Positions 1-64,000 of a stretch of 64,000 bases of DNA are shown here, in pieces. The notes beneath the pieces were generated by a model. It was not told the origin of the DNA and did not search any database. It worked only from the letters and a program-made list of their open reading frames with translations. Positions within the stretch are counted from its first letter, which is position 1. The number at the start of each line of letters is the position of its first letter. The stretch covers positions 2,484 through 66,483 of the forward strand of contig JAQUPB010000002.1 in assembly GCA_029004185.1 (NCBI GenBank), in the 5' to 3' direction. The translations under genes and the position numbers were made by a program. The DNA comes from Bacteroidales bacterium. Lineage in GTDB: Bacteria; Bacteroidota; Bacteroidia; Bacteroidales; JAHJDW01.

Positions 1-54
1 CAAATTTAGTAAATACTCTTAAATTTTTTCATTATTGCCTGATAAAAAAAATAC

Positions 55-147
55 ATCAGGGCTAAAGCCCATTCATGGCGGGTTTTATAACCCCGACCTT
101 AAGGTCGGGGTTACTGAAAAATGCATTTTTTGGACTTTAGTCCTGAT
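55..147. repeat. ~93-nt three-hairpin element with imperfect 16-nt terminal inverted repeats (copy A)
   Basis: Three hairpins: GGGC-TAAA-GCCC, CCCCGACC-TTAA-GGTCGGGG and GGAC-TTTA-GTCC. The ends ATCAGGGCTAAAGCCC and rc ATCAGGACTAAAGTCC match 14/16. A second copy lies at 34434-34527. Confidence 0.6.
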
Positions 148-258
148 TTTTTATGACTTTTATATATTTTTAAATATTAGATAATAATGAAACTTTTTAA
201 CAAAATACATTCTTTAGTCAATTTTTTCTATTTTTGAGAAAATAAAGTATCGAAAAAA

Positions 259-708
259 ATGAATATTCTTCATCCTCTTGAGGAATTAAAAAAACGGCCT
301 CTTTTGCTGAGTGTTTTATGTGTGCTTACAATTTTAGGGAATTGCATAATGATATTAAGCGGTTTGTTTTCATTGCTTGCTTTAAAAATTGTTTATTATT
401 TTTCAATATTTCCTATTCAAAACGAGCTTGTTTCTTATATTTTGTCGGGAGGTTCGGTTTTTGCAATAACTTCCATATTCCTGTGTTTTTTTACCATTGC
501 CGGAACAATAAAAATGTGGAACTTACGCAAAATGGGATTTTATCTTTATCTGATATCAAAAGCAGCTTTTATTTTAACTCCTTTTATTTTTCTTGTCCCG
601 GGAATTCTGGATCTTAATTCTGTTTTAAAAGGATTAATTCCGTATATTGCATTAACTTTTTTATTTGTAATTTTATATTTTCTAAATTTGAAATATATGC
701 ACGATTAA
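259..708 (+). CDS. hypothetical integral membrane protein
   Basis: 149-aa ORF with about four long hydrophobic segments (e.g. LLLSVLCVLTILGNCIMILSGLFSLLAL). No family recognised. Confidence 0.5.
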   Translation: MNILHPLEELKKRPLLLSVLCVLTILGNCIMILSGLFSLLALKIVYYFSIFPIQNELVSYILSGGSVFAITSIFLCFFTIAGTIKMWNLRKMGFYLYLISKAAFILTPFIFLVPGILDLNSVLKGLIPYIALTFLFVILYFLNLKYMHD

Positions 709-717
709 AAATATTGC

Positions 718-805
718 TTAATTGTTTTATTGTTAAATTGTTGTTTTCATTGTTGAGTGCAGAAATTAATATTATTTTTTAACAATTTAACAATTAGACA
801 ATTAA
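718..805. repeat. long hairpin built from AATTGTT-type words (25-bp stem, 38-nt loop)
   Basis: 718-742 is TTAATTGTTTTATTGTTAAATTGTT. The reverse complement of 781-805 is TTAATTGTCTAATTGTTAAATTGTT, matching 23/25. It lies between the ORF 259-708 stop and prkA. Confidence 0.6.
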
Positions 806-905
806 ACAATGAAGTCAATAGAAACATTATTCATAAAAAAAATGTAAAATATAATTTATAACTTAAATAAAGATTATTTAAAAAATACAATCGGAGGAAA
901 TTCCA

Positions 906-2987
906 ATGGCTAAAAAAAATGAAAATAATGCTGGTCCGCAGAAAAGCTTAATCCTGCACCTCGAAAATGTTATAAGCGGTGAACGTCGTTTCGAAAATGT
1001 TTTTCAGTCGGTATCGAGAATGATACTTGAAGACCAGAAAAAAATAGAAAAAGCTACTGTCAACGGGCGGAGTACTTATGATTTCAAGATTTTCCGTGAA
1101 GGCAAAAAACATATTATCGGAATGTTCGATGAAATCAACAGCTTTGTTTCTTTTGTAAAAGATGCGGCTGAAAGCGGCTCTTCTGCGGAAATGGCGTATG
1201 TTCTCATAGGCGAGCCCGGCAACGGCAAAACCTTTTTTGTGGATTTTCTGTGCAAGGCATACAGAGAATTTATTTCTCTTCCCCAAAATAAAAGATATAC
1301 TTTCAGTTTTAAAAATCTTGATAAAATCGGAGGATACGGCAAAATCACGAGCATAGAGTCACAGACTTTCGAAGACCCGATGATTCTTGCAATGAACCTT
1401 TTCGAAACAAAAGCTGAAAATGTTGAATTTCTGGCAAAAAACGGCGCAAATGAAAAACAAATAGAAAAGTTTTATAAAAATTATCGTCCGCTTGGTGCTT
1501 GCACATATTATATTTTTAATCAGATTAAAAATCATTGCAGCGGAAATATTGACAAGATGCTCGACTTTATTGATGTAGTTCCCGTTCAGGTTAGCGAATC
1601 GCGCGGAACAATTACGGGAAAATATGCCGCAAAAGATAAAATAACTTCTTCTGCCGTTGACTTACTTGGCGAAGAATCCTATTCACGGCTTTTACATATT
1701 GCCGAAACCGATAATCCTTACCGCTTCGATTTGCGAAGAGGAGCGTTGGCAAGGGTTGCCGGCGGCGGAATTCACTTTGCCGATGAAATTTTTAAAAACA
1801 AACGCGACCTCGTTCAGGTTTATCTGGGCGTTATCCAAAACAGAACAATCGAAATCGAAGGTTTCAAATGGCCTTTGGATACGCTAATTATAGCAACAAG
1901 CAACAATTCCGAATTTGCACGTTTCCTCGAAGAAAAAGAACAGGCACCGATAGTCGACAGATGCCGCCTGACCTATATGTCGCACAATACAAACTTCCAG
2001 CTGCAAAAAGAATTAACATCATTCTCTCTCGGCAGTCTGGAAAAAACAACGTTTGCAGGCGAAAAATTACATATCGACCCGAATTTAAATTATGGAATTT
2101 CAGTGTCGGTGGTGCTTTCACGAATGCCTTCATCCGACAAACTCACTCCCGTTGAAATGATGAAACTTGCCGCCGGTGAGGTTGCAGGCGAAAAAAGCAT
2201 AAGAACATTGGCCGAAGTAATTGACGACTTAAACCGCGACCCTGATATCACAAAGCGATTCGGACAAAAAGGTCTCGGTCACAGAAACCTCGGAAGGGCA
2301 ATTCAGATTTTGCTCGAACGTTCGGAAACGCAGGAAGGAAAGTGCATGTATGCAGGCGATATTTTTAAAGCACTCGAAAGCGTTATCCTTGACTATGTCC
2401 AGGATTCAAACGACAGGATTAAATATTTCAATGACCTGAAAATCGCAAAAGGGCTGCATCGTAAAAACATAATGACAACAATTTTTAATGCCTACATGGA
2501 CGAGCCCAATGCAGTTGAAAGAGATGTCATGAATTATGTAAACATGATTATCGGCATTGATGCCAAAAACCTCGGACCCGATAAAATATGGACATACCGC
2601 GACCCGCAGACAAACAAACTCATTCCCCTGAAAATTGACGAAACATTCATCAACAGCGTTGAGGAACGTATGGGTCTGAAAAACGAAGAACAGAAACAAA
2701 GTTACAGAACCACGGTTGCCAAAATATACGGACAGAAAATGATAACCGATCCGAACTATAATTTCATGGACAACAACGACCTTGTGAAAGCAGTTACCGA
2801 TGTACGACTGAAATCGGATGTTGCAGGTGCAGGTAGTCTTGTTGGTGCTTTGTCAAACAGAACCAACGAAGAAAATCAGAAACTTTACAACAGGATGATC
2901 GATACAATGGTTAATAAACTTGGTTATTGCACAACCTGTGCTCAGAAAACAATTGAGTATTTCTGCACGCAGGATGATGCAAATTAA
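906..2987 (+). CDS. prkA: PrkA family serine protein kinase (AAA+ N-terminal domain)
   Basis: 693 aa with Walker A GEPGNGKT. Length and layout fit PrkA/YeaG. DUF444 and SpoVR genes follow, the canonical neighbourhood. Confidence 0.85.
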   Translation: MAKKNENNAGPQKSLILHLENVISGERRFENVFQSVSRMILEDQKKIEKATVNGRSTYDFKIFREGKKHIIGMFDEINSFVSFVKDAAESGSSAEMAYVLIGEPGNGKTFFVDFLCKAYREFISLPQNKRYTFSFKNLDKIGGYGKITSIESQTFEDPMILAMNLFETKAENVEFLAKNGANEKQIEKFYKNYRPLGACTYYIFNQIKNHCSGNIDKMLDFIDVVPVQVSESRGTITGKYAAKDKITSSAVDLLGEESYSRLLHIAETDNPYRFDLRRGALARVAGGGIHFADEIFKNKRDLVQVYLGVIQNRTIEIEGFKWPLDTLIIATSNNSEFARFLEEKEQAPIVDRCRLTYMSHNTNFQLQKELTSFSLGSLEKTTFAGEKLHIDPNLNYGISVSVVLSRMPSSDKLTPVEMMKLAAGEVAGEKSIRTLAEVIDDLNRDPDITKRFGQKGLGHRNLGRAIQILLERSETQEGKCMYAGDIFKALESVILDYVQDSNDRIKYFNDLKIAKGLHRKNIMTTIFNAYMDEPNAVERDVMNYVNMIIGIDAKNLGPDKIWTYRDPQTNKLIPLKIDETFINSVEERMGLKNEEQKQSYRTTVAKIYGQKMITDPNYNFMDNNDLVKAVTDVRLKSDVAGAGSLVGALSNRTNEENQKLYNRMIDTMVNKLGYCTTCAQKTIEYFCTQDDAN

Positions 2988-2990
2988 AAT

Positions 2991-3058
2991 AGTTTCAAGT
3001 TTGAGGTTTGAAGTTTAAAGTTAAAAAGCTGCGAGCTGTGAGGTTCGAGCTACGAATA
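2991..3058. repeat. degenerate 7-8-nt word repeats directly after the prkA stop
   Basis: AGTTTCAA GTTTGAG GTTTGAA GTTTAAA GTTAAAAA, followed by GCTGCGA GCTGTGAG GTTCGA GCTACGAA. Confidence 0.55.
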
Positions 3059-3107
3059 GAAAAATTAATAGTTAAAAAATTGTCTTTAAGGTCAATTTAT
3101 TGAAATA

Positions 3108-3153
3108 AAACCCGTAGGGTTTAATATTGGTAATCCCGTGCTTTAGCACGGGG
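3108..3153. repeat. pair of GC-rich mini-hairpins in the prkA-yeaH spacer
   Basis: AAACCC-GTA-GGGTTT (3108-3122) and CCCGTGC-TTTA-GCACGGG (3135-3152). The reverse complement resembles 24516-24542 (TACCAATATT...CCC.TACGGG). Confidence 0.5.
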
Positions 3154-3208
3154 TAAAGAAATAACAACACATTAAGCGTCGCAAACAAAAAATAAATTAA
3201 TTGTTAAA

Positions 3209-4624
3209 ATGTATGATGCGACGCAAAGCAGAGAGTTTATGAATAGATACAAAATAATGAATTATAATAAAACATACAATAAACTAAAAAAAGCAGGTCT
3301 TTCAAAGGAGCAGGAGGAATTGATAAACCGCGAGATTGAAATTATTAAATCGTTTGAAAACTCCAAGGGTGAAGTTCCGGAAAAGCCGAAATTTCAGGGA
3401 TTGTATGACAAGAATGATTTGGAAATATTTCAGAAAATAAAACCCGATTTTGAAAAAGATTATTTACGCACATCCTTAAGAACTCTCGATGAACTTCTTG
3501 ACAAGGATAAAAAAAGAGAAGCTGACGGATTTCCACGCAGAATAAAAATCGGTAAACTAATTAAAACAGGCAAAGGCAACAAGGGAAAAGTTGTGGTTGT
3601 GCCTTCTACCACCGAACCGAAATTTTATCACGACGATTCAACAACCGAAGAAAATAAAACCGGTGGCAGCGGTGAAGGCGAAGAAGGAGAAGTGATTGGC
3701 GAACAACAGGCACAGCCTGAACAGGGCGAAGGCGATGCGCAGGGCGCAGGTCAAGGCGACGGAGCCGAACACGACATCAGTTCTGAAGCATTTGACCTTG
3801 GAAGAGTACTGACTGAAAAATTCCAACTTCCTAATCTGAAAGATAAAGGAAGAAAACGTTCATTTTCGAAATATACTTACGACCTTACCGATATTAACCG
3901 CGGCTTTGGTCAGGTACTCGATAAAAAAGCAACTTTAAAGAAAATAATAGAAACCAATATTCAGCTCGGAAAAATTGATGGCACAAAACCATTCTCGGGT
4001 GAAGACCTTCTTACAAGTCCGCAGGATTATGTGTACAGAATTTTTTCAAGAGAAAAAGATTTTGAAACGCAGGCAGTGGTTTTCTTCCTTCGCGATTATT
4101 CGGGCTCAATGCAAGGAAAACCTACGGAAGTTATTACAACTCAACATTTGCTGATTTACAGCTGGCTTATGTTTCAATATCAGAGTAATGTGATAACACG
4201 TTTCATTTTACACGACACCGAAGCAAAGGAAGTTCCCGATTTTTACACTTATTACCGTTCGCAGATTGCAGGCGGAACACGTGTTGCACCGGCCTTTCAG
4301 CTTGTGAATAAAATCGTGGAAGAAGAACGTCTGGCGAAAGATTATAATATTTATGTTTTTCACGGCACCGATGGCGACGACTGGGATACCGACGGCAAAG
4401 AACTTTTGGAGGCAATAGACAAAATGACAACATACGCAAACAGAATAGGAATAACGGTTGCAAAAAATTCATGGTCGGGTGAAAATAATACTGTGGTGGA
4501 AATTAATATTAATGATTCGGGATTATTAAAGGAAAAACCGCAGTTAATAAGAATTGACGGCTTCACCGCAGAAGAAGCAACTGAAGACAGAATTATTGAG
4601 GGTATAAAAAAATTAGTAGAATAA
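3209..4624 (+). CDS. yeaH: YeaH/YhbH (DUF444) family protein with vWA-like C-terminus
   Basis: 471 aa with an acidic G/E/Q-rich linker and a MIDAS-like FFLRDYSGSM. It sits between prkA and spoVR. Confidence 0.8.
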   Translation: MYDATQSREFMNRYKIMNYNKTYNKLKKAGLSKEQEELINREIEIIKSFENSKGEVPEKPKFQGLYDKNDLEIFQKIKPDFEKDYLRTSLRTLDELLDKDKKREADGFPRRIKIGKLIKTGKGNKGKVVVVPSTTEPKFYHDDSTTEENKTGGSGEGEEGEVIGEQQAQPEQGEGDAQGAGQGDGAEHDISSEAFDLGRVLTEKFQLPNLKDKGRKRSFSKYTYDLTDINRGFGQVLDKKATLKKIIETNIQLGKIDGTKPFSGEDLLTSPQDYVYRIFSREKDFETQAVVFFLRDYSGSMQGKPTEVITTQHLLIYSWLMFQYQSNVITRFILHDTEAKEVPDFYTYYRSQIAGGTRVAPAFQLVNKIVEEERLAKDYNIYVFHGTDGDDWDTDGKELLEAIDKMTTYANRIGITVAKNSWSGENNTVVEININDSGLLKEKPQLIRIDGFTAEEATEDRIIEGIKKLVE

Positions 4625-4630
4625 ATAATT

Positions 4631-5077
4631 TTAAAGATTGAAAAATTGAAAGATTAAAAGATTATGCAATATAAAAGATTTGAGGACTTGGAAATTTGGA
4701 AAAAAGCTGTAGAAATTGCAGTAATTATTTACAAATTGGCAAATACCGGAAAGTTAAAGAATGATTTTGCAACTAACGACCATTTAAGAAAAACTTCGCT
4801 TTCGATATCGAATAATATTGCCGAAGGATTTGAATACAATAACAACAATCAGTTTATTAAATATCTTTATATTGCAAAGAGTTCAGCAGGAGAACTTAGA
4901 AATCAAGTTTATGTTTTAAAAGAAGCTGAAATTATTGATAAAGAAATATACGAAAATATATATAATAGGTGTTTGGATGTCTCAAAGCAAATTTCAAATT
5001 TCATTAAATATCTGAAAACGTATCAAAAAAACAAAAAGCTTGTCAATCTTTAAATCTTTCAATTTTTTAATCTTTTA
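4631..5077 (+). mobile_element. candidate inserted cassette: inverted-repeat arms enclosing a four-helix-bundle gene
   Basis: The left arm (4631-4663) and right arm (5046-5077) pair over ~31 bp by hand. The segment exactly fills the gap between the yeaH stop and the spoVR ATG. Confidence 0.45.
4664..5053 (+). CDS. four-helix-bundle protein (23S rRNA intervening-sequence protein / Avd-like family)
   Basis: 129 aa with motifs FEDLEIWKKA, SISNNIAEGF and AKSSAGELRNQ, typical of TIGR02436/PF05635-type proteins. Confidence 0.85.
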   Translation: MQYKRFEDLEIWKKAVEIAVIIYKLANTGKLKNDFATNDHLRKTSLSISNNIAEGFEYNNNNQFIKYLYIAKSSAGELRNQVYVLKEAEIIDKEIYENIYNRCLDVSKQISNFIKYLKTYQKNKKLVNL

Positions 5078-6700
5078 ATGGAGCTAGTAAACCAACATAC
5101 AAAGAAAATAATGGAGGAGTGCAAAGTCAGGGCTCGTGCTGCAGGACTTAAGTTCGATAACGAATCGCTTGAATATATTGTATCGAACATAGATATGCTT
5201 GAACTTCATCCAAAAGTTATGATTCCTACTTTATATGATTACTGGGTTAACGATGTTGAAGTTCTTAAAGAAAAAGGAAAATATTCGCTTTACCCGAATA
5301 ATCCTTATGAGACGGTTATAAATTCACGTCCGGCAATTTCCTTTTACAATGATAATAATCCGGATTGGATGAACATAATGATTTTTTATCATGTTCTCGC
5401 TCATATAGATTGTTTTCAGAATAATGTATTATTTGAAAAAACATGGAATGATGATTTTGTAGGGCAGGCGCTTGCCGATAAACGGCTGGTTGCAAATCTG
5501 CGGAGCGAGCATGGACGCTGGCTTGATTATGCAATTGAATTCAGCAGGAATGTAGATAATCTTACGGGATATTTTAAAATATTGTCACTGCAGAATTTCC
5601 CTAAAAACATTGAACCATCGGCAAAAGCGAAATATTATTTTGCTACATTTTTACAGGAAAAAATAAAAATGCCCGCAAATGAAATTTATAAGGAAGTTGA
5701 AAAATTCAATAATTTCATAGAAAAGCAGGGCGATATCGGAGAAACAATGTTTTTCACAGACGTAAAAATTAAACATCCCGAATTTCAGGCATTGTACGAG
5801 CGTTTTGGTGAAGCCGAAAAACACGAAGCAACGGATGTGATGGAATTTATTAAAGATAATTCCCCGTTTTTGAAAAAGGATAATAACAGCTGGATGAAGT
5901 CGGTGATGAGTGTTGTGAGAAATACGGCACTGTATTTTGCACCGCAGATAAGAACGAAAATATTGAATGAGGGGTGGGCAAGTTATTGGCACGACCGACT
6001 TTTCATTTCCGACGACAGAATTAAAGGTCACGAAATAAATTATGCAAAATTAAATGCGGGAGTTACATCATTGAACCGTATTGGTTTAAATCCTTACGCT
6101 ATTGGTTTGCGTTTAATTCAGTATATCGAAATGCTTGCCGACAAAGGAAAACTTGATTATGATTTTCAAAAGCTCGAAGATATTGATAAACGGGGAAGCT
6201 ACGATAAAAAAGCAAAAAAAGGCAATGAAGCAATATTTGAAATCAGAAAAAATTTCTCCGATTTTATGCTGATAAATACTTTTATTAATCAGGATTTTGT
6301 TGATATGCATGGTTTATTTGTTGTCGGAATACGATATAATCCGCAGAGAAATACCAACGAATACTACATAAAAAGCAGGAAAGCCGCAGATTATAAAAAA
6401 ATGCTTCTGGACTCATTGTATCATCCGCCTTACGTAACGGTTAATATAGCCAAAACAAGCGAAGCAAACCTTTATCTCGAACATAAATTTGAAGGAAAGC
6501 AATTGATAAATGAATTCATTTCCGATACAATGCTCGGCATTTCATATTTATGGGGTTCACAGGTTCAGCTTGAAACTACTGAAATAGTTAAGAAAGAACA
6601 GAACCAGCTTTTCAATGCTGAAGAACAGGAAGAGGAATTTGAATACAGAAAAGTGCTTTATACTTATGAAAATAAAAGCATAAATAAAGTTTACTTATAA
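5078..6700 (+). CDS. spoVR: SpoVR family protein
   Basis: 540 aa with the NEGWASYWH motif. It is the last gene of the prkA-yeaH-spoVR arrangement. Confidence 0.85.
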   Translation: MELVNQHTKKIMEECKVRARAAGLKFDNESLEYIVSNIDMLELHPKVMIPTLYDYWVNDVEVLKEKGKYSLYPNNPYETVINSRPAISFYNDNNPDWMNIMIFYHVLAHIDCFQNNVLFEKTWNDDFVGQALADKRLVANLRSEHGRWLDYAIEFSRNVDNLTGYFKILSLQNFPKNIEPSAKAKYYFATFLQEKIKMPANEIYKEVEKFNNFIEKQGDIGETMFFTDVKIKHPEFQALYERFGEAEKHEATDVMEFIKDNSPFLKKDNNSWMKSVMSVVRNTALYFAPQIRTKILNEGWASYWHDRLFISDDRIKGHEINYAKLNAGVTSLNRIGLNPYAIGLRLIQYIEMLADKGKLDYDFQKLEDIDKRGSYDKKAKKGNEAIFEIRKNFSDFMLINTFINQDFVDMHGLFVVGIRYNPQRNTNEYYIKSRKAADYKKMLLDSLYHPPYVTVNIAKTSEANLYLEHKFEGKQLINEFISDTMLGISYLWGSQVQLETTEIVKKEQNQLFNAEEQEEEFEYRKVLYTYENKSINKVYL

Positions 6701-6706
6701 AAAAAC

Positions 6707-6778
6707 GCCACAGATTCGCAGATTATAAAACTACTCTTTTTTAAAATATTGTGTAAATTTAATCTGTGAATCTGTGGC
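6707..6778. repeat. GCCACAGATT-family palindrome (copy 1), likely terminator of spoVR
   Basis: GCCACAGATTCGCAGATTA (6707-6725) pairs with TAATCTGTGAATCTGTGGC (6760-6778). The stem is 19 bp with one mismatch and the loop is 34 nt. It starts 7 nt after the spoVR stop. Confidence 0.65.
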
Positions 6779-6803
6779 AATTTTGATACGCAATATTTGT
6801 TAT

Positions 6804-7373
6804 ATGACTCTGAAAATAAATCTTAAATTAATTATTTTATTTTTTTCATTTTTAAATGTTTTTTGTGCGGGTTCGGAAAAATTAAATAATAAAACAAATG
6901 ATAGTTTAGTTATGAAAATCGTTTTAAAAAGCAATGGATTCAATGATGGCGAGATGATGCCTGCAAAATTCACCTGCGATGGCGAAAATATTTCACCTCA
7001 ATTATCATGGGATTCTGTTCCCGAAAAAACAAAAACTTTCGCAATAATCTGTGACGACCCAGATGCACCGATGAGAGCATGGGTACATTGGGTGATATTT
7101 AATATTCCTGCAAATATGAAAGAATTGAAAGAAGGAATGAAAAAGAATTCGATTTTGGAAAACGGAATCAAGCAGGGTACAACCGATTTTGGTGAAACGG
7201 GATACGGTGGTCCTTGTCCTCCAAGCGATACACACAGATATTATTTTAAAATTTATGCACTGGATTGTGAATTAAATCTTAAAGTCGATGCAACAAAAGA
7301 ACAACTCCTGAAAGCAATGGAAGGACACATATTAGCCGAAGGTGAATTAATTGGAAAATATAGAAGAAAATAA
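6804..7373 (+). CDS. YbhB/YbcL family PEBP (Raf kinase inhibitor-like) protein, probable lipoprotein
   Basis: Motifs CDDPDAP, WVHWVIFNIP and GYGGPCPPSDTHRYYF. The ATG at 6804 gives signal peptide MTLKINLKLIILFFSFLNVFC. The track start at 6774 lies inside the palindrome. Confidence 0.8.
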   Translation: MTLKINLKLIILFFSFLNVFCAGSEKLNNKTNDSLVMKIVLKSNGFNDGEMMPAKFTCDGENISPQLSWDSVPEKTKTFAIICDDPDAPMRAWVHWVIFNIPANMKELKEGMKKNSILENGIKQGTTDFGETGYGGPCPPSDTHRYYFKIYALDCELNLKVDATKEQLLKAMEGHILAEGELIGKYRRK

Positions 7374-7461
7374 ATTCCCCAACCATATTAAATTACAATG
7401 TATTCTTTGATTTTTTTGATAAAAACTCTAAACTTGGCTTTTATTATGCAGTAAATTTTTG

Positions 7462-7469
7462 TATATTTG
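7462..7469 (+). promoter_or_regulatory. Bacteroidota sigma-A -7 box (TATATTTG)
   Basis: Exact TAnnTTTG, 22 nt upstream of the ATG at 7491. Confidence 0.4.
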
Positions 7470-7490
7470 TACAAGTAAAAAATCATTCAA

Positions 7491-7778
7491 ATGTCTGAAA
7501 AAGAAATAAAATCAAAATTAAATCCTTCTCTGTTCTGGGAATTTGATTTTAAAAAAATTGACCTAAAAAAAAACAAACCGCTTATAATTGAAAGAGTTGT
7601 TACAAGGGGTGAATTGGATGAATTTCTTACTATTCTGGCATATTATGGCGAGAAATCGATAAAAGAAGAAGTGATAAAAATCCGTAATCTTGATAAATAT
7701 ACTGTCAATTATTTTCATTTGGTTTTTAAAATACCAAAAAAACAATTTTTATGTTATACAAAGAGACAGTTGGATTAA
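7491..7778 (+). CDS. DUF6922-like small protein, putative antitoxin partner of the AbiEii-type NTase
   Basis: 95 aa with LFWEFDF...IIERVVTRGELDEF...YYG. It overlaps the downstream nucleotidyltransferase gene by 28 nt. Family assignment is from memory of the motif pattern. Confidence 0.55.
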   Translation: MSEKEIKSKLNPSLFWEFDFKKIDLKKNKPLIIERVVTRGELDEFLTILAYYGEKSIKEEVIKIRNLDKYTVNYFHLVFKIPKKQFLCYTKRQLD

Positions 7779-8395
7779 AAATTTTTAATCTTATTAAAGA
7801 AATTCAAGGCTTTAAAAAGTTTAGTAAATTTTATCTGGCTGGCGGAACTGCATTGAGTTTGCAATTCGGTCACAGAAAATCAATAGATATTGATTTATTT
7901 ACAGAAAAAGATTTCAATCATATTGAAATAAATAATTTTTTAAAAGAAAAATATAAAAACAGATATAAAAATTCTTTTTTAGATATTAATTCCTGCGGAG
8001 GTTTTATTGATGGAATTAAAATTGATATATTAGCCCATAAATATAAATTGCTTGATAATCCTATAGAAAAAGAAAACGTTAAATTTCTCGGATTAAATGA
8101 TATTTCTGCAATGAAAGTAAATGCTATTTATTCTGATGGTTCAAGAGTTAAGGATTTTATTGATATTTATTTTTTGCTTGATAAAATGAGTTTAAACGAT
8201 ATTATTGAGAATTTCAGAAGAAAATATAATTCAGAAAATTCTTATTATGCTACAAAAAGCATTGTATATTTTGATGATGTTCGTTTAAATGATTTTCCTG
8301 TTATAACAGATAAAAAAATCAAATGGAAAGATATTAAATCAAGATTAATTAAAACACATGAAAGTATTATTAAAAACAAATTAAAAAAGAGTTAA
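7751..8395 (+). CDS. nucleotidyltransferase, AbiEii/AbiGii toxin family (DUF1814-like, short form)
   Basis: 214 aa with N-terminal NTase signature YLAGGTALSLQFGHRKSIDIDLF (G-G-x...D-x-D). Confidence 0.7.
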   Translation: MLYKETVGLKIFNLIKEIQGFKKFSKFYLAGGTALSLQFGHRKSIDIDLFTEKDFNHIEINNFLKEKYKNRYKNSFLDINSCGGFIDGIKIDILAHKYKLLDNPIEKENVKFLGLNDISAMKVNAIYSDGSRVKDFIDIYFLLDKMSLNDIIENFRRKYNSENSYYATKSIVYFDDVRLNDFPVITDKKIKWKDIKSRLIKTHESIIKNKLKKS

Positions 8396-8406
8396 TTAAA
8401 AGCTAA

Positions 8407-9144
8407 ATGAAAATTTATTCCAGAATACTTGAAAACATTAAGAAAAACAAAAAGCAGTTTGCTGTTTTAATAGACCCCGATAAACTTGAAAAGGAAGAAA
8501 TTTCAAAAATTTCAAAAACGGCAAATGAAGCGGGAGTTGATTTTTTCTTTGTCGGCGGGAGTTTACTTACTAATGATAATCTTGATAACTGCATTAAAAT
8601 TTTAAAACAAAATTCAAAAATTCCTGTTTTAATATTTCCCGGTAATAACCTGCAGATAAACCAGAATGCCGACGGAATACTTTTCCTTTCACTTATTTCG
8701 GGCAGAAATGCCGAAATGCTTATAGGGAAACATGTTATTGCGGCTCCGTATATAAAAGCTTTTGGTCTCGAAGTTATTCCCACCGGCTATATGCTTATTG
8801 ACAGCGGAAAAGCGACAACCGCTTCGTATATGAGTAATTCATTTCCCATTCCCCATGAAAAAGATGAAATTGCAATGTGCACGGCTATGGCAGGAGAAAT
8901 GCTCGGATTGAAAACGATATATATGGATGCAGGCAGCGGTGCTGAAAAATCAATTTCTGCAAAAATGATTTCAAAAGTGAAACAGAATATTTCAGTTCCT
9001 TTAATAATAGGAGGAGGAATAAAAACTTCAGAAAAAGCAGTTGAATGCTGTAGGGCCGGTGCTGATATTATTGTTATAGGAAATGCAATAGAAGATAACT
9101 TTCAGCTTATAGGAAGCATTTCCGGTGCTTTGAAAAAAATATAA
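8407..9144 (+). CDS. geranylgeranylglyceryl/heptaprenylglyceryl phosphate synthase family protein (PcrB/GGGPS)
   Basis: 245 aa in TIM-barrel style. Motifs LIDPDK, FFFVGGS and C-terminal phosphate-binding IIGGGIKT...IVIGNA. Confidence 0.75.
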   Translation: MKIYSRILENIKKNKKQFAVLIDPDKLEKEEISKISKTANEAGVDFFFVGGSLLTNDNLDNCIKILKQNSKIPVLIFPGNNLQINQNADGILFLSLISGRNAEMLIGKHVIAAPYIKAFGLEVIPTGYMLIDSGKATTASYMSNSFPIPHEKDEIAMCTAMAGEMLGLKTIYMDAGSGAEKSISAKMISKVKQNISVPLIIGGGIKTSEKAVECCRAGADIIVIGNAIEDNFQLIGSISGALKKI

Positions 9145-9154
9145 AAAAATCTCT

Positions 9155-11488
9155 TTAATATTTTCTCACCAAATCTTTATCGAGCACATAAACGCAAATA
9201 TGTTTTGCTCCTTCCTGTGTATAGCCGAATTTGCATTTAAGATTTGTGATAAGCATTTTGATTTCTTTCTTCAGTTTTTCGTCGTAAGCATTGAAAGTTT
9301 GTGTGCCGAAATCAATTATTCCTCTGCGGAAATTAGCGTTATCAATGTATGGAGTAAGTGAATTTTCTTTAAGGTTTCTTGTAAACTTATTGAAAAGATG
9401 TTTGTACTGTTCGGTATCGGTAATTTTCTTTCCCGAAAGTTTTATTTCCTGCGATAGTGTTTTTGAGACGTATTCGCTTTGCATGTCCTTTCTGAATTGT
9501 ATTCTTTGTTCTTCCGAACTTGTTGTTCCGAGAAACATTGCTTCGAAATTTTTGAAGAAATTATCTGAAATTTCAATCAAATGGCCTGTATTGGTACATT
9601 TCACTTTTTCGCCGGGTTCATAATTTATTGCAAAAAGATAATCCTGTATATCGTTTGAAATCTGGGTTTCGTTGAAAAAATACATAGATTCTTTAACTTC
9701 CTGCAATACGTTGAAATCATACAAATCCTCGAGCGATTGAATAAATCCTTCGGGAATATATTCGACAAGCTTTTCACTGTCCTGCAGGAAAAATGATTTT
9801 ACCATTTCCATTGTTACAGGCTTTCCTGTTTTTGTATATTTTGAAATGAATGAATTGAAAACATTAAGAGATTGACGTCCCGAAATGCCATGTGCACCCT
9901 CATTTTCAGAATCGGCAATTATTTCTTTTCTTGTCTGCCTGTCGAAAGTTTTTATGTCTTCTTCGGAAAGCCAGGTCGGGATTTTGCCGGTATAAATGTC
10001 CATTTTCAACAACATCAGGTTCCTGTCGATATACTTTCTGTATTTCTCCGAATCCTGTATCCATCGGTTTATTGCGGGCGAATCTAAATTCAATCTTGTG
10101 GAAATAATTATTTTTGCAAAATTACTCAATACTCTCGGCAGGAATTTAGAAGTAACCGATTCGCTGAACTTGTTTTTATAAATTGCCACTTCGGTGTTAT
10201 AATCGAGAATATAAGGAATACAAACTGTTATAACCCTGTCCTGAAATGATTTCACGTTTTCATAATGCCGTTTATCTTCGGGATTTATCAAACCCACGAA
10301 TAATGTTTTTATTCTTTCCTCAACAAGTTCGACTTTATGAACGCCATCGCTGATAATGCCGTGCAGATCAATCAGTCTTTCAACATTGTGTTCTTTAATA
10401 TCCATTATTGTATGTACGCCGTTGTTGGTGCTTGCGAGATAAGAATGAATGTATTTTATTTCATCATTTTTAAATAATTCATTTATATTTTTCTGCAATG
10501 TAGGATTCGTTATTGGTTTTTTCATAACTTCATCACCGGGATTATAAACGCTTACACCGCTTCCGAACTGCCTGCTGAAATCCATCCTTCTTGCGTTTAT
10601 CATGTTGAAAATTTCGAGAGGGTCGCCGACTTTATTAATAAGGTTATTATAAATAGAGCTACAGATATGACAAGGAGAATCTTTTAAAATCCATTCATAT
10701 TCTTTATCATTAAAAATTTTATGCTTGAATTTTTCATCGGAAATAAGTTCGTCGAGAAAATTTTTTCTGAATGCTTTTGGTATTTGAAGAATAGGATGGT
10801 CGTGGCTCGGACATGGAACATCCAGAAACTTTTTCGGGTGAGTTGTTTTCAGATATTCTTCAGAAGATTGCTTGAGATTACTTTTTCCGCTTTCTTCTTT
10901 GCCGAAAATATTTATTTGATTTTGAAATTCCTGAAAATTGGAGATTTTATCAACATCAAGCCGCCAGTATGTTTCAAACATAAAACCCTCAGGAGTTTTA
11001 GTGTATGCTTCAAGCTGAAGAAGGAGATTATTTAGAAATGTGCTTTTGCCGCTTCCCGGAGGTCCTTCGAAAAGGTAAATATGATTGTTTTGTATACCCT
11101 TTTTAAAACTCTTTGCAAGATTCATAAACCGATTTGCGAACAAGCGGTCTGCAAAGAAAGGGTCATCACAATCCCGTACAAACATTTTCGAAAAATCGTA
11201 TCGTACAAAACCTATTGAATCGTTTGAAACTTCGTATTCATCTTTGCCTTCAGGAACAAAGTAATGAACCATGTCGTGAAAAAGCTGGAAAATATTCCTG
11301 AGTGCAAGTTCGGGCTGGTCGGCAACCAGATAAAGAAAATCGTTAAAAAGAATAGGCAGGCGGTTTTCTTTTTCGCGGATGTCATTGCTCAGGTTTATCA
11401 ATACTTCAAGGCGCTTACCTCTGCCCTGGATTTCTTCGAAATTTTCGATTTTTTTTACTTTGGTTTTCGGCTTTTTTTGTTTTGACAT
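9155..11488 (-). CDS. divergent PrkA-like AAA+ ATPase/kinase paralogue
   Basis: 777 aa with Walker A GPPGSGKS. The segment VPCPSHDHPILQIPKAFRKNF resembles the B. subtilis PrkA CPMHEDPLHLIPHHLRDDF region as I recall it. Confidence 0.6.
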   Translation of the reverse strand: MSKQKKPKTKVKKIENFEEIQGRGKRLEVLINLSNDIREKENRLPILFNDFLYLVADQPELALRNIFQLFHDMVHYFVPEGKDEYEVSNDSIGFVRYDFSKMFVRDCDDPFFADRLFANRFMNLAKSFKKGIQNNHIYLFEGPPGSGKSTFLNNLLLQLEAYTKTPEGFMFETYWRLDVDKISNFQEFQNQINIFGKEESGKSNLKQSSEEYLKTTHPKKFLDVPCPSHDHPILQIPKAFRKNFLDELISDEKFKHKIFNDKEYEWILKDSPCHICSSIYNNLINKVGDPLEIFNMINARRMDFSRQFGSGVSVYNPGDEVMKKPITNPTLQKNINELFKNDEIKYIHSYLASTNNGVHTIMDIKEHNVERLIDLHGIISDGVHKVELVEERIKTLFVGLINPEDKRHYENVKSFQDRVITVCIPYILDYNTEVAIYKNKFSESVTSKFLPRVLSNFAKIIISTRLNLDSPAINRWIQDSEKYRKYIDRNLMLLKMDIYTGKIPTWLSEEDIKTFDRQTRKEIIADSENEGAHGISGRQSLNVFNSFISKYTKTGKPVTMEMVKSFFLQDSEKLVEYIPEGFIQSLEDLYDFNVLQEVKESMYFFNETQISNDIQDYLFAINYEPGEKVKCTNTGHLIEISDNFFKNFEAMFLGTTSSEEQRIQFRKDMQSEYVSKTLSQEIKLSGKKITDTEQYKHLFNKFTRNLKENSLTPYIDNANFRRGIIDFGTQTFNAYDEKLKKEIKMLITNLKCKFGYTQEGAKHICVYVLDKDLVRKY

Positions 11489-11513
11489 AATGCTGAAATT
11501 TGCAATAAAATTA

Positions 11514-11540
11514 GTAAAAGATTAAAGATTAAAAATTAAA
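11514..11540. repeat. orphan run of AAAGATT words resembling the 4HB cassette arm
   Basis: GTAAAAGATTAAAGATTAAAAATTAAA, compared with arm TTAAAGATTGAAAAATTGAAAGATTAAAAGATT. Confidence 0.4.
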
Positions 11541-11609
11541 TTTAATAAATTTATTTATAAGTACTTCTGAATTCTTTGTTAATTTTGTTGATGTAAAAAA
11601 TAGTTAAAT

Positions 11610-12413
11610 ATGACGATTAGAAAAATTATTGCAGTCACAGTAATTATAATTGTGGTTTTAGCTGCAATCTGGTTATACAGAAATCGATGTTACTTGAAAA
11701 AATTATATGTTGAATCGCGGACCGATCTGAAAATACCTTATTGCAACCAAAAAGGAAAAACGTCAAATATAAACTTCAGCAATGTAAATTGGGTTCACAG
11801 GGTTAACAGCATTGAACGATATTTTGAAATTTGCGAAAAATATAACGGAATTGAAATTGATGTAAATTTTGATAGCGAAAAAAATTGCTTTGATGTATAT
11901 CATGCCCCAAAGTCCTCTGTAAATCTTTGTCTGGAAGAGATGCTGAAAAATGTAAAAAATCCCGAAAAGACTTTTTACTGGCTAGATTTCAAAAACCTTG
12001 ATTCAACAAATTACATCCCTGCTCTGAATAACCTCAACAGTATTTGTGAAAAACTTAAAATCAAAAACAATTTAATAGTTGAATCCTCAAATCCTGTTAT
12101 ACTTTCTCATTTTACCGATTCGGGATTTTATACAAGTTATTATATTTTTACTTTTAATCCTTATGCATTGTCAGATTCTGTTGCAAATTACTATTATGAA
12201 AAAGTATGCGCAATACTTGATAAAAGCAGAGTTTGTGCAATATCGGGTTATGCCCAGCAGTTGGTTTTCATGAAACATTTTCCGGGTTACGATTTCTTAT
12301 TATGGAACCTAGAAAGCAATAAATTTTGGAGTAATATTTTTAATAAAAGATATAAATCAATAAAGAATGTAAAGGTAATATTGGTTAAAGACATTACTAA
12401 AAGTTATATATGA
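11610..12413 (+). CDS. membrane-anchored PLC-like/GDPD-superfamily phosphodiesterase (menorin/FAM151-like motif pattern)
   Basis: 267 aa with an N-terminal TM helix. The ordered motifs WVHRVNS ... IEIDV ... YHAP ... WLDFKN match the pattern I recall for DUF2181/menorin. Confidence 0.45.
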   Translation: MTIRKIIAVTVIIIVVLAAIWLYRNRCYLKKLYVESRTDLKIPYCNQKGKTSNINFSNVNWVHRVNSIERYFEICEKYNGIEIDVNFDSEKNCFDVYHAPKSSVNLCLEEMLKNVKNPEKTFYWLDFKNLDSTNYIPALNNLNSICEKLKIKNNLIVESSNPVILSHFTDSGFYTSYYIFTFNPYALSDSVANYYYEKVCAILDKSRVCAISGYAQQLVFMKHFPGYDFLLWNLESNKFWSNIFNKRYKSIKNVKVILVKDITKSYI

Positions 12414-14098
12414 TAATATTTAAAAGAAAATACGATTTAGCATTTATTGTATATACGGTATGCTTTCCTGCAATTGCGTGTTTGCATGCCGAAAACATCA
12501 CTATAAATAATTTTATATTAGCAATATTTTTGTCTTTATTGATAGGAATAATAGTGTATCTTATTTCGCTGAATTTTGATGGTATTGGCAGAAAATTATT
12601 TTTATGGTGCTTTTATATTATTCTCATAATTCCTTCGGTCATTGTTTTATCATATATTTTAATTGACGGAACTTTAATAAAAGGTTCAAATTATTTTATA
12701 GTTTTTGAAACAAATTTCAATGAATCTTCAGAGTTTTTGAGCGGATATTTATCAGCAAAAACAATAACTATATTATTAATATACGCGTTACCTTCAGTTG
12801 CATATCTGGTTTTTTCGAAAAAAAGCATAATTGATTTCAGAAATAAAAAGCTTTTTTCATTTTCAATTAAAAGAGAGAAAAAGTCATTAGTATTAAAATA
12901 TAAATACACGGGAATTGTCTTTATACTGTGCCTGATCTTTTTGTTAAAAAATGAAAATATTACAAGGAATAATTATATTCTGGATTTTTACAGAAGTTTT
13001 TATTCTTTCAGGAAAATAATAATAAAATATAAGGAATGTGAAAGTAAAAGGAATGTAAAAAACTTTATTGTTACGACTTCTTTACCCAACAGTGCAAATA
13101 AGACATTTGTAATTATAATCGGAGAGGCGTTGTCAAAACACCATATGTCTTTATATGGATATGAAAGAAAAACAAACCCACTGCTCGAAAAAATCAAAAA
13201 TGAACTTCTCGTTTATAATAATGTGATTTCTCCTCATTCACATACGCTGGAAGTAATGAGATGTTTATTGACTTTTGCCGATAATGAAAATGAAAAACCT
13301 TATTTTGAAAAACCTTCAGTAATTGAATTATTTAATAATGCCGGCTTTGAAACATATTGGATAGAAAATCAGGTTTCCATGAGTAAATGGGAAAATACGG
13401 GAATAATATCTAATAAAGCAAAACATTTTTATATGGCAAATTCAGATGACACCTGGTTTTATTATAGTTCTGTGTTTGATGAGTCAGCACTTAAATATCT
13501 GAATAAAATTTTGCCTGATAAAAAAGGAAAAGATAAAGTTATTTTTGTTCATTTAATGGGGAATCATGCAATTTATGATAAAAGATATCCTCATTCATTC
13601 GCGGTTTTTGATAACAATAAGGATTTTTATCAGGTAAAACAAAATTTGAAGGATAACGAAAAAAAGATTGTTAACGAATACGACAATTCGGTATTATATA
13701 ATGATTTTGTGGTTTCATCAATTATCGAAAAAATCAAAAAAACCGAAAAGTTTTCATTTGTAATTTATATACCTGATCACGGCGAAGAGGTTTATAATTT
13801 CAGGGATTATTACGGACATACTTTTTCAAGCAAGTCAAGTTATATGTGTGAAATACCTTTTATACTCTGGCGTTCGGAAGAGTTTAAAAAAGAAGTTAGT
13901 ATTTCGGTTGACACGACAAGACCATATTCAACCGAAAATCTGATATATTCCCTATCCGATTTGGCAAGACTGAATTATAATGATTATGATGCCGGTAAGA
14001 GCATATTTTCCAAAGAATTTATTGTAAGAAAAAGAATGGTCGGAGAACTCACATATGAAGAGCTAAAAGCAAAAACATTATCCCTTGGCAAGAATTAA
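12410..14098 (+). CDS. phosphoethanolamine transferase-like sulfatase-family membrane enzyme
   Basis: 562 aa with about five N-terminal TM helices. The sulfatase domain shows IIIGEALSKHHMSLYGYERKTNP and HLMGNH. An ATGA overlap joins it to the upstream gene. Confidence 0.75.
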   Translation: MIIFKRKYDLAFIVYTVCFPAIACLHAENITINNFILAIFLSLLIGIIVYLISLNFDGIGRKLFLWCFYIILIIPSVIVLSYILIDGTLIKGSNYFIVFETNFNESSEFLSGYLSAKTITILLIYALPSVAYLVFSKKSIIDFRNKKLFSFSIKREKKSLVLKYKYTGIVFILCLIFLLKNENITRNNYILDFYRSFYSFRKIIIKYKECESKRNVKNFIVTTSLPNSANKTFVIIIGEALSKHHMSLYGYERKTNPLLEKIKNELLVYNNVISPHSHTLEVMRCLLTFADNENEKPYFEKPSVIELFNNAGFETYWIENQVSMSKWENTGIISNKAKHFYMANSDDTWFYYSSVFDESALKYLNKILPDKKGKDKVIFVHLMGNHAIYDKRYPHSFAVFDNNKDFYQVKQNLKDNEKKIVNEYDNSVLYNDFVVSSIIEKIKKTEKFSFVIYIPDHGEEVYNFRDYYGHTFSSKSSYMCEIPFILWRSEEFKKEVSISVDTTRPYSTENLIYSLSDLARLNYNDYDAGKSIFSKEFIVRKRMVGELTYEELKAKTLSLGKN

Positions 14099-14116
14099 AA
14101 AGCTTCAAACAATGAG

Positions 14117-15973
14117 TTAATTCACGCTTTCCTCCAGCACCTCATCCTTTTCAATTCGCAGATTTTCAATAATAAAATTTTGTCTTTCGGGAGTGTTTTT
14201 ACCCATGTAATAACTGAGAATTGAATCAACAGAATCGTCTTTACGCATAATGACAGGGTCGAGACGCATTGATTTTCCTATGAATTGCTTGAACTCGTCG
14301 GGAGAAATTTCGCCCAGACCTTTAAATCGGGTGATTTCGGGCTTTACACCGAGTTTATTTATTGCATTTATTTTTTCGTCTTCGGAATAACAATAAATAG
14401 TTTCTTTTTTGTTTCTAACCCTAAACAAAGGTGTTTGCAGAATATATAAATGTCCGTTTTTTACAAGATCAGGAAAAAACTGAATGAAAAAAGTAATAAG
14501 CAGTAAACGTATATGCATCCCGTCAACATCAGCATCAGTGGCAATTATAATGTTGTTATATCTTAAATTTTCCAGGTCTTCTTCAATATCCAGCGCACTT
14601 TGCAAAAGGTTGAATTCTTCATTTTCATAAACAATTTTTTTCGACATTCCATAACAATTCAGCGGTTTTCCTTTTAAGCTGAAAACTGCCTGCACATTTA
14701 CATCTCTTGCTTTTGTAATTGAGCCGCTTGCTGAATCTCCTTCGGTGATAAATAATGTTGTATCCAGCCTGTCTTCGTGGTTTGTATTGTAATGATTACG
14801 GCAATCACGGAGTTTTTTATTATGCAGGTTTGCTTTACGGGAAGTTTCACGCGATATTTTTTTTATGCTTGCTATTTCTTTTCTTTCTTTTTCCGACTGA
14901 AGAATTTTTCCAAGCAATGCTTCAGCCACATCGGAATGAATATGAAGATAGTTATCCAGCTGACGTTTTACGACATCATTAATGTAGTTTCTGACTGTAG
15001 CGCCGTTTGGTTCCATTAATGTCGAACCGAGTTTTGTTTTTGTCTGCGATTCGAAAACGGGTTCATGAACTTTAACGCTTATTGCTGCAATTATTGATGT
15101 TCTTATGTCCGAAGGGTCAAAATCTTTTTTATAAAATTCGCGGATTGTTTTTACGATAGCTTCCCTAAAAGCCGCCTGATGTGTGCCTCCCTGTGTTGTA
15201 TGCTGCCCGTTTACAAAAGAATAATATTCTTCACCATACTGGCTTGTTAAATGAGTCATTGCAAACTCAAAATCATTTTCAGCAATATGAATGATGGGAT
15301 AAATCAGAGAACTGCTAATGTTTCTTTCAAGCAAATCGGCTAATCCGTTTTCCGAAATAAATGAATTTCCATTATAATTTACTGTTAGCTGCTTATTCAG
15401 AAAAACATAATTCCATATCAGGTTTTCGATATATTCATTAAAAAAATGATATTTACCGAATATTTTTTCGTCAGGAATAAAAGAAATTATTGTTCCGTCA
15501 TCCAGGTCGCATTTATGTTCTTTTTCTTCTTTTGCAACATCACCCTGCTGGAATTCCACAATCTTGGTTTTTTTATCCCTTATTGCCTGTACACAAAAAT
15601 AACTCGACAAAGCATTAACAGCTTTTGAACCCACCCCATTCAATCCTACGGTTTTTTTAAAAACTTTAGAGTCGTATTTTGCTCCTGTATTTATTGTTGA
15701 AACACAATCTATAACTTTGCCAAGAGGAATCCCCCTGCCATAATCCCTTATGGTTACTTTATTTTCTTTAACCGAAATATCTATTTTTTTCCCATAACCC
15801 ATTATAAACTCATCAATGGAGTTATCAATGGTTTCCTTAATCAATACATAAATACCGTCATCATGGGAAGAACCGTCTCCAAGTTTCCCGATATACATTC
15901 CGGGGCGAAACCGTATGTGCTCTTTCCAGTCAAGCGACTTTATGCTTTCTTCCGTGTATTTTTCCACAACCAT
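14117..15973 (-). CDS. parE: DNA topoisomerase IV subunit B
   Basis: Motifs [31 protein letters not shown] and TOPRIM EGDSA. ATG at 15973 (MVVEKYTEE) is preferred over the TTG at 15988 used in the track. Confidence 0.85.
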
Positions 15974-16078
15974 AACTTTTTTTTGCAAAGATAGTTAAAT
16001 ACAAATTTAAAATTAAAGTAAAAATTTATAAGTGGTTGAAATTTAGCCGATAAATTTTTTTTATAATAATTATGTTTT

Positions 16079-16086
16079 TATATTTG
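16079..16086 (+). promoter_or_regulatory. -7 box TATATTTG upstream of the ArsR-family gene
   Basis: Exact TAnnTTTG, 33 nt upstream of the ATG at 16119. Confidence 0.4.
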
Positions 16087-16118
16087 CTGGCTAATCAAAC
16101 AAATATATACCTATATAT

Positions 16119-16415
16119 ATGAATAAAGCTTCGGTAGACAGACAGAGCAAGATAAATGAAGCAGTTGACAAACTCAAAGCAATTGCACATCCGATCCGAC
16201 TTGATATAATTGAATTGCTTGGAAGAAATAAAAAAATGACTGTCACCGAAATATATATTGAGTTGAATTTGGAACAGGCAATTACTTCACATCATCTGGG
16301 AATATTAAGAGATAAAGGCATACTGCGTGCTGTCCGCAAAGGAAAAAACATTTACTACATTATTAAGCAGGAAAATATTTTAAAAATTATTGACTGCATT
16401 TCAGAATCTATGTAA
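16119..16415 (+). CDS. ArsR/SmtB family transcriptional regulator
   Basis: 98 aa winged HTH: LKAIAHPIRLDIIELL...MTVTEIYIELNLEQAITSHHLGILRDKGIL. Confidence 0.8.
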   Translation: MNKASVDRQSKINEAVDKLKAIAHPIRLDIIELLGRNKKMTVTEIYIELNLEQAITSHHLGILRDKGILRAVRKGKNIYYIIKQENILKIIDCISESM

Positions 16416-16445
16416 CTTTGAAGGTTTTTAAAGACATAATTTAAT

Positions 16446-18239
16446 CTGGAAAATTCCCGTTTACATCATATTTTAAATTCCTTACCCGGCAAACCCGGCA
16501 TATATCAGTTTTTCGACTGCAATGGAACTATCATATATATCGGTAAAGCAAAGAATTTAAAAAAAAGAATCGTATCTTATTTCAAGGGAAATTTCAGCAG
16601 CGGCAAGACAGCCGTAATGATTGGCAAAACCGATGAAATAAAATATATTGTTGTAGATTCCGAGGCAGATGCTTTGCTACTTGAAAACAATCTGATAAAA
16701 AAATACCAGCCACGCTACAATATTTTATTGAAGGATGATAAAACTTTTCCCTGGATATGCGTCAAAAAAGAACATTTTCCGAGAGTTTTTTCTACAAGAA
16801 CAGTTTTAAAAGACGGTTCACATTATTTCGGACCTTATACTTCGGTGCGGTTGCTTCATACTTTGCTTGAGCTTATAAAAAAATTATACCCTTTGAGGAA
16901 CTGCAATTACAAACTTTCCGAAGAAAATATTAAAACTAAAAAATATAAATTATGCCTGGAATACCATATCGGGAATTGCAAAGGACCGTGCGAAGGACTA
17001 CAAACCGAAGAGGATTACGAACAATCAATTTTGAATATTAAAGATATTTTGAAAGGAAATATTGTTAAAGTTATAGGATATTTAAAAACCTTAATGAAAG
17101 ATTTTTCCGCTGATTATGAATTTGAGAAGGCGCAAATAGTTAAGGAAAAACTAGGACTGCTTGAAAAATTCCAGAAAAAATCAACAATTGTAAATCCCGA
17201 AATTGATAATGTTGATGTTTTTTCAATTGTTACCGATGAAAAATACGGATATGTAAATTACCTGAAAGTCTTAAATGGAGCAATAATACAAATTCACACC
17301 ATAGAACTGAAAAAGCAACTGGATGAAACTCCCGAAGATCTTCTCTTGTTTGCAATTACCGATATTCGTCAGCGTTTTCAGAGTGAATCACCTGAAATAA
17401 TAATTTCTTTTGAAATAAATGTCGAAATTCCCGGTGTAAAATTCATTGTTCCCAAAATAGGCGATAAGAAAAAACTTCTTGAATTATCGCAGAGGAATGT
17501 ACAGTATTATCAACAAGAAAAACAAAGGCAGGCAGAAGAGCTAAAACAAAAAACTCCGCAAAAGAGAATACTTGAACAGATGAAGAAAGATTTACATTTA
17601 AAGGAATTGCCTCTTCAAATAGAATGTTTTGATAATTCGAACATTCAGGGAAGTCAGGCAGTTGCGGCGATGGCGGTTTTCAAAAATGCAAAGCCCGCAA
17701 AATCGGAATACAGGCATTTTAATATTAAAACCGTTGAAGGAATTGATGATTTTGCTTCGATGAAGGAAGTAGTTTTCAGAAGATACAGGCGTCTCCTGGA
17801 AGAGAAAAAAACTTTACCTCAGCTTATTGTTGTTGACGGCGGAATAGGGCAGTTAAATTCGGCTGTTGCAGCACTGGGTGAACTGAAATTAAAAAATAAA
17901 ATTGCAATCATAGGCATTGCAAAAAAGCTTGAAAGCATTTTCTTTCCCGGCGATTCGGTTCCTTTATTTCTGGATAAAAAATCGGAAACGTTAAAGGTAA
18001 TTCAGCAAATCCGCAACGAAACCCACCGCTTCGGAATTACACATCACAGGGGAAAAAGAGAAAAAGAAACAATAAAAACGGAAATTACAGGAATAAAAGG
18101 AATTGCCGGAGAAACTGCAAGAAAGTTATTGACTGAATTCAAATCGGTTGCTAATGTGAAAAAAGCGAAGTTTGAAGAAATCGAAAAAATAATTGGTAAA
18201 GCAAAGGCAAAAATTGTTTTTGAATATTTCAGAAAATAA
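16446..18239 (+). CDS. uvrC: excinuclease ABC subunit C, probable non-ATG start
   Basis: The frame is open from 16440. Codons 16482-16616 encode LPGKPGIYQFFDCNGTIIYIGKAKNLKKRIVSYF, the GIY-YIG signature, upstream of the first ATG (16617). The only start-like codons there are CTG 16446 and ATT/ATA/ATC. Confidence 0.8.
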   Translation: MENSRLHHILNSLPGKPGIYQFFDCNGTIIYIGKAKNLKKRIVSYFKGNFSSGKTAVMIGKTDEIKYIVVDSEADALLLENNLIKKYQPRYNILLKDDKTFPWICVKKEHFPRVFSTRTVLKDGSHYFGPYTSVRLLHTLLELIKKLYPLRNCNYKLSEENIKTKKYKLCLEYHIGNCKGPCEGLQTEEDYEQSILNIKDILKGNIVKVIGYLKTLMKDFSADYEFEKAQIVKEKLGLLEKFQKKSTIVNPEIDNVDVFSIVTDEKYGYVNYLKVLNGAIIQIHTIELKKQLDETPEDLLLFAITDIRQRFQSESPEIIISFEINVEIPGVKFIVPKIGDKKKLLELSQRNVQYYQQEKQRQAEELKQKTPQKRILEQMKKDLHLKELPLQIECFDNSNIQGSQAVAAMAVFKNAKPAKSEYRHFNIKTVEGIDDFASMKEVVFRRYRRLLEEKKTLPQLIVVDGGIGQLNSAVAALGELKLKNKIAIIGIAKKLESIFFPGDSVPLFLDKKSETLKVIQQIRNETHRFGITHHRGKREKETIKTEITGIKGIAGETARKLLTEFKSVANVKKAKFEEIEKIIGKAKAKIVFEYFRK

Positions 18240-18316
18240 GACGCTGATTTATTATGAAAAATATGAAAAAAACGCTGATTATAAAATCATAATTTTTCTG
18301 TGTTAATCTGCGTCTA
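18239..18316. repeat. AGACGCTGATT / AATCTGCGTCT inverted repeat after the uvrC stop
   Basis: AGACGCTGATT pairs with TAATCTGCGTCT as a 12-nt arm with a central mismatch. An internal ACGCTGATT word is repeated. Confidence 0.4.
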
Positions 18317-18367
18317 ATTTTTAATTAAATTTGCAAATCATAAAAAATATAAATTTGGATTAAAGGA

Positions 18368-18673
18368 ATGAAAAATATAAAATTCATAATTTTTTTATTG
18401 TTTGCCTTTTTTTCTTTGGTTTTAAGTACTTCTTCATTTGCCCAATCGCCGCCATCTTCAATAAAAAAACAAAAGAAAAATCTTGATAAAAGAAAAGAAG
18501 ACCGCAGAAATGCGACAGTAGATGCTTATACAAAAGGATTGAAAAGACATCTGAAAATCCAGACAAAAGAAACAAGAAAAAAAATAAGAAAAGACTTAAG
18601 AAAAGCCAACAGAATAAACCAAAACAAGAGAGAATTCTTTGTAAAACGATGGTTTACCCGCAAAAGAAGATAA
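18368..18673 (+). CDS. small secreted, extremely basic hypothetical protein
   Basis: Signal peptide MKNIKFIIFLLFAFFSLVLSTSSFA. About 30 of ~76 mature residues are K/R by hand count. Confidence 0.5.
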   Translation: MKNIKFIIFLLFAFFSLVLSTSSFAQSPPSSIKKQKKNLDKRKEDRRNATVDAYTKGLKRHLKIQTKETRKKIRKDLRKANRINQNKREFFVKRWFTRKRR

Positions 18674-18681
18674 TAAAAAAT

Positions 18682-18728
18682 GCCACAGATTAAAGAATTG
18701 CTTTTTTTGTAATCTGTGAATCTGTGGC
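18682..18728. repeat. GCCACAGATT-family palindrome (copy 2, shortened left arm)
   Basis: GCCACAGATTA (18682-18692) ... TAATCTGTGAATCTGTGGC (18710-18728), 9 nt after the stop of the upstream ORF. Confidence 0.6.
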
Positions 18729-18754
18729 TAATTTGATTAGTCTAATTATTCGTT

Positions 18755-20107
18755 ATGGAATCAAATGATAAACATAACATATGTAGATATCTATATATGT
18801 TTGGAGGATGTAATAAAATATTTTATTCTTTTTTAACGCTGATTTTTGTATTGATTGCAATTGGGATTACTGAAGATAAAGAAATTTCGGGTTCAACTTT
18901 AAAAGGTAAAAAAGCAATTGCCGACACATCAAAATTCATAAACAATTTGTTAAATTCAAATCTCGGCGGATTTGATAATATTCTTAAAAACCCAGCTAAA
19001 TATGAAGTACAGATAATTTACACTCAAATAAACCGTGATAAATCTAATAAACCATCGTTCAAACAATATTCTTACCGGTTAAACTCAAACGAATATTTCA
19101 GTCCTGCAAGTCTGGTAAAACTACCTACGCTATGCGCTACCTTTGAGAAACTGAATAATCTGAAAATTGAAGGACTTTCGAAATATTCGCGTTTGAAGAT
19201 TTTGAATTCTCATAAATGTCAGGTTGCAGTTGAAAAAGATACTTCCTCAGCCGATGGATTTCCAAGCATTGCCAATTATGCAAAAAAAATTCTTCTTATA
19301 AGTGATAATGATGCATATTCGCGGTTATATGAATTTTTAGGTCAGGAATATATAAACAAACGGCTGTGGGAAATGGGTTATCCGAACGCATTAATAATTC
19401 AGCGTTTCGCGTTTTGCAATTATGATGATAACAGATTTACAAATCCTTTTGTTTTTTTTAATGAAAAAGGCGATACGATTTATAAACAACAAATGGCTGA
19501 AAGTCCGCTGAAATTAAAAAACCCGCTAGGCATTGTAAAAAAAGGAAAAGCATATATGAATAGCAGCAACAAATTAGTTAATGAACCCTATGATTTCACG
19601 TATTCAAACAATTTATGTCTTGAAGACATTAATGATATTTTGATTTCCGTTATTTTTCCCGAAGTCGCACCGAAGAATAAAAAGTTCAATCTTACAAATG
19701 AAGATTATAAATTTCTGTATAAATATATGTCAATGCTGCCAAAAGAATCCGACCGCCCTTCTTATAAAAGCGACTCGCTTTACTGGGATAGTCTGAAAAA
19801 ATATTTTATCTACGGCGACAAGAAAAAAATTGATGATTACAGTAATTTAAAGTCATTCAATATTGTGGGTCAGTCATTCGGTTATTTGTCGGACTGTGCC
19901 TATATTGCTGATTTCGATAATAAAGTGGAATTTATTTTATCGGCAGTAATTTATGTAAACGAAGACCAAATTTTCAATGATGGCAAATACGAATATTTTT
20001 CAGTAGGATTGCCGTTTCTGGCGAATGTGGGAAAGGTGTTTTACAATTATGAGAAGAACAGGAAAAAAGAATATTTGCCGGATATGGGAAAGTTTAAAAA
20101 TTTATAA
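18755..20107 (+). CDS. class A beta-lactamase-related serine hydrolase
   Basis: SxxK motif in SPASLVKLP and SDN motif in LISDNDAY. The true start may be the internal Met at 18797, which precedes a hydrophobic helix. Confidence 0.65.
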   Translation: MESNDKHNICRYLYMFGGCNKIFYSFLTLIFVLIAIGITEDKEISGSTLKGKKAIADTSKFINNLLNSNLGGFDNILKNPAKYEVQIIYTQINRDKSNKPSFKQYSYRLNSNEYFSPASLVKLPTLCATFEKLNNLKIEGLSKYSRLKILNSHKCQVAVEKDTSSADGFPSIANYAKKILLISDNDAYSRLYEFLGQEYINKRLWEMGYPNALIIQRFAFCNYDDNRFTNPFVFFNEKGDTIYKQQMAESPLKLKNPLGIVKKGKAYMNSSNKLVNEPYDFTYSNNLCLEDINDILISVIFPEVAPKNKKFNLTNEDYKFLYKYMSMLPKESDRPSYKSDSLYWDSLKKYFIYGDKKKIDDYSNLKSFNIVGQSFGYLSDCAYIADFDNKVEFILSAVIYVNEDQIFNDGKYEYFSVGLPFLANVGKVFYNYEKNRKKEYLPDMGKFKNL

Positions 20108-20145
20108 TTTTTTTAAATTAGATTGTTTTAAAACAAAAAAATAAC

Positions 20146-20169
20146 CGCAAAGACGCTAAGGCGCGAAGA
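20146..20169. repeat. CGCAAAGA-word run (single arm) upstream of rsmG
   Basis: CCGCAAAGACGCTAAGGCGCGAAG. The same words occur at 47938-48019 and 63069-63131. Confidence 0.4.
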
Positions 20170-20177
20170 AATAAAAC

Positions 20178-20777
20178 ATGGAGATAATTTTAAAATATTT
20201 CAAGAATTTATCAGCGCAACAAATCGAACAGCTTAAAAAACTCGGCGACTTGTATGTTTACTGGAACGAAAGGGTAAATGTTATTTCCCGCAAGGATATT
20301 GATAATCTTTACGAACGGCACATTTTACATTCGTTATCAATAGCAAAATATTTTAACTTCAGCCGTTCTCAAAAAATACTTGATATTGGTACCGGGGGCG
20401 GATTGCCTGGTATTCCTCTTGCCATTGTTTTTCCGGAAGCGGAATTTTTACTTGTTGACTCTGTCGGGAAAAAAATAAATATCGTTAACATAATTATTGA
20501 AGAATTAAAACTCAAAAACATTAAAGCCGAAAAAATAAGAATGGAAGAATTAAACGGAAAGTTTGATTATGCCGTTTGCCGCGCCGTATCTGAAATTCCT
20601 GTACTGATAAAATGGACAAAGAACAAAGCCAATAATTTAATTTGCTTCAAAGGCGGCGATTTAAAAGAAGAATTAATGAACGTAAAAGAGCAAAACAAAA
20701 TATATGAACTTAAGGGTTTATTTGAAGAAGAATTCTTCCGGACAAAAAAAATAGTACACTTAATTTTGCATAAATAA
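20178..20777 (+). CDS. rsmG: 16S rRNA (guanine527-N7)-methyltransferase
   Basis: 199 aa with SAM motif ILDIGTGGGLPGIPLAI and GidB-like length and N-terminus. Confidence 0.85.
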   Translation: MEIILKYFKNLSAQQIEQLKKLGDLYVYWNERVNVISRKDIDNLYERHILHSLSIAKYFNFSRSQKILDIGTGGGLPGIPLAIVFPEAEFLLVDSVGKKINIVNIIIEELKLKNIKAEKIRMEELNGKFDYAVCRAVSEIPVLIKWTKNKANNLICFKGGDLKEELMNVKEQNKIYELKGLFEEEFFRTKKIVHLILHK

Positions 20778-20786
20778 AAAAATCCC

Positions 20787-20794
20787 TATATTTG
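20787..20794 (+). promoter_or_regulatory. -7 box TATATTTG with upstream TTTG (20765-20768) for rpmH
   Basis: Exact TAnnTTTG, 26 nt upstream of the rpmH ATG. A TTTG lies 18 nt further upstream. Confidence 0.5.
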
Positions 20795-20819
20795 CGGCTC
20801 TATTTAAAAGACTAAGACA

Positions 20820-20978
20820 ATGAAAAGAACATTTCAGCCCTCGAACAGAAAGAAAAGAAACAAACACGGTTTTAATGAAAGAATGTCAACAGCTAACGGA
20901 AGAAGAGTTCTGGCATCGAGACGTAAAAAAGGAAGAAAAAGACTAACAGTTTCGGACGAAAAACTGCATAAAAAATAA
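20820..20978 (+). CDS. rpmH: 50S ribosomal protein L34
   Basis: Hand translation: [52 protein letters not shown]. It is absent from the ORF track because it is under 60 aa. Confidence 0.9.
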
Positions 20979-20999
20979 CAGTATAAGTATAAGAAATTT

Positions 21000-21036
21000 A
21001 AACCCTGTTGATTTTAGGATTGACAGGGTTTTTTTA
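21000..21036 (+). terminator. rho-independent terminator of rpmH
   Basis: AAACCCTGT-14 nt loop-ACAGGGTTT followed by a T-run. Confidence 0.7.
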
Positions 21037-21071
21037 TAACGTCTTTTAAACTCTGTCAGGGTTAGTCTTAT

Positions 21072-21110
21072 AAAAACCGAAAAACCTGTCGGAGCTTGAA
21101 AACCCGACAG
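21072..21110 (-). terminator. rho-independent terminator of tgt
   Basis: The minus strand reads CTGTCGG-GTTTTCAAGCT-CCGACAG then GTTTTTCGGTTTTT. It is nested inside a longer 15-bp inverted repeat (21048-21063 with 21101-21115). Confidence 0.55.
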
Positions 21111-21159
21111 AGTTTTAATTTAATGTTACGTTGTTCTTTATATAAAACTTTATTTTGAG

Positions 21160-22290
21160 TTATAATCGTTGGGTTATTTTTTTTACCATTATTTTTTTCC
21201 ATTCGGCGAAAGTACCTTCTGCAATTTGCTTTCGTGCTTCATCAGTAAGCCACATATAAAAACTTAAGTTGTGAAGAGTTGCAATTTGTGCTGCAAGAAT
21301 TTCTTTTGCCGAAATCAGATATCGCAGGTATGCCTTGCTGTATTGCTCGTCAACAAAAGAATTACCGTCTTCTTCAATAGGTGAAAAATCGGTTTTCCAT
21401 TTCTCGTTCTTTATATTTATTATTCCGTTTTTTGTTAAAAGCATTCCGTTGCGGGCATTACGGGTGGGGATAACACAATCGAACATGTCAATTCCAAGAG
21501 AAATGCATTCCAGAATGTCAACAGGCATTCCCACTCCCATAAGGTAACGCGGTTTTTCTTCGGGTAGAATTGAGCATACCAAACCGGTGGTTTCATACAT
21601 GACTTCGCTTGGTTCTCCAACTGACAATCCGCCAATGGCATTGCCTTCCATATTACATGATGCAACAAATTCAGCCGATTCTTTACGCAAATCCTTGAAA
21701 ATACTTCCCTGAACAATCGGGAACAAAAATTGCTCGTAACCATATTTTCCTTTTGTCGCATTAAATTGTTTTTTACATCTTTCGAGCCAACGATGAGTTA
21801 TGTGCATTGATTTTTTAGCATAATCATATTCGCAGGGATACGAATTACATTCATCAAAAGTCATTATAATATCGGCGCCAATGCTTCTTTGAATGTCAAT
21901 GACTTTTTCGGGAGAGAAAAAATGAGTTGAGCCGTCAATGTGCGATTGGAATTCAACACCATCGTCGGTTAATTTTCTTCTGTCGGCAAGTGAGTAAACC
22001 TGAAATCCGCCGCTGTCGGTCAGCATGGGTTTATCCCAGCTTATGAATTTATGTAAACCGCCTGCACCTTCAATAACATCAAGTCCGGGACGAAGATATA
22101 AATGATAAGTGTTACCAAGGATTATTTTTGCTTTTATGTCGTTTTCAAGCTCTCGCTGGTGAACTCCTTTCACGGTACCATAAGTTCCTACAGGCATAAA
22201 AACGGGAGTTTCAATTTTGCCATGAGCCGTTTCAATAATACCGGTGCGGGCTTTGGAAATTTTGTCTTTATTTAATATTTTGAAAAGCAT
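21160..22290 (-). CDS. tgt: tRNA-guanine transglycosylase (queuine tRNA-ribosyltransferase)
   Basis: 376 aa with LGNTYHL, TDSGGFQV, GGLSVGE and FDCVIPTRNARNG. Confidence 0.9.
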   Translation of the reverse strand: MLFKILNKDKISKARTGIIETAHGKIETPVFMPVGTYGTVKGVHQRELENDIKAKIILGNTYHLYLRPGLDVIEGAGGLHKFISWDKPMLTDSGGFQVYSLADRRKLTDDGVEFQSHIDGSTHFFSPEKVIDIQRSIGADIIMTFDECNSYPCEYDYAKKSMHITHRWLERCKKQFNATKGKYGYEQFLFPIVQGSIFKDLRKESAEFVASCNMEGNAIGGLSVGEPSEVMYETTGLVCSILPEEKPRYLMGVGMPVDILECISLGIDMFDCVIPTRNARNGMLLTKNGIINIKNEKWKTDFSPIEEDGNSFVDEQYSKAYLRYLISAKEILAAQIATLHNLSFYMWLTDEARKQIAEGTFAEWKKIMVKKITQRL

Positions 22291-22324
22291 TTTGTAAAAA
22301 TAGAGAAAATTTCATAATAAATTT

Positions 22325-22378
22325 GCCACAGATTCACAGATTATAAAAAAGTGATTTTATAATCTGTGAATCTGTGGC
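22325..22378. repeat. GCCACAGATT-family palindrome (copy 3, perfect 24-bp stem, 6-nt loop)
   Basis: GCCACAGATTCACAGATTATAAAA-AAGTGA-TTTTATAATCTGTGAATCTGTGGC. It lies between the divergent tgt and OmpA-like gene starts. Confidence 0.7.
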
Positions 22379-22472
22379 GGTTTTATTTTTACAAATTTTA
22401 GAAAGCACTTGACATAGTTGTTTTAATGTTATATGTTTGTTTTGAAAAAGAATATCAATAATAAATAAAATA

Positions 22473-23297
22473 GTGAAAAAAATTATAACATTCTTAATGT
22501 TTATTTATCTGATAACAAACCTCTGCATTGCTCAGGAGCAGCATAAACTTATCGTTTATTTTTCATTCAATGATTCGGAATTGAATAATAAAGCCGCTTC
22601 AAGAATTGACAGCACACTTTTAAAAATTAAAAATATAAAAGACATAACGAAAGTTGAAATATCCGGTCATTGTGACAGCGTGGGCGGCGATTCTGCTAAT
22701 AACATACTTTCTCAAAAAAGAGTTATTGAAGTAAAAAAATATTTAATAAAAAAAGGAATTGAAGAAAAATTTATTTCAAAATATATTGGTTACGGAAAGA
22801 AAAAACCATTAAATAAAAATCTTACCGAAGAAGAAAGAACTTTAAACAGAAGAGTTGAAATAGTTTTATACTGTAAAAAGGAAATTCCTAAAAAAGAAAA
22901 TTTATCGGAACAAGTAAATAATACAAAAGTCGGAGGGAAACTTGTTTTAAATAATATTCTTTTTTATCCCGGGAGCCATGAGCTATTACCTGCTTCAAAA
23001 GATTATATTGTGGTTTTATTTAAGATATTAAAAAACAACCCTAAACTAAAAATCGAAATACAAGGTCATATTTGTTGTTTGGTTGGCACAGGAGATGGCA
23101 TGGATGGGGCAACAGGAAAGTTCGATTTATCAACTAAAAGAGCCGAAGCAGTTTACAAATGTTTGGTTAATTCCGGTATAGATTCAACCCGCCTTTCATA
23201 TAAAGGATATGGACATCAATATCCATTGTTTCCTGAAACCACGGAAGAAAATAAGAAAAAAAACAGAAGAGTGGAAATAAAGATTATTGAAAAGTAA
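22473..23297 (+). CDS. OmpA family protein with two OmpA-like domains
   Basis: Signal peptide, then two peptidoglycan-binding OmpA_C-like modules ending NRRVEIVLY and NRRVEIKIIEK. GTG start. Confidence 0.75.
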   Translation: MKKIITFLMFIYLITNLCIAQEQHKLIVYFSFNDSELNNKAASRIDSTLLKIKNIKDITKVEISGHCDSVGGDSANNILSQKRVIEVKKYLIKKGIEEKFISKYIGYGKKKPLNKNLTEEERTLNRRVEIVLYCKKEIPKKENLSEQVNNTKVGGKLVLNNILFYPGSHELLPASKDYIVVLFKILKNNPKLKIEIQGHICCLVGTGDGMDGATGKFDLSTKRAEAVYKCLVNSGIDSTRLSYKGYGHQYPLFPETTEENKKKNRRVEIKIIEK

Positions 23298-24407
23298 ATG
23301 AAGAAAAAATATTTTATTATAATATTATTTTTTATAACCAGCATAAGTTTTTCGCAAAACCTTGTACCAAATCCGAAATTTGAAGAGTATACAGATTTTC
23401 CTACAGATGACAGTATGTTATACTTACTCAAACATTGGAAAAATCCTACTAAAGGCACACCTGATTTTTGGGTATTTTCAAAAAAAATTAAAAAAAATGA
23501 AACCTTGTGTAACAATGAGGAAACAAACGGTTGTGTGGGAATTGGCATAAGACCAGAATACTCAATGTTATGGACATCTGATAATTCTAATTGGCCGGAA
23601 TATTATGAATATGTTCAGGTGAAACTAAATATGGAATTGGAAAAAGACAAAGAATATGTGATTAAATGTGATGTGTATTTTTCACATAAGGGCGTATATG
23701 CCTTGGATTATCTTGGAGCAGTTCTTCTTAATGACAGCATGCATGTGGAAATTAAAAAGCGGCTGAAAATGCCGTTTGTGAAATTAAGTAATTACGGAGA
23801 AATACTTGATGACCAGAATTGGGTAAATATTTGCGGATGTTATAAAGCCAAAGGAGGCGAAAAGTTTCTGATACTTGGCGGGTTCGCAACAAAAGATGAA
23901 TTTATTGTGGGAAAACATCTTACTTATGGTGAGGGAATGTATTTTGCTTACTACTCAAAAGAGTACAAAATTTATTATTACTTGGATAATATTTCCGTAG
24001 AAAAATTAAACTCAAAAAACAGTTGTAAAAAATTTGTGTTATCAAAAAAAATATTAAAAGTGGGGCAAACAATTAAACTCGAAAACATATTTTTTGAAAC
24101 GGATAAATCGGTTTTGCTGAAAGAATCATATAAAGAACTAAACGAACTTTTGAAGATAATGAATCAAAACCCCAAAATGAAAATAGAAATATCAGGACAT
24201 ACCGACAATACCGGGAGCGAAACACATAACAAAGAATTGTCAGAAGCAAGAGCGAAAGCTGTATATGACTTTTTAATTTCAAAAGGCATAAAGGAAGAAA
24301 GAATTACATATAAAGGATACGGATATTCAAAACCCATTGCAAAAAATTCAACAGATGAAGGAAGACAAAAAAACAGAAGAGTGGAATTTAAAATAATTGA
24401 AAAATGA
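23298..24407 (+). CDS. OmpA family protein (unknown N-terminal domain plus C-terminal OmpA-like domain)
   Basis: Signal peptide. C-terminus is GHTDNTGSETHNKELSEARAKAV...NRRVEFKIIEK. Its ATG abuts the upstream TAA. Confidence 0.75.
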   Translation: MKKKYFIIILFFITSISFSQNLVPNPKFEEYTDFPTDDSMLYLLKHWKNPTKGTPDFWVFSKKIKKNETLCNNEETNGCVGIGIRPEYSMLWTSDNSNWPEYYEYVQVKLNMELEKDKEYVIKCDVYFSHKGVYALDYLGAVLLNDSMHVEIKKRLKMPFVKLSNYGEILDDQNWVNICGCYKAKGGEKFLILGGFATKDEFIVGKHLTYGEGMYFAYYSKEYKIYYYLDNISVEKLNSKNSCKKFVLSKKILKVGQTIKLENIFFETDKSVLLKESYKELNELLKIMNQNPKMKIEISGHTDNTGSETHNKELSEARAKAVYDFLISKGIKEERITYKGYGYSKPIAKNSTDEGRQKNRRVEFKIIEK

Positions 24408-24515
24408 ATTTTATTATTGTTCGAATAAAAATCTTAGATGTAATTCAATCATTTTATTAATTGTTTTAATAAATGTCGCCGCCTACAGGGCTTAATTTTG
24501 TTTTGTAATTAATTG

Positions 24516-24593
24516 CTACCAATATTTAGTCCCATACGGGACGTAATGTTGGTAGAATAATGAAACCTCAGCTATTCGAAGTTCCATAGGAAC
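24516..24593. repeat. nested GC-rich mini-hairpin cluster in a 322-nt intergenic region
   Basis: Outer stem CTACCAATATT/AATGTTGGTAG encloses GTCCC-ATAC-GGGAC. GTTCC-ATA-GGAAC follows at 24581-24593. Confidence 0.5.
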
Positions 24594-24729
24594 AATACAT
24601 GATGATGAATTATTATCCAAAACTATTTAGGGATTGACATCTTACAGCTATTTTAATAACTTGTTAAAAAAATAATTTTATTGGTTTTCATAATAGAAGT
24701 AACTTAGCAATTTAACTTTAACCGGAAAA

Positions 24730-25854
24730 ATGATTTTTGAACAGATAGGATGGATTGAGATAATTGCGATTATTTTTATTTTTTCTTTTGCAATACAGCT
24801 TTTTTACTATTTATTTTTTTTCGCAAGACTTGCATTTTATAAACCAAAGCAAACAAGCAGTTCAAAAGAGCCCGTGTCGGTTGTTATTTGTGCGAGGAAC
24901 GAAGCAGATAACTTGCAGGAAAACCTCCCTCTTATTTTACAGCAGGAATATCCGCAATACGAAGTTGTGGTTGTAAACGATTGCTCCGACGACCACACCG
25001 AATTTGTTTTGCACGATTTTGCAAAAAAATATTCTCATCTTAAAATCATCAATCTTTTAAAAAATGTAAATTTCTTTTCGGGAAAGAAATTCCCGCTTTC
25101 CATAGGTATTAAATCGGCAACGTATAATAATCTGCTTTTAACCGATGCCGACTGCAAACCAAACAGTAAAAACTGGATAAAGTCAATTGCTGAAAATTTT
25201 CTTGAAAAAACTGATATAGTCCTTGGTTACGGAGCTTACGAAAAAAAGAAGGGCTTGCTTAATAAGCTGATCAGGTATGACACTTTTTTCATTGCCTTGC
25301 AGTATCTGTCGTTTGCCCTTGCAAAAGTTCCTTATATGGGGGTGGGGCGTAACCTTGCTTATAAAAAGGATTTGTTTATCGGAAACAAAGGGTTCACTTC
25401 GCATTACAATGTACAGTCAGGCGATGATGATTTATTTATAAACAACGTGGCGAATAAAAACAATACGGGAATTTCAGTAAACAGCGACAGCCACATTTTA
25501 TCCGGTCCGTGCAATACTTTTTCGGGTTGGATAGTGCAGAAAAAAAGACATTTGAGTTCGGGCAGTTTATATAAGTTTAAGCATAAGTTTTTGCTCGGAA
25601 TGTTCATCCTTACCCAATTCCTGTTTTTTATGACATTCATTGCTTTAATATTTTTGAGTTTTCAGGTAATTACCCTTATTTTTGTTATTTTATTAAGACT
25701 TGTAATTCAATTACTCATATTTAAAAATTGCATGAAAAAGTTGAATGAAAAAGATTTATTATTAATTTCGCCGTTGTTTGAAATATTTTTCATAATTTTC
25801 AATCCGATTATTTATATTTCAAATAAGTTTTATAAAATTCATGCATGGAAATAA
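24730..25854 (+). CDS. membrane-embedded family 2 glycosyltransferase
   Basis: N-terminal TM helix, VSVVICARNEADNL, VVVVNDCSDD, TDADC, a QKKRH variant of QxxRW, and C-terminal TM helices. Confidence 0.8.
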   Translation: MIFEQIGWIEIIAIIFIFSFAIQLFYYLFFFARLAFYKPKQTSSSKEPVSVVICARNEADNLQENLPLILQQEYPQYEVVVVNDCSDDHTEFVLHDFAKKYSHLKIINLLKNVNFFSGKKFPLSIGIKSATYNNLLLTDADCKPNSKNWIKSIAENFLEKTDIVLGYGAYEKKKGLLNKLIRYDTFFIALQYLSFALAKVPYMGVGRNLAYKKDLFIGNKGFTSHYNVQSGDDDLFINNVANKNNTGISVNSDSHILSGPCNTFSGWIVQKKRHLSSGSLYKFKHKFLLGMFILTQFLFFMTFIALIFLSFQVITLIFVILLRLVIQLLIFKNCMKKLNEKDLLLISPLFEIFFIIFNPIIYISNKFYKIHAWK

Positions 25855-26456
25855 CAGCCAATCTTACCAATAAGGCGTTACGGGATTACAAGCTTGTTGT
25901 TGCAGCCATCGAAGGCGGCGACCAAAAGGCTTACTCCCAGCTTATGGATAACTATAAAGATTCGGTTTATTTCATGCTTTTGAAAATGACAAATAATGCC
26001 GATGATGCCGACGACCTCACTATTGAAGCATTCGGAAAAGCATTCAGAAATTTACACCAGTACACGCCCGATTTTGCTTTCAGCACATGGCTTTTTAAAA
26101 TTGCATCAAATAATTGCATTGATTACATAAGGAAAAAAAGGAAAAATTTAATTTCAATTGACAGGCCTTTCGAAAATGTTGATACTACGAGAGACCAGGG
26201 ACTCGAAATTCCTTCGGGAACACTCGATCCGGAAGAAGTTTTTATTAAACAGCAAAAAATAAAACTATTGCGTGAATTGGTTGAAAAACTAAAACCACGC
26301 TACCGTAAGCTTGTTGAAATGAGATATTTCAGCGAATACTCATATGAAGAAATAGCGGTGGAACTGAAACTTCCGATAGGTACTGTAAAGGCGCAGCTTT
26401 TCAGGGCAAGAGAGTTGCTTTATAATATTCTGAAAAAAACCCAGCATACTATATGA
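25845..26456 (+). CDS. RNA polymerase sigma-70 family (ECF-type) factor
   Basis: Region 2 is DDLTIEAFGKAF...WLFKIASNNCIDYIRKK. Region 4 is YSYEEIAVELKLPIGTVKAQLFRAREL. It overlaps the GT2 gene by 10 nt. Confidence 0.8.
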   Translation: MEITANLTNKALRDYKLVVAAIEGGDQKAYSQLMDNYKDSVYFMLLKMTNNADDADDLTIEAFGKAFRNLHQYTPDFAFSTWLFKIASNNCIDYIRKKRKNLISIDRPFENVDTTRDQGLEIPSGTLDPEEVFIKQQKIKLLRELVEKLKPRYRKLVEMRYFSEYSYEEIAVELKLPIGTVKAQLFRARELLYNILKKTQHTI

Positions 26457-26490
26457 TTATTTATAAATAAATTTTAAAAATATTTAAACT

Positions 26491-27132
26491 ATGAAAACAA
26501 AAGTATTATTCTGCATGTGTTTATTAATGACACTTTTTATTCCTAACCTGAAAGCACAGGATGATTTAGGGATTGACGAAGGCTTAAACCCGCGTCAGAT
26601 TTTCAGCTTTACATGCCCTCTTGCCGAAGGTTCCAAAATAGGCGATGATTATGGAATATCTCTTGGTGCAAGTGCAGGCGTTTTGCTGAATGAAAAGTTT
26701 TACATCGGTGCTTACGGATATAAACTCGCAAACACTTCAAATACTTTCAGGATGAATTATATGTGTGATGATTCTGTGGGACGGGACTTAAAACTTTCCT
26801 TTGGTCATGTGGGGCTGCTTATTGGCTATTATCATAATCAGGAAAATCCTGTTCACTGGGGCATTACTTCCAAATTTGGTATGGGAACCGTTTCATTGAT
26901 AGATGATGGTTACGGATATTATGCAAAGAAATATATGACTAACAATGTATATGTTGTTACTCCTCAACTGGAACTTGTATTTGATTTGTCCGACTGGATT
27001 AAATTTAACCTTGGGGTAGGCTACAGATACACAATAAATGTAAAAAATAAGGCATATTCCGAAAGTGCTTTTAATAGTCCTGTTATTTCATTAAGTTTTG
27101 TATTCGGAAAGTTCAGGGAAACCGAAGAATAA
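26491..27132 (+). CDS. hypothetical secreted protein, possibly outer-membrane beta-barrel
   Basis: Signal peptide MKTKVLFCMCLLMTLFIPNLKAQ, with alternating aromatic/Gly-rich strands. No family recognised. Confidence 0.4.
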   Translation: MKTKVLFCMCLLMTLFIPNLKAQDDLGIDEGLNPRQIFSFTCPLAEGSKIGDDYGISLGASAGVLLNEKFYIGAYGYKLANTSNTFRMNYMCDDSVGRDLKLSFGHVGLLIGYYHNQENPVHWGITSKFGMGTVSLIDDGYGYYAKKYMTNNVYVVTPQLELVFDLSDWIKFNLGVGYRYTINVKNKAYSESAFNSPVISLSFVFGKFRETEE

Positions 27133-27138
27133 ATTAAT

Positions 27139-27170
27139 TTGTGAAGTGGTGAAATTGTGAATTTGTGAGT
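27139..27170. repeat. degenerate word repeats after the stop of ORF 26491-27132
   Basis: TTGTGAAG TGGTGAAA TTGTGAAT TTGTGAG. Confidence 0.5.
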
Positions 27171-27315
27171 TTCAAGCCATTTGTAGTTTGTTGTTAAAAA
27201 GAATGATTCACTGAAGTTTCGACAGAAAAATCCTGACTCTTAAATTCTAAATTTATTCGATTGTTCGATTATTTCCGCCAGTTGGCGGATTCAAATACTC
27301 AAAGTTCTGGTATTA

Positions 27316-27347
27316 AAATCCTAAATCGTAAATCCCAAATCCTGAAT
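27316..27347. repeat. degenerate word repeats after the stop of the minus-strand ABC permease
   Basis: AAATCCTA AATCGTA AATCCCA AATCCTGAAT. The gene-sense reading is AGGATTT-type words. Confidence 0.5.
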
Positions 27348-28595
27348 TCAATTGGTTCTTATTGCAACCACAGGATCCAGGCGTGAAGCTACAAATGCCG
27401 GAATAAACCCCGAAATTATTCCTATGCCGGCAGAAATGGATAATCCCATCAAAACATTGGAGAGAGTAAGTGTCAAATTGAAATCAAGAAAAAACGAAAC
27501 AAAAAGTGTTCCCAGGTAAACCAGAAACAACCCTAAAGCTCCTCCGATAAGACAAAGAATAACCGATTCAAATAAAAACTGAAGAAGAATAAAATAATTT
27601 TTCGCACCGAGGGATTTCTGAATGCCTATGATATTCGTTCGTTCCCTCACCGAAACGAACATTATATTTGCAATTCCGAATCCCCCAACGATTATTGAAA
27701 ACCCACCGATAAGCCATCCTGCAATTGAAATTATTGCAAATAAACTGTCAAATCCTTTTGTAAGCAGGCTTGTTTCGTTTATTGCAAAGTCATCTTCAGC
27801 CAAAGGTTTCAGCTTTCTTATTGCACGCATTAAGCCGGTAAGTTCATCTTTAAGCTGTTCGTTTGACACACCTGCTTTCGCTTTTACTACAATCGTTGGG
27901 TCAACCCTGTCAGAACGTATATCAAGAACATTTCTTATGAAATTCACAGGAAGCATTATGGTATTATCGTTATTGCCGCCGAAGCTGTCTTCTCCTTCTT
28001 TTTTAAAAATTCCTATTACTTCAACTTTTCTTCCCAGTGTTTTCAATGATTTCCCGATGGGATTCAGATTTTCATACAGATTTTTTGCAATTTCCGAGCC
28101 TATAACCGCAACATTTTTTCCGCTGTTGAATTCGAGTTCGGAAATAAACCTTCCTTCGCTGAGTTCGATGCTCCATACTTTTTCATATTCATTGGAAATT
28201 CCATTTATTTGAATGTTTTCCATGCTATTATTTTGATATTCCGCTTTTTTGGAAGCTGACATTACGAATGTAACGGCATCGGTATAGCGTGAATTTTTCT
28301 TAATCGTTTCCATTTCCTTTATTGTGGGAAGAGGTCTGTTCATGTATTTCCACCACGGATAGTCGCCGCCAAAAGCCCATGGCCATTTCTGAACAAACAA
28401 TACGTTATCACCAAGCGAAGCAATGCTGTTGCGCACCTTGCTTTCCATAGAATCCACAACGGTAAAAACACAGATGATTGCAAAAATTCCGATTGTAATT
28501 CCAAGTAACGAAAGAATGGTGCGAAGCTTATTGACTATAATAGCGGTAACAGCGAATATGAAACTTTCTTTTATGAGTTTAATTAATAAAAACAT
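27348..28595 (-). CDS. ABC transporter permease (MacB-like periplasmic domain plus FtsX domain)
   Basis: 415 aa with an N-terminal TM helix, a large periplasmic domain, and three C-terminal TM helices with RTNIIGIQKSLGAKN. Confidence 0.8.
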   Translation of the reverse strand: MFLLIKLIKESFIFAVTAIIVNKLRTILSLLGITIGIFAIICVFTVVDSMESKVRNSIASLGDNVLFVQKWPWAFGGDYPWWKYMNRPLPTIKEMETIKKNSRYTDAVTFVMSASKKAEYQNNSMENIQINGISNEYEKVWSIELSEGRFISELEFNSGKNVAVIGSEIAKNLYENLNPIGKSLKTLGRKVEVIGIFKKEGEDSFGGNNDNTIMLPVNFIRNVLDIRSDRVDPTIVVKAKAGVSNEQLKDELTGLMRAIRKLKPLAEDDFAINETSLLTKGFDSLFAIISIAGWLIGGFSIIVGGFGIANIMFVSVRERTNIIGIQKSLGAKNYFILLQFLFESVILCLIGGALGLFLVYLGTLFVSFFLDFNLTLTLSNVLMGLSISAGIGIISGFIPAFVASRLDPVVAIRTN

Positions 28596-28746
28596 TAAGC
28601 AACTATTTTACTTGAAATCCGTATAATAAAATTTACCAAGAAAGTCGTAAATTTAAAAAATATAACCGCAAGTTCTAAAAAATTGTTTATTTCATAAAAT
28701 TTAGCAAATTTGCATACTTACAAACAAAGAAAACAGACATAAATTA

Positions 28747-30270
28747 ATGAAACCGAAAAAAATCAAAAGTGCCTTAATATCAGTTTATCATAAGGAAGGG
28801 ATTGCAGAAATAATCAAGAAACTTAATGAACTCGGAGTAAATATTTTTTCTACCGGAGGAACTCATAAATACATTGAAGAACTCGGGATTAAAGCCGTTT
28901 CGGTTGAAGATATGACATCATTTCCTTCGGTTTTCGGCGGAAGAGTGAAAACCCTGCATCCGAATATCTTTGGCGGAATACTTGCCCGCCGCGATAATGA
29001 AACCGATAAAAAAGAACTTGAAAAATATAAAATCAAAGAAATAGACCTCGTCATTGTTGACTTATATCCTTTTGAAGAAACAGTTGCAAATACCAATGAC
29101 GAAAAAGAAATAATTGAAAAAATAGATATTGGCGGAATATCACTGATAAGGGCAGCTGCAAAGAATTTTGAAGATGTTGTCGTTGTTCCGTCAGCAAAGT
29201 ATTATAAGGAATTTCATGAAATGCTTAACGGAAACAAAGGTGAATTTTCACTTGAACAAAGAAAAACATTTGCCGGCTATGCTTTTGATGTAACATCGGG
29301 ATACGATACTGCAATATTTAACTACTTCAACAAGGACAACGAAACAAAATCGTTTAAATATTCTGTATCGGGGGCTAAAGTTTTACGGTATGGCGAAAAC
29401 CCGCACCAAAAAGGCATTTTCTACGGCGATTTTGCACAGATGTTTGAACAGCTTAATGGCAAAGAATTATCATACAACAACCTTCTTGATGTTGACGCAG
29501 CAGTTAATATCATTGACGATTTTAAAGAAACTACATTTGCCGTTATAAAACACAATAACCCCTGTGGTTTGGCTTCACGCCCAAAACTTATTGATGCATG
29601 GAAAGATGCTCTCGCAGGCGACCCTGTTTCGGCATTCGGAGGAATATTAATTACCAATGAAACCATTGATAATGCTACGGCAGAAGAGATAAATAAACTT
29701 TTCTTTGAAGTAATCATAGCATCCGCTTATGAAAATAATGCCCTTAATTTATTGAAATCCAAGAAAAATAGAATAATTTTGCAGAGGAAGAACTTTGTAA
29801 AACCTGCAACTCAGTTCAGAACAATTCTGAACGGAATGCTCGAACAGCAAAAAGATACAGTGGTTATCGGAATTAATGATATGAAGCAAATTACCGATAC
29901 TGCTCCAAGTCAGAACGAATATACTGATTTGGAATTTGCCGATAAAGTTGTTAAGCATACAAAGTCAAATGCAATAGTTCTGGCAAAAAATAAGCAGTTG
30001 CTGGCAGGTGGTGCAGGGCAGACATCAAGGGTTGATGCATTAAAGCAGGCAATAGCAAAAGCAAAGGAATTCAAATTCGATCTGAACGGAGCAGTTATGG
30101 CTTCCGATGCATTTTTTCCTTTTGCAGATTGTGTTGAAATTGCACATAAAGCAGGAATTACCGCAATTATTCAACCGGGTGGTTCAATCAATGATAAAGA
30201 CTCAATTGAATATTGCAATAAAAATAAAGTAGCGATGGTTCTTACAGGAATAAGGCATTTTAAACATTAA
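28747..30270 (+). CDS. purH: bifunctional AICAR transformylase / IMP cyclohydrolase
   Basis: 507 aa with ALISVYHKEG, STGGT, VIKHNNPCGLA and QPGGS. Confidence 0.9.
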   Translation: MKPKKIKSALISVYHKEGIAEIIKKLNELGVNIFSTGGTHKYIEELGIKAVSVEDMTSFPSVFGGRVKTLHPNIFGGILARRDNETDKKELEKYKIKEIDLVIVDLYPFEETVANTNDEKEIIEKIDIGGISLIRAAAKNFEDVVVVPSAKYYKEFHEMLNGNKGEFSLEQRKTFAGYAFDVTSGYDTAIFNYFNKDNETKSFKYSVSGAKVLRYGENPHQKGIFYGDFAQMFEQLNGKELSYNNLLDVDAAVNIIDDFKETTFAVIKHNNPCGLASRPKLIDAWKDALAGDPVSAFGGILITNETIDNATAEEINKLFFEVIIASAYENNALNLLKSKKNRIILQRKNFVKPATQFRTILNGMLEQQKDTVVIGINDMKQITDTAPSQNEYTDLEFADKVVKHTKSNAIVLAKNKQLLAGGAGQTSRVDALKQAIAKAKEFKFDLNGAVMASDAFFPFADCVEIAHKAGITAIIQPGGSINDKDSIEYCNKNKVAMVLTGIRHFKH

Positions 30271-30296
30271 AATAAAAATTTCAAACAAAAATAAAA

Positions 30297-31319
30297 ATGG
30301 GACTCTTTTCCTTTTTAACAAAAGAAATAGCAATTGACTTGGGTACAGCCAATACTTTGATTATATATAATGATAAAGTTGTAGTTGATGAACCGTCTAT
30401 TGTAGCTATCGACAGGACAACAGGCAGGATTATGGCGGTGGGTAAGCAGGCGCAAATGATGCATGGTAAAACCCACGAAAATATTAAAACCATTCGTCCA
30501 TTGAAAGATGGCGTTATTGCCGATTTTCAGGCAGCAGAACACATGATCCGCGGAATGATAAAAATGATAGGCACTCATAATGGCATATTTGCTCCATCAC
30601 TGAAAATGGTTATCTGCATACCATCGGGAATCACCGAAGTTGAAGAACGTGCTGTCCGCGACTCTGCCGAACATGCAGGTGCAAAGGAAGTGCGTCTTAT
30701 TCATGAACCCATGGCTGCTGCAATAGGCATTGGACTTGATGTTCTTGAACCCGAAGGAAGAATGGTTATTGATATCGGCGGCGGAACCAGCGAAGTAGCT
30801 GTCATAGCACTTGGCGGTATCGTATGCAACAAATCGGTTCGAACTGCAGGTGATGTTTTTAATTACGATATTGAAGATTACATGCGCCGTCAGCATAACA
30901 TACTTGTGGGCGAAAGGTCGGCTGAAAAAATAAAAATTGAAGTCGGCGCCGCAATCGCCGAAATAGATAATCCTCCACCCGATTATGCAGTCCATGGCCG
31001 CGACCTTATGACGGGCATTCCGAAAGAAATTTATGTTTCTTATGTTGAAATTGCACACGCTCTTGACAAGTCAATTCTGAAGATTGAAACGGCAATTCTT
31101 AATGCACTTGAAATGACACCTCCCGAATTATCTGCCGATATTTACCGTACCGGAATTTATCTTGCAGGCGGCGGCGCACTTTTACGAGGACTTGATAAAC
31201 GAATTTCACTTAAAACAAAACTTCCGGTACATCTGGCGGAAGACCCTCTGCGTGCCGTAGCCCGCGGAACAGGCATCGCCCTCAAAAACTTCGATAAGTT
31301 CCCGTTCCTGATAAAATAG
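30297..31319 (+). CDS. mreB: rod shape-determining protein MreB
   Basis: 340 aa with IAIDLGTANT, VIDIGGGTSEVAV and LAGGGALLRGLD. Confidence 0.9.
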   Translation: MGLFSFLTKEIAIDLGTANTLIIYNDKVVVDEPSIVAIDRTTGRIMAVGKQAQMMHGKTHENIKTIRPLKDGVIADFQAAEHMIRGMIKMIGTHNGIFAPSLKMVICIPSGITEVEERAVRDSAEHAGAKEVRLIHEPMAAAIGIGLDVLEPEGRMVIDIGGGTSEVAVIALGGIVCNKSVRTAGDVFNYDIEDYMRRQHNILVGERSAEKIKIEVGAAIAEIDNPPPDYAVHGRDLMTGIPKEIYVSYVEIAHALDKSILKIETAILNALEMTPPELSADIYRTGIYLAGGGALLRGLDKRISLKTKLPVHLAEDPLRAVARGTGIALKNFDKFPFLIK

Positions 31320-31390
31320 TTTTCAGTTTCCGGTCTTCAGTTCCCAGTTAAACTTCGACATTCGACATTCGGTGTTCGATATTCGATATT
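31319..31390. repeat. two runs of degenerate word repeats starting at the mreB stop
   Basis: GTTTTCAGTTTCCGGTCTTCAGTTCCCAGTT, then CTTCGACATTCGACATTCGGTGTTCGATATTCGATATT. Confidence 0.55.
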
Positions 31391-31437
31391 TTTTGTATTT
31401 CAAGACATAGCTCGTGTGTTTGCTGTCCTCTCCTTTT

Positions 31438-34398
31438 TTAAGGAGGGGATAAAGGGGAAGTTTTCACAAACTTTCCAATACTCACTCCATTCTCATTCAC
31501 AATTTTTATAAAATAAATTCCGCTTGATAAATCGCTAACATCCACTCGTAGCTCATGGCTCACAGCTTGAAGCTTTTTTATTTCCTGCCCGCTAATATTA
31601 TAAATTGCAATTGTGCTTTGCTTTGAGGTTTGCGGGAGTTCGATTGTTATTTTATCGGTTGCGGGGTTTGGATAAACATTAAACAAAATATTTTCAGTAA
31701 AAGATTTTTCTTTTATGTCCATATTAGCATTGTACGACCATACAACATAAACCGAATTATCGGCTGTTTTGTTGTTTCTATAAGGCGTCCAGTCGTTACC
31801 AAATATTTCGTAGTTTCTTTTGGAAAAAGGAATTGCATTATCGGAGTAAAGTTTAAAACCTTTGCGGAGTCTAAATTTAACGGCAATCCCGCCATCATTT
31901 AAAATTATACTGTTTACCGGAATAAAATATTTTTCATAACTGTTCAGGGGTTTTAAAGAAAGGGAAGTTAAATCAATTGCAAGCTCCGGAGTTAATGGGT
32001 TTATTTTATCAATAATAGCATTTGTATCAATTTTAAAAAGCTGAATGTAAGCATTCAGATTACTGTCAGGAGCATCAGTTGTCCGGTAAATCCAGAGACC
32101 AACAGAATCAATAGTAATAGGAAAAATATCTTTGCATGGTAAAAAATCAACAGCGCCGGTATCAAAACTAAATGAGTATTTCCATGGTACACCAAAAATT
32201 GCAGGAGGAGAAATCCATGAAAATTGTTTTTTTACGGCAGATGAATCCACTACTGCCACTTCAATTGTCAGGCTGTCGTTATTTGTTTCAATATCACCCG
32301 GAGTTTTCTGTTTTACTTTTACAGCGTATGTTTGTAAATTTGAAAAATTAAAATCATGATTTAAAGTTATTATTTTTGAATCTCCTGCACATATTGAATC
32401 TATTAATTCTTCGGAAGAATTAACAGCAGTGCTGTCGTTTAATTTTATTCCTGCACTTACGTTTATGTTTGTAGCATCAATGGTTCCGGTGTTTGATATT
32501 TTTGCTTTTATTTTTTTTGTTCCCTTTAAAATTATATTTCCTTTATTATCATTTTTATCGCAATCTTCAAGTGAAACCCATTCAACAGAAACATCTTTAA
32601 ACAAAGGATGACTGTGGGTATAATAACCAAGAATGCATAAACCCGGTAAAAATGTTTCGCCGTTATTAAAAATTGTATCATGTCGGAGTTGCGGATTATT
32701 ATTGTTTAACCATGTATAGTCGATTATTCCAGAAACATCTTCACATCCTATTTTCAAATCACTTGTTGTTATGCCCATGAATGCTTCATAATTCTGATAT
32801 TGGAACTTAAAATTCCCGTCTTTATAATATATTGCCTGCATTGTTATTTTTCCCGAAAAACCGGGTGCCGCTTTCTGGTAGGAGGAATAATCTTTCCACG
32901 TCACAATAAATTTATCGGTATCGGTTCTGTAAAATAATTTTGAACTGTCAGCAGGAAATAAATCGGTTAAGAATGGTGCAATAAAATTATTCGGTAAATC
33001 GGTTGAAGGCATTGCGCCGAAAGGAGAGGATAAAGCATCGGAAGAACTGAAACCGATGTAACCATTATCGCCGACATAAAATTTGTTTATTTTATAATTA
33101 TCTCTGAAAAAAATAAAATCCTGCCCGATGTTAAACGGACCTTTTACTCCGTCGTTTGTAAGATTATTAACTTCTGTACCGCTTCCATCGGTTATATCAA
33201 GCCAGTTATACACAAGCAGAGGATATTTTGAAACAGAATCAGTATCTAATTTATTTGATATTAGTTTATAAGCATCGTCGTTTTCGGGAGGAAGAAATTT
33301 AGGTTTTATACCAGTTACCATCAGATTATTTACAGTAAAATTATAACTCGAAGGATTTAAATTTCCGATTGCATAATAACCATTGTAATCTCCCGACCAT
33401 CCCCAGTTGAAATGAAATTTATCATCACTGCTTCTGTATCCGTCGCAAACAAAGGCGTGACCGCCGCTGCCGCCGGTGCCATTATATAAAACCGGACGAT
33501 TTGAATTAAGTTCATTTATGATTTCATTTTTCCATGCATAGTCATTCGGGAAGTCATATTTTGCCTTTACTTCAACAGAGTTTGAGTAATTAAAATAATT
33601 TTTCAGAGCATATGGAACAGTTGTAATAAACGAGAACGAACCCGTAGCGCCGTAATTCATATCAACGGATACTCCGCAGTGATAAATTAAAGTGGCAACA
33701 GCAGAATTGCTCGAAATAATAGAATCAGGCATCGAAGTCCAGTTATAAAATGTATTTCCGAAATCGGCATAAACCGAATCATTAACACCGAGAAAATATT
33801 TATGGCTTCCTGTTCCTTTTTCAGGATAGCTGTGATATTTTAAAATCTGAGCCATTGCAGTAGCTAAACATCCTGCAAATGTATGATATCCCGGACCGGC
33901 TGAATCAACCGGACACATTTCATTATAATAAATGTTCTGGTTCCATTTGGTTGTTAGCAAAGGTTGAATGTCTTCGGTATTTTTTTTGAAAGATAGCGCA
34001 ATTATTTTTTCCCATTCTTCTTTGGTTTGCGAGTTGCTTATATTATTATCAATAATAAATTTTATTTCTTCACAATAATTATCGAACCATGATTTAACTG
34101 CGGGATTATTTATTTTTTGTTCAAACTTACCTTCGCTCGAATGTGCTAACACAGGAATAACGGCATCGTCGGCAGAAACAATTACAAAACCTCCGCCTCG
34201 GAAATTAAAAACATAAAAAGCTGTTGTGCCGTTATAAGTATTTTCAAATTCTGATGAAATGGGGTAATCGTTTTTTGATGAACTAAAATATTTGTAGTAG
34301 TTGACAGCAATCTTTCTTGCATAATCTTTTGTAACAGGTGCGCTGTAAAGCAAACCCGAAGCAAAAAAAATAATCAGAAGAAAGATGTTTCTTTTCAT
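31438..34398 (-). CDS. C10 family cysteine peptidase (paralogue 1) with long unassigned region and T9SS C-terminal domain
   Basis: 986 aa with signal peptide and an N-terminal Spi/propeptide-like domain (YVFNFRGGGFVIVSADDAVIPVLA). Catalytic Cys context is AGCLATAMAQILKYH, His context GGHAFVCDGY, plus FNWGWSG. T9SS CTD is VYPNPATDKITIEL...GIYFIKIV. Confidence 0.8.
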   Translation of the reverse strand: MKRNIFLLIIFFASGLLYSAPVTKDYARKIAVNYYKYFSSSKNDYPISSEFENTYNGTTAFYVFNFRGGGFVIVSADDAVIPVLAHSSEGKFEQKINNPAVKSWFDNYCEEIKFIIDNNISNSQTKEEWEKIIALSFKKNTEDIQPLLTTKWNQNIYYNEMCPVDSAGPGYHTFAGCLATAMAQILKYHSYPEKGTGSHKYFLGVNDSVYADFGNTFYNWTSMPDSIISSNSAVATLIYHCGVSVDMNYGATGSFSFITTVPYALKNYFNYSNSVEVKAKYDFPNDYAWKNEIINELNSNRPVLYNGTGGSGGHAFVCDGYRSSDDKFHFNWGWSGDYNGYYAIGNLNPSSYNFTVNNLMVTGIKPKFLPPENDDAYKLISNKLDTDSVSKYPLLVYNWLDITDGSGTEVNNLTNDGVKGPFNIGQDFIFFRDNYKINKFYVGDNGYIGFSSSDALSSPFGAMPSTDLPNNFIAPFLTDLFPADSSKLFYRTDTDKFIVTWKDYSSYQKAAPGFSGKITMQAIYYKDGNFKFQYQNYEAFMGITTSDLKIGCEDVSGIIDYTWLNNNNPQLRHDTIFNNGETFLPGLCILGYYTHSHPLFKDVSVEWVSLEDCDKNDNKGNIILKGTKKIKAKISNTGTIDATNINVSAGIKLNDSTAVNSSEELIDSICAGDSKIITLNHDFNFSNLQTYAVKVKQKTPGDIETNNDSLTIEVAVVDSSAVKKQFSWISPPAIFGVPWKYSFSFDTGAVDFLPCKDIFPITIDSVGLWIYRTTDAPDSNLNAYIQLFKIDTNAIIDKINPLTPELAIDLTSLSLKPLNSYEKYFIPVNSIILNDGGIAVKFRLRKGFKLYSDNAIPFSKRNYEIFGNDWTPYRNNKTADNSVYVVWSYNANMDIKEKSFTENILFNVYPNPATDKITIELPQTSKQSTIAIYNISGQEIKKLQAVSHELRVDVSDLSSGIYFIKIVNENGVSIGKFVKTSPLSPP

Positions 34399-34433
34399 AA
34401 AAAATAATAACGATCGTCCGAATAAAATGTTTT

Positions 34434-34527
34434 ATCAGGGCTGAAGCCCTTATTATATGCGTTTTCTATAACCCCAGCCTTAAGGCTGGGGTTAATAAAT
34501 ATAACTCCATTTTGGACTTTAGTCCTG
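34434..34527. repeat. three-hairpin element (copy B)
   Basis: ATCAGGGCTGAAGCCC ... CCCCAGCC-TTAA-GGCTGGGG ... GGACTTTAGTCCTG. Its modules are homologous to 55-147, with diverged linkers. Confidence 0.6.
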
Positions 34528-34538
34528 CTTGCAACTTA

Positions 34539-34625
34539 TTAAATTAAATAACCTTTTGTAACTGGCGAGCTATAAAGCAAACCAGAAGCAAAAAAAATAA
34601 TCAGAAGAAAGATAGGTTTTTTCAT
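34539..34625 (-). pseudogene. duplicated 5' fragment of a C10 peptidase gene (signal peptide only)
   Basis: 34548-34634 is ~87% identical by hand alignment to 34321-34407, the 5' end of paralogue 1. It encodes MKKPIFLLIIFFASGLLYSSPVTKGYLI then a stop. Confidence 0.65.
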
Positions 34626-43283: not shown

Positions 43284-46088
43284 TTAATAAAAATTTAATT
43301 CAAGCCAGTTTTTACCAATTCTCATATCTACATCAATGGGAACAGTAGTTTTAATGCTGTTTATCATTTTGTCTTTTATAATTGGTGATACGATTTCCAA
43401 TTCATCTTTTTTGACGTCAAAAACCAACTCATCATGAACCTGAAGTATGAGTTTTGACTTGAATTTTTTGTTAATAAATTCCTTATAAATATTTATCATG
43501 GCAATTTTAATCATGTCGGCAGCCGAACCCTGAATCGGAGCATTTATTGCATTTCTTTCGGCATATCCTCTCACTATGGAGTTGCCCGAATTAATATCTC
43601 TCAGGTATCGTCTTCTTCCCATTATTGTTTCCGTATAACCCTTCTGGCGAGCCATTTCAATGCTTTTGTCCATGTATTTTTTTACGCCGGGATATTTTTC
43701 AAAATATTGTTTTATTATTTCGCCTGCTTCTTTTCTCGGAATTCCAAGCCGTTCCGATAATCCAAAACCCGATATCCCGTATATTATTCCGAAGTTAATT
43801 GTCTTTGCATTTCGCCTCATTTCCTTTGTTACATTTTCAATACTTACTCCATAAACTTTCGAAGCGGTTGCAGTATGTATGTCAATTCCCTGCCTGAATG
43901 CTTCGAGCATATCCTTGTCTTCACTCATTTCTGCCATTATCCTTAATTCTGTCTGCGAATAATCCGCTGAAAGCAAAAGATAATTTTCATTTCTCGGAAT
44001 AAATGCTTTTCTTATTTCTTTTCCTCTTTCTGTTCTTACGGGAATATTTTGAATATTCGGATTTGTGGAACTCAATCTTCCCGTGGAAGTAACAATCTGG
44101 TTGAAAGAAGTGTGTACTCTTCCTGTTCGCGGATTTACCAATAGTGGAAAGGCATCAATATAGGTGGATTTGAGTTTTGTAAGTGAACGGTAATCTAAAA
44201 GTTTCGGAATTATTTCATGTTTGTTGATTAATTTTTTCAAAACATCTTCGCTTGTTGAATATTGTTTTGTTTTTGTGAGCTTAGCCTTTTCAATAATATT
44301 GAGCTTTTCAAAAAGAATTTCACCGAGTTGCTTTGGTGATGAAATGTTAAATTCAACACCTGCGAGTTGAATAATTTCTTTTTCAAGTTGTTTTACTTCT
44401 ACTTCGAGCAGCACGGAATAATCGTTTAAAAATTCCGAATCAATTTTAATTCCTTCTGCTTCCATTGCCGCAAGTACCGGAGTAAGCGGTGCTTCTATTT
44501 CCTCAAAAAGTTTTAATGCATTTGATTCTGCAAGTTTCGGTTCAAAAGTATTTTTGAGTTGCAAAGTAATGTCGGCATCTTCGCAGGAATATTCCTTGAG
44601 AATTTCATCAGGAACAGTGCGCATGCTCTGCTGGTTTTTTCCTTTTGCTCCTATTAAAGTTTCGATTGAAACCGGTTCATAATCCAAATATGTTGAAGCA
44701 AGAAAATCCATATTGTGCCGCGATTCCGGTTGCAAAACATAATGTGCAAGCATTGTGTCAAAAAGTTTTCCCCCGACTTCAATATCATACCATTTTAAAA
44801 TTGCAATGTCAAATTTTATGTTCTGTCCGACCTTTTCGATTTTTTCATTTTCGAAAATTTCTTTGAATTCATTGCATATTTTATATGCGTCGTTATAATT
44901 TTCGGGAAAAGGAATGTAATATGCTTCGTGCGGTTTAAATGAAAATGACATTCCTACTAATTCGGAATTATGCGAATCCAAGCCGGTTGTTTCGGTATCA
45001 AAACAAAATAATTTTTGTTGTTTTAAAATCGAAATAAATTCTTTTCGTTTTTCTGATGTATCAATAAGAATGTAATTGTGTGCAACTGAATTTATGTTTT
45101 CCTTTGGCACAAAAACATTTTGTTCTTCTGTAATTATTGGTGGTTCTTTGTTCTCAGAAGAAATAGTTTCTGTATTTTTTTCTTCGGTTTCTGTTGTTTC
45201 TTCAAATGTCAATGGCTTATCGTATAAAATTCTCTGAGCGAGACGGCGGAATTCAAGTTCCGTAAAAAGACTCTGCAATGCATCTTTATCCGGTGATTTT
45301 AATTTTAATTTTTCTTCGTCGAAATCAACCGGAACATTGGTAATTATTGTTGCCAGTTCTTTCGACATTATCGCAAGCTCCGTATTTTTTTCGATTTTTT
45401 CTTTTAATGTATCTTTTAATAAATGTGTCGACTTCAATAAATTTTCCACATTGTCATATTCGGCAATGAGTTTTGTTGCAGTTTTTTCACCTATGCCGGG
45501 TATTCCCGGAATGTTATCAACCTTATCGCCCTGCAGTGCGAGTATTTCTATAATCTGCTCCGGGCGTTTTATTCCGAACCTTTCGCAAACTTCTTTCACT
45601 CCTAAAATTTTTGCCTTTTCGCCAAACTTTGCCGGTTTATAAATAAATACTTTATCACTTACAAGTTGTCCGAGGTCTTTGTCCGACGTCATGATATAAG
45701 TTACAAAATCTTTTTGTTCGGCAACTTTTGCAATAGTTCCTATTACATCATCGGCTTCGTAACCGTCGAGCATCAATACTGAAATATTGAATCCTTCCAA
45801 GAGTTTTAATATATGAGGAAGAGAATTGATTATATCTTCGGGAGTTTCTTCGCGGTGTGCTTTGTATTCGGCAAATGAGTCGTGGCGGACTGTAGCTGCC
45901 TTTGTATCAAAGCAAACCGCCATGTGAGTTGGTTTTTCTTTTTCAAGAATTTCAACCAGCGTATTTGCAAAACCATAAGTTGCCGAAGTATTTATTCCTT
46001 TCGAAGTTATGCGCGGATTTTTATTCAACGCATAATATGCGCGGTAAATCAGCGACATCGCATCAAGAAGAAAAAGTTTTTTTGGCAT
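43284..46088 (-). CDS. polA: DNA polymerase I
   Basis: 934 aa with N-terminal 5'-3' exonuclease (LFLLDAMSLIYRAYYAL). Polymerase motifs are RRNAKTINFGIIYG and LQVHDELVF. Confidence 0.9.
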   Translation of the reverse strand: MPKKLFLLDAMSLIYRAYYALNKNPRITSKGINTSATYGFANTLVEILEKEKPTHMAVCFDTKAATVRHDSFAEYKAHREETPEDIINSLPHILKLLEGFNISVLMLDGYEADDVIGTIAKVAEQKDFVTYIMTSDKDLGQLVSDKVFIYKPAKFGEKAKILGVKEVCERFGIKRPEQIIEILALQGDKVDNIPGIPGIGEKTATKLIAEYDNVENLLKSTHLLKDTLKEKIEKNTELAIMSKELATIITNVPVDFDEEKLKLKSPDKDALQSLFTELEFRRLAQRILYDKPLTFEETTETEEKNTETISSENKEPPIITEEQNVFVPKENINSVAHNYILIDTSEKRKEFISILKQQKLFCFDTETTGLDSHNSELVGMSFSFKPHEAYYIPFPENYNDAYKICNEFKEIFENEKIEKVGQNIKFDIAILKWYDIEVGGKLFDTMLAHYVLQPESRHNMDFLASTYLDYEPVSIETLIGAKGKNQQSMRTVPDEILKEYSCEDADITLQLKNTFEPKLAESNALKLFEEIEAPLTPVLAAMEAEGIKIDSEFLNDYSVLLEVEVKQLEKEIIQLAGVEFNISSPKQLGEILFEKLNIIEKAKLTKTKQYSTSEDVLKKLINKHEIIPKLLDYRSLTKLKSTYIDAFPLLVNPRTGRVHTSFNQIVTSTGRLSSTNPNIQNIPVRTERGKEIRKAFIPRNENYLLLSADYSQTELRIMAEMSEDKDMLEAFRQGIDIHTATASKVYGVSIENVTKEMRRNAKTINFGIIYGISGFGLSERLGIPRKEAGEIIKQYFEKYPGVKKYMDKSIEMARQKGYTETIMGRRRYLRDINSGNSIVRGYAERNAINAPIQGSAADMIKIAMINIYKEFINKKFKSKLILQVHDELVFDVKKDELEIVSPIIKDKMINSIKTTVPIDVDMRIGKNWLELNFY

Positions 46089-46221
46089 TAATCCGGAATT
46101 ATTAAAATGAAAATTTTATTATAAAGAAATTCAAATTTACACAAAGATTTAATATAGGCAAAACCTCAAAGGTTTTTAAAACCTTTGAGGTTTATATGTA
46201 TGAATGCATAATTTCAGATTA

Positions 46222-46794
46222 CTATAAACATTTTTTTAAATACCCCACAATATCTCTAAAGAAGATTTCAAATTCATTCTGGTATAAATCATAATTTTTT
46301 TTGAGTTCTTCGGTAGCTTCATTAAGATTTGAATGAAATTTTGTGCGTCCGCGTAATCTTTGAAAAGCGAAATCAATTCCTTCAAAAGTTGAATATGACA
46401 AAAGCAGGTTTTTAAATCTCCCGTATATCAAAGCATGCTGAAACCGCAGAGGAAAAAGAAAGCGATATTTTTTCAAAATCTTATAACTTCGTTCTGCAAA
46501 ACTTTCGAGTGTTTCTTCCGAATAATTTTTCCAGTTAACAGCTAAAAAATGGTCGCAATAAATATCAATAATTACGGGAGTATAATGAGAAAATTTTTTT
46601 CGGAGTCGTTTTTTGCTTTCTTCGATTACCGGATGCTCGTCAATAAACTTGTCAATTTTTCGGTGAAGTTCAATGCCTTTTAAAATTTTGGGATTAATAT
46701 TTTTTTTATTGCCTTTAATGAAATCGGCAAGCACACCGCCTACCATCATTTCTTCGGAATGTTGTGATAAATAAAGGTGGGCAAGGTAGTTCAT
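46222..46794 (-). CDS. acpH: acyl carrier protein phosphodiesterase
   Basis: 190 aa with the characteristic N-terminus MNYLAHLYLS...GGVLADFIKG. Confidence 0.75.
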   Translation of the reverse strand: MNYLAHLYLSQHSEEMMVGGVLADFIKGNKKNINPKILKGIELHRKIDKFIDEHPVIEESKKRLRKKFSHYTPVIIDIYCDHFLAVNWKNYSEETLESFAERSYKILKKYRFLFPLRFQHALIYGRFKNLLLSYSTFEGIDFAFQRLRGRTKFHSNLNEATEELKKNYDLYQNEFEIFFRDIVGYLKKCL

Positions 46795-46829
46795 TAATTA
46801 ATAAATAATAATGAATAATTAATAATTTT

Positions 46830-46860
46830 AACTGAAAACAGAAAACTGAAAACTGAAAAC
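46830..46860. repeat. tandem ACTGAAAA words directly after the gpsA stop
   Basis: The gene-sense (minus) reading is GTTTTCAGTTTTCAGTTTTCTGTTTTCAGTT. The same word and gene-relative orientation occur after mreB (31319-31349). Confidence 0.6.
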
Positions 46861-46867
46861 TTTTTAC

Positions 46868-47860
46868 TTAACTTAATCTATCTGCCAGCAATTTCATTTC
46901 CACCGCAGGGGCAATGTTTTCGTAGAGAATATTGTAAACAGCTTCCGTTATTGGCATTTCAACTTTGTAGGTTTTGTTTATTTCCTTAATGGATTTTGTT
47001 GCATAATAACCTTCGGCAATCATTTTCATTTCAAGTTGTGCCGATTTAACAGAATATCCCGAACCGAGCATTGTACCAAAAGTCCTGTTGCGGCTGAATT
47101 GCGAATAAGTTGTTACAATCAGATCGCCGAGATAAACCGAACTTGATAAATCCCTGTCGATGGGATGAACTTCATCAATAAAGCGTTTTATCTCCTGCAG
47201 GCCGTTTGAAATCAACACTGCCTGAAAATTATCGCCATATCCCAAGCCCTTGCAAACACCAACAGCAACGGAAATAATATTTTTCAAAACTGCAGAATAT
47301 TCAGTGCCGTAAATATCATCGGAAAGAGTTGTTTTTAAATACCGGCAATTAAAAAATTCTGAAATTTCACCTGCGAGTCCGGTGTTTTGAGAAGAGGCAG
47401 TAAGATAGGTTAGTTTTTCAAGAGCAATTTCTTCGGCGTGGGAGGGACCGCTGATAACTGCAAAATCCTGAAATGAAACACCATAAATCTTGTTAAAAAA
47501 ATCACCTATAATAAGGTTGTGTTCAGGAACAATTCCTTTAATTGCAGAAATGATTTTTTTGTTTTTGAATATTTCTTCAGGTAAGTCTTTTAATGAAACT
47601 GCAAGGAATGCGGCAGGAACAACAAAAATCAAGTGAGTGGAACCGGTAATTATTTTTTTCAGGTCGGTGCTGATATTAACTTTTTCCGAATTAATTTCAA
47701 CCGAACTCAGAAATAAAGGATTGTGATGAAATTTTTTGATATTATCAACAATTTCGGGCTCTCTTACCCACCAATTAATTGAATCGTTATTTTCCAGAAG
47801 AATTTTTACGATTGCAGTTGCCCAGCTTCCGCTACCTATTACCGCTATTTTATTTTCCAT
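46868..47860 (-). CDS. gpsA: NAD(P)H-dependent glycerol-3-phosphate dehydrogenase
   Basis: 330 aa with Rossmann motif IAVIGSGSWATAI. The C-terminal domain shows EGYYATKS. Confidence 0.85.
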   Translation of the reverse strand: MENKIAVIGSGSWATAIVKILLENNDSINWWVREPEIVDNIKKFHHNPLFLSSVEINSEKVNISTDLKKIITGSTHLIFVVPAAFLAVSLKDLPEEIFKNKKIISAIKGIVPEHNLIIGDFFNKIYGVSFQDFAVISGPSHAEEIALEKLTYLTASSQNTGLAGEISEFFNCRYLKTTLSDDIYGTEYSAVLKNIISVAVGVCKGLGYGDNFQAVLISNGLQEIKRFIDEVHPIDRDLSSSVYLGDLIVTTYSQFSRNRTFGTMLGSGYSVKSAQLEMKMIAEGYYATKSIKEINKTYKVEMPITEAVYNILYENIAPAVEMKLLADRLS

Positions 47861-47937
47861 TAAATTAATACAATTTAAAAGTTGTTTTAACTTTAATCAG
47901 TTTTTATTCTTAACTTCATAATCCATTGAAAATATTT

Positions 47938-48019
47938 CACGCAAAGAGCGCGAAGCAAAAAATGCAGAGATTGCAAAGTATATATTTTCTTTGCGTTATT
48001 TCTTTGCGAACTTTGCGAG
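47938..48019. repeat. imperfect inverted repeat built from CGCAAAGA-type 8-mers
   Basis: CACGCAAAGAGCGCGAAGC ... CTTTGCGTTATTTCTTTGCGAACTTTGCGAG. The 5' end TATTTCACGCAAAGA is identical to 63064-63078. Confidence 0.5.
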
Positions 48020-48082
48020 AAACATTTTTTTAATTATCTCTAAATAAAGCAAAAATAGTAATAAAATTCAAATCGGTATTTA

Positions 48083-48595
48083 TTATTTTTTCAAATCCGG
48101 ATTGCCTTTTATTTGCTCGAATTTTTCTTTCAATACAGGGAAAACAGCTGGTGCAATAACAGAGACAGGTTTATAAAGCAAGGAATTTGAAGTCGTTTTT
48201 TCGGTGAGTAAAATTTTATTTGAATCAATGGAAGTAATAATATAAATGATACAACTTATTATAAAAGCCATTTTCAGCAATCCGAAAAAGCAGCCTGTTA
48301 TTTTATTGGCAAATCCGAGTGCAATTGCATCGACAAATTTTTCCAGAATTTTAGCAAACCAATACAAGCCTATGAGTATTAATATGAAAGTAACCGCAAA
48401 GGATATTATTTTAATAAACCCGGAATGAATATATTTTCCGAGAAAATTACCGGCGAAATATGAAAAATGTATGCCACCGTAAATGGCAGCAATTAATGCA
48501 ATTATTGATATTACTTCTAAAATAATACCTTTTCTGTAACCTTTAAAGGCGGCAAAAAGTAAGGGAATAACTACAAGAAAATCAAAAAAATTCAT
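48083..48595 (-). CDS. cvpA: CvpA family membrane protein
   Basis: 170 aa. N-terminus MNFFDFLVVIPLLFAAFKGYRKGIILEV and about four TM helices are typical of colicin V production protein. Confidence 0.7.
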   Translation of the reverse strand: MNFFDFLVVIPLLFAAFKGYRKGIILEVISIIALIAAIYGGIHFSYFAGNFLGKYIHSGFIKIISFAVTFILILIGLYWFAKILEKFVDAIALGFANKITGCFFGLLKMAFIISCIIYIITSIDSNKILLTEKTTSNSLLYKPVSVIAPAVFPVLKEKFEQIKGNPDLKK

Positions 48596-48616
48596 AATGG
48601 TTCCAACAGCAATTAT

Positions 48617-49000
48617 TTACATATGCAGTATGTAAACTATTTTTACTGCTGTTTGGTTTTTAATAAGCCGGATGTTTGCATTTCCAACGCATGTATCACC
48701 ATAAAGTGCAGTATCAACAGGGTCGATTGCTTTTTTTACTTCAATTGCAAGTATGGCAGGATAAGGGAAAGTATGAGTTACTTTGCCTGAATAATCGGTA
48801 GTAAGCGTGCATTTTTCTTTCTCGAGCTTTTTGTCAACATTTTTTCCAATTATTACCTCACAGCCGGGAGCTACTTTATCGTCCACAGTGTATTTTACTG
48901 TAATATCAACGGGATATTCTTCTTTATTGCAACTTAAAGAAAAAATTATCAGCAGGATTAGTGCATTTAATGTAAATGCAACGTATAGTTTATTTCTCAT
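48617..49000 (-). CDS. hypothetical lipoprotein
   Basis: 127 aa with a signal peptide ending in a lipobox-like FSLSC. No family recognised. Confidence 0.45.
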   Translation of the reverse strand: MRNKLYVAFTLNALILLIIFSLSCNKEEYPVDITVKYTVDDKVAPGCEVIIGKNVDKKLEKEKCTLTTDYSGKVTHTFPYPAILAIEVKKAIDPVDTALYGDTCVGNANIRLIKNQTAVKIVYILHM

Positions 49001-49169
49001 AATAAAAAAAATTTATTATTATTGTACGATTATTTAGAAGCCAAAGTTATATTAAAATTTATAAAATACAAATTTTGCAATATATTATTTTCTTACTAAG
49101 ACACATAGGTATATAATTTAGTTGCACGAAAATTGTATTTAATTGTAACAAATAATAAAAATTAAACAT

Positions 49170-49847
49170 ATGAGAAACAAAATTTTATTGATTACGGCAC
49201 TAATTTTTAGCATTTTCATTGTTCTTTCTTTTGCAGTGAAAAAAAACTTCTATCGCTCAGGTGAAACCATTGTACAGATTTCAACCGAATACGGAGATAT
49301 TAAAATAAAATTATACAACCAAACTCCCGGGCATCGCGATAATTTTATAAAGTTGATAAAGCAAAATGTTTATAACGGAACGCTTTTTCATCGTGTAATA
49401 AAAGGCTTTATGATACAGGGCGGTGACCCTGATTCAAAAACTGCAAAACCAGGTCAAATGCTCGGTAACGGTGAAACCGGTCCAAGAATTCCTGCCGAAT
49501 TCGACAGTACTTTATACCACAAACGGGGGGCACTTGCCGCAGCAAGGGACGAAAATCCCGCGAAAGCTTCTTCGAGCTGCCAGTTCTATATTGTGCAGGG
49601 CAGAAAATTTACCGAACAGCAACTCAATGATATGTCGAAAGCTACGGGAATAAAATTCAGTAAAGAAAAAATTCAGGCATATACTACAATAGGTGGAGCT
49701 CCGCATCTCGATGGGAGTTATACCGTTTTCGGCGAAGTCATCGAAGGAATGGAAACAGTTGACAAGATTGCAGGCGTTGATGTTGATGTTAACAACAATT
49801 ACCGTCCTCTTAAGGATATAAAGGTTACAATAAAAATTCTTGAATAA
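49170..49847 (+). CDS. peptidylprolyl isomerase, cyclophilin type
   Basis: FHRVIKGFMIQGGDP, SQFYIV and YTVFGEVIEGMETVDKI, with an N-terminal membrane anchor or signal. Confidence 0.85.
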   Translation: MRNKILLITALIFSIFIVLSFAVKKNFYRSGETIVQISTEYGDIKIKLYNQTPGHRDNFIKLIKQNVYNGTLFHRVIKGFMIQGGDPDSKTAKPGQMLGNGETGPRIPAEFDSTLYHKRGALAAARDENPAKASSSCQFYIVQGRKFTEQQLNDMSKATGIKFSKEKIQAYTTIGGAPHLDGSYTVFGEVIEGMETVDKIAGVDVDVNNNYRPLKDIKVTIKILE

Positions 49848-50051
49848 AATTAATTTAGTTTAAAGCCTGCCTGCCTGCAGGTTTAATGTCTAAAGTTAAA
49901 AAAAAGGGGATTTTTGATTTATAATTATAAATTTCCCAACTAAGAACGACAAACAGCAAACTATTTTTAACTTTAGCTACTTTTAATAATTCCCAAGAAA
50001 CATATTTGAATTTTTACTATTTTTGAAGTTCAATTTTGAGCAAAAATATTT

Positions 50052-51074
50052 ATGCAGGATAAAATTAAAAAGATTGTTAAGGAAATTGAAGGTTACAGAC
50101 CGGCAAACGAAGATGACTTGGAGCAATTCCGTATTAAATACCTCGGAAAAAAGGGCGTTGTCAATGATTTGTTTGTTGAATTTAAAAATGTAGCTCCTGA
50201 AAACCGCAAGGAAACAGGAATGTTATTAAATCAACTGAAAAATAAAGCTGAAGAAAAATTTGAACTTTATAAAAAAGAACTGGTAAAAAATTCAGATTTT
50301 TCAGGAGAAAACCGGGACTTAACATTATCTTCAAGTGAACTTGAACTTGGTTCACGGCATCCTATATCAATTGTGAGAAATGAAATCATTCAGATTTTTT
50401 CACGCCTTGGTTTTAATATTTCCGAAGGACCCGAAGTAGAGGATGATTGGCATAATTTTACTGCTCTTAATTTTCCGGAAGAACATCCTGCAAGAGATAT
50501 GCAGGATACTTTCTTTGTTCAGAAAAATCCCGATATCGCCTTAAGAACACACACTTCATCGGTTCAGGTGAGAGTTATGGAAAATACAAAACCGCCGATA
50601 AAAACAATTTCTCCCGGAAGGGTTTTTAGAAATGAAGCTATTTCTGCAAGAGCTCATTGCATTTTTCATCAAATCGAAGGATTATATGTTGACAAGAATG
50701 TTTCTTTTGCCGATTTGAAACAAACACTGCTTTATTTTGCAAAAGAAATGTTCGGCGAAAAAACGGAAATACGACTGCGTCCTTCATTTTTCCCTTTCAC
50801 GGAACCATCGGCTGAAATGGATATTTCCTGCAATATATGCGGAGGTAAAGGATGTAATGTATGTAAATACAACGGTTGGGTTGAAATTCTCGGCTGCGGC
50901 ATGGTCGACCCGAATGTTCTGGAAAATTGCAAAATCGACAGCAAAAAATATACCGGTTTTGCTTTCGGCATGGGAATTGAACGCATTGCAATGCTTAAAT
51001 ACCAGATAAAAGATTTACGATTGTTTTTCGAAAATGACGTAAGATTTTTGAAACAATTTAAATCTGCATTATAA
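50052..51074 (+). CDS. pheS: phenylalanine--tRNA ligase alpha subunit
   Basis: 340 aa with [31 protein letters not shown] and [10 protein letters not shown]. Confidence 0.9.
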
Positions 51075-51104
51075 TTTTTTTACAAAATCTTCAAATTAAA
51101 ACCC

Positions 51105-53057
51105 TTGATTACCAAAGACACCATAGATGATATTTTCAGTGCCGTCCGCATTGAAGAAATAATTAGCGAGTTTGTTTCTTTGAAAAAGAGAGGTGTGAAC
51201 TTTGTCGGTTTATGCCCTTTTCATAACGAGAAAACTCCTTCATTTACGGTTTCTGCAACAAAAGGAATTTACAAATGCTTTGGCTGCGGAAAAGCGGGAA
51301 ATGCCGTGAATTTTCTGATGGAACACGAACACTTCACGTATCCCGAAGCATTAAGATTTCTCGCAAAAAAATATAATATCGAAATTCAGGAAGACAAATC
51401 CGATTTAGCTGAAAAAAGTGACCAGAACAAAAAAGAACCGCTTTTTATTGTTTCGGATTTTGCACAAAAATATTTCTCCGATGTATTGTTTAATAGTGAA
51501 GATGGAAAAGCAATAGGACTTTCATATTTTACAGAAAGAGGATTCGGCGAACAAACAATACGAAAATTCCAGCTCGGTTATTGTCCCGGGAAATGGGATT
51601 CATTCACTCTCGAGGCATTAGATAAAGGATATAAACTGGAATACCTGAAAGAAACAGGTCTGACGATAGAAAAGGATGGAAAATATTTTGACAGGTTTCG
51701 GGGAAGAGCAATGTTTCCGATTCATAATTTATCGGGAAGAGTTATTGGTTTTGGAGGAAGAGTGCTTGGTTCGGAAACCCAGGCGGCAAAATATGTAAAT
51801 TCTCCCGAATCGGAAATATACAGCAAAAGCAATGTTCTGTACGGAATGTACTTTGCCCGCAATTCAATTATTGAAAATAAAAACTGTTATCTTGTGGAGG
51901 GCTATACCGATGTTATTTCACTTCACCAGGCAGGAATTGAAAATGTTGTTGCTTCTTCAGGAACGTCGCTTACAACCGAACAAATACGCCTCATCCACAG
52001 ATATGCGAATACTATTACGATTTTGTACGATGGAGATGCGGCAGGAATTAAAGCCTCTTTCAGGGGTATTGATATGATATTTGAAGAAGGGTTGAATGTA
52101 AGACTTGTTCTTTTTCCCGAAAATGAAGACCCCGATTCATTTACAAAAAAACACAGAACATCGGAAGTGAAAAAGTTTATTGATGATAATGTTGTAAACT
52201 TCATAACTTTTAAAACACTTGTACTTTTTGAGGAAGCAAAAAGCGATCCCGTGAAAAGAGCCGGATTCATTAAGGAAATTGCAAATACCATTGCTTTGAT
52301 TCCCGACGGAATTGTTCGTTCGGAATACATAAAAGAATGTGCTGAAAAAGTTAAAATTTCCGAACAAATACTTAATCAGGAAATAAATAAAATAAGAAGA
52401 AAAAAAGTATTTGAAAGAAAAACTGACTTTCCTGTTGCTGAAGAAATCGAAGAAGAAAAAATAATTTCAGAACGGCAAACAGATTTTATTGAGAATTATG
52501 AAGAATCGCAGGAAAGCAATATCATAAGACTGATGCTGGAATACGGACATAAAGAACTTGTTTTCAGGGAGAAAAAAGAAAAAGAAATCATCGAACATAA
52601 AATAAATGTTGCGGAATATATTATTAATGAGCTTTTAAACGACGTTGAGTTTGAAAACCCTTTATATAAAAGAATATTTGAAGAATTTTCAACCGAACTT
52701 AAAAATAATAAAATATTAAATCAACAGCATTTTATCGACCATAGCGACAAGGAAATAAAAGAGCAATCAATAAATATAATACTGAGTTCGGAAAAAAACA
52801 GGATAAGTGAAAACTGGAAAAAGCATGGTATTGTTATTAATGACGAAGAAAAAGATTTACCAAGAACAATTATACAATCCATTGCAGTTTTGAAGCTGAA
52901 AAAAATACTAAAATTAAAAGAAGAAGCACTTAATAGGTTAAAAATGGCAGTTAATGATGAAGAAATATTGTTTTATCAGAATTTATGCAAAAAGTTCGAC
53001 AAAGCCAAACAAACTATAGCTAATTCAAAGGAATTAGGAAGAATAATTATAAAATAA
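51105..53057 (+). CDS. dnaG: DNA primase
   Basis: 650 aa with zinc finger CPFHNEKTPSF...CFGCG, TOPRIM motifs VEGYTDV and YDGDAAG. TTG start. Confidence 0.9.
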   Translation: MITKDTIDDIFSAVRIEEIISEFVSLKKRGVNFVGLCPFHNEKTPSFTVSATKGIYKCFGCGKAGNAVNFLMEHEHFTYPEALRFLAKKYNIEIQEDKSDLAEKSDQNKKEPLFIVSDFAQKYFSDVLFNSEDGKAIGLSYFTERGFGEQTIRKFQLGYCPGKWDSFTLEALDKGYKLEYLKETGLTIEKDGKYFDRFRGRAMFPIHNLSGRVIGFGGRVLGSETQAAKYVNSPESEIYSKSNVLYGMYFARNSIIENKNCYLVEGYTDVISLHQAGIENVVASSGTSLTTEQIRLIHRYANTITILYDGDAAGIKASFRGIDMIFEEGLNVRLVLFPENEDPDSFTKKHRTSEVKKFIDDNVVNFITFKTLVLFEEAKSDPVKRAGFIKEIANTIALIPDGIVRSEYIKECAEKVKISEQILNQEINKIRRKKVFERKTDFPVAEEIEEEKIISERQTDFIENYEESQESNIIRLMLEYGHKELVFREKKEKEIIEHKINVAEYIINELLNDVEFENPLYKRIFEEFSTELKNNKILNQQHFIDHSDKEIKEQSINIILSSEKNRISENWKKHGIVINDEEKDLPRTIIQSIAVLKLKKILKLKEEALNRLKMAVNDEEILFYQNLCKKFDKAKQTIANSKELGRIIIK

Positions 53058-53100
53058 TTTTTTTTGAAAAAAAATATTTTGTTTTAAAAAAAGAATAATT

Positions 53101-53108
53101 TATTTTTG
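53101..53108 (+). promoter_or_regulatory. -7 box TATTTTTG with TTTG at 53078-53081 upstream of the HU gene
   Basis: TAnnTTTG match with a 19-nt spacer to an upstream TTTG. It lies 57 nt upstream of the ATG at 53165. Confidence 0.5.
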
Positions 53109-53164
53109 TACCCAATTAAAAAAGTCTTTAAATATTATTTTTAATAATTAAAACTCAAAGTATT

Positions 53165-53458
53165 ATGACAAAAGCAGATATAATAGCAGAAATCAGTAAC
53201 AAAACAGGAATTGAAAAAATAGCAGTACAGGCAACAGTTGAAGCATTTATGAATAGCGTAAAGGGTTCATTGGAAAGCGGAAAAAATGTATATATGAGGG
53301 GATTTGGAAGTTTTATAGTTAAAAGAAGAGCAAAGAAAACAGGAAGAAATATTTCAAAAAATACAACAATAATAATTCCCGCACATAATATTCCGGCTTT
53401 CAAACCTGCAAAAACATTTGTAAATAGCGTAAAAAACAGAGTTAAAGTTACTGCGTAA
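53165..53458 (+). CDS. hup: HU family DNA-binding protein
   Basis: 97 aa: MTKADIIAEISNKTGI...GFGSFIVKRRAKKTGRNISKNTTIIIPAHNIPAFKPAK. Confidence 0.85.
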   Translation: MTKADIIAEISNKTGIEKIAVQATVEAFMNSVKGSLESGKNVYMRGFGSFIVKRRAKKTGRNISKNTTIIIPAHNIPAFKPAKTFVNSVKNRVKVTA

Positions 53459-53525
53459 TTTTATTCAGTAAATAATAAACTTTTATATTGTAGAAAATAA
53501 AAATGTTTTAATAAGAAATTTTTTA

Positions 53526-53533
53526 TAAATTTG
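53526..53533 (+). promoter_or_regulatory. -7 box TAAATTTG upstream of the bS22-like ORF
   Basis: TAnnTTTG match, 49 nt upstream of the ATG at 53582. Confidence 0.35.
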
Positions 53534-53581
53534 CTTTATTATTAAATCATTTATTAAAATATAAAATTTAGCTAAAATCAA

Positions 53582-53671
53582 ATGCCGAGCGGAAAAAAAA
53601 GAAAAAAACAAAAAATGAATACCCATAAGCGAAAAAAACGTCTGAGAAAAAACAGACATAAAAAGGGTTAA
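53582..53671 (+). CDS. 29-aa highly basic protein, bS22 / AURKAIP1-COX24-like small ribosomal protein
   Basis: Hand translation: MPSGKKRKKQKMNTHKRKKRLRKNRHKKG. This matches my recollection of the conserved Bacteroidota MPSGKKRK..HKRKKR..NRHKK peptide. It is below the ORF-track length cut-off. Confidence 0.6.
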   Translation: MPSGKKRKKQKMNTHKRKKRLRKNRHKKG

Positions 53672-53824
53672 TTTATTTTCGCTTTTTTAAAATAATAATT
53701 TTCTCGAAGTTCATACTTTCATTTCCATTGAAAATTCTGAAACGGGCTTTTTTCAAACTAATTTAATTATTTCCAAACTTTTAGCTTTCATTTTGAGTAT
53801 AAGTGAAATATAAATATTATTATT

Positions 53825-55363
53825 GTGAACAATGAACTTATTATAAGCTCTCATTCAAATGAAGTTATTATCGCTCTTTTAAATGAAAAACGATTAATTG
53901 AACTTCACAAAGAAAAGAGTAACAGCGGCTTTTCAGTCGGAGATTTGTATTTCGGCAGGGTTAGAAAGGTAATTCAGGGACTTAATGCAGCTTTTGTGGA
54001 TATCGGATACGAGAAAGATGCTTTTTTGCATTATCTTGATTTAGGGCCGAACTTCAAGTCACTGAACAAGTTTATCAAATCTGTTACTTTCAATAAAAAC
54101 AATTCCTTATCTATTGAAAATGTTGTATTTGATCCCGAAATACCCAAAACCGGTAAGATTTCACATGTGCTTGCTCAAAATAACAACATTATGGTTCAGG
54201 TTGTTAAAGAACCTATTTCAACCAAAGGACCGCGGCTGACAAGTGAAATTTCCCTTGCAGGCAGATTTATTGTATTAATTCCTTTTTCAGATAAAATATC
54301 GATTTCACAGAGAATAAAAAATCAGGACGAACGCATACGTCTGAAAAAATTAATCCAAAGCATAAAACCAAATAATTTCGGAGTGATTGTACGTACTGCT
54401 GCTGAAAATAAAAAAGTAGCCGAACTCGACATGGACTTAAAAGACTTGGTTAATAAATGGAATCTGGCAATAAAATCAATATCCTCGGCTACACCGCCGC
54501 ATAGAGTATTTAGTGAATTGGATCGTACGTCAACAATTTTGCGCGATATCCTCAACGCGTCTTTCAACAGTATTCAGGTTGATAATCAAACAATGTATGA
54601 TGTGGTTTTAAAATATATTAAGACAATAGCACCCGAAAAAAGAGATATAGTTAAGCTCTACAAGGGGAAAGAACCTATTTTTGAATTTTTCGGGGTCGAG
54701 AAACAAATTAAAAATGCTTTCGGAAGAATTGTAAATCTCAAGGGCGGAGCATATATAATAATCGAACACACCGAAGCATTACATGTTGTTGATGTAAACA
54801 GCGGACACAGAATTAATTCAGAACATAATCAGGAAGCAAATGCACTGGAAGTAAACCTTGATGCTGCTACGGAAATTGCCCGCCAGCTGAGGCTAAGAGA
54901 CCTCGGAGGAATTATTGTTGTTGATTTTATCGACCTGCGGTCGCCTACAAATAAAAAATTATTGTATCTGCGACTCAGGGATGAAATGAAAAACGACAGG
55001 GCAAAACATAATATTCTTCCTCCGAGTAAATTCGGATTGGTGCAGATTACGCGCCAGAGAGTGCGCACAGAAACAAGTATAAATACCGTTGAAAAATGCC
55101 CGGCATGCGATGGCACCGGTGAAATAAAGGCAAGCATAACTTTTGTTGACGATATTGAAAGCGATATTAAATATATTTTTGATGAATTGAATCAAAAACA
55201 TCTGCACCTTGAAGTTCACCCTATAATATATGCCTACCTTAAAAAACTTCAGTGGAACTGGTATTTTAAATTTAAGAAATGGATTAAAATAAAAAGTTCA
55301 AAATCCTGCCATTTGCTTGAATGTCGCTTTTTCGATAAAAATGATGATGAAATAAAACTTTAA
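53825..55363 (+). CDS. rng: ribonuclease E/G family protein
   Basis: 512 aa with an N-terminal S1 domain (GDLYFGRVRKVIQGLNAAFVDIG). Catalytic core is HVVDVNSG...GGIIVVDFID, with Zn-link CPACDGTG. GTG start. Confidence 0.85.
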   Translation: MNNELIISSHSNEVIIALLNEKRLIELHKEKSNSGFSVGDLYFGRVRKVIQGLNAAFVDIGYEKDAFLHYLDLGPNFKSLNKFIKSVTFNKNNSLSIENVVFDPEIPKTGKISHVLAQNNNIMVQVVKEPISTKGPRLTSEISLAGRFIVLIPFSDKISISQRIKNQDERIRLKKLIQSIKPNNFGVIVRTAAENKKVAELDMDLKDLVNKWNLAIKSISSATPPHRVFSELDRTSTILRDILNASFNSIQVDNQTMYDVVLKYIKTIAPEKRDIVKLYKGKEPIFEFFGVEKQIKNAFGRIVNLKGGAYIIIEHTEALHVVDVNSGHRINSEHNQEANALEVNLDAATEIARQLRLRDLGGIIVVDFIDLRSPTNKKLLYLRLRDEMKNDRAKHNILPPSKFGLVQITRQRVRTETSINTVEKCPACDGTGEIKASITFVDDIESDIKYIFDELNQKHLHLEVHPIIYAYLKKLQWNWYFKFKKWIKIKSSKSCHLLECRFFDKNDDEIKL

Positions 55364-55405
55364 AGAAATTTATTTTATTATCAACTTATTATAAATCTTA
55401 TTTAA

Positions 55406-56389
55406 ATGAAGCAATCTGTTTTTAATTTATTGAAAATAGCAGGTTTATTGGGTCTTTTAAGGTTTTTAAAAAAAGATAAAATAACCTTACTTTGCTTTCA
55501 TAGAATCTCAGACGAAAATTCTCCTTCCTGGCCTCCGCTGAAAATAAAAGTTTTTGAAAAATTACTGCAATATATCATCAGAAATTATAATGTTATTTCA
55601 CTTCAGGATATTGATAATAAAGAAGTATTTGAAAATAAAAAACCAAAAATCATTTTAACTTTTGACGATGGCTATAAAGATTTTTACCATAATGTTCTGC
55701 CGTTACTGAAAAAATACGATTTGCCTGCAGTGCTTAATATTGTTACTGATTGCGCTGATGGTAAAAATTTAATATGGACCCAGAAATTAAATAAAATTAT
55801 TGAGGCATATTATTTTTCGGAAGTTCCAATAAAAATTGATATAAATGAAATTAGGTTTAATTCCCTGCTTGATAACGGAAATATCAGTAAAATAGGTACG
55901 GGAATATACCTTGCTCTTTTAAATACTGAAGAGAAAAAAAGAAATGAGTTTATAAATGAGCTGGAAAAAAACATTACAGAAAAAGTTGAACATACCGGAA
56001 TGATGAACTGGCAGGAAATTAAGGAATGTCTGCAAAATAATATTACAATCGGTTCGCACACAAAGTCGCACGTTAACCTGACAAAAATAAATGATAAGGA
56101 AAAATTGAATGATGAAATAATTGGTTCAAAAACAATAATTGAGCAAAGAATAAATTATCAAACCGGATGCATTGCTTTTCCAAACGGACAATACAATAAT
56201 ATTGTAAAAGACATGGCTGTTAAATCGGGATATAAATATTTGCTTGCGGTTGATGAAAAATTGTTTGAAGTAAAACGAAATACGGGACATCATTTGATTC
56301 CAAGAATAATGATACAGCACGAAACATATACCGAAAATTGTTTTAAAATTGAAAATTTTCATAACATTATTAAAAAAATACTAAAGTAG
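55406..56389 (+). CDS. polysaccharide deacetylase family protein
   Basis: NodB motifs ILTFDDGYKDFY and IGSHTKSHVNL. Confidence 0.8.
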   Translation: MKQSVFNLLKIAGLLGLLRFLKKDKITLLCFHRISDENSPSWPPLKIKVFEKLLQYIIRNYNVISLQDIDNKEVFENKKPKIILTFDDGYKDFYHNVLPLLKKYDLPAVLNIVTDCADGKNLIWTQKLNKIIEAYYFSEVPIKIDINEIRFNSLLDNGNISKIGTGIYLALLNTEEKKRNEFINELEKNITEKVEHTGMMNWQEIKECLQNNITIGSHTKSHVNLTKINDKEKLNDEIIGSKTIIEQRINYQTGCIAFPNGQYNNIVKDMAVKSGYKYLLAVDEKLFEVKRNTGHHLIPRIMIQHETYTENCFKIENFHNIIKKILK

Positions 56390-56486
56390 AATTGAGGCGG
56401 AAATGGAAAGTAATAAAGGAATTAAATTTATTTTTTAATATTATTTAGAATAAAACATTTTAATTAAAAGTTACGTTAATATAATT

Positions 56487-57338
56487 ATGGCAATACCCGA
56501 AAAGGCAACAATAGATAAATTTGAAGAGATTTATCCGCTTTTGAAAGAATTTCAACCTTCAATTTCAAAAGAACGCTGGATGAACCTATTCAGCTATTCC
56601 TTTTCGGGTAATGAAAATTATTGTGGATATTACCTGAAAGAAGGAAATGAAATTGCAGGTTTTCTCGGGTTGGTTTTCAGCAAAAGAATAATTAACGGAA
56701 AGGAAGAAAATATTTGTAATACTTCAACATGGGTTGTTAAAGAAAAATACCGCGATAGGAGTTTGGAATTACTATATCCTGTTCTTGAACTGGAAAATCA
56801 CACAATAGTATGCCATACACCAAACTCAAGAGTAAATGAAATTTATAAAAAATTAAATTTCAAAAATCTTGAAACAAGAACAAGAATTTTATTACCTATA
56901 TTTAATCCTTTTGCAAAAAAAGAATTACGATTTTTTTATGGCAACGAAATAGAAAATGAAATTGCAGATGATAAAAATTTATCAAAAATTCTTAATGAGC
57001 ATAAAAAATATAATTGTTTTTATTTGTTTTTAAAAACAGATGAAGGCAAATGTTTAATTGTTTATACAAAAGTAAAACGAAAAAAACTGCCTTGCACAAA
57101 CATTCATTTTATAAGCAACCCCGAACTTTTTGTAAAATACCTTTCCCAAATAAAACGCGAAATAACGGGAAGAAATAAAATTCTGTTTATATTTTTTGAT
57201 GAAAGATTTACAAACAATAAAAAAATTCCTTTTTCACTTTCCTGCAAACGAAAAATCCCCAAAAAATTTAAGTCAAATTCTCTTTTAGAAAAAGATATTG
57301 ATAATCTTTGTTCCGAATTAATTCTGCTGGATATTTAA
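56487..57338 (+). CDS. hypothetical protein, possibly GNAT/FemAB-like acyltransferase fold
   Basis: 283 aa. Only a weak resemblance (EIAGFLGLVF...WVVKEKYRDRSLELL) to acetyltransferase beta-strand/helix motifs. Confidence 0.3.
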   Translation: MAIPEKATIDKFEEIYPLLKEFQPSISKERWMNLFSYSFSGNENYCGYYLKEGNEIAGFLGLVFSKRIINGKEENICNTSTWVVKEKYRDRSLELLYPVLELENHTIVCHTPNSRVNEIYKKLNFKNLETRTRILLPIFNPFAKKELRFFYGNEIENEIADDKNLSKILNEHKKYNCFYLFLKTDEGKCLIVYTKVKRKKLPCTNIHFISNPELFVKYLSQIKREITGRNKILFIFFDERFTNNKKIPFSLSCKRKIPKKFKSNSLLEKDIDNLCSELILLDI

Positions 57339-57466
57339 AAAGACGATTTTTTTCATAAGTAAGGTTGTTTTCAAAAATAAACTACTTTCAATTTGTTTTT
57401 TTTAATATTGTTTTATAATTTGGTAACCTTGTAATTACATTATAATTAATCAAAAATATTTTACTT

Positions 57467-60400
57467 ATGAAAAAATTTACCTTTTTATTCGTATTGTTTG
57501 TAATTATGATTACAAACGCATTTGCACAACTTAATGTTATTGTTAATGCAAATAACGATACTATTTGTGCTGGAAGAAATGCAACGCTGACTGCAGTTGC
57601 AACAGGAGGGCAGGCACCATATCAATATTCGTGGAGCAATGCTGCCACAAATTCATCAACACAGGTAATCCCAACCACAACGACAACTTATTTTGTTACT
57701 GTCACTGACAACAATTCAGTTACAGCTACAGGAAGTATTGTTATAACCGTTAACCCGAAACCAACTATTACAGCAAATAACGCAACTATTTGCGGAATGG
57801 GACAAGTTGCCACGCTTTGTGCGAGCGGGGGTACTAATTATACATGGAGCAACGGCGCTACTACAACCTGCAGAACTGCAAGTCCTCCGAATACAAATAC
57901 ATATTATGTAACCGGAACGAATGAAAATGGCTGCTCAAATACAGCAAGAGCAATTGTAACTGTTTCATCACCCCCCCAGCTGAATGTTAATAATGCATCA
58001 ATATGTATAGGAAATTCTGCTAATATTTGCGCAAGCGGACAATCGATATCATATACATGGTCAACAACCGAAACAGAAACCTGTATTTCGGTGGCACCTA
58101 CAGTTACAACATCTTATTATGTTACAGGAACAAGAACATCCGGCTGTACAAATACCGCAAGGTCAGTAGTGACCGTAAATGATATTCCGGTTATTACTAT
58201 TAAGAATAATAAAGATTCAGTTTGCGGAGGAACTGTCGTCAATCTGAATGCAACCGGTGCCAATAATTATACGTGGAGTACAATGCAAACCGGTTCAAGC
58301 ATAAATGTCTCACCAACGACTTCTACGGTATATAGTGTTGTTGGTTCAGTAGGCGGATGTACTGCCAGTTCGAGTATTTCTATTACCGTATACCCGATTC
58401 CTATTGTTACTGCAACAGGCGGTTCAATTTGCGGAGGAAGTGGTTTTGTGAATGTTTGTGCTGATGGCGCTTTAGATTATACATGGAATAACGGACAAAG
58501 TGTAAGTTGCTTTACGGTCAGTCCGAGTGTTAGTACAACATATACTGTCACGGGAACAAGTGCGGACGGATGTACCAAAACTGCAAGAGCAGTTGTTGGA
58601 GTTGGAACAACTCCTACTATAACAGCAGCAAATGGAACTAATTGCAGTGGAGTAGCAATAACTATTTGTGCCAGCGGAGGAAATTCCTATACATGGAGTA
58701 CAGGAAATACAGGAAATTGTGTTTCAGTTAATCCTACGGTTACAACAACTTATTTTGTCACTGGCGCCAATACAAGCGGTTGCACAAATCTTGATACTGC
58801 AATAGTCACTGTTAAGCCCCTGCCTGATGTCGGAGCAACAGGCGGAATAATTTGCAGGGGTAGTTCAATATTTATTTGTGTAACAGGCGGAAATACATAC
58901 ACGTGGAGCACGGGACCAACGCAAAGTTGTATATCAGTTGCACCAACTGCAACAATAAATTATACTGTCAGCGGAACAGGAGCTAATGGCTGTATCGCCA
59001 CTGCCGTATCAAATGTAATTGTTAATCAACGTCCCGTAATTACTGCTACAGGAGGTGCAATATGCAGTGGCAGTGGTTCAGTCACAGTTTGCGCTAGTGG
59101 GGGAACTGATTATTCATGGAATAACGGTGAAACTACAGATTGTTTTAGTGCCAGCCCAACGGTTAATACAACATATACTGTTACCGGCACAGATGAAAAT
59201 ACCTGTACAAATACTGCTAAAGCTGCTGTTGTTATCAGCACGACACCAACAATTACAGCAACAGGAGGAGGTACATGTGAAGGAGTATCAATTGGTATTT
59301 GTGCAAGCGGTGGAAACACATACACATGGAGCAATGATTCAATAGGCAGTTGCATAACAGTCAATCCGACAGCAACTACAACATATACAGTAACTGGAGC
59401 TAACGCAAGCGGTTGCGTTAATACAGCAGATGCCGTTGTTACAACTCTTAGCCTTCCAAGCATTTCTTCAACCGGAGGAATGATTTGTCTCGGTTCATCT
59501 ATTTATATTTGTGTTACCGGAGGGACTGCTTATACATGGAGTACAACTCAAACACAAAGTTGTATTTCAGTTGCACCAACTGCAACAACAAATTATACTG
59601 TTACCGGAAGCGGAACAAACGGCTGTATAAATACTGCCGAATCGAATGTGATAGTGAATCAGCCACCCACTATAACTGCTACGGGAGGAGCAATGTGCAG
59701 CGGAACTGCTTCGGTTGTTATCTTTGCCAGCGGTGGAATTGACTATACATGGGACACAGGAGAAACAACAAGCAGCATTACAGTTAGTCCAACTGCAAGT
59801 GTGACATATGCAGTTACAGGCGTTGATGCTAATTCATGCAGCAATACCGCCGAAGCAGTTGTTGTGATAGGTCAAACGCCTACAATTACTGCAAATAACG
59901 GAAGTATCTGCAAAGGATCTTCAATCAGTATTTGCGGCGGCGGCGGCGATACTTATACATGGAGCGAAGGAACTTCAGGAATGTGCGCGATTGTTGCCCC
60001 AACAATTACAACTACTTATACTGTAACAGGTACTAATGCTGACGGTTGTACCAATACCGCAAATGCCGTAGTAACTGTTAAGCAATTACCAAATGTTATT
60101 GCTTCAAATGATACAGCAATTTGCATTGGTTATTCTGCTGACATTTGTGCAAGTGGTGGTGTTTCTTATACATGGAGCACAATTTCGACAATGACATGTA
60201 TTTCAGTAAACCCTACTGTTACCACAACATATTATGTCACGGGTACAGGCACGAATGGTTGTAAAAAAGCAGACGACGTTGTGATAATTGTAAATAGTTG
60301 TGTAGGTATTACTGAAAATAATAATAAAATTGGTTTGAATGTATTTCCTAATCCAACCGAAGAAAACATTAATATTATTTTCAATATTGAAAAACCAATG

Positions 60401-60580
60401 GGAATATCTGTAAAATTAGTTAATCTGAGCGGACAGGTAGTTTATAGCGAAAAACTGGAATATTATAAAGGCACATATTCAAAGGCAATCAGTTTGCTTG
60501 ATAAAACCGGAGGAGTGTATTATTTGCAGATAATAACAGACAATACTACGCTTACTAGAAAAATAATTCTGGTAAGATAA
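57467..60580 (+). CDS. T9SS-sorted surface protein made of 13 tandem Cys-containing Ig-like repeats
   Basis: Signal peptide, then 13 units each with ICxG ... (I)CASGG.(T)YTWS ... C(I)xV.P..TTTY.VTGT...GC.NTA. T9SS CTD is LNVFPNPTEENINIIF...GVYYLQII. Confidence 0.8.
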   Translation: MKKFTFLFVLFVIMITNAFAQLNVIVNANNDTICAGRNATLTAVATGGQAPYQYSWSNAATNSSTQVIPTTTTTYFVTVTDNNSVTATGSIVITVNPKPTITANNATICGMGQVATLCASGGTNYTWSNGATTTCRTASPPNTNTYYVTGTNENGCSNTARAIVTVSSPPQLNVNNASICIGNSANICASGQSISYTWSTTETETCISVAPTVTTSYYVTGTRTSGCTNTARSVVTVNDIPVITIKNNKDSVCGGTVVNLNATGANNYTWSTMQTGSSINVSPTTSTVYSVVGSVGGCTASSSISITVYPIPIVTATGGSICGGSGFVNVCADGALDYTWNNGQSVSCFTVSPSVSTTYTVTGTSADGCTKTARAVVGVGTTPTITAANGTNCSGVAITICASGGNSYTWSTGNTGNCVSVNPTVTTTYFVTGANTSGCTNLDTAIVTVKPLPDVGATGGIICRGSSIFICVTGGNTYTWSTGPTQSCISVAPTATINYTVSGTGANGCIATAVSNVIVNQRPVITATGGAICSGSGSVTVCASGGTDYSWNNGETTDCFSASPTVNTTYTVTGTDENTCTNTAKAAVVISTTPTITATGGGTCEGVSIGICASGGNTYTWSNDSIGSCITVNPTATTTYTVTGANASGCVNTADAVVTTLSLPSISSTGGMICLGSSIYICVTGGTAYTWSTTQTQSCISVAPTATTNYTVTGSGTNGCINTAESNVIVNQPPTITATGGAMCSGTASVVIFASGGIDYTWDTGETTSSITVSPTASVTYAVTGVDANSCSNTAEAVVVIGQTPTITANNGSICKGSSISICGGGGDTYTWSEGTSGMCAIVAPTITTTYTVTGTNADGCTNTANAVVTVKQLPNVIASNDTAICIGYSADICASGGVSYTWSTISTMTCISVNPTVTTTYYVTGTGTNGCKKADDVVIIVNSCVGITENNNKIGLNVFPNPTEENINIIFNIEKPMGISVKLVNLSGQVVYSEKLEYYKGTYSKAISLLDKTGGVYYLQIITDNTTLTRKIILVR
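58400..60290 (+). repeat. 3 x ~630-nt super-repeat (each of three Ig-like units) inside the 1037-aa gene
   Basis: Units starting near 58400, 59030 and 59660 are collinear. For example, 58920-58980 and 59556-59615 are nearly identical. Confidence 0.7.
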
Positions 60581-60598
60581 ATTTAATATTATTAAGAA

Positions 60599-60634
60599 AA
60601 ACGCCGGGATAAATTTTCCGGCGTTTTTTTTTAG
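60599..60634 (+). terminator. rho-independent terminator of the repeat-protein gene
   Basis: ACGCCGG-GATAAATTTT-CCGGCGT followed by T9. Confidence 0.8.
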
Positions 60635-60665
60635 GATTTCATAAAAATCAATTAAGTTTGCCGGC

Positions 60666-61148
60666 ATGATTGAAAATATTAAAATTACAGCAACTACAAA
60701 AAAAGAAAAGTACGAATTACTTTTGCAGCAGATTAAATCGCTGGTTGAAGGCGAAAACGATTTGATTGCAAATCTTTCAAACATCGCTTCTGCATTAAAG
60801 TTTGGAATGAATTTTTTCTGGATTGGGTTTTATTTCGTAAAAGAAAATGAACTTGTTCTTGGTCCTTTTCAGGGAACTATTGCCTGTACGAGAATAAAAA
60901 AAGGAAAGGGAGTTTGCGGAACATGCTGGGAGCAAAAGAAAACAATGATTGTTGAAGATGTTGAAAAATTTCCCGGACATATTGCATGCAGTTCTCTGTC
61001 GCGTTCCGAAATTGTAGTTCCTGTATTTGATAAAAATAATAATGTTGCAATGGTGCTTGATGTTGACAGCACAAAACTTTCCGATTTTGATGAAACCGAT
61101 AAAAGTTTCTTGGAAAAAATTGCGGAAATAATCAAAAACATAATTTGA
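60666..61148 (+). CDS. GAF domain protein, free methionine-(R)-sulfoxide reductase type
   Basis: 160 aa with GKGVCGTCW and PGHIACSSLSRSEIVVPV, typical of YebR/MsrC-like GAF proteins. Confidence 0.75.
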   Translation: MIENIKITATTKKEKYELLLQQIKSLVEGENDLIANLSNIASALKFGMNFFWIGFYFVKENELVLGPFQGTIACTRIKKGKGVCGTCWEQKKTMIVEDVEKFPGHIACSSLSRSEIVVPVFDKNNNVAMVLDVDSTKLSDFDETDKSFLEKIAEIIKNII

Positions 61149-61296
61149 AGTTTTCAGAAAAACTCTGTGTAACTCCGTTAATTCTCCCCGTGTATCTCTG
61201 TAAATTTTTTTATTACACAGAGGTTCCACAGAGAGCCATAGAGAAAGATATGCTATTTTCTTAATGCGACACTTACATAGATTAATTTTCTGAAAT

Positions 61297-62445
61297 CTAT
61301 TCCAATTCCGTTTTCTTCTTTTCCGCTTGGTTTTTATATTTTTTATCGAGAAGAATTATTTTATCAATAATGATTTTTGCATCTTCTTTTTTGCCGCTGT
61401 TGATAAGCGAGAGGGCTTTATACCAAAGAGCATCTTCATAATATTCCCCGCTGCTAACAGCAATGGTTTTATCGAACTTCTCAATTGCTTCTTTGTATTT
61501 CTTTAAATTATAATAAGCGATACCTGAGTTATAAATTGCGTTGTAATCATCCGGATTTTCTTTAAGGATTTTTTCGTATTTTTTTAAATCGGTATTGTAA
61601 TCTTTTACTTCTACATTGCTTACAGGGAAATTTCCTTCATCACCGGCAGAAGGACTTGTAACTGGCTGGCTTGTTTTTTCGGAATATGAAGGAGCTATTT
61701 TTTTCCCTTTCCGCCTTAAAGATTTTTCTTTTGTTGCAAGAGCATCTTCTTCTTTTGCAACTGGTTCATTTTTTTGCACGATATTTTCTTTATAGATAGC
61801 AACTTTTTTGTTTTCTTCTTTCGGTGAAATATTATTTATCGAATCACCAGAAGTAATTACCGGAGGAGTAACATATTCTTTTACTGTAACTTCTTCTTTT
61901 CCTGTTTTTGTATTGCCCTGAGAACCTCCTCCGTAACCGGTATTATATCCATATCCTTCATTTTTATCCGGAGGTGCATAAAATGTTTTCTCTTTCTTTT
62001 TTTCAGGTAAAACGGATGTTTTGTTTTCAGTATAAGTACCGATGAATTCATTTTGCTCTGTTTTTATTTTATCATTTTTAACTACTACCGGAGCAACAAT
62101 TTCTTTTTTTAATATGTAATTAAATAAAAATGATATTCCGAATAAGAAAGTAAGCATTGCTGCTATTGCATAAGCCCATTTGTAATTGAATTCAATGATT
62201 TTTGTTTTTGATTTTTTTGTGCGGGAATATATTCCTGATTTTAATTCGCCGATAATATTTTTTGCTTTTTTGGTATTAATAAGTTTCAATCCTTCCAATG
62301 CATCGGAACAAAGTTCACAGTCGAGCAGATGTTTTTCAACCATGTGCCTTTCATCGGAAGATACTTTATTGTCAATGTATTTGAACAATAAGTCTTCCGT
62401 AAGACATTCGCTTTGCGAAAAAATATTTTTTAATTTTTCAGTCAT
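61297..62445 (-). CDS. anti-sigma factor (zf-HC2, one TM helix, C-terminal TPR)
   Basis: N-terminal HLLDCELCSDALEGL, TM helix WAYAIAAMLTFLFGISFLF, and C-terminal TPR-like YNAIYNSGIAYYNLKKYKEAIEKF. It overlaps the sigma gene by 8 nt. Confidence 0.7.
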   Translation of the reverse strand: MTEKLKNIFSQSECLTEDLLFKYIDNKVSSDERHMVEKHLLDCELCSDALEGLKLINTKKAKNIIGELKSGIYSRTKKSKTKIIEFNYKWAYAIAAMLTFLFGISFLFNYILKKEIVAPVVVKNDKIKTEQNEFIGTYTENKTSVLPEKKKEKTFYAPPDKNEGYGYNTGYGGGSQGNTKTGKEEVTVKEYVTPPVITSGDSINNISPKEENKKVAIYKENIVQKNEPVAKEEDALATKEKSLRRKGKKIAPSYSEKTSQPVTSPSAGDEGNFPVSNVEVKDYNTDLKKYEKILKENPDDYNAIYNSGIAYYNLKKYKEAIEKFDKTIAVSSGEYYEDALWYKALSLINSGKKEDAKIIIDKIILLDKKYKNQAEKKKTELE

Positions 62446-63019
62446 ACTTGTTTTGTATAAATATTTTCAAATTCCGTTTACCGTTTTGTATGAAACTTTT
62501 GACCTTATTCATATCATAACCCGTTATTTCGATTATTTCCTGGTAACTTTTATCTTTTATAAAGAACAACTCGATACAAATCTTTTGTTCTGGACTTAAA
62601 TTTTTTATTCCTTCTTCCAGATGCTGAATCCGGATTTCTTTATCCTTTCCATTATCATGATGCAAAACGGAGTCGGATTCCATAAAAGAGGATAAATCTT
62701 TTTTTAGTGTATTTTCATTTATAATCTGAACAGTTTTGCCGCGCAGCGTCATCAGGCAGTGATTTTTTGCACATACATGCAGCCATGATTTGAAATTTTC
62801 AATTTCGTGCTTCTTTAAATCTTCAAGAAGTTTTTCGAAAATCTGCATAACGGCATCCTTGCTTTCGTCTTCATCTTTAAGATATTTCATGCAAACGCCA
62901 AAAACAAGGTGAACATAACGGTTATATAACTCCCCTACATAATTATTTTCTCCCGTTTCCTTATATGAAGAAATGAGTTCGCTGTCGGTTTGGTTTTTTA
63001 TGTCAGGGAATCTGGACAA
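62438..63019 (-). CDS. ECF-type RNA polymerase sigma factor
   Basis: 193 aa. Region 2 is YVHLVFGVCMKYLKDEDESKDAVMQIF...WLHVCAKNHC. Region 4 is KSYQEIIEITGYDMNKVKSFIQNGKRNL. TTG start. Confidence 0.8.
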   Translation of the reverse strand: MSRFPDIKNQTDSELISSYKETGENNYVGELYNRYVHLVFGVCMKYLKDEDESKDAVMQIFEKLLEDLKKHEIENFKSWLHVCAKNHCLMTLRGKTVQIINENTLKKDLSSFMESDSVLHHDNGKDKEIRIQHLEEGIKNLSPEQKICIELFFIKDKSYQEIIEITGYDMNKVKSFIQNGKRNLKIFIQNKYD

Positions 63020-63068
63020 AAAGTAATATTATATTAATTATTTAAGTTTTTATTAGAATTGTTTATTT

Positions 63069-63131
63069 CACGCAAAGACGCAAAGATATTATTATATTTT
63101 TGTAATATGTTGCGAATCAGCGTCTTTGCAG
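63069..63131. repeat. CGCAAAGA-family inverted repeat
   Basis: CACGCAAAGACGCAAAGAT ... TGCGAATCAGCGTCTTTGCAG, with GCAAAGACGC/GCGTCTTTGC giving 10 bp of perfect pairing. Confidence 0.5.
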
Positions 63132-63276
63132 TTTTAAGATTTTCAAAAATTTAGTTTCACGAACAAATATCCGATTTTTTTTAAAAAGTTTTATGGAATT
63201 TTCATTTCCAATGCATCTTATTATCGGGAAAGGGAAAAAATGAAAGAATTTATTAACCATTTAAAAACTAAAAGTC

Positions 63277-64000: not shown

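Follow-up and report, generated by a model that had tools for sequence, protein, structure and literature searches.

The window analysed here, a 64-kb stretch of DNA, belongs to a low-GC Bacteroidales contig with PrkA, DUF444 and SpoVR genes. Downstream of polA, at 31438-46088 on the minus strand, it has four C10 proteases in tandem, PrtT-like paralogues that bear type IX secretion tails; one of the window's C10 proteins and a PrtT protein from an NCBI Bacteroidales metagenome-assembled genome (MAG) are 100% identical. A tRNA scan of the window found no tRNA gene. A preliminary description had proposed two ~93-nt copies of an element made of three conserved hairpin modules, and we found both where they had been placed, at 55-147 (copy A) and 34434-34527 (copy B), with all three modules present in each. 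Copy A, on the plus strand, consists of a 5' end hairpin at 59-70 (GGGCTAAAGCCC), a central hairpin at 88-113 (TAACCCCGACC-TTAA-GGTCGGGGTTA, an 11-bp stem with a TTAA loop) and a 3' end hairpin at 132-143 (GGACTTTAGTCC). Copy B, also on the plus strand, has the corresponding hairpins at 34438-34449 (GGGCTGAAGCCC), 34469-34494 (TAACCCCAGCC-TTAA-GGCTGGGGTTA) and 34514-34525 (GGACTTTAGTCC). The inverted ends reported for the ~93-nt segment (14 of 16 positions) are real, and so is the compensatory change between the two central stems, in which GA to AG on one side is matched by TC to CT on the other and all pairs are kept. The proximity to genes was borne out almost to the nucleotide, with measured distances of 111 nt from copy A to ORF 259 and 35 nt from copy B to the C10 start at 34398.

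Neither copy can be explained by chance. Trained on copies from other genomes, a covariance model gave copy A 88.2 bits (E 3e-17) and copy B 91.7 bits (E 6e-18), the fold z-scores of the two copies lie between -5 and -9, and the central-stem pattern had 0 expected matches in the window over 100 shuffles. The element contains no ORF. Full copies in the 64-kb window number only these two, in addition to one weak and doubtful match to the element model on the minus strand at 3096-3190 (21.6 bits, E 0.009). This match lies just downstream of prkA, between that gene and the DUF444 gene, contains hairpins AAACCCGTAGGGTTT and AATCCCGTGCTTTAGCACGGGGTAA, and has a counterpart at the orthologous place in the closest relative that we found (locus L246, 12178-12276, about 21 bits); it could be either an ancient remnant or a conserved hairpin unrelated to the element. 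The interval between prkA and the DUF444 gene is only 221 nt in the window (2988-3208), and its equivalent in L246 holds a nucleotidyltransferase/HepT-like toxin-antitoxin pair and a small ORF (12298-13169).

The 93-nt boundaries had to be moved outwards by about 26-43 nt to reach the true ends. In copy A the core is preceded by a left arm at 29-54 (plus strand), which begins with the terminal inverted repeat TCATTATTGCCTGATAAAA, and is followed by a right arm at 148-190 (plus strand), which ends in GATAATAATGA and has about 20 extra AT-rich nucleotides compared with the left arm. The termini pair with each other (TCATTATT with AATAATGA at 183-190), and the left arm is homologous to the TCACTAATGTYCGATAAAA ends of the UBA2287 subfamily. 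The whole unit thus spans 162 nt, 29-190, between a left target-site duplication at 21-28 (AAATTTTT) and a right one at 191-198 (AACTTTTT). The insertion boundary was set by the empty site in L246, in which the locus is syntenic and PrkA is 95% identical; there the orthologous sequence reads AAATACTCTT-TATTTTTT-TAATAAAATA, with a single TATTTTTT, uninterrupted and with no element. Because the relative has an empty site and the window has the flanking duplication, copy A is a lineage-specific insertion with a target-site duplication of about 8 bp. We found no full copy of the element in 50 kb of the relative, a stretch that takes in the upstream region of its nearest homologue (50% identity) to the C10 gene next to copy B.

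The left arm of copy B (34399-34433, plus strand, ending in CGTCCGAATAAAATGTTTTA) resembles the UBA2287-type arm GTYCGATAAAA and fills the space up to the ATG of the minus-strand C10 protease gene at 34398, and in its right flank the arm is absent. The truncated side abuts a duplicate stub of a C10 5' end (34539-34630, minus strand; ATG at 34625, 28 codons, then a stop), which matches the opening ~95 nt of the intact C10 gene (start at 34398) at about 90% identity. Copy B is truncated on one side and is associated with a rearranged, duplicated C10 5' end. The duplicated ~95 nt (34539-34630 versus 34304-34403) correspond to the C10 signal-peptide region, and the stub has its own upstream region, from which transcription would cross the stub and the element before it reached the true ATG at 34398. 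The C10 array itself is dynamic, because paralogue number and arrangement in the relative (locus L248) differ from those in the window.

The preliminary description had asked for further copies elsewhere, and these proved to be numerous. A scan of one genome per species, anchored on both end hairpins with the middle left free, returned at least 113 loci, and among the genome loci listed about 65 were the same element, in many Bacteroidota MAGs. The hosts of these genome copies include Bacteroidales, Chitinophagaceae, Cyclobacteriaceae, Chryseolinea and Salinivirgaceae. A metagenome scan, with no constraint on the third stem pair or on the loops of the two end hairpins, returned at least 120 loci, and the 93-nt core is present in hundreds of copies across Bacteroidota MAGs and metagenomes. 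Partial, tandem and nested copies also occur. The genes that flank the copies are unrelated housekeeping genes, and we rejected an association with any gene family on this ground; a phage origin was likewise dismissed, as a viral scan gave only unrelated hairpins.

In the consensus core, TCAG-GGRC-TNAA-GYCC and its inverse flank a GC-rich central hairpin, TAACC-N6-TTAA-N6-GGTTA. In a set of 50 non-redundant copies, pairing in the central stem reaches 97.3%, both partners have changed at 9 of the 11 pairs, and none of 500 shuffles reached the observed pairing and covariation. The third pair of the end hairpins covaries as G-C, A-T or C-G, with non-pairs in only 2 of 224 cases, and a pair that extends the 3' end hairpin locally was AU in 21 copies, UA in 9 and GC in 7. 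End hairpins take the forms GGGC/GCCC, GGAC/GTCC and, rarely, GGCC/GGCC; an apparently conserved asymmetry of GGGC at one end and GGAC at the other was an artefact of our first search pattern, and once that position was left free GGGC at both ends was the commonest state. Loops are TAAA/TGAA at the 5' hairpin and TTTA/TTCA at the 3' hairpin. It follows from these patterns that the element has two-fold symmetry and that its two strands read alike. The outer foot TCAG is conserved, with T before CAGG in 108 of 115 copies and TGA after the 3' hairpin in 67 of 115, and the inner foot of the end hairpins is not conserved in these 115 copies. A single long hairpin in place of three was preferred by the minimum-energy fold of one copy, but the alignment disagrees: asymmetric copies carry a constant C.A mismatch in the end-to-end helix, and the outer TCA/TGA pairs form in only 58-68% of copies. 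The long-hairpin model is thus unsupported, because its outer pairs often fail, while the local hairpins covary.

Copies from a single genome remain similar beyond the 93 nt, and the additional flanks are inverted repeats of each other. We found one core within at least five such outer shells, which have unrelated ends and are associated with duplications of 3, 5-6, 6 and 7-8 bp. Shells that end in CAATGGTTCGGTA have duplications of 5-6 bp and those that end in TGGCTGTAGTT of 6 bp; the TCACTAATGTYCGATAAAA type, which is that of the window, shows 6-7 bp in L220, L012 and L046; and in the GGGATTGACAAT shell (~199 nt, ends GGGATTGACAATAAATAA) 16 of 22 copies show a TWA duplication of 3 bp. A terminal repeat together with an exact 6-bp duplication was seen in 9 real cases, compared to 0.95 in controls in which flanks from different copies were paired, so that the proposed check for target-site duplications at further copies came out positive. 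The shelled units measure 145-200 nt (144-199 nt by subfamily), and their target is AT-rich intergenic DNA. A length below 300 bp, the lack of coding sequence, terminal inverted repeats, a target-site duplication and an empty site in a relative are all found here, and the suggestion that the element resembles a MITE is right in part. In ~1.5 Mb of examined loci there was no autonomous insertion sequence (IS) with matching ends and no DDE partner; a core-less shell was also not found in the examined loci, where the pattern of the window's shell is too degenerate for AT-rich DNA.

Several arrangements in other genomes bear on how such repeats combine. In L013 (1145-1296) a GTAG-tagged REP doublet is inserted in the TTAA loop of the central hairpin, and another small hairpin lies inside the same loop in L065 (6457-6560) and L112 (2964-3067), which suggests that palindromic repeats receive insertions in their hairpin loops. 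A 21-nt tandem repeat array (TTCCACGCACATGCGTAG) adjoins a 168-nt tandem duplication that contains the element in L059 (4223-4474) and L072 (2900-3151), in at least two paralogous regions of one MAG. The metagenome contigs L142 and L154 have the left flank and the element in common and diverge directly after its right end, which could be due to recombination at the repeat or to an assembly chimera.

The same hairpins are found beside a transposase gene of the Y1 (HUH) type. A tblastn search of the examined loci, with an IS200 TnpA query and then with the resulting match, revealed Y1_Tnp genes in L183, L155 and L137 (Pfam 85-91 bits). In all three an end hairpin lies 15-28 nt upstream of the Y1 ATG, and in L183 and L155 a second end hairpin overlaps the Y1 stop codon, with the TAA stop itself as its loop in L155. 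Central-type hairpins (TAACTCCGCC...GGCGGAGTTA) are located further out. Four further Y1 homologues, from independent genomes and on long contigs, displayed the same flank layout. A covariance model built from dispersed copies only (R1) matched the sequenced flanks of all seven Y1 genes with E values from 2e-3 to 3e-15, on both sides in six and upstream only in L137, in which the gene is cut by the contig end and the sequence covers the upstream side. The flanks stand in inverted orientation, and the hairpins keep fixed positions relative to the Y1 start and stop codons, with proteins that are only 50-70% identical. No Y1 gene lies within the 64-kb window.

The Bacteroidota Y1 proteins scored 64-66 bits with the NCBIfam IS200 model (cut-off 55) and 27-34 bits with the RayT model NF047646, below its cut-off of 80. 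The family has more than 2000 members, almost all of 143 aa and from Bacteroidota, which are named IS200/IS605 by NCBI and RayT by JGI, and each protein cluster is usually found on one or two contigs. A parE-parC-Y1 arrangement is conserved in two genomes at ~90% nucleotide identity (Y1 92%, ParC 98% identical), and this synteny is as expected if a single-copy gene has been inherited vertically. In L244 (6580-7041) parE and parC are separated by a second Y1_Tnp gene, which is absent from the syntenic L239. The HuH histidines and the Y---Q--HH motif are invariant in the alignment, and this motif signature places the 143-aa protein in TnpA_Y1 subclass 1.2.

A comparable layout was seen in another phylum. 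An Acidobacteria RAYT (NCBIfam REP_Tyr_transpos 110 bits, cut-off 80) has an analogous 77-nt three-hairpin element on both sides, and the last residues of the protein, PGLKP, are encoded by hairpin CCAGGGCTAAAGCCC. Such RAYT loci, which the one-genome-per-species scan also picked up, are present in Acidobacteriaceae MAGs (L066, 2715-3355; L027, 6805-7376; L051), and the 77-nt element, CCAGGGCTAAAGCCC..CGCGGGTTTAAAAACCCGC..CCCCGGACTAAAGTCCGGGG, is abundant in these MAGs. In a Desantisbacteria MAG (L061, 960-1200) there is a dense cluster of TAACTCAGGGCTTTAGCCCTGA and TCAGGACTTTAGTCCTGA hairpins, which looks like hairpins of this type assembled into a BIME-like array, in a phylum far from Bacteroidota.

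The element resembles three established kinds of repeat, the REPs, REPINs and MITEs, each in part. With REP/BIME/REPIN-RAYT systems it shares short GC-rich hairpins, inverted pairs with a spacer and many intergenic copies, and a single-copy, vertically inherited Y1/HUH gene bracketed by inverted hairpins is REPtron-like. Unlike REPs, the element has a third, conserved central hairpin; the canonical GT[AG]G (GTAG) foot of REPs and REPINs is absent, and the conserved outer TCAG is present instead. REPs and REPINs also lack outer terminal repeats and target-site duplications, whereas copies of the element have both. The partner in Bacteroidota is furthermore IS200-like, of subclass 1.2, and not a class 2 RAYT. 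Compared to IS200/IS605 and their palindrome-associated miniature derivatives, which also have a Y1 transposase and subterminal hairpins beside the gene, the Y1 gene here is single-copy and syntenic rather than multi-copy, its flanks are inverted repeats, and the dispersed copies have target-site duplications. The likeness to the MITEs Correia/NEMIS, ERIC, RUP, Nezha and Chunjie extends to a size of 100-235 bp, lack of coding capacity, terminal inverted repeats, target-site duplications, intergenic location, a stable fold-back and presence/absence polymorphism between relatives (PMC3184786). In contrast to those MITEs, the core of the element is conserved across orders of the phylum while its ends and duplication lengths vary by subfamily, and it is tied to a Y1 transposase gene and not to a DDE insertion sequence.

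It has been reported by Quentin et al. (2018; PMC6006769) that TnpA_Y1 subclass 1.2 is low-copy and occurs in Cyanobacteria and Bacteroidetes, with no REPs reported. The Bacteroidota proteins agree with that subclass in size (~143-148 aa), in the HuH motif DH[ILV]H, in Y---Q--HH and in low copy number. The subclass was described without REPs and without typical IS200 termini, whereas all seven genes studied here are flanked by hairpins of the dispersed type. The same source (Table S1) gives cyanobacterial REPs such as GTAGTCAGGGCTTTAGCCCTT and GTAGTGAGGACTTTAGTCCTC, and the end modules of the element are the same hairpin; the REPs of subclasses 2.7 and 2.8 in Cyanobacteria (AGGGC-TTTA-GCCCT and AGGAC-TTTA-GTCCT) likewise match. 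The view that the element belongs to no described family thus holds for RNA, with no match in Rfam, and fails for its end hairpins, which are of this published REP type. Three aspects of the element are unusual: its ends are interchangeable around a core that is conserved across orders, its three hairpins lack the GTAG foot, and its partner Y1 belongs to a subclass previously described without repeats.

Taken together, we consider it probable that the element is a REP-like three-hairpin unit, with a Y1 transposase that recognises it and MITE-type shells that carry it. The core is the conserved part of a family of small, non-coding mobile DNA repeats of Bacteroidota. Because the hairpins flank a conserved Y1/HUH gene, as in REPtrons, they are most likely single-stranded-DNA recognition structures of the 143-aa protein, in an organisation like that of RAYT systems, and the protein would bind or cleave them. 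Such recognition would explain the covarying stems on a symmetric DNA element, which may be kept by selection on DNA hairpins of either strand and not by an RNA function. Counting against this reading are the lack of a Y1 gene in the window, the RayT scores below the cut-off, the missing GTAG foot and the 2018 description of subclass 1.2 without REPs. One core within shells that have unrelated ends and different duplications points to a REP-like unit inside MITE-type shells, which it may have entered by nesting into palindrome centres. No known Y1/HUH transposase makes target-site duplications, and the placement of copy A therefore points to a DDE enzyme; the shelled unit inserts in AT-rich intergenic DNA and duplicates a short target, a MITE signature that suggests a DDE-type transposase acting in trans.

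The preliminary description had leaned towards an RNA whose fold is under selection, be it a 5'-UTR regulator or a small RNA. Strong covariation and very stable predicted folds are what such an RNA would show, both copies in the window lie upstream of gene starts, and in a set of 164 copies divergent intergenic regions (33) outnumber convergent ones (11), with 73 co-directional. Compensatory change in palindromes can, however, come from hairpin-templated repair without selection, so that covariation alone is no proof of selection, and in a DNA palindrome covariation does not by itself speak for selection at the RNA level. From simple ORF calls around 66 copies, 16 were tandem-sense, 12-16 tandem-antisense, 16 divergent and 4-5 convergent, so that sense and antisense are equally common for an element whose strands read alike. 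On the sense strand of co-directional copies, G-T-type mismatches (5) and A-C-type mismatches (6) show no RNA signature, in a comparison of low power. Rfam searches of the window and of 10 loci gave no match that reached the gathering threshold, and only noise at E <= 10. The unrelated housekeeping neighbours, the absence of copy A from the orthologous site of a close relative, and the partial, tandem and nested copies also speak against an RNA. Since the same hairpins flank a single-copy Y1 gene, the element is better read as a selfish repeat of the REP/MITE kind than as a regulatory RNA, which we regard as very unlikely. An intrinsic terminator was rejected, because the base composition is reversed (the central hairpin has T-rich sequence before it and A-rich sequence after it, on both strands) and convergent copies are the fewer. 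Even less likely is the idea that the modules serve as operator palindromes, bound as double-stranded DNA by a dimeric protein. Each module is indeed a dyad, and GGACTTTAGTCC is the core of the mycobacterial DosR box; this match was the sole return of a literature search by sequence and is a coincidence. The six variable pairs of the central stem vary freely and conserve no half-site, copies within one genome (L031) carry different stems, the element is a mobile insertion, and no regulator gene is associated with it.

A more substantial competitor is an ordinary MITE, in which a DDE insertion sequence would have given rise to a deletion derivative with the hairpins as mere interior sequence, and the flanks of the Y1 genes would be a historical relic, with no role for these genes in the spread or upkeep of the element. 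The empty site with its ~8-bp duplication and the terminal repeats and duplications of several subfamilies are as expected of a MITE, no duplication is expected from HUH enzymes, and a census has placed tens of thousands of MITEs, mostly genus-specific, in Bacteroidota (PMC11602168). A single deletion derivative nevertheless fails to explain why the shells number at least five, with ends that are unrelated and duplications that differ in length, and the internal part of the element is the most conserved while its ends vary, the reverse of normal MITEs. Nor would it explain why hairpins occupy fixed start and stop positions at seven of seven Y1 genes with proteins as divergent as those described above, or why an independent Acidobacteria RAYT has the same layout. 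We therefore hold an ordinary MITE to be unlikely, and retain the Y1-recognised unit in MITE-type shells as the preferred reading. A stronger version of that reading is possible, although we offer it tentatively: the "orphan" Y1 of subclass 1.2 would be a domesticated RAYT-like protein with the three-hairpin unit as its cognate repeat, and this unit would spread in two layers, first nesting in the centres of unrelated palindromic MITEs and then being amplified by their DDE transposases.

For the window itself, copy B now separates the promoter region of a secreted C10 protease gene from its start codon, and it marks a rearrangement within the C10 paralogue array. For annotation, the element accounts for a common and strongly covarying intergenic motif of Bacteroidota that is easily mistaken for a regulatory RNA. 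Its conserved part is internal and its transposition ends are interchangeable, which is unusual for miniature elements, and the hairpins are a candidate DNA partner for a Y1/HUH subclass that was described in 2018 without associated repeats or a known role. If the spread in two layers is true, it would explain how one conserved core came to lie in many shells; and if the Y1 protein is indeed domesticated, the element that flanks the Acidobacteria RAYT would make this hairpin type a recognition module that extends across phyla.

Follow-up and report, generated by a model that had tools for sequence, protein, structure and literature searches.

A four-helix-bundle gene between inverted word-repeat arms at a yeaH-spoVR junction: a candidate intervening-sequence-type cassette carried in host transcripts

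In the 64,000-nt stretch of Bacteroidales DNA analyzed here (the window), the junction between the yeaH-like and spoVR-like genes of a prkA-yeaH-spoVR operon is filled by a 449 bp unit (4630-5078), in which a gene for a small four-helix-bundle (4HB) protein lies between two long inverted arms, in sense orientation with its host operon. The reading towards which we lean, with modest confidence, is that of a transcript-embedded, stem-insulated, and promoterless 4HB cassette of the intervening-sequence (IVS) type that is probably selfish. The features of the locus are as follows.

906-2987, + strand: PrkA-like gene, the first gene of the operon
3209-4624, + strand: DUF444/YeaH-like gene, the upstream host gene, with a TAA stop codon at 4622-4624
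4630-4663, + strand: left arm, which begins 5 nt past the yeaH stop codon and runs up to the ATG of the 4HB gene
4664-5053, + strand: 4HB gene, PF05635/TIGR02436 ("23S rRNA intervening sequence protein", Avd-like), intact, 129 aa, pI 9.3
5045-5078, + strand: right arm, the reverse complement of the left arm; its last base is the A of the spoVR ATG
5078-6700, + strand: SpoVR-like gene, the downstream host gene, with its start codon at the base of the stem

Domain matches to PrkA, DUF444, and SpoVR identified the operon as the one that the original prediction had named, and the segment that it had drawn at 4631-5077 was correct in both coordinates and sequence. The eight proteins encoded around the cassette (906-9144) include PrkA, DUF444, SpoVR, PBP, DUF6922, AbiEii, and PcrB. 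The right arm shares the final 9 nt of the 4HB ORF, stop codon included, and the A of the spoVR ATG at 5078 pairs with T4630. The host site is a DUF444-SpoVR coding-gene junction and not an rRNA gene: an Rfam scan of 4000-7500 (E<=1) returned no rRNA match and nothing on the arms, with two sub-threshold chance matches near 6672-6810. The Bacteroidetes -7 motif TAnnTTTG did not occur in 4400-5100, and no second 4HB ORF was found within the 64-kb window.

The 129-aa protein had been assigned to the 4HB/IVS protein family from its motifs, and profile and structure comparisons bore this out. It matched PF05635 (23S_rRNA_IVP) over its full length at 2.6e-28 and TIGR02436 at 1.6e-26 (92.6 bits versus a cutoff of 24), and its AlphaFold model is a four-helix bundle with a pLDDT of 95. 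The structures closest to the model are those of the family members Xcc0516 (2gsc) and BT_0352 (2rld), whose crystal entries each contain five chains; the DGR protein Avd (4dwl) came next, with a TM score of 0.72-0.85 and an identity of 14%. By its sequence, the window protein belongs to the IVP/TIGR02436 branch (2gsc, 2rld) and not to Avd. The nearest homologue in a database of 5.8 billion proteins is 64% identical, and no defense-system model in PADLOC fits the 4HB protein.

The match in fold to Avd is what could be expected of a DGR remnant, that is, of an orphan avd gene left behind after the loss of the RT, TR, and VR. The cassette also resembles the Avd system of the Bordetella phage BPP-1 (4dwl, 8ub7) in having pentamer-type relatives, and in that the RNA around the protein includes a duplex formed by sequences flanking the cargo (avd:Sp in the phage). 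However, no RT domain was found among the eight neighboring proteins, and window positions 1-16000 contained no TR/VR-like direct repeat of at least 35 nt except for a chance-looking match of 37 nt at 73%, in agreement with the original prediction that this is not a complete DGR. There is no phage context either, as the subfamily is nearly absent from viral contigs (1 weak relative among 2.9 million). In addition, the duplex here encloses its own ORF and measures ∼32 bp versus an average of ∼13 bp for that of the DGR, the protein falls on the IVP/TIGR02436 branch, and the 74 relatives described below have the same stand-alone cassette layout. We regard a DGR remnant as barely credible.

A repeat search ranked the two arms first among the inverted repeats of this region, at 34 nt each, 91% complementary, and 381 nt apart. 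The left arm (TTTAAAGATTGAAAAATTGAAAGATTAAAAGATT, 4630-4663) is made of about four tandem 8-nt words of the form TTnAAArA (TTTAAAGA TTGAAAAA TTGAAAGA TTAAAAGA TT), and the words of the right arm (AATCTTTAAATCTTTCAATTTTTTAATCTTTTAA, 5045-5078) read AATCTTTn. The arms had been paired by hand with one bulge, one mismatch, and one G-U; the pairing and the G·U (4640/5068) stood, but the bulge did not, since the helix is ungapped, with Watson-Crick pairs at 31 of the 34 positions and mismatches at U·U and A·A. In order, it consists of 2 bp, the U·U, 23 bp including the G·U, the A·A (4656/5052), and 7 bp. The calculated energy of the arm duplex was -30.8 kcal/mol versus -7.4 ± 2.5 kcal/mol for shuffled right arms (z -9.3), and the arm alignment score had a z of ∼15. 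The stem around the ORF was closed in both the MFE and the centroid folds of 4600-5100, as had been anticipated. It also buries the start codon of the 4HB gene, an observation that counts against a stem acting in the transcript. A solo run of AAAGATT words, to which attention had already been drawn, is present at 11504-11540, and no complementary partner was found for it.

To place the cassette in the history of its operon, we scanned for SpoVR in one genome per species and obtained 80 loci, 69 of which have DUF444 directly upstream. A 4HB gene between yeaH and spoVR was found in none of these 69 more distant prkA-yeaH-spoVR loci. The distance from the yeaH stop codon to the spoVR start codon is 1-250 nt across the 69 loci and 1-12 nt in the closest Bacteroidota; taking 4631-5077 out of the window leaves 6 nt, that is, the normal junction that the original prediction had expected.

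Two fully syntenic and much closer relatives, L168 and L170, came from a protein search. L168, with a SpoVR of 90% identity, has a 97-nt junction that is free of ORFs and closes with an array of AATCTTTn words touching the spoVR ATG, like the right arm in the window; the array is preceded by ∼20 nt similar to the 3' end of the window 4HB ORF. This junction is most simply read as a deletion remnant of the cassette. In L170 (77% identical), a different 4HB gene, with 34% identity and an in-frame stop, occupies the same junction between unrelated 30-nt arms of its own (AGAATTCAGTAGTCAG...), which are complementary at 27 of 30 positions. Because the 69 related loci lack a 4HB gene at the junction, L168 retains what seems to be a remnant, and L170 carries a different cassette, the comparison identifies the window cassette as a secondary insertion, as had been proposed, and supplies the empty sites by which the proposal was to be checked. 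The L168 remnant and the different 4HB gene of L170 further indicate that cassettes have entered the yeaH-spoVR junction, been lost from it, and entered it again, with units that turn over by replacement or decay. At one locus, L070, an unrelated 134-aa lipoprotein-like ORF lies at the yeaH-spoVR junction.

An intact, sense-oriented gene that is tightly fitted in an operon might instead be a host-recruited accessory gene, whose 4HB product works with or regulates the PrkA-YeaH-SpoVR stress module, its arms serving as an operon-internal regulatory hairpin. We consider this highly improbable, since the gene is missing from the 69 related operons and lost in the 90% identical relative L168, and since L170, at 77%, has a 34%-identical and apparently broken paralogue in its stead. 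Cassettes of this type are also present in trp, paa, and lexA settings and in cas operons (PMC3936711); the occurrence of the cassettes in many unrelated operons speaks against a specific functional link to PrkA, YeaH, or SpoVR.

We then looked at the architecture of the family in 80 metagenomic loci whose 4HB proteins share 37-56% identity with that of the window, of which 74 genes were usable. The loci were chosen by similarity to the window protein and therefore represent one subfamily plus two divergent examples. Arms were called in flanks of 120/150 nt by z-scores against shuffled sequences, so that arm boundaries are statistical; because duplex energies are confounded by GC content across loci, alignment z-scores and control genes were used for comparison instead. 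A flanking inverted repeat was present at z>4 in 55 of the 74 4HB genes, two paralogues in a trp operon among them, and at z>6 in 47, in line with the expectation that other 4HB genes would be bracketed by inverted word-repeat arms of their own. The medians were 33 nt for the arm, 21 nt for the gap from arm to ATG, 9 nt for the gap from stop codon to arm, and ∼515 nt for the unit. While 34 of the 74 4HB genes attained a given score, no more than 6 (1%) of 610 other genes from these loci did so, and the top-scoring control gene was a known case, a RAYT transposase between REPs (L130). These results show that the arms and the 4HB protein form one unit across the family.

The arms of the relatives are also built from words, which repeat every 7, 8, or 9 nt and at no other period (mode 8) and number ∼4 copies per arm at the median. 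The words vary by locus (AAGATTGG, AGTTGGAA, GCGGATT, CGTTCAAA, AAGTTCCAG, ATGGCTTA, and others) around a loose common core of GTT/GATT followed by AAA, and the two divergent 4HB paralogues in the trp operon each have a separate word type. The purine-rich arm lies upstream of the ORF in 38 of 47 loci; the purine content of left arms is 57%, compared to 56% for the coding strand in general. We also observed ORF-less hairpins of cassette words in nearby junctions, at paaB-paaC in L091 and upstream of lexA in L130.

The cassettes of the relatives sit within operons as well. The upstream neighbor is co-oriented with the 4HB gene in 55 of 58 loci and the downstream neighbor in 53 of 59 (p = 3e-6 and 3e-4 at a baseline of 0.7), with examples such as trpE-4HB-trpG-4HB-MNT/HepT-trpD, paaA-4HB-paaB, and lexA-4HB. 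The median gaps to the two neighbors are ∼60 and ∼35 nt and consist mostly of arm sequence. Given that there is no room for a promoter, no recognizable promoter, and co-orientation with the host genes, we reasoned that the cassette is likely to be transcribed within the host mRNA. Both the word structure and the intercalation into operons are general properties of the family, a point that the original prediction had not made.

Through long divergence, orthologous cassettes have kept to one site by vertical inheritance, and an identical protein (P0057) that recurs in several places has the same trp-operon context each time, with no sign of recent transposition. The 4HB genes have dN/dS values of 0.03-0.17, which shows purifying selection on the proteins. 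Between the orthologues L094 and L101, dS is 1.1 (saturated), yet the arms are still 91-96% complementary within each genome, and one word change (GTAAG<->GAAAA) is mirrored on both arms. Because the arms still pair at this divergence, with the change matched on both sides, their complementarity is actively maintained.

The cassette model that we favor brings these observations together as follows. The promoter of the host operon would transcribe the cassette by read-through, and the arms would pair in the host mRNA to form a stem of ∼32 bp, as expected on physical grounds. This stem would loop out the 4HB ORF and bring the yeaH stop codon, 5 nt from the stem base, beside the spoVR start codon, so that the structure would insulate the insertion. 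On reaching the yeaH stop codon, a ribosome would open the outer part of the stem and free the spoVR start, and translational coupling would be kept; a long-range helix that is opened by a terminating ribosome is a classical mode of such coupling. Finally, by analogy with rRNA IVSs, RNase III would cut the stem, which would set the 4HB mRNA free and leave the operon transcript as two separate mRNAs. We infer this last step because the length of the duplex suits RNase III and because there is a precedent for such cleavage in 23S rRNA IVSs.

A sense-strand RNA helix under strong selection normally becomes enriched in G:U pairs. Among the non-Watson-Crick positions of 47 arm pairs, however, 54 were of the G:U type and 50 of the A:C type in wide windows, and a narrow-window version of the test gave 41 G:U versus 33 A:C. 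With neither type clearly in excess, the mismatch test lends the RNA model no support, and the lack of a G:U excess makes a role of the arms at the DNA level the main rival. The mismatches cluster at the variable positions of the words, and what matters in the arms may be conserved words rather than a perfect helix.

According to this main rival, the unit is a DNA-level foldback or TIR element, in which the arms are protein-binding word arrays for insertion, excision, or recombination, and the RNA stem is incidental. Either the 4HB protein itself or an enzyme of the host or acting in trans would work on the arms, and the mobility mechanism or template-switch (quasi-palindrome) correction would preserve their complementarity. 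That G:U is not favored over A:C is what one would predict when the two strands matter to the same degree; the words, with their conserved core and variable positions, look iteron-like; the ORF-less hairpins of the same words beside cassettes (L091, L130) recall MITE/autonomous or REP/RAYT pairs; and relatives hold different cassettes at one junction. Eukaryotic Foldback elements, with their long inverted termini of tandem short repeats, offer a structural analogy.

On the other side, no transposase or recombinase was found in or beside the cassettes examined, and we know of no catalytic activity of the 4HB fold. There is no target-site duplication at 4625-4629/5079-5083, and the outer flanks, which end in ...TAAATAAT on the left and begin with TGGAGC... 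on the right, have no direct repeat, although this is a weak test as the boundaries of the cassette are not base-exact. Near-identical copies are lacking as well, with a best homologue of 64% identity among 5.8 billion proteins. The vertical inheritance of orthologous cassettes over long divergence also weighs against a DNA-level element, as do the arm sequences of close relatives, which differ in a way that ends recognized by a transposase do not, and the strong sense co-orientation with host operons is left unexplained. We hold a DNA-level role to be possible, if doubtful.

A further alternative is an autoregulatory RNP, in which a pentameric 4HB protein binds its own arm words as RNA, with about one word per protomer, and opens or locks the stem to control its own translation and/or the processing of the host transcript. 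The five chains in the 2gsc and 2rld entries and the basic nature of the window protein (pI 9.3) are consistent with this idea, and Avd, a basic pentameric barrel, binds structured DGR RNA beside a long-range duplex of TR-flanking sequences (bioRxiv 10.1101/2023.10.23.563531). So are several properties of the arms, namely their narrow period (7-9 nt) and copy number, the separate word type of each paralogue, and the fixed polarity relative to the ORF (38/47). However, the copies center on ∼4 and not 5, the word types of paralogues could diverge by drift alone, and the purine bias of the left arm is close to that of the coding strand. We therefore think this alternative quite unlikely; it is compatible with, and could coexist with, either the transcript-borne cassette or a DNA-level role.

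The closest known system is the RNase III-excised IVS of 23S rRNA that carries an S23p ORF. ORF-bearing rRNA IVSs are known from Leptospira and Coxiella burnetii (Ralph & McClelland 1993, as cited in PMC4990558). The Coxiella IVS is 428-444 nt long, contains the S23p ORF, and has a terminal stem of 28 bp with one mismatch and one bulge (PMC4990558), so the likeness to rRNA IVS geometry that had been pointed out for the window segment was apt. RNase III cuts this IVS at mid-stem, as seen in vitro and with RACE mapping (Warrier et al. 2016, PMC4990558), and the S23p protein is apparently not made in vivo (PMC4990558).

The window cassette, at 449 nt and thus in their span of ∼0.4-0.8 kb (PMC4990558), shares with these elements the PF05635 family and the size, terminal inverted repeats that form a stem of ∼30 bp with one or two defects around the whole ORF, the sense orientation in a host transcript without a promoter of its own, a sporadic phylogenetic distribution, and decay of the ORF in some lineages. 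It differs in its site, as rRNA IVSs sit at the tip of an rRNA helix (9, 25, or 45 of 23S) or in 16S and the cassette at a junction in a coding operon, and in its arms, which are arrays of tandem 8-nt words. Moreover, excision by RNase III (without religation) has been demonstrated for the rRNA elements, whereas here we infer it by analogy, and the protein is under clear purifying selection here, whereas it seems to be unexpressed in Coxiella.

Other known elements resemble the cassette in part. Like REP/RAYT systems and MITEs, it has a small gene between inverted hairpin repeats and ORF-less hairpins nearby; however, the enclosed protein is a 4HB protein and not a Y1 (IS200/IS605-like) or other known transposase, and its arms differ from copy to copy, with no genome-wide consensus and no multi-copy, near-identical families seen. 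Terminal inverted repeats are shared with TIR transposons and MITEs, but there is no adjacent transposase and no second copy in the 64-kb window. Intercistronic RNase III hairpins, as in phage T7 early mRNA and in operons such as rpsO-pnp, give rise to separately stable mRNAs. The stem of the cassette would likewise let RNase III split a polycistronic transcript between cistrons, but the T7 and rpsO-pnp hairpins are small and local, hold no gene within their loops, and do not constitute mobile cassettes. Integron cassettes have in common with it a small, promoterless, co-directional ORF, an upstream promoter, and an imperfect inverted repeat. Their attC lies on the 3' side of the ORF only, whereas here there are arms on both sides, and we found no integrase among the neighbors, no attI, and no cassette array.

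We found the family described previously as the ORF of rRNA IVSs, as a relative of Avd in DGRs, or as a gene "associated" with cas operons. A search of the literature, in which most subscription journals lay outside coverage, found nothing on word-repeat arms or on intercalation into operons outside rRNA. The present analysis would generalize a 30-year-old oddity, with the ORF-bearing rRNA IVS as one case of a widespread cassette that also occurs in mRNA operons. The function of the cassette could then be tested in everyday operons of Bacteroidota that grow in culture, free of the essentiality of rRNA. If the RNA-stem model is true, a selfish gene can enter an operon without polar damage, and nature would here provide a blueprint for expression cassettes that insulate themselves and can be excised by RNase III. 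The findings may also shed light on the origin of Avd and of the RNA duplex that flanks it in DGRs.

A broader proposal, which we place on the unlikely side, is that PF05635 cassettes and ORF-less word hairpins make up an unrecognized prokaryotic class of foldback type that lives in host transcripts. A pentameric 4HB protein would read its own 8-nt words and drive processing and/or propagation, rRNA IVSs would be a special case, and the DGR Avd and its duplex would have been exapted from the class.

The cassette has a searchable anatomy, in which each inverted arm holds about four 8-nt words, the orientation is sense, and the intergenic gap is fully filled, and which can be applied to a very large family. 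The label "CRISPR-associated" has been given to PF05635 genes that lie among cas genes, as in the case of one between cmr3 and cmr2 (PMC3936711; also in PMC10910872). Promiscuous intercalation into operons explains this association with cas genes with no need for a functional link, and it cautions against assigning function to such genes through guilt by association.

A type IV toxin-antitoxin pair (DUF6922/AbiEii) was found at 7491-8395 in the window, inserted between a PBP-family and a PcrB-family gene. In the two syntenic relatives L168 and L170, whose SpoVR proteins are 90% and 77% identical to that of the window, respectively, the pair was absent and the PBP-family and PcrB-family genes lay 4-12 nt apart. 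The PBP-PcrB boundary is one more junction within an operon that a selfish cassette has colonised. We also observed that the prkA-yeaH junction of the same relatives was occupied by other small cassettes: an MNT/HepT toxin-antitoxin pair plus a 67-aa ORF in L168, and a DUF559 gene between CCCCTTTTTTTAAAGGGGG palindromes in L170.

The prkA-yeaH spacer of the window (222 nt) contained solo tandem arrays at 2991-3060, five copies of GTTTnAA followed by four of GCTnnGA, for which we found no complementary partner. At 3085-3150, 5' of yeaH, the window also had two short hairpins of high GC content (AAACCCGTAGGGTTT, CCCGTGCTTTAGCACGGGG), both of which were kept in L168 (at about 2520-2600). These hairpins could be a structured leader; their conservation could also reflect the mere closeness of the window and L168 genomes.

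Between ORF 259-708 and prkA, we observed an ORF-less hairpin (713-742/781-810) with 30-nt arms that were 90% complementary, a 38-nt loop, and arms built of tandem 8-nt words (ATTGTTnn/nnAACAAT). Its word "grammar" was like that of the arms of the four-helix-bundle (4HB) cassette, but its loop lacked a gene. Some other yeaH-spoVR junctions held word-like repeats without an ORF, namely an imperfect CATAG-word hairpin within the 180-nt spacer of L006 (3830-3960) and (ATGATGA)x4 in L015 (at about 3950-3985).

The solo arm of the original prediction, AAAATTAGTAAAAGATTAAAGATTAAAAATTAAA, was indeed present at 11504-11540, and no complementary partner was found for it. The array occupied a divergent region, with a minus-strand 777-aa gene (whose syntenic counterpart in L168 encodes a PrkA domain) on one side and ORF 11610 on the other. 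It was 73% similar to the yeaH end plus left arm at 4606-4642, a similarity that may have arisen by chance in AT-rich DNA. More tandem 7-8-nt word arrays were scattered across the window (27141-27172, 27316-27342, 31354-31390, and 46795-46861); their words were GTGAAnTT x4, AAATCCn x4, TTCGAnA x5, and AACTGAAA x4.

Another hairpin, GCCACAGATTCACAGATT...AATCTGTGAATCTGTGGC, each arm of which consisted of two CACAGATT words, recurred in the window in three copies:

6701-6784, hairpin copy at a gene end
18683-18730, hairpin copy at a gene end
22316-22387, hairpin copy at a gene end

A further genome carried the same hairpin, in the paaB-paaC gap of the metagenomic locus L106 (3798-3852); at the orthologous locus L091, this gap held a hairpin of different words. 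A half copy was present in L168 (4911-4928). In appearance, the recurrent hairpin resembles either a dispersed element of the REP-like kind or a terminator.

In L130, a metagenomic locus encoding a 4HB relative, a RAYT-type (IS200-like Y1) transposase lay between inverted REP-like repeats (3428-4096) and gave the highest score among the control genes in the inverted-flank scan. In this locus, lexA also stood between an ORF-less hairpin of GTTCCA words and a 4HB cassette with GTTCCA arms.

Follow-up and report, generated by a model that had tools for sequence, protein, structure and literature searches.

Four tandem genes for predicted C10 cysteine proteases with T9SS sorting domains in an uncultured Bacteroidales bacterium

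Organization of the locus

Four tandem open reading frames occupy the minus strand between mreB (30297-31319, plus strand) and polA (43284-46088, minus strand) in a 64-kb stretch of DNA from an uncultured Bacteroidales bacterium, here called the window. They are designated paralogue 1 (P1; 31438-34398, 986 aa, MDD5569610.1), P2 (34716-37400, 894 aa, MDD5569611.1), P3 (37736-40408, 890 aa, MDD5569612.1) and P4 (40511-43183, 890 aa, MDD5569613.1). The intergenic gaps of the mreB-polA block measure 317 bp (before P1), 335 bp (before P2), 102 bp and 100 bp, and the positions and lengths of the four C10 paralogues are exactly those given by an earlier, sequence-only reading of the window. All four proteins are built alike: after a putative signal peptide come an Inhibitor_I69 prodomain and the Peptidase_C10 domain, and a type-A T9SS sorting domain ends the chain; P2 and P3 have the architecture of P4.

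The annotation of all four genes as C10 peptidases pre-exists in GenBank (P1 bears the NCBI name 'thiol protease/hemagglutinin PrtT'), and the expansion is real but ordinary. Homologues with the C10, PKD and Asp-box propeller architecture described below for P2-P4 number in the hundreds, and tandem C10 arrays are also found in other genomes. A literature search found no dedicated study of C10-propeller fusions or of Peptidase_C10 with T9SS.

Protease domain and prodomain

The curated Pfam cut-offs for Inhibitor_I69, Peptidase_C10 and Por_Secre_tail are exceeded in each of the four proteins. Peptidase_C10 (PF01640), the assignment named beforehand as decisive, scores 178.8-191.1 bits against a cut-off of 26 and covers the full profile (1-194), and Inhibitor_I69 (PF13734) scores 52.8-65 bits (cut-off 25) at residues ~19-113. 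Pfam places the I69 and C10 domains at 34063-34341 and 33373-33945 in P1 and at 42845-43129 and 42158-42715 in P4. The catalytic codons are those of Cys177 (33868-33870) and His314 (33457-33459) in P1, Cys181 (36858-36860) and His318 (36447-36449) in P2, Cys175 (39884-39886) and His313 (39470-39472) in P3, and Cys176 (42656-42658) and His314 (42242-42244) in P4, all on the minus strand.

In all four paralogues these residues align with the catalytic dyads of SpeB and interpain A (InpA), as had been proposed: the paralogues' G-C-(V/L)-(A/S) aligns with GCVATA of both enzymes and their GHAF with GHAF of both (the structure 3bb7 is the C154A mutant of InpA and carries Ala in the catalytic Cys column). 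The accessory active-site motifs FNWGW and W(N/D)Q are found in all four as well, and 70 homologues show no variation at W157, Q159, C176, H314, N331 or G333. The motifs quoted in the sequence-only reading are present throughout but need correction in detail, since P4 reads GCVSVA and FSPSG where the quoted forms would give GCVAVA and FSPGG; the prodomain motif extends to P1 too, in a more divergent version (FNFRGGGFVIVSADDAVIPVLA).

The AF2 model of P4 (pLDDT 86) superposes on mature SpeB and InpA with TM 0.82-0.84 and rmsd 1.9-2.3 A over ~250 residues, and its alignments to the zymogen structures 3bb7 and 1dki span 340-378 columns. The model of P1 is poor, its low confidence across the C10 domain being due to a shallow alignment in that part; the case for this domain in P1 therefore comes from its sequence. 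By these sequence features P1-P4 are streptopain-type cysteine proteases (MEROPS C10, clan CA) with predicted activity.

Predicted secretion signals

The last ~75 residues of all four proteins match PF18962 (Por_Secre_tail) at 50-63 bits (cut-off 27), and TIGR04183, the profile of the type-A C-terminal sorting domain (CTD), reaches 42-58 bits (cut-off 23), so the T9SS sorting domain attributed to each protein is found in 4/4. The CTD lies at 31465-31677 in P1 and at 40526-40747 in P4 (minus strand). At the N-terminus, putative signal peptides (judged by eye) consist of M(K/R)K, a hydrophobic stretch and FA|KP or YS|AP, and a lipobox Cys is absent. The 64-kb window contains no por or spr genes of the T9SS machinery. 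A further CTD protein is encoded at 57467-60580.

Modules between the protease and sorting domains

The middle region of P2-P4 is composed of a PKD domain followed by a seven-bladed Asp-box propeller resembling Ycf48 (in P4 at 41849-42061 and 40799-41830, respectively, minus strand). Each protein contains 5-6 Asp-box-like motifs (S/T-x-D/N-x-G-x-T/N-W) spaced ~50 aa apart. Ycf48 is the best and most complete structural match of the propeller in the P4 model (TM 0.72-0.74), and the Pfam family PSII_BNR scores just under its cut-off (25.6 vs 27).

In P1 the PKD domain and propeller are replaced by NIDO-like (about 32728-33216), CARDB-like (about 32239-32577) and third, beta-sandwich (about 31729-32232) domains, all on the minus strand, a rare fusion. 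The NIDO profile PF06119 does not match P1 itself; it matches homologues of the NIDO-like segment (P0138, 75 bits; P0129, 58 bits; cut-off 25) and 12 of 50 aligned members, so that the P1 assignment is by transitive homology only. A fold search with the P1 model returned generic beta-sandwich, CBM and CARDB matches only, from which no specific function is derivable. The P1 middle region is not an orphan, since an exhaustive representative search recovered 1561 relatives; a word-indexed search with the same region came back empty, missing even P1 itself, which is a limitation of the tool. Fold resemblance suggests that the propeller and NIDO-type modules may take part in substrate or ligand binding.

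Transcription signals

Terminator-like hairpins follow P4, P3 and P2, as expected from the sequence-only reading, all on the minus strand and all with T-runs. The one after P4 (40451-40493) has the core stem GGTTCCGTT/AACGGAACC, a 9-nt loop and an A-run/T-run extension (-23.2 kcal/mol), and it was missed by the consensus scan because its loop exceeds 8 nt. Those after P3 (37685-37718, -22.4 kcal/mol) and P2 (34653-34685, -24.1 kcal/mol) each have a 15-bp stem and then a T-run. Compared with shuffled sequences, z-scores range from -6.6 to -7.6 for the three hairpins; downstream of P1 there is no comparable terminator. A Bacteroidetes-type -7 box, TATATTTG (43247-43254, minus strand), lies 63 nt before the P4 start with TTTG 23 nt upstream, and this is the only case, the starts of P1, P2 and P3 having no exact TAnnTTTG nearby.

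Divergence, gene conversion and selection

P3 and P4 are 81% identical in protein sequence, P2 is 58.5% identical to either, and P1 shares 45-49% identity with the other paralogues over the first ~370 aa only, plus a weak CTD match; the order of relatedness noted previously thus holds. The last ~190-200 nt of P3 and P4 are 99-100% identical in DNA sequence, with an exact run of 142 nt, compared with about 80-85% elsewhere, and dS is 0.05 in the CTD vs 0.4-0.8 in the rest. This gene-conversion tract covers the CTD end of P3 (37735-37927) and its counterpart in P4 (40510-40702, both minus strand). For all paralogue pairs dN/dS is 0.19-0.26, so all copies are under purifying selection, and it is about 0.2 in every domain.

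In one block of about 110 codons in the P3/P4 propellers, spanning P3 residues 497-608, ~13-15 differences are nonsynonymous and 2 are synonymous, and P3 has lost a family-conserved propeller Trp at residue 569 (W to S). Comparison with 68 outgroup sequences gave little information on the direction of the P3/P4 changes, since most of these lie at positions variable in the family, and positive selection was not demonstrated. In a related metagenome-assembled genome (MAG), the P1-type gene has a prodomain 69-78% identical to the P2-4 types and only 44% identical to that of P1, which gives a mosaic identity matrix.

The P2-P1 spacer contains an 83-nt relic of a P1 5' end (34548-34630, minus strand), 88% identical to 34321-34403 and comprising 5 nt of leader and the first 26 codons; it encodes MKKPIFLLIIFFASGLLYSSPVTKGYLI*. 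Probably it is what is left of a fifth copy that was deleted. Duplication, recombination and gene conversion shape the copies, whose predicted binding modules diverge meanwhile.

Comparison with known systems

The best sequence and structure match of the array proteins is InpA of Prevotella intermedia (PDB 3bb7, 3bba; E 1e-39 to 1e-50, TM 0.84). Like P1-P4 it has an N-terminal prodomain, the same Cys/His/Trp arrangement in the C10 domain and a long form with C-terminal extension domains; unlike them it belongs to a host-associated oral pathogen, and identity is only about 30-34%. To our knowledge, the solved InpA fragments include no PKD domain, Asp-box propeller or NIDO-type module. InpA is kept latent by its cis prodomain and is activated autocatalytically (PMC2873492). 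PrtT and periodontain of Porphyromonas gingivalis are C10 peptidases with a T9SS C-terminal sorting domain and thus T9SS cargo, as would be P1-P4 (the name 'PrtT' given to P1 is annotation only); their locus tags, PG1427 and PG1548, are distant, so P. gingivalis, unlike the present organism, has no tandem array of them (PMC5445135).

Paralogous C10 families are also established in Bacteroidales, namely Bfp1-4/Bfi of Bacteroides fragilis and the clustered btpB-btiB-btpC-btpZ of Bacteroides thetaiotaomicron (PMC3462683, PMC2873492). The Bfp and Btp proteins are lipoproteins of <500 aa with co-transcribed staphostatin-like inhibitor genes, some of them on mobile elements, whereas the array proteins have 890-986 aa, no lipobox and a T9SS CTD, and their genes lie in the core genome without inhibitor ORFs. 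None of the four gaps (317, 335, 102 and 100 bp) holds an ORF of >=60 aa, the only coding remnant being the 28-aa P1 signal-peptide relic, which agrees with the earlier statement that staphostatin/Bfi-like inhibitor genes are not interleaved. Their absence is expected because P1-P4 are of the long InpA/PrtT type with a cis prodomain rather than of the Bfp/Btp type (PMC2873492, PMC3462683).

Streptococcus pyogenes SpeB aligns with the paralogues at its catalytic residues, Cys47 and His195, and at the NWGW motif, and the folds agree with TM 0.82 and 2 A rmsd. SpeB is the founding member of family C10, and Spi gave the I69 prodomain family its name. Unlike the array proteins, SpeB comes from a Gram-positive bacterium and is a Sec-secreted enzyme of ~40 kDa with a single domain, a separate spi gene and neither a T9SS domain nor binding modules. 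The seven-bladed Asp-box propeller of P2-P4 has its closest likenesses in the propellers of Ycf48/HCF136 and sortilin Vps10. Ycf48 is a protein- and peptide-binding scaffold; its identity to the P2-P4 module is about 15% and its context entirely different.

Alternative readings

The array had been described as a set of separate transcription units, and the three strong terminators agree with this; independence of all four units is not proven, a consensus -7/-33 promoter being present only at P4. Transcription as a single operon, or at least co-transcription of P4 and P3 by read-through, would suit the common direction of the genes, the confinement of the exact TAnnTTTG/TTTG promoter to P4, and the start of P3 ~45 nt beyond the P4 hairpin, a stretch without a recognisable promoter. 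We regard it as doubtful, since strong hairpins with T-runs stand after P4, P3 and P2 (z about -7, -22 to -24 kcal/mol), and the 317-bp and 335-bp spacers could hold promoters missed by the strict consensus search. It is improbable that at least one copy is decaying or has turned into a non-catalytic adhesin, leaving a partly redundant array: the four ORFs are intact, all keep Cys, His, WxQ and NWGW, and dN/dS stays at about 0.2 across every domain. These features outweigh the P1-type relic, a frameshift that breaks the P2-type gene of the relative, the loss of the propeller Trp in P3 and the predominantly nonsynonymous P3/P4 propeller block, all of which could be taken as signs of decay.

The 11.7-kb block had further been called an island of G+C-rich genes. 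Its location between mreB and polA stands, and P2-P4 indeed have a G+C content of 0.37-0.40 against a window mean of 0.34; P1 has 0.342. The surplus lies at codon position 2 (0.44-0.49 vs ~0.30) and reflects a Gly/Ala/Thr/Pro-rich composition, and GC3 (0.25-0.28) is the local norm. The neighbouring genes are housekeeping genes (purH, mreB, polA, gpsA), mobility genes are lacking, with no integrase, transposase or tRNA gene at the array borders, and in the related MAG, whose PolA is 88% identical, three C10 genes directly follow polA. Some C10 genes of B. fragilis are carried by mobile elements (PMC2873492), yet horizontal acquisition of the block as a genomic island with virulence-type proteases is very unlikely here, and this reading was dropped on the strength of GC3 and synteny: we read the array as resident DNA. 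There is equally little to recommend the propeller of P2-P4 as a GH74- or sialidase-like glycosidase that would make these proteins bifunctional protease-glycosidases. The fold search does yield GH74 xyloglucanases and a BNR-repeat 'putative glycosyl hydrolase', and NCBIfam gives a weak match to the F510_1955 family glycosylhydrolase, but the best structural match, Ycf48, is a non-enzymatic single seven-bladed propeller, GH74 enzymes require two propellers and match with TM ~0.3 or less, and the glycosidase-type NCBIfam and Pfam matches are far under their cut-offs.

Proposed function and significance

The array is most probably (about 0.85) a locally expanded, vertically inherited family of four functional C10 zymogen genes whose products are T9SS cargo. 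How the proteins are secreted, kept latent, activated and bound to substrates, and what physiological role they play, is inferred as follows. The Sec signal peptide would direct each protein to the periplasm, where it would fold into a latent zymogen whose Cys-His active site is blocked by the I69/Spi-like prodomain; a separate inhibitor would be unneeded because this block is provided in cis. The type-A sorting domain would be recognised by the T9SS and removed as the protein crosses the outer membrane, followed by surface attachment or release. Removal of the prodomain, either autocatalytic as in InpA or in trans, would yield the active protease. The middle modules (PKD domain and propeller in P2-P4; NIDO-like, CARDB-like and beta-sandwich domains in P1) may serve as spacers and as substrate- or ligand-binding parts. 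In an environmental anaerobe they would likely break down protein outside the cell, either for nutrition or to remodel surfaces. Tandem duplication would have built the array, with recombination and gene conversion keeping part of it uniform while the binding modules diverge.

On a broader and tentative view, which we hold to be possible rather than probable, the combination of I69, C10, PKD, Ycf48-like propeller and CTD might mark out a widespread class of T9SS-exported surface proteases in which the propeller captures peptides or proteins, much as Ycf48 and sortilin bind peptides. Tandem copies might then be sub-functionalising, conversion preserving an identical secretion signal and relaxed or positive selection letting the propeller diverge, and the NIDO/CARDB/beta-sandwich region of P1 might be a second, rare targeting solution.

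Little of this is new in kind: C10 peptidases were well known before, as were their cis prodomains, the T9SS sorting domains and the occurrence of paralogous C10 clusters in Bacteroidales. The array is a clean natural example of growth in a T9SS cargo family, in which the 'head' (protease) and the 'tail' (sorting domain) persist and the middle modules are swapped or diverge, and it illustrates retention of the tail in a T9SS cargo array via gene conversion. It also draws attention to C10 with PKD and Asp-box propeller, an architecture very common in the environment, and to a NIDO/CARDB module, frequent in T9SS cargo, that Pfam covers poorly. The long C10 proteases form a group with C-terminal domains whose role was described as undetermined by Thornton et al. 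(2010; PMC2873492), and P1-P4 would be reasonable candidates for probing it.

A three-hairpin repeat in the P2-P1 spacer

Between the P1-type relic and the P1 start lies a three-hairpin repeat (34435-34528, no strand assigned), which is apparently undescribed so far. Rfam gave no match in the whole window at gathering thresholds and nothing meaningful in the P2-P1 spacer at E<=10, and a literature search for the sequence of the element found nothing relevant. The element is not general to C10 loci (0 copies in 1.12 Mb of other such loci), and a weak covariance-model match at 3079-3152 proved to be a different hairpin. Its layout is GGGC-TGAA-GCCC, ~20 nt, the perfect palindrome TAACCCCAGCCTTAAGGCTGGGGTTA, ~20 nt and GGAC-TTTA-GTCC, and a second copy is present at positions 56-146 of the window.

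Assignment and Position of the Protease Genes

Four tandem C10 cysteine protease paralogues occupy the minus strand between mreB (30297-31319, plus strand) on the left and polA (43284-46088, minus strand) on the right, in exactly the place and with the lengths given in the sequence-only reading: P1 (31438-34398, 986 aa), P2 (34716-37400, 894 aa), P3 (37736-40408, 890 aa), and P4 (40511-43183, 890 aa). All are already in GenBank as C10 peptidase or PrtT genes, P1 as "thiol protease/hemagglutinin PrtT" (MDD5569610.1) and P2, P3, and P4 as "C10 family peptidase" (MDD5569611.1, MDD5569612.1, and MDD5569613.1, respectively), on a 67,866-bp contig of a Bacteroidales MAG. Farther out lie purH to the left and an ACP phosphodiesterase gene and gpsA to the right. 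The convergent spacer between P1 and mreB (31330-31400) contains about five tandem 7-nt units (ATATCGA/ATGTCGA) followed by GGAACTGAAGACC/GGAAACTGAAAAC.

The C10 assignment stands, since the full-length Pfam profile Peptidase_C10 matches all four proteins (179–191 bits) and the Cys and His contexts proposed as the catalytic dyad align with the catalytic residues of interpain A (InpA) and SpeB. These two enzymes are the best relatives among solved structures (InpA E-values of 2e-39 for P4 and 9e-50 for P1). The Cys of the G-C-V/L-A/S motif aligns with the InpA catalytic Cys, a column occupied by Ala in the C154A mutant (3bb7) and by Cys in the wild type (3bba), as well as with SpeB GCVATA, while GHAF aligns with GHAF and FNWGW with VNWGW. 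The catalytic residues are Cys177/181/175/176 and His314/318/313/314 in P1/P2/P3/P4; neither these nor W157, Q159, N331, and G333 vary among 70 aligned full-length homologues. Each paralogue also carries the N-terminal prodomain Inhibitor_I69 (Pfam, 53–65 bits) and, as had been read from the sequence, ends in a T9SS sorting domain (CTD), which is of type A and is detected as Por_Secre_tail (Pfam, 50–63 bits) and, above cut-off in four of four, as TIGR04183 (NCBIfam).

Domain Architectures

In P2–P4 a PKD domain (aa ~373–445) is followed by ~340 residues with 5–6 Asp-box motifs. An AlphaFold2 model of P4 based on 70 homologues (mean pLDDT 86) was compared with the PDB using Foldseek; it superimposes on mature SpeB and InpA at TM 0.82–0.84 (rmsd ~2 Å) and matches zymogen structures across 340–378 columns, and its C-terminal part resembles the seven-bladed propeller Ycf48 (TM 0.72–0.74), followed by weaker propeller matches to GH74 and sortilin Vps10. 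This architecture is common. Of the full-length homologues listed, ~65 are covered to 100% at 40–57% identity, including one in Williamwhitmania taraxaci, a cultured species.

P1 shares with the other paralogues just its first ~370 residues (45–49% identity), as previously described, in addition to a weak CTD similarity. Pfam matches nothing in its middle 530 residues except a marginal CARDB; the structure model of P1 has good confidence across these domains and retrieves CARDB at TM 0.69–0.75 and otherwise generic beta-sandwiches only. When 1.84 billion cluster representatives were searched exhaustively with HMMER, 1561 relatives of the segment emerged, most of them either stand-alone proteins of ~610 aa (signal peptide, module, and CTD) or giant proteins that repeat the first sub-domain of the module. 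Among 50 aligned members, 46 have a T9SS CTD, 12 match NIDO and 9 match CARDB; two relatives score well above the NIDO cut-off. The P1 architecture is rare, given that the homologues P0121 and P0123 are the only fusions of a P1-type module to a C10 head found among the 150 best-scoring representatives listed of the 1561.

Proposed Latency and Export

The C10 proteins of Bacteroidetes fall into two groups: the long one (>600 aa) bears C-terminal domains with no established role and clusters with SpeB and InpA, and the short one (Bfp/Btp) comprises lipoproteins co-transcribed with staphostatin-like inhibitors (Thornton et al.; PMC2873492, PMC3462683). P1–P4 belong to the long group and not to the inhibitor-paired short one, and therefore inhibitor genes are expected to be absent; accordingly, the spacers of the array have no ORF of ≥60 aa, which upholds the earlier remark that none is interleaved. 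Latency is presumably supplied in cis by the I69 prodomain. PrtT and periodontain of Porphyromonas gingivalis are C10 peptidases that are T9SS cargo (PMC5445135), and P1–P4 likewise combine a C10 domain with a T9SS CTD. Judging from family properties, the proteins would be exported by Sec into the periplasm and fold there as zymogens blocked by the prodomain; the T9SS would then recognize the CTD and translocate the protein, the CTD would be cut off with subsequent surface attachment or release, and after removal of the prodomain the Cys-His dyad would cleave substrates with the help of the binding modules.

Transcription Signals

The terminators reported after P2, P3, and P4 are strong hairpins with T-runs (−22 to −24 kcal/mol, z-scores −6.6 to −7.6); P1, which converges on mreB, has no terminator hairpin after it. 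P4 has a Bacteroidetes −7 box that matches TAnnTTTG exactly 63 nt upstream, together with a −33 TTTG; the sole other exact box lies 237 nt upstream of P2, and the consensus search found none upstream of P3 or P1. The claim that the genes are separate transcription units rather than an operon is thus plausible from the hairpins yet unproven, because a −7/−33 promoter is present only upstream of P4. Alternatively, transcription may partly read through from P4 into P3, which lacks an exact box and starts ~45 nt past the P4 hairpin, although that hairpin and its T-run are strong.

Evolution and Origin of the Array

All copies are under purifying selection, with dN/dS of 0.19–0.26 for every paralogue pair (Nei-Gojobori), as the comparison suggested in the sequence-only reading reveals, and of 0.12–0.27 in every domain of P3/P4. 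These two genes are ~80–85% identical in DNA outside the last ~200 nt, where identity rises to 99–100% and 142 consecutive nt match exactly; dS is 0.05 in the CTD vs. 0.4–0.8 elsewhere, which indicates a recent gene conversion of their sorting domain. Along the pair dS is patchy. The block 38585-38920 (P3 aa ~497–608) differs from P4 by 2 synonymous and ~13–15 nonsynonymous changes (gene-wide dN/dS ~0.23), mostly at family-variable positions, and a family-conserved Trp within it is lost in P3; this pattern is suggestive of another, older conversion tract, after which selection may have been relaxed or diversifying. The matrix of domain-by-domain identities across paralogues is a mosaic and points to exchange between them.

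Between the P2 terminator and a repeat element described below, an 83-nt relic (34548-34630) is 88% identical (E 3e-19) to the P1 leader and first 26 codons and codes for a 28-aa signal-peptide stub, probably all that is left of a fifth paralogue.

The array genes were thought to be G+C-richer than their surroundings, which holds for P2–P4 (0.37–0.40 vs. 0.34 in the window) but not for P1 (0.342). The excess falls on codon position 2 (0.44–0.49 vs. ~0.30 in neighboring genes), whereas GC3 (0.25–0.28) does not stand out from the rest of the window, which reflects a protein composition rich in Gly, Ala, Thr, and Pro rather than a foreign origin. The surrounding genes are housekeeping, with no mobility genes among them.

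In a related metagenomic contig with an 88% identical PolA (L001), polA is likewise directly followed by C10 genes, the first P3/P4-like, the next P1-type, and the third P2-type, the last two in reverse of the window order, and the far flank is a two-component system, not mreB. In the mosaic identity matrix, the prodomain of its P1-type gene is 69–78% identical to all P2-4-type prodomains and only 44% to that of P1. A frameshift breaks up the P2-type gene of this contig (9066-11767), leaving one ORF of 231 aa and another of 668 aa, which points either to a pseudogene or to a mistake in assembly. A further homologue, more distant, occurs as a single gene in unrelated surroundings. Tandem C10 arrays are a recurring pattern, since adjacent co-directional C10 genes (2–4 per locus) occur in at least 10 of 80 loci from GTDB species representatives, for instance four at locus L062 and three each at L054 and L082.

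A Three-Hairpin Intergenic Element

The P2-P1 spacer also contains a ~95-nt three-hairpin element (34435-34528), a second copy of which lies at 56-146. Its layout is GGRC-TAAA-GYCC, ~20 variable nt, the palindrome TAACCCCNNCCTTAAGGNNGGGGTTA, another ~20 variable nt and GGRC-TTTA-GYCC, and the two copies differ by compensatory changes. Such changes are seen in all three stems. The central palindrome occurs in at least 120 metagenome contigs (L085–L204; G+C 0.28–0.58). Covariation is seen in 63 aligned copies at positions left free by the search patterns: pair 49-60 is AU in 43, GC in 20 and unpaired in none, pair 6-13 is GC in 51, AU in 11 and unpaired in 1, and the covariation score is 0.21 vs. 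0.11 for shuffles and 0.03–0.09 for slid controls. Copies lie outside ORFs in 70 of 72 cases (76% of random positions are inside ORFs). The element has no Rfam match, is absent from other Bacteroidota C10 loci (0 across 1.12 Mb), and a literature search found no published description; it may be either a palindromic intergenic repeat of the REP/MITE kind or a small structured RNA, perhaps undescribed.

Other Features of the Window

Another T9SS cargo gene (57467-60580, plus strand) encodes 1037 aa with Por_Secre_tail and a CHU_C-associated Ig-like domain; it consists of ~11 tandem repeats of ~210 nt (70 aa), and the GC2 of the gene is very high (0.58). A PrkA–DUF444–SpoVR gene trio (906-6700, plus strand) has a second, divergent PrkA-like gene nearby on the opposite strand (9155-11488, minus strand). 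The only window gene with a foreign-looking composition is an AbiEii-type nucleotidyltransferase toxin gene (7751-8395, plus strand), whose G+C is very low (0.22, GC3 0.14). A conserved intergenic motif, TAATCTGTGAATCTGTGGC, is present in three copies (6741-6784, 18691-18734, and 22341-22384).
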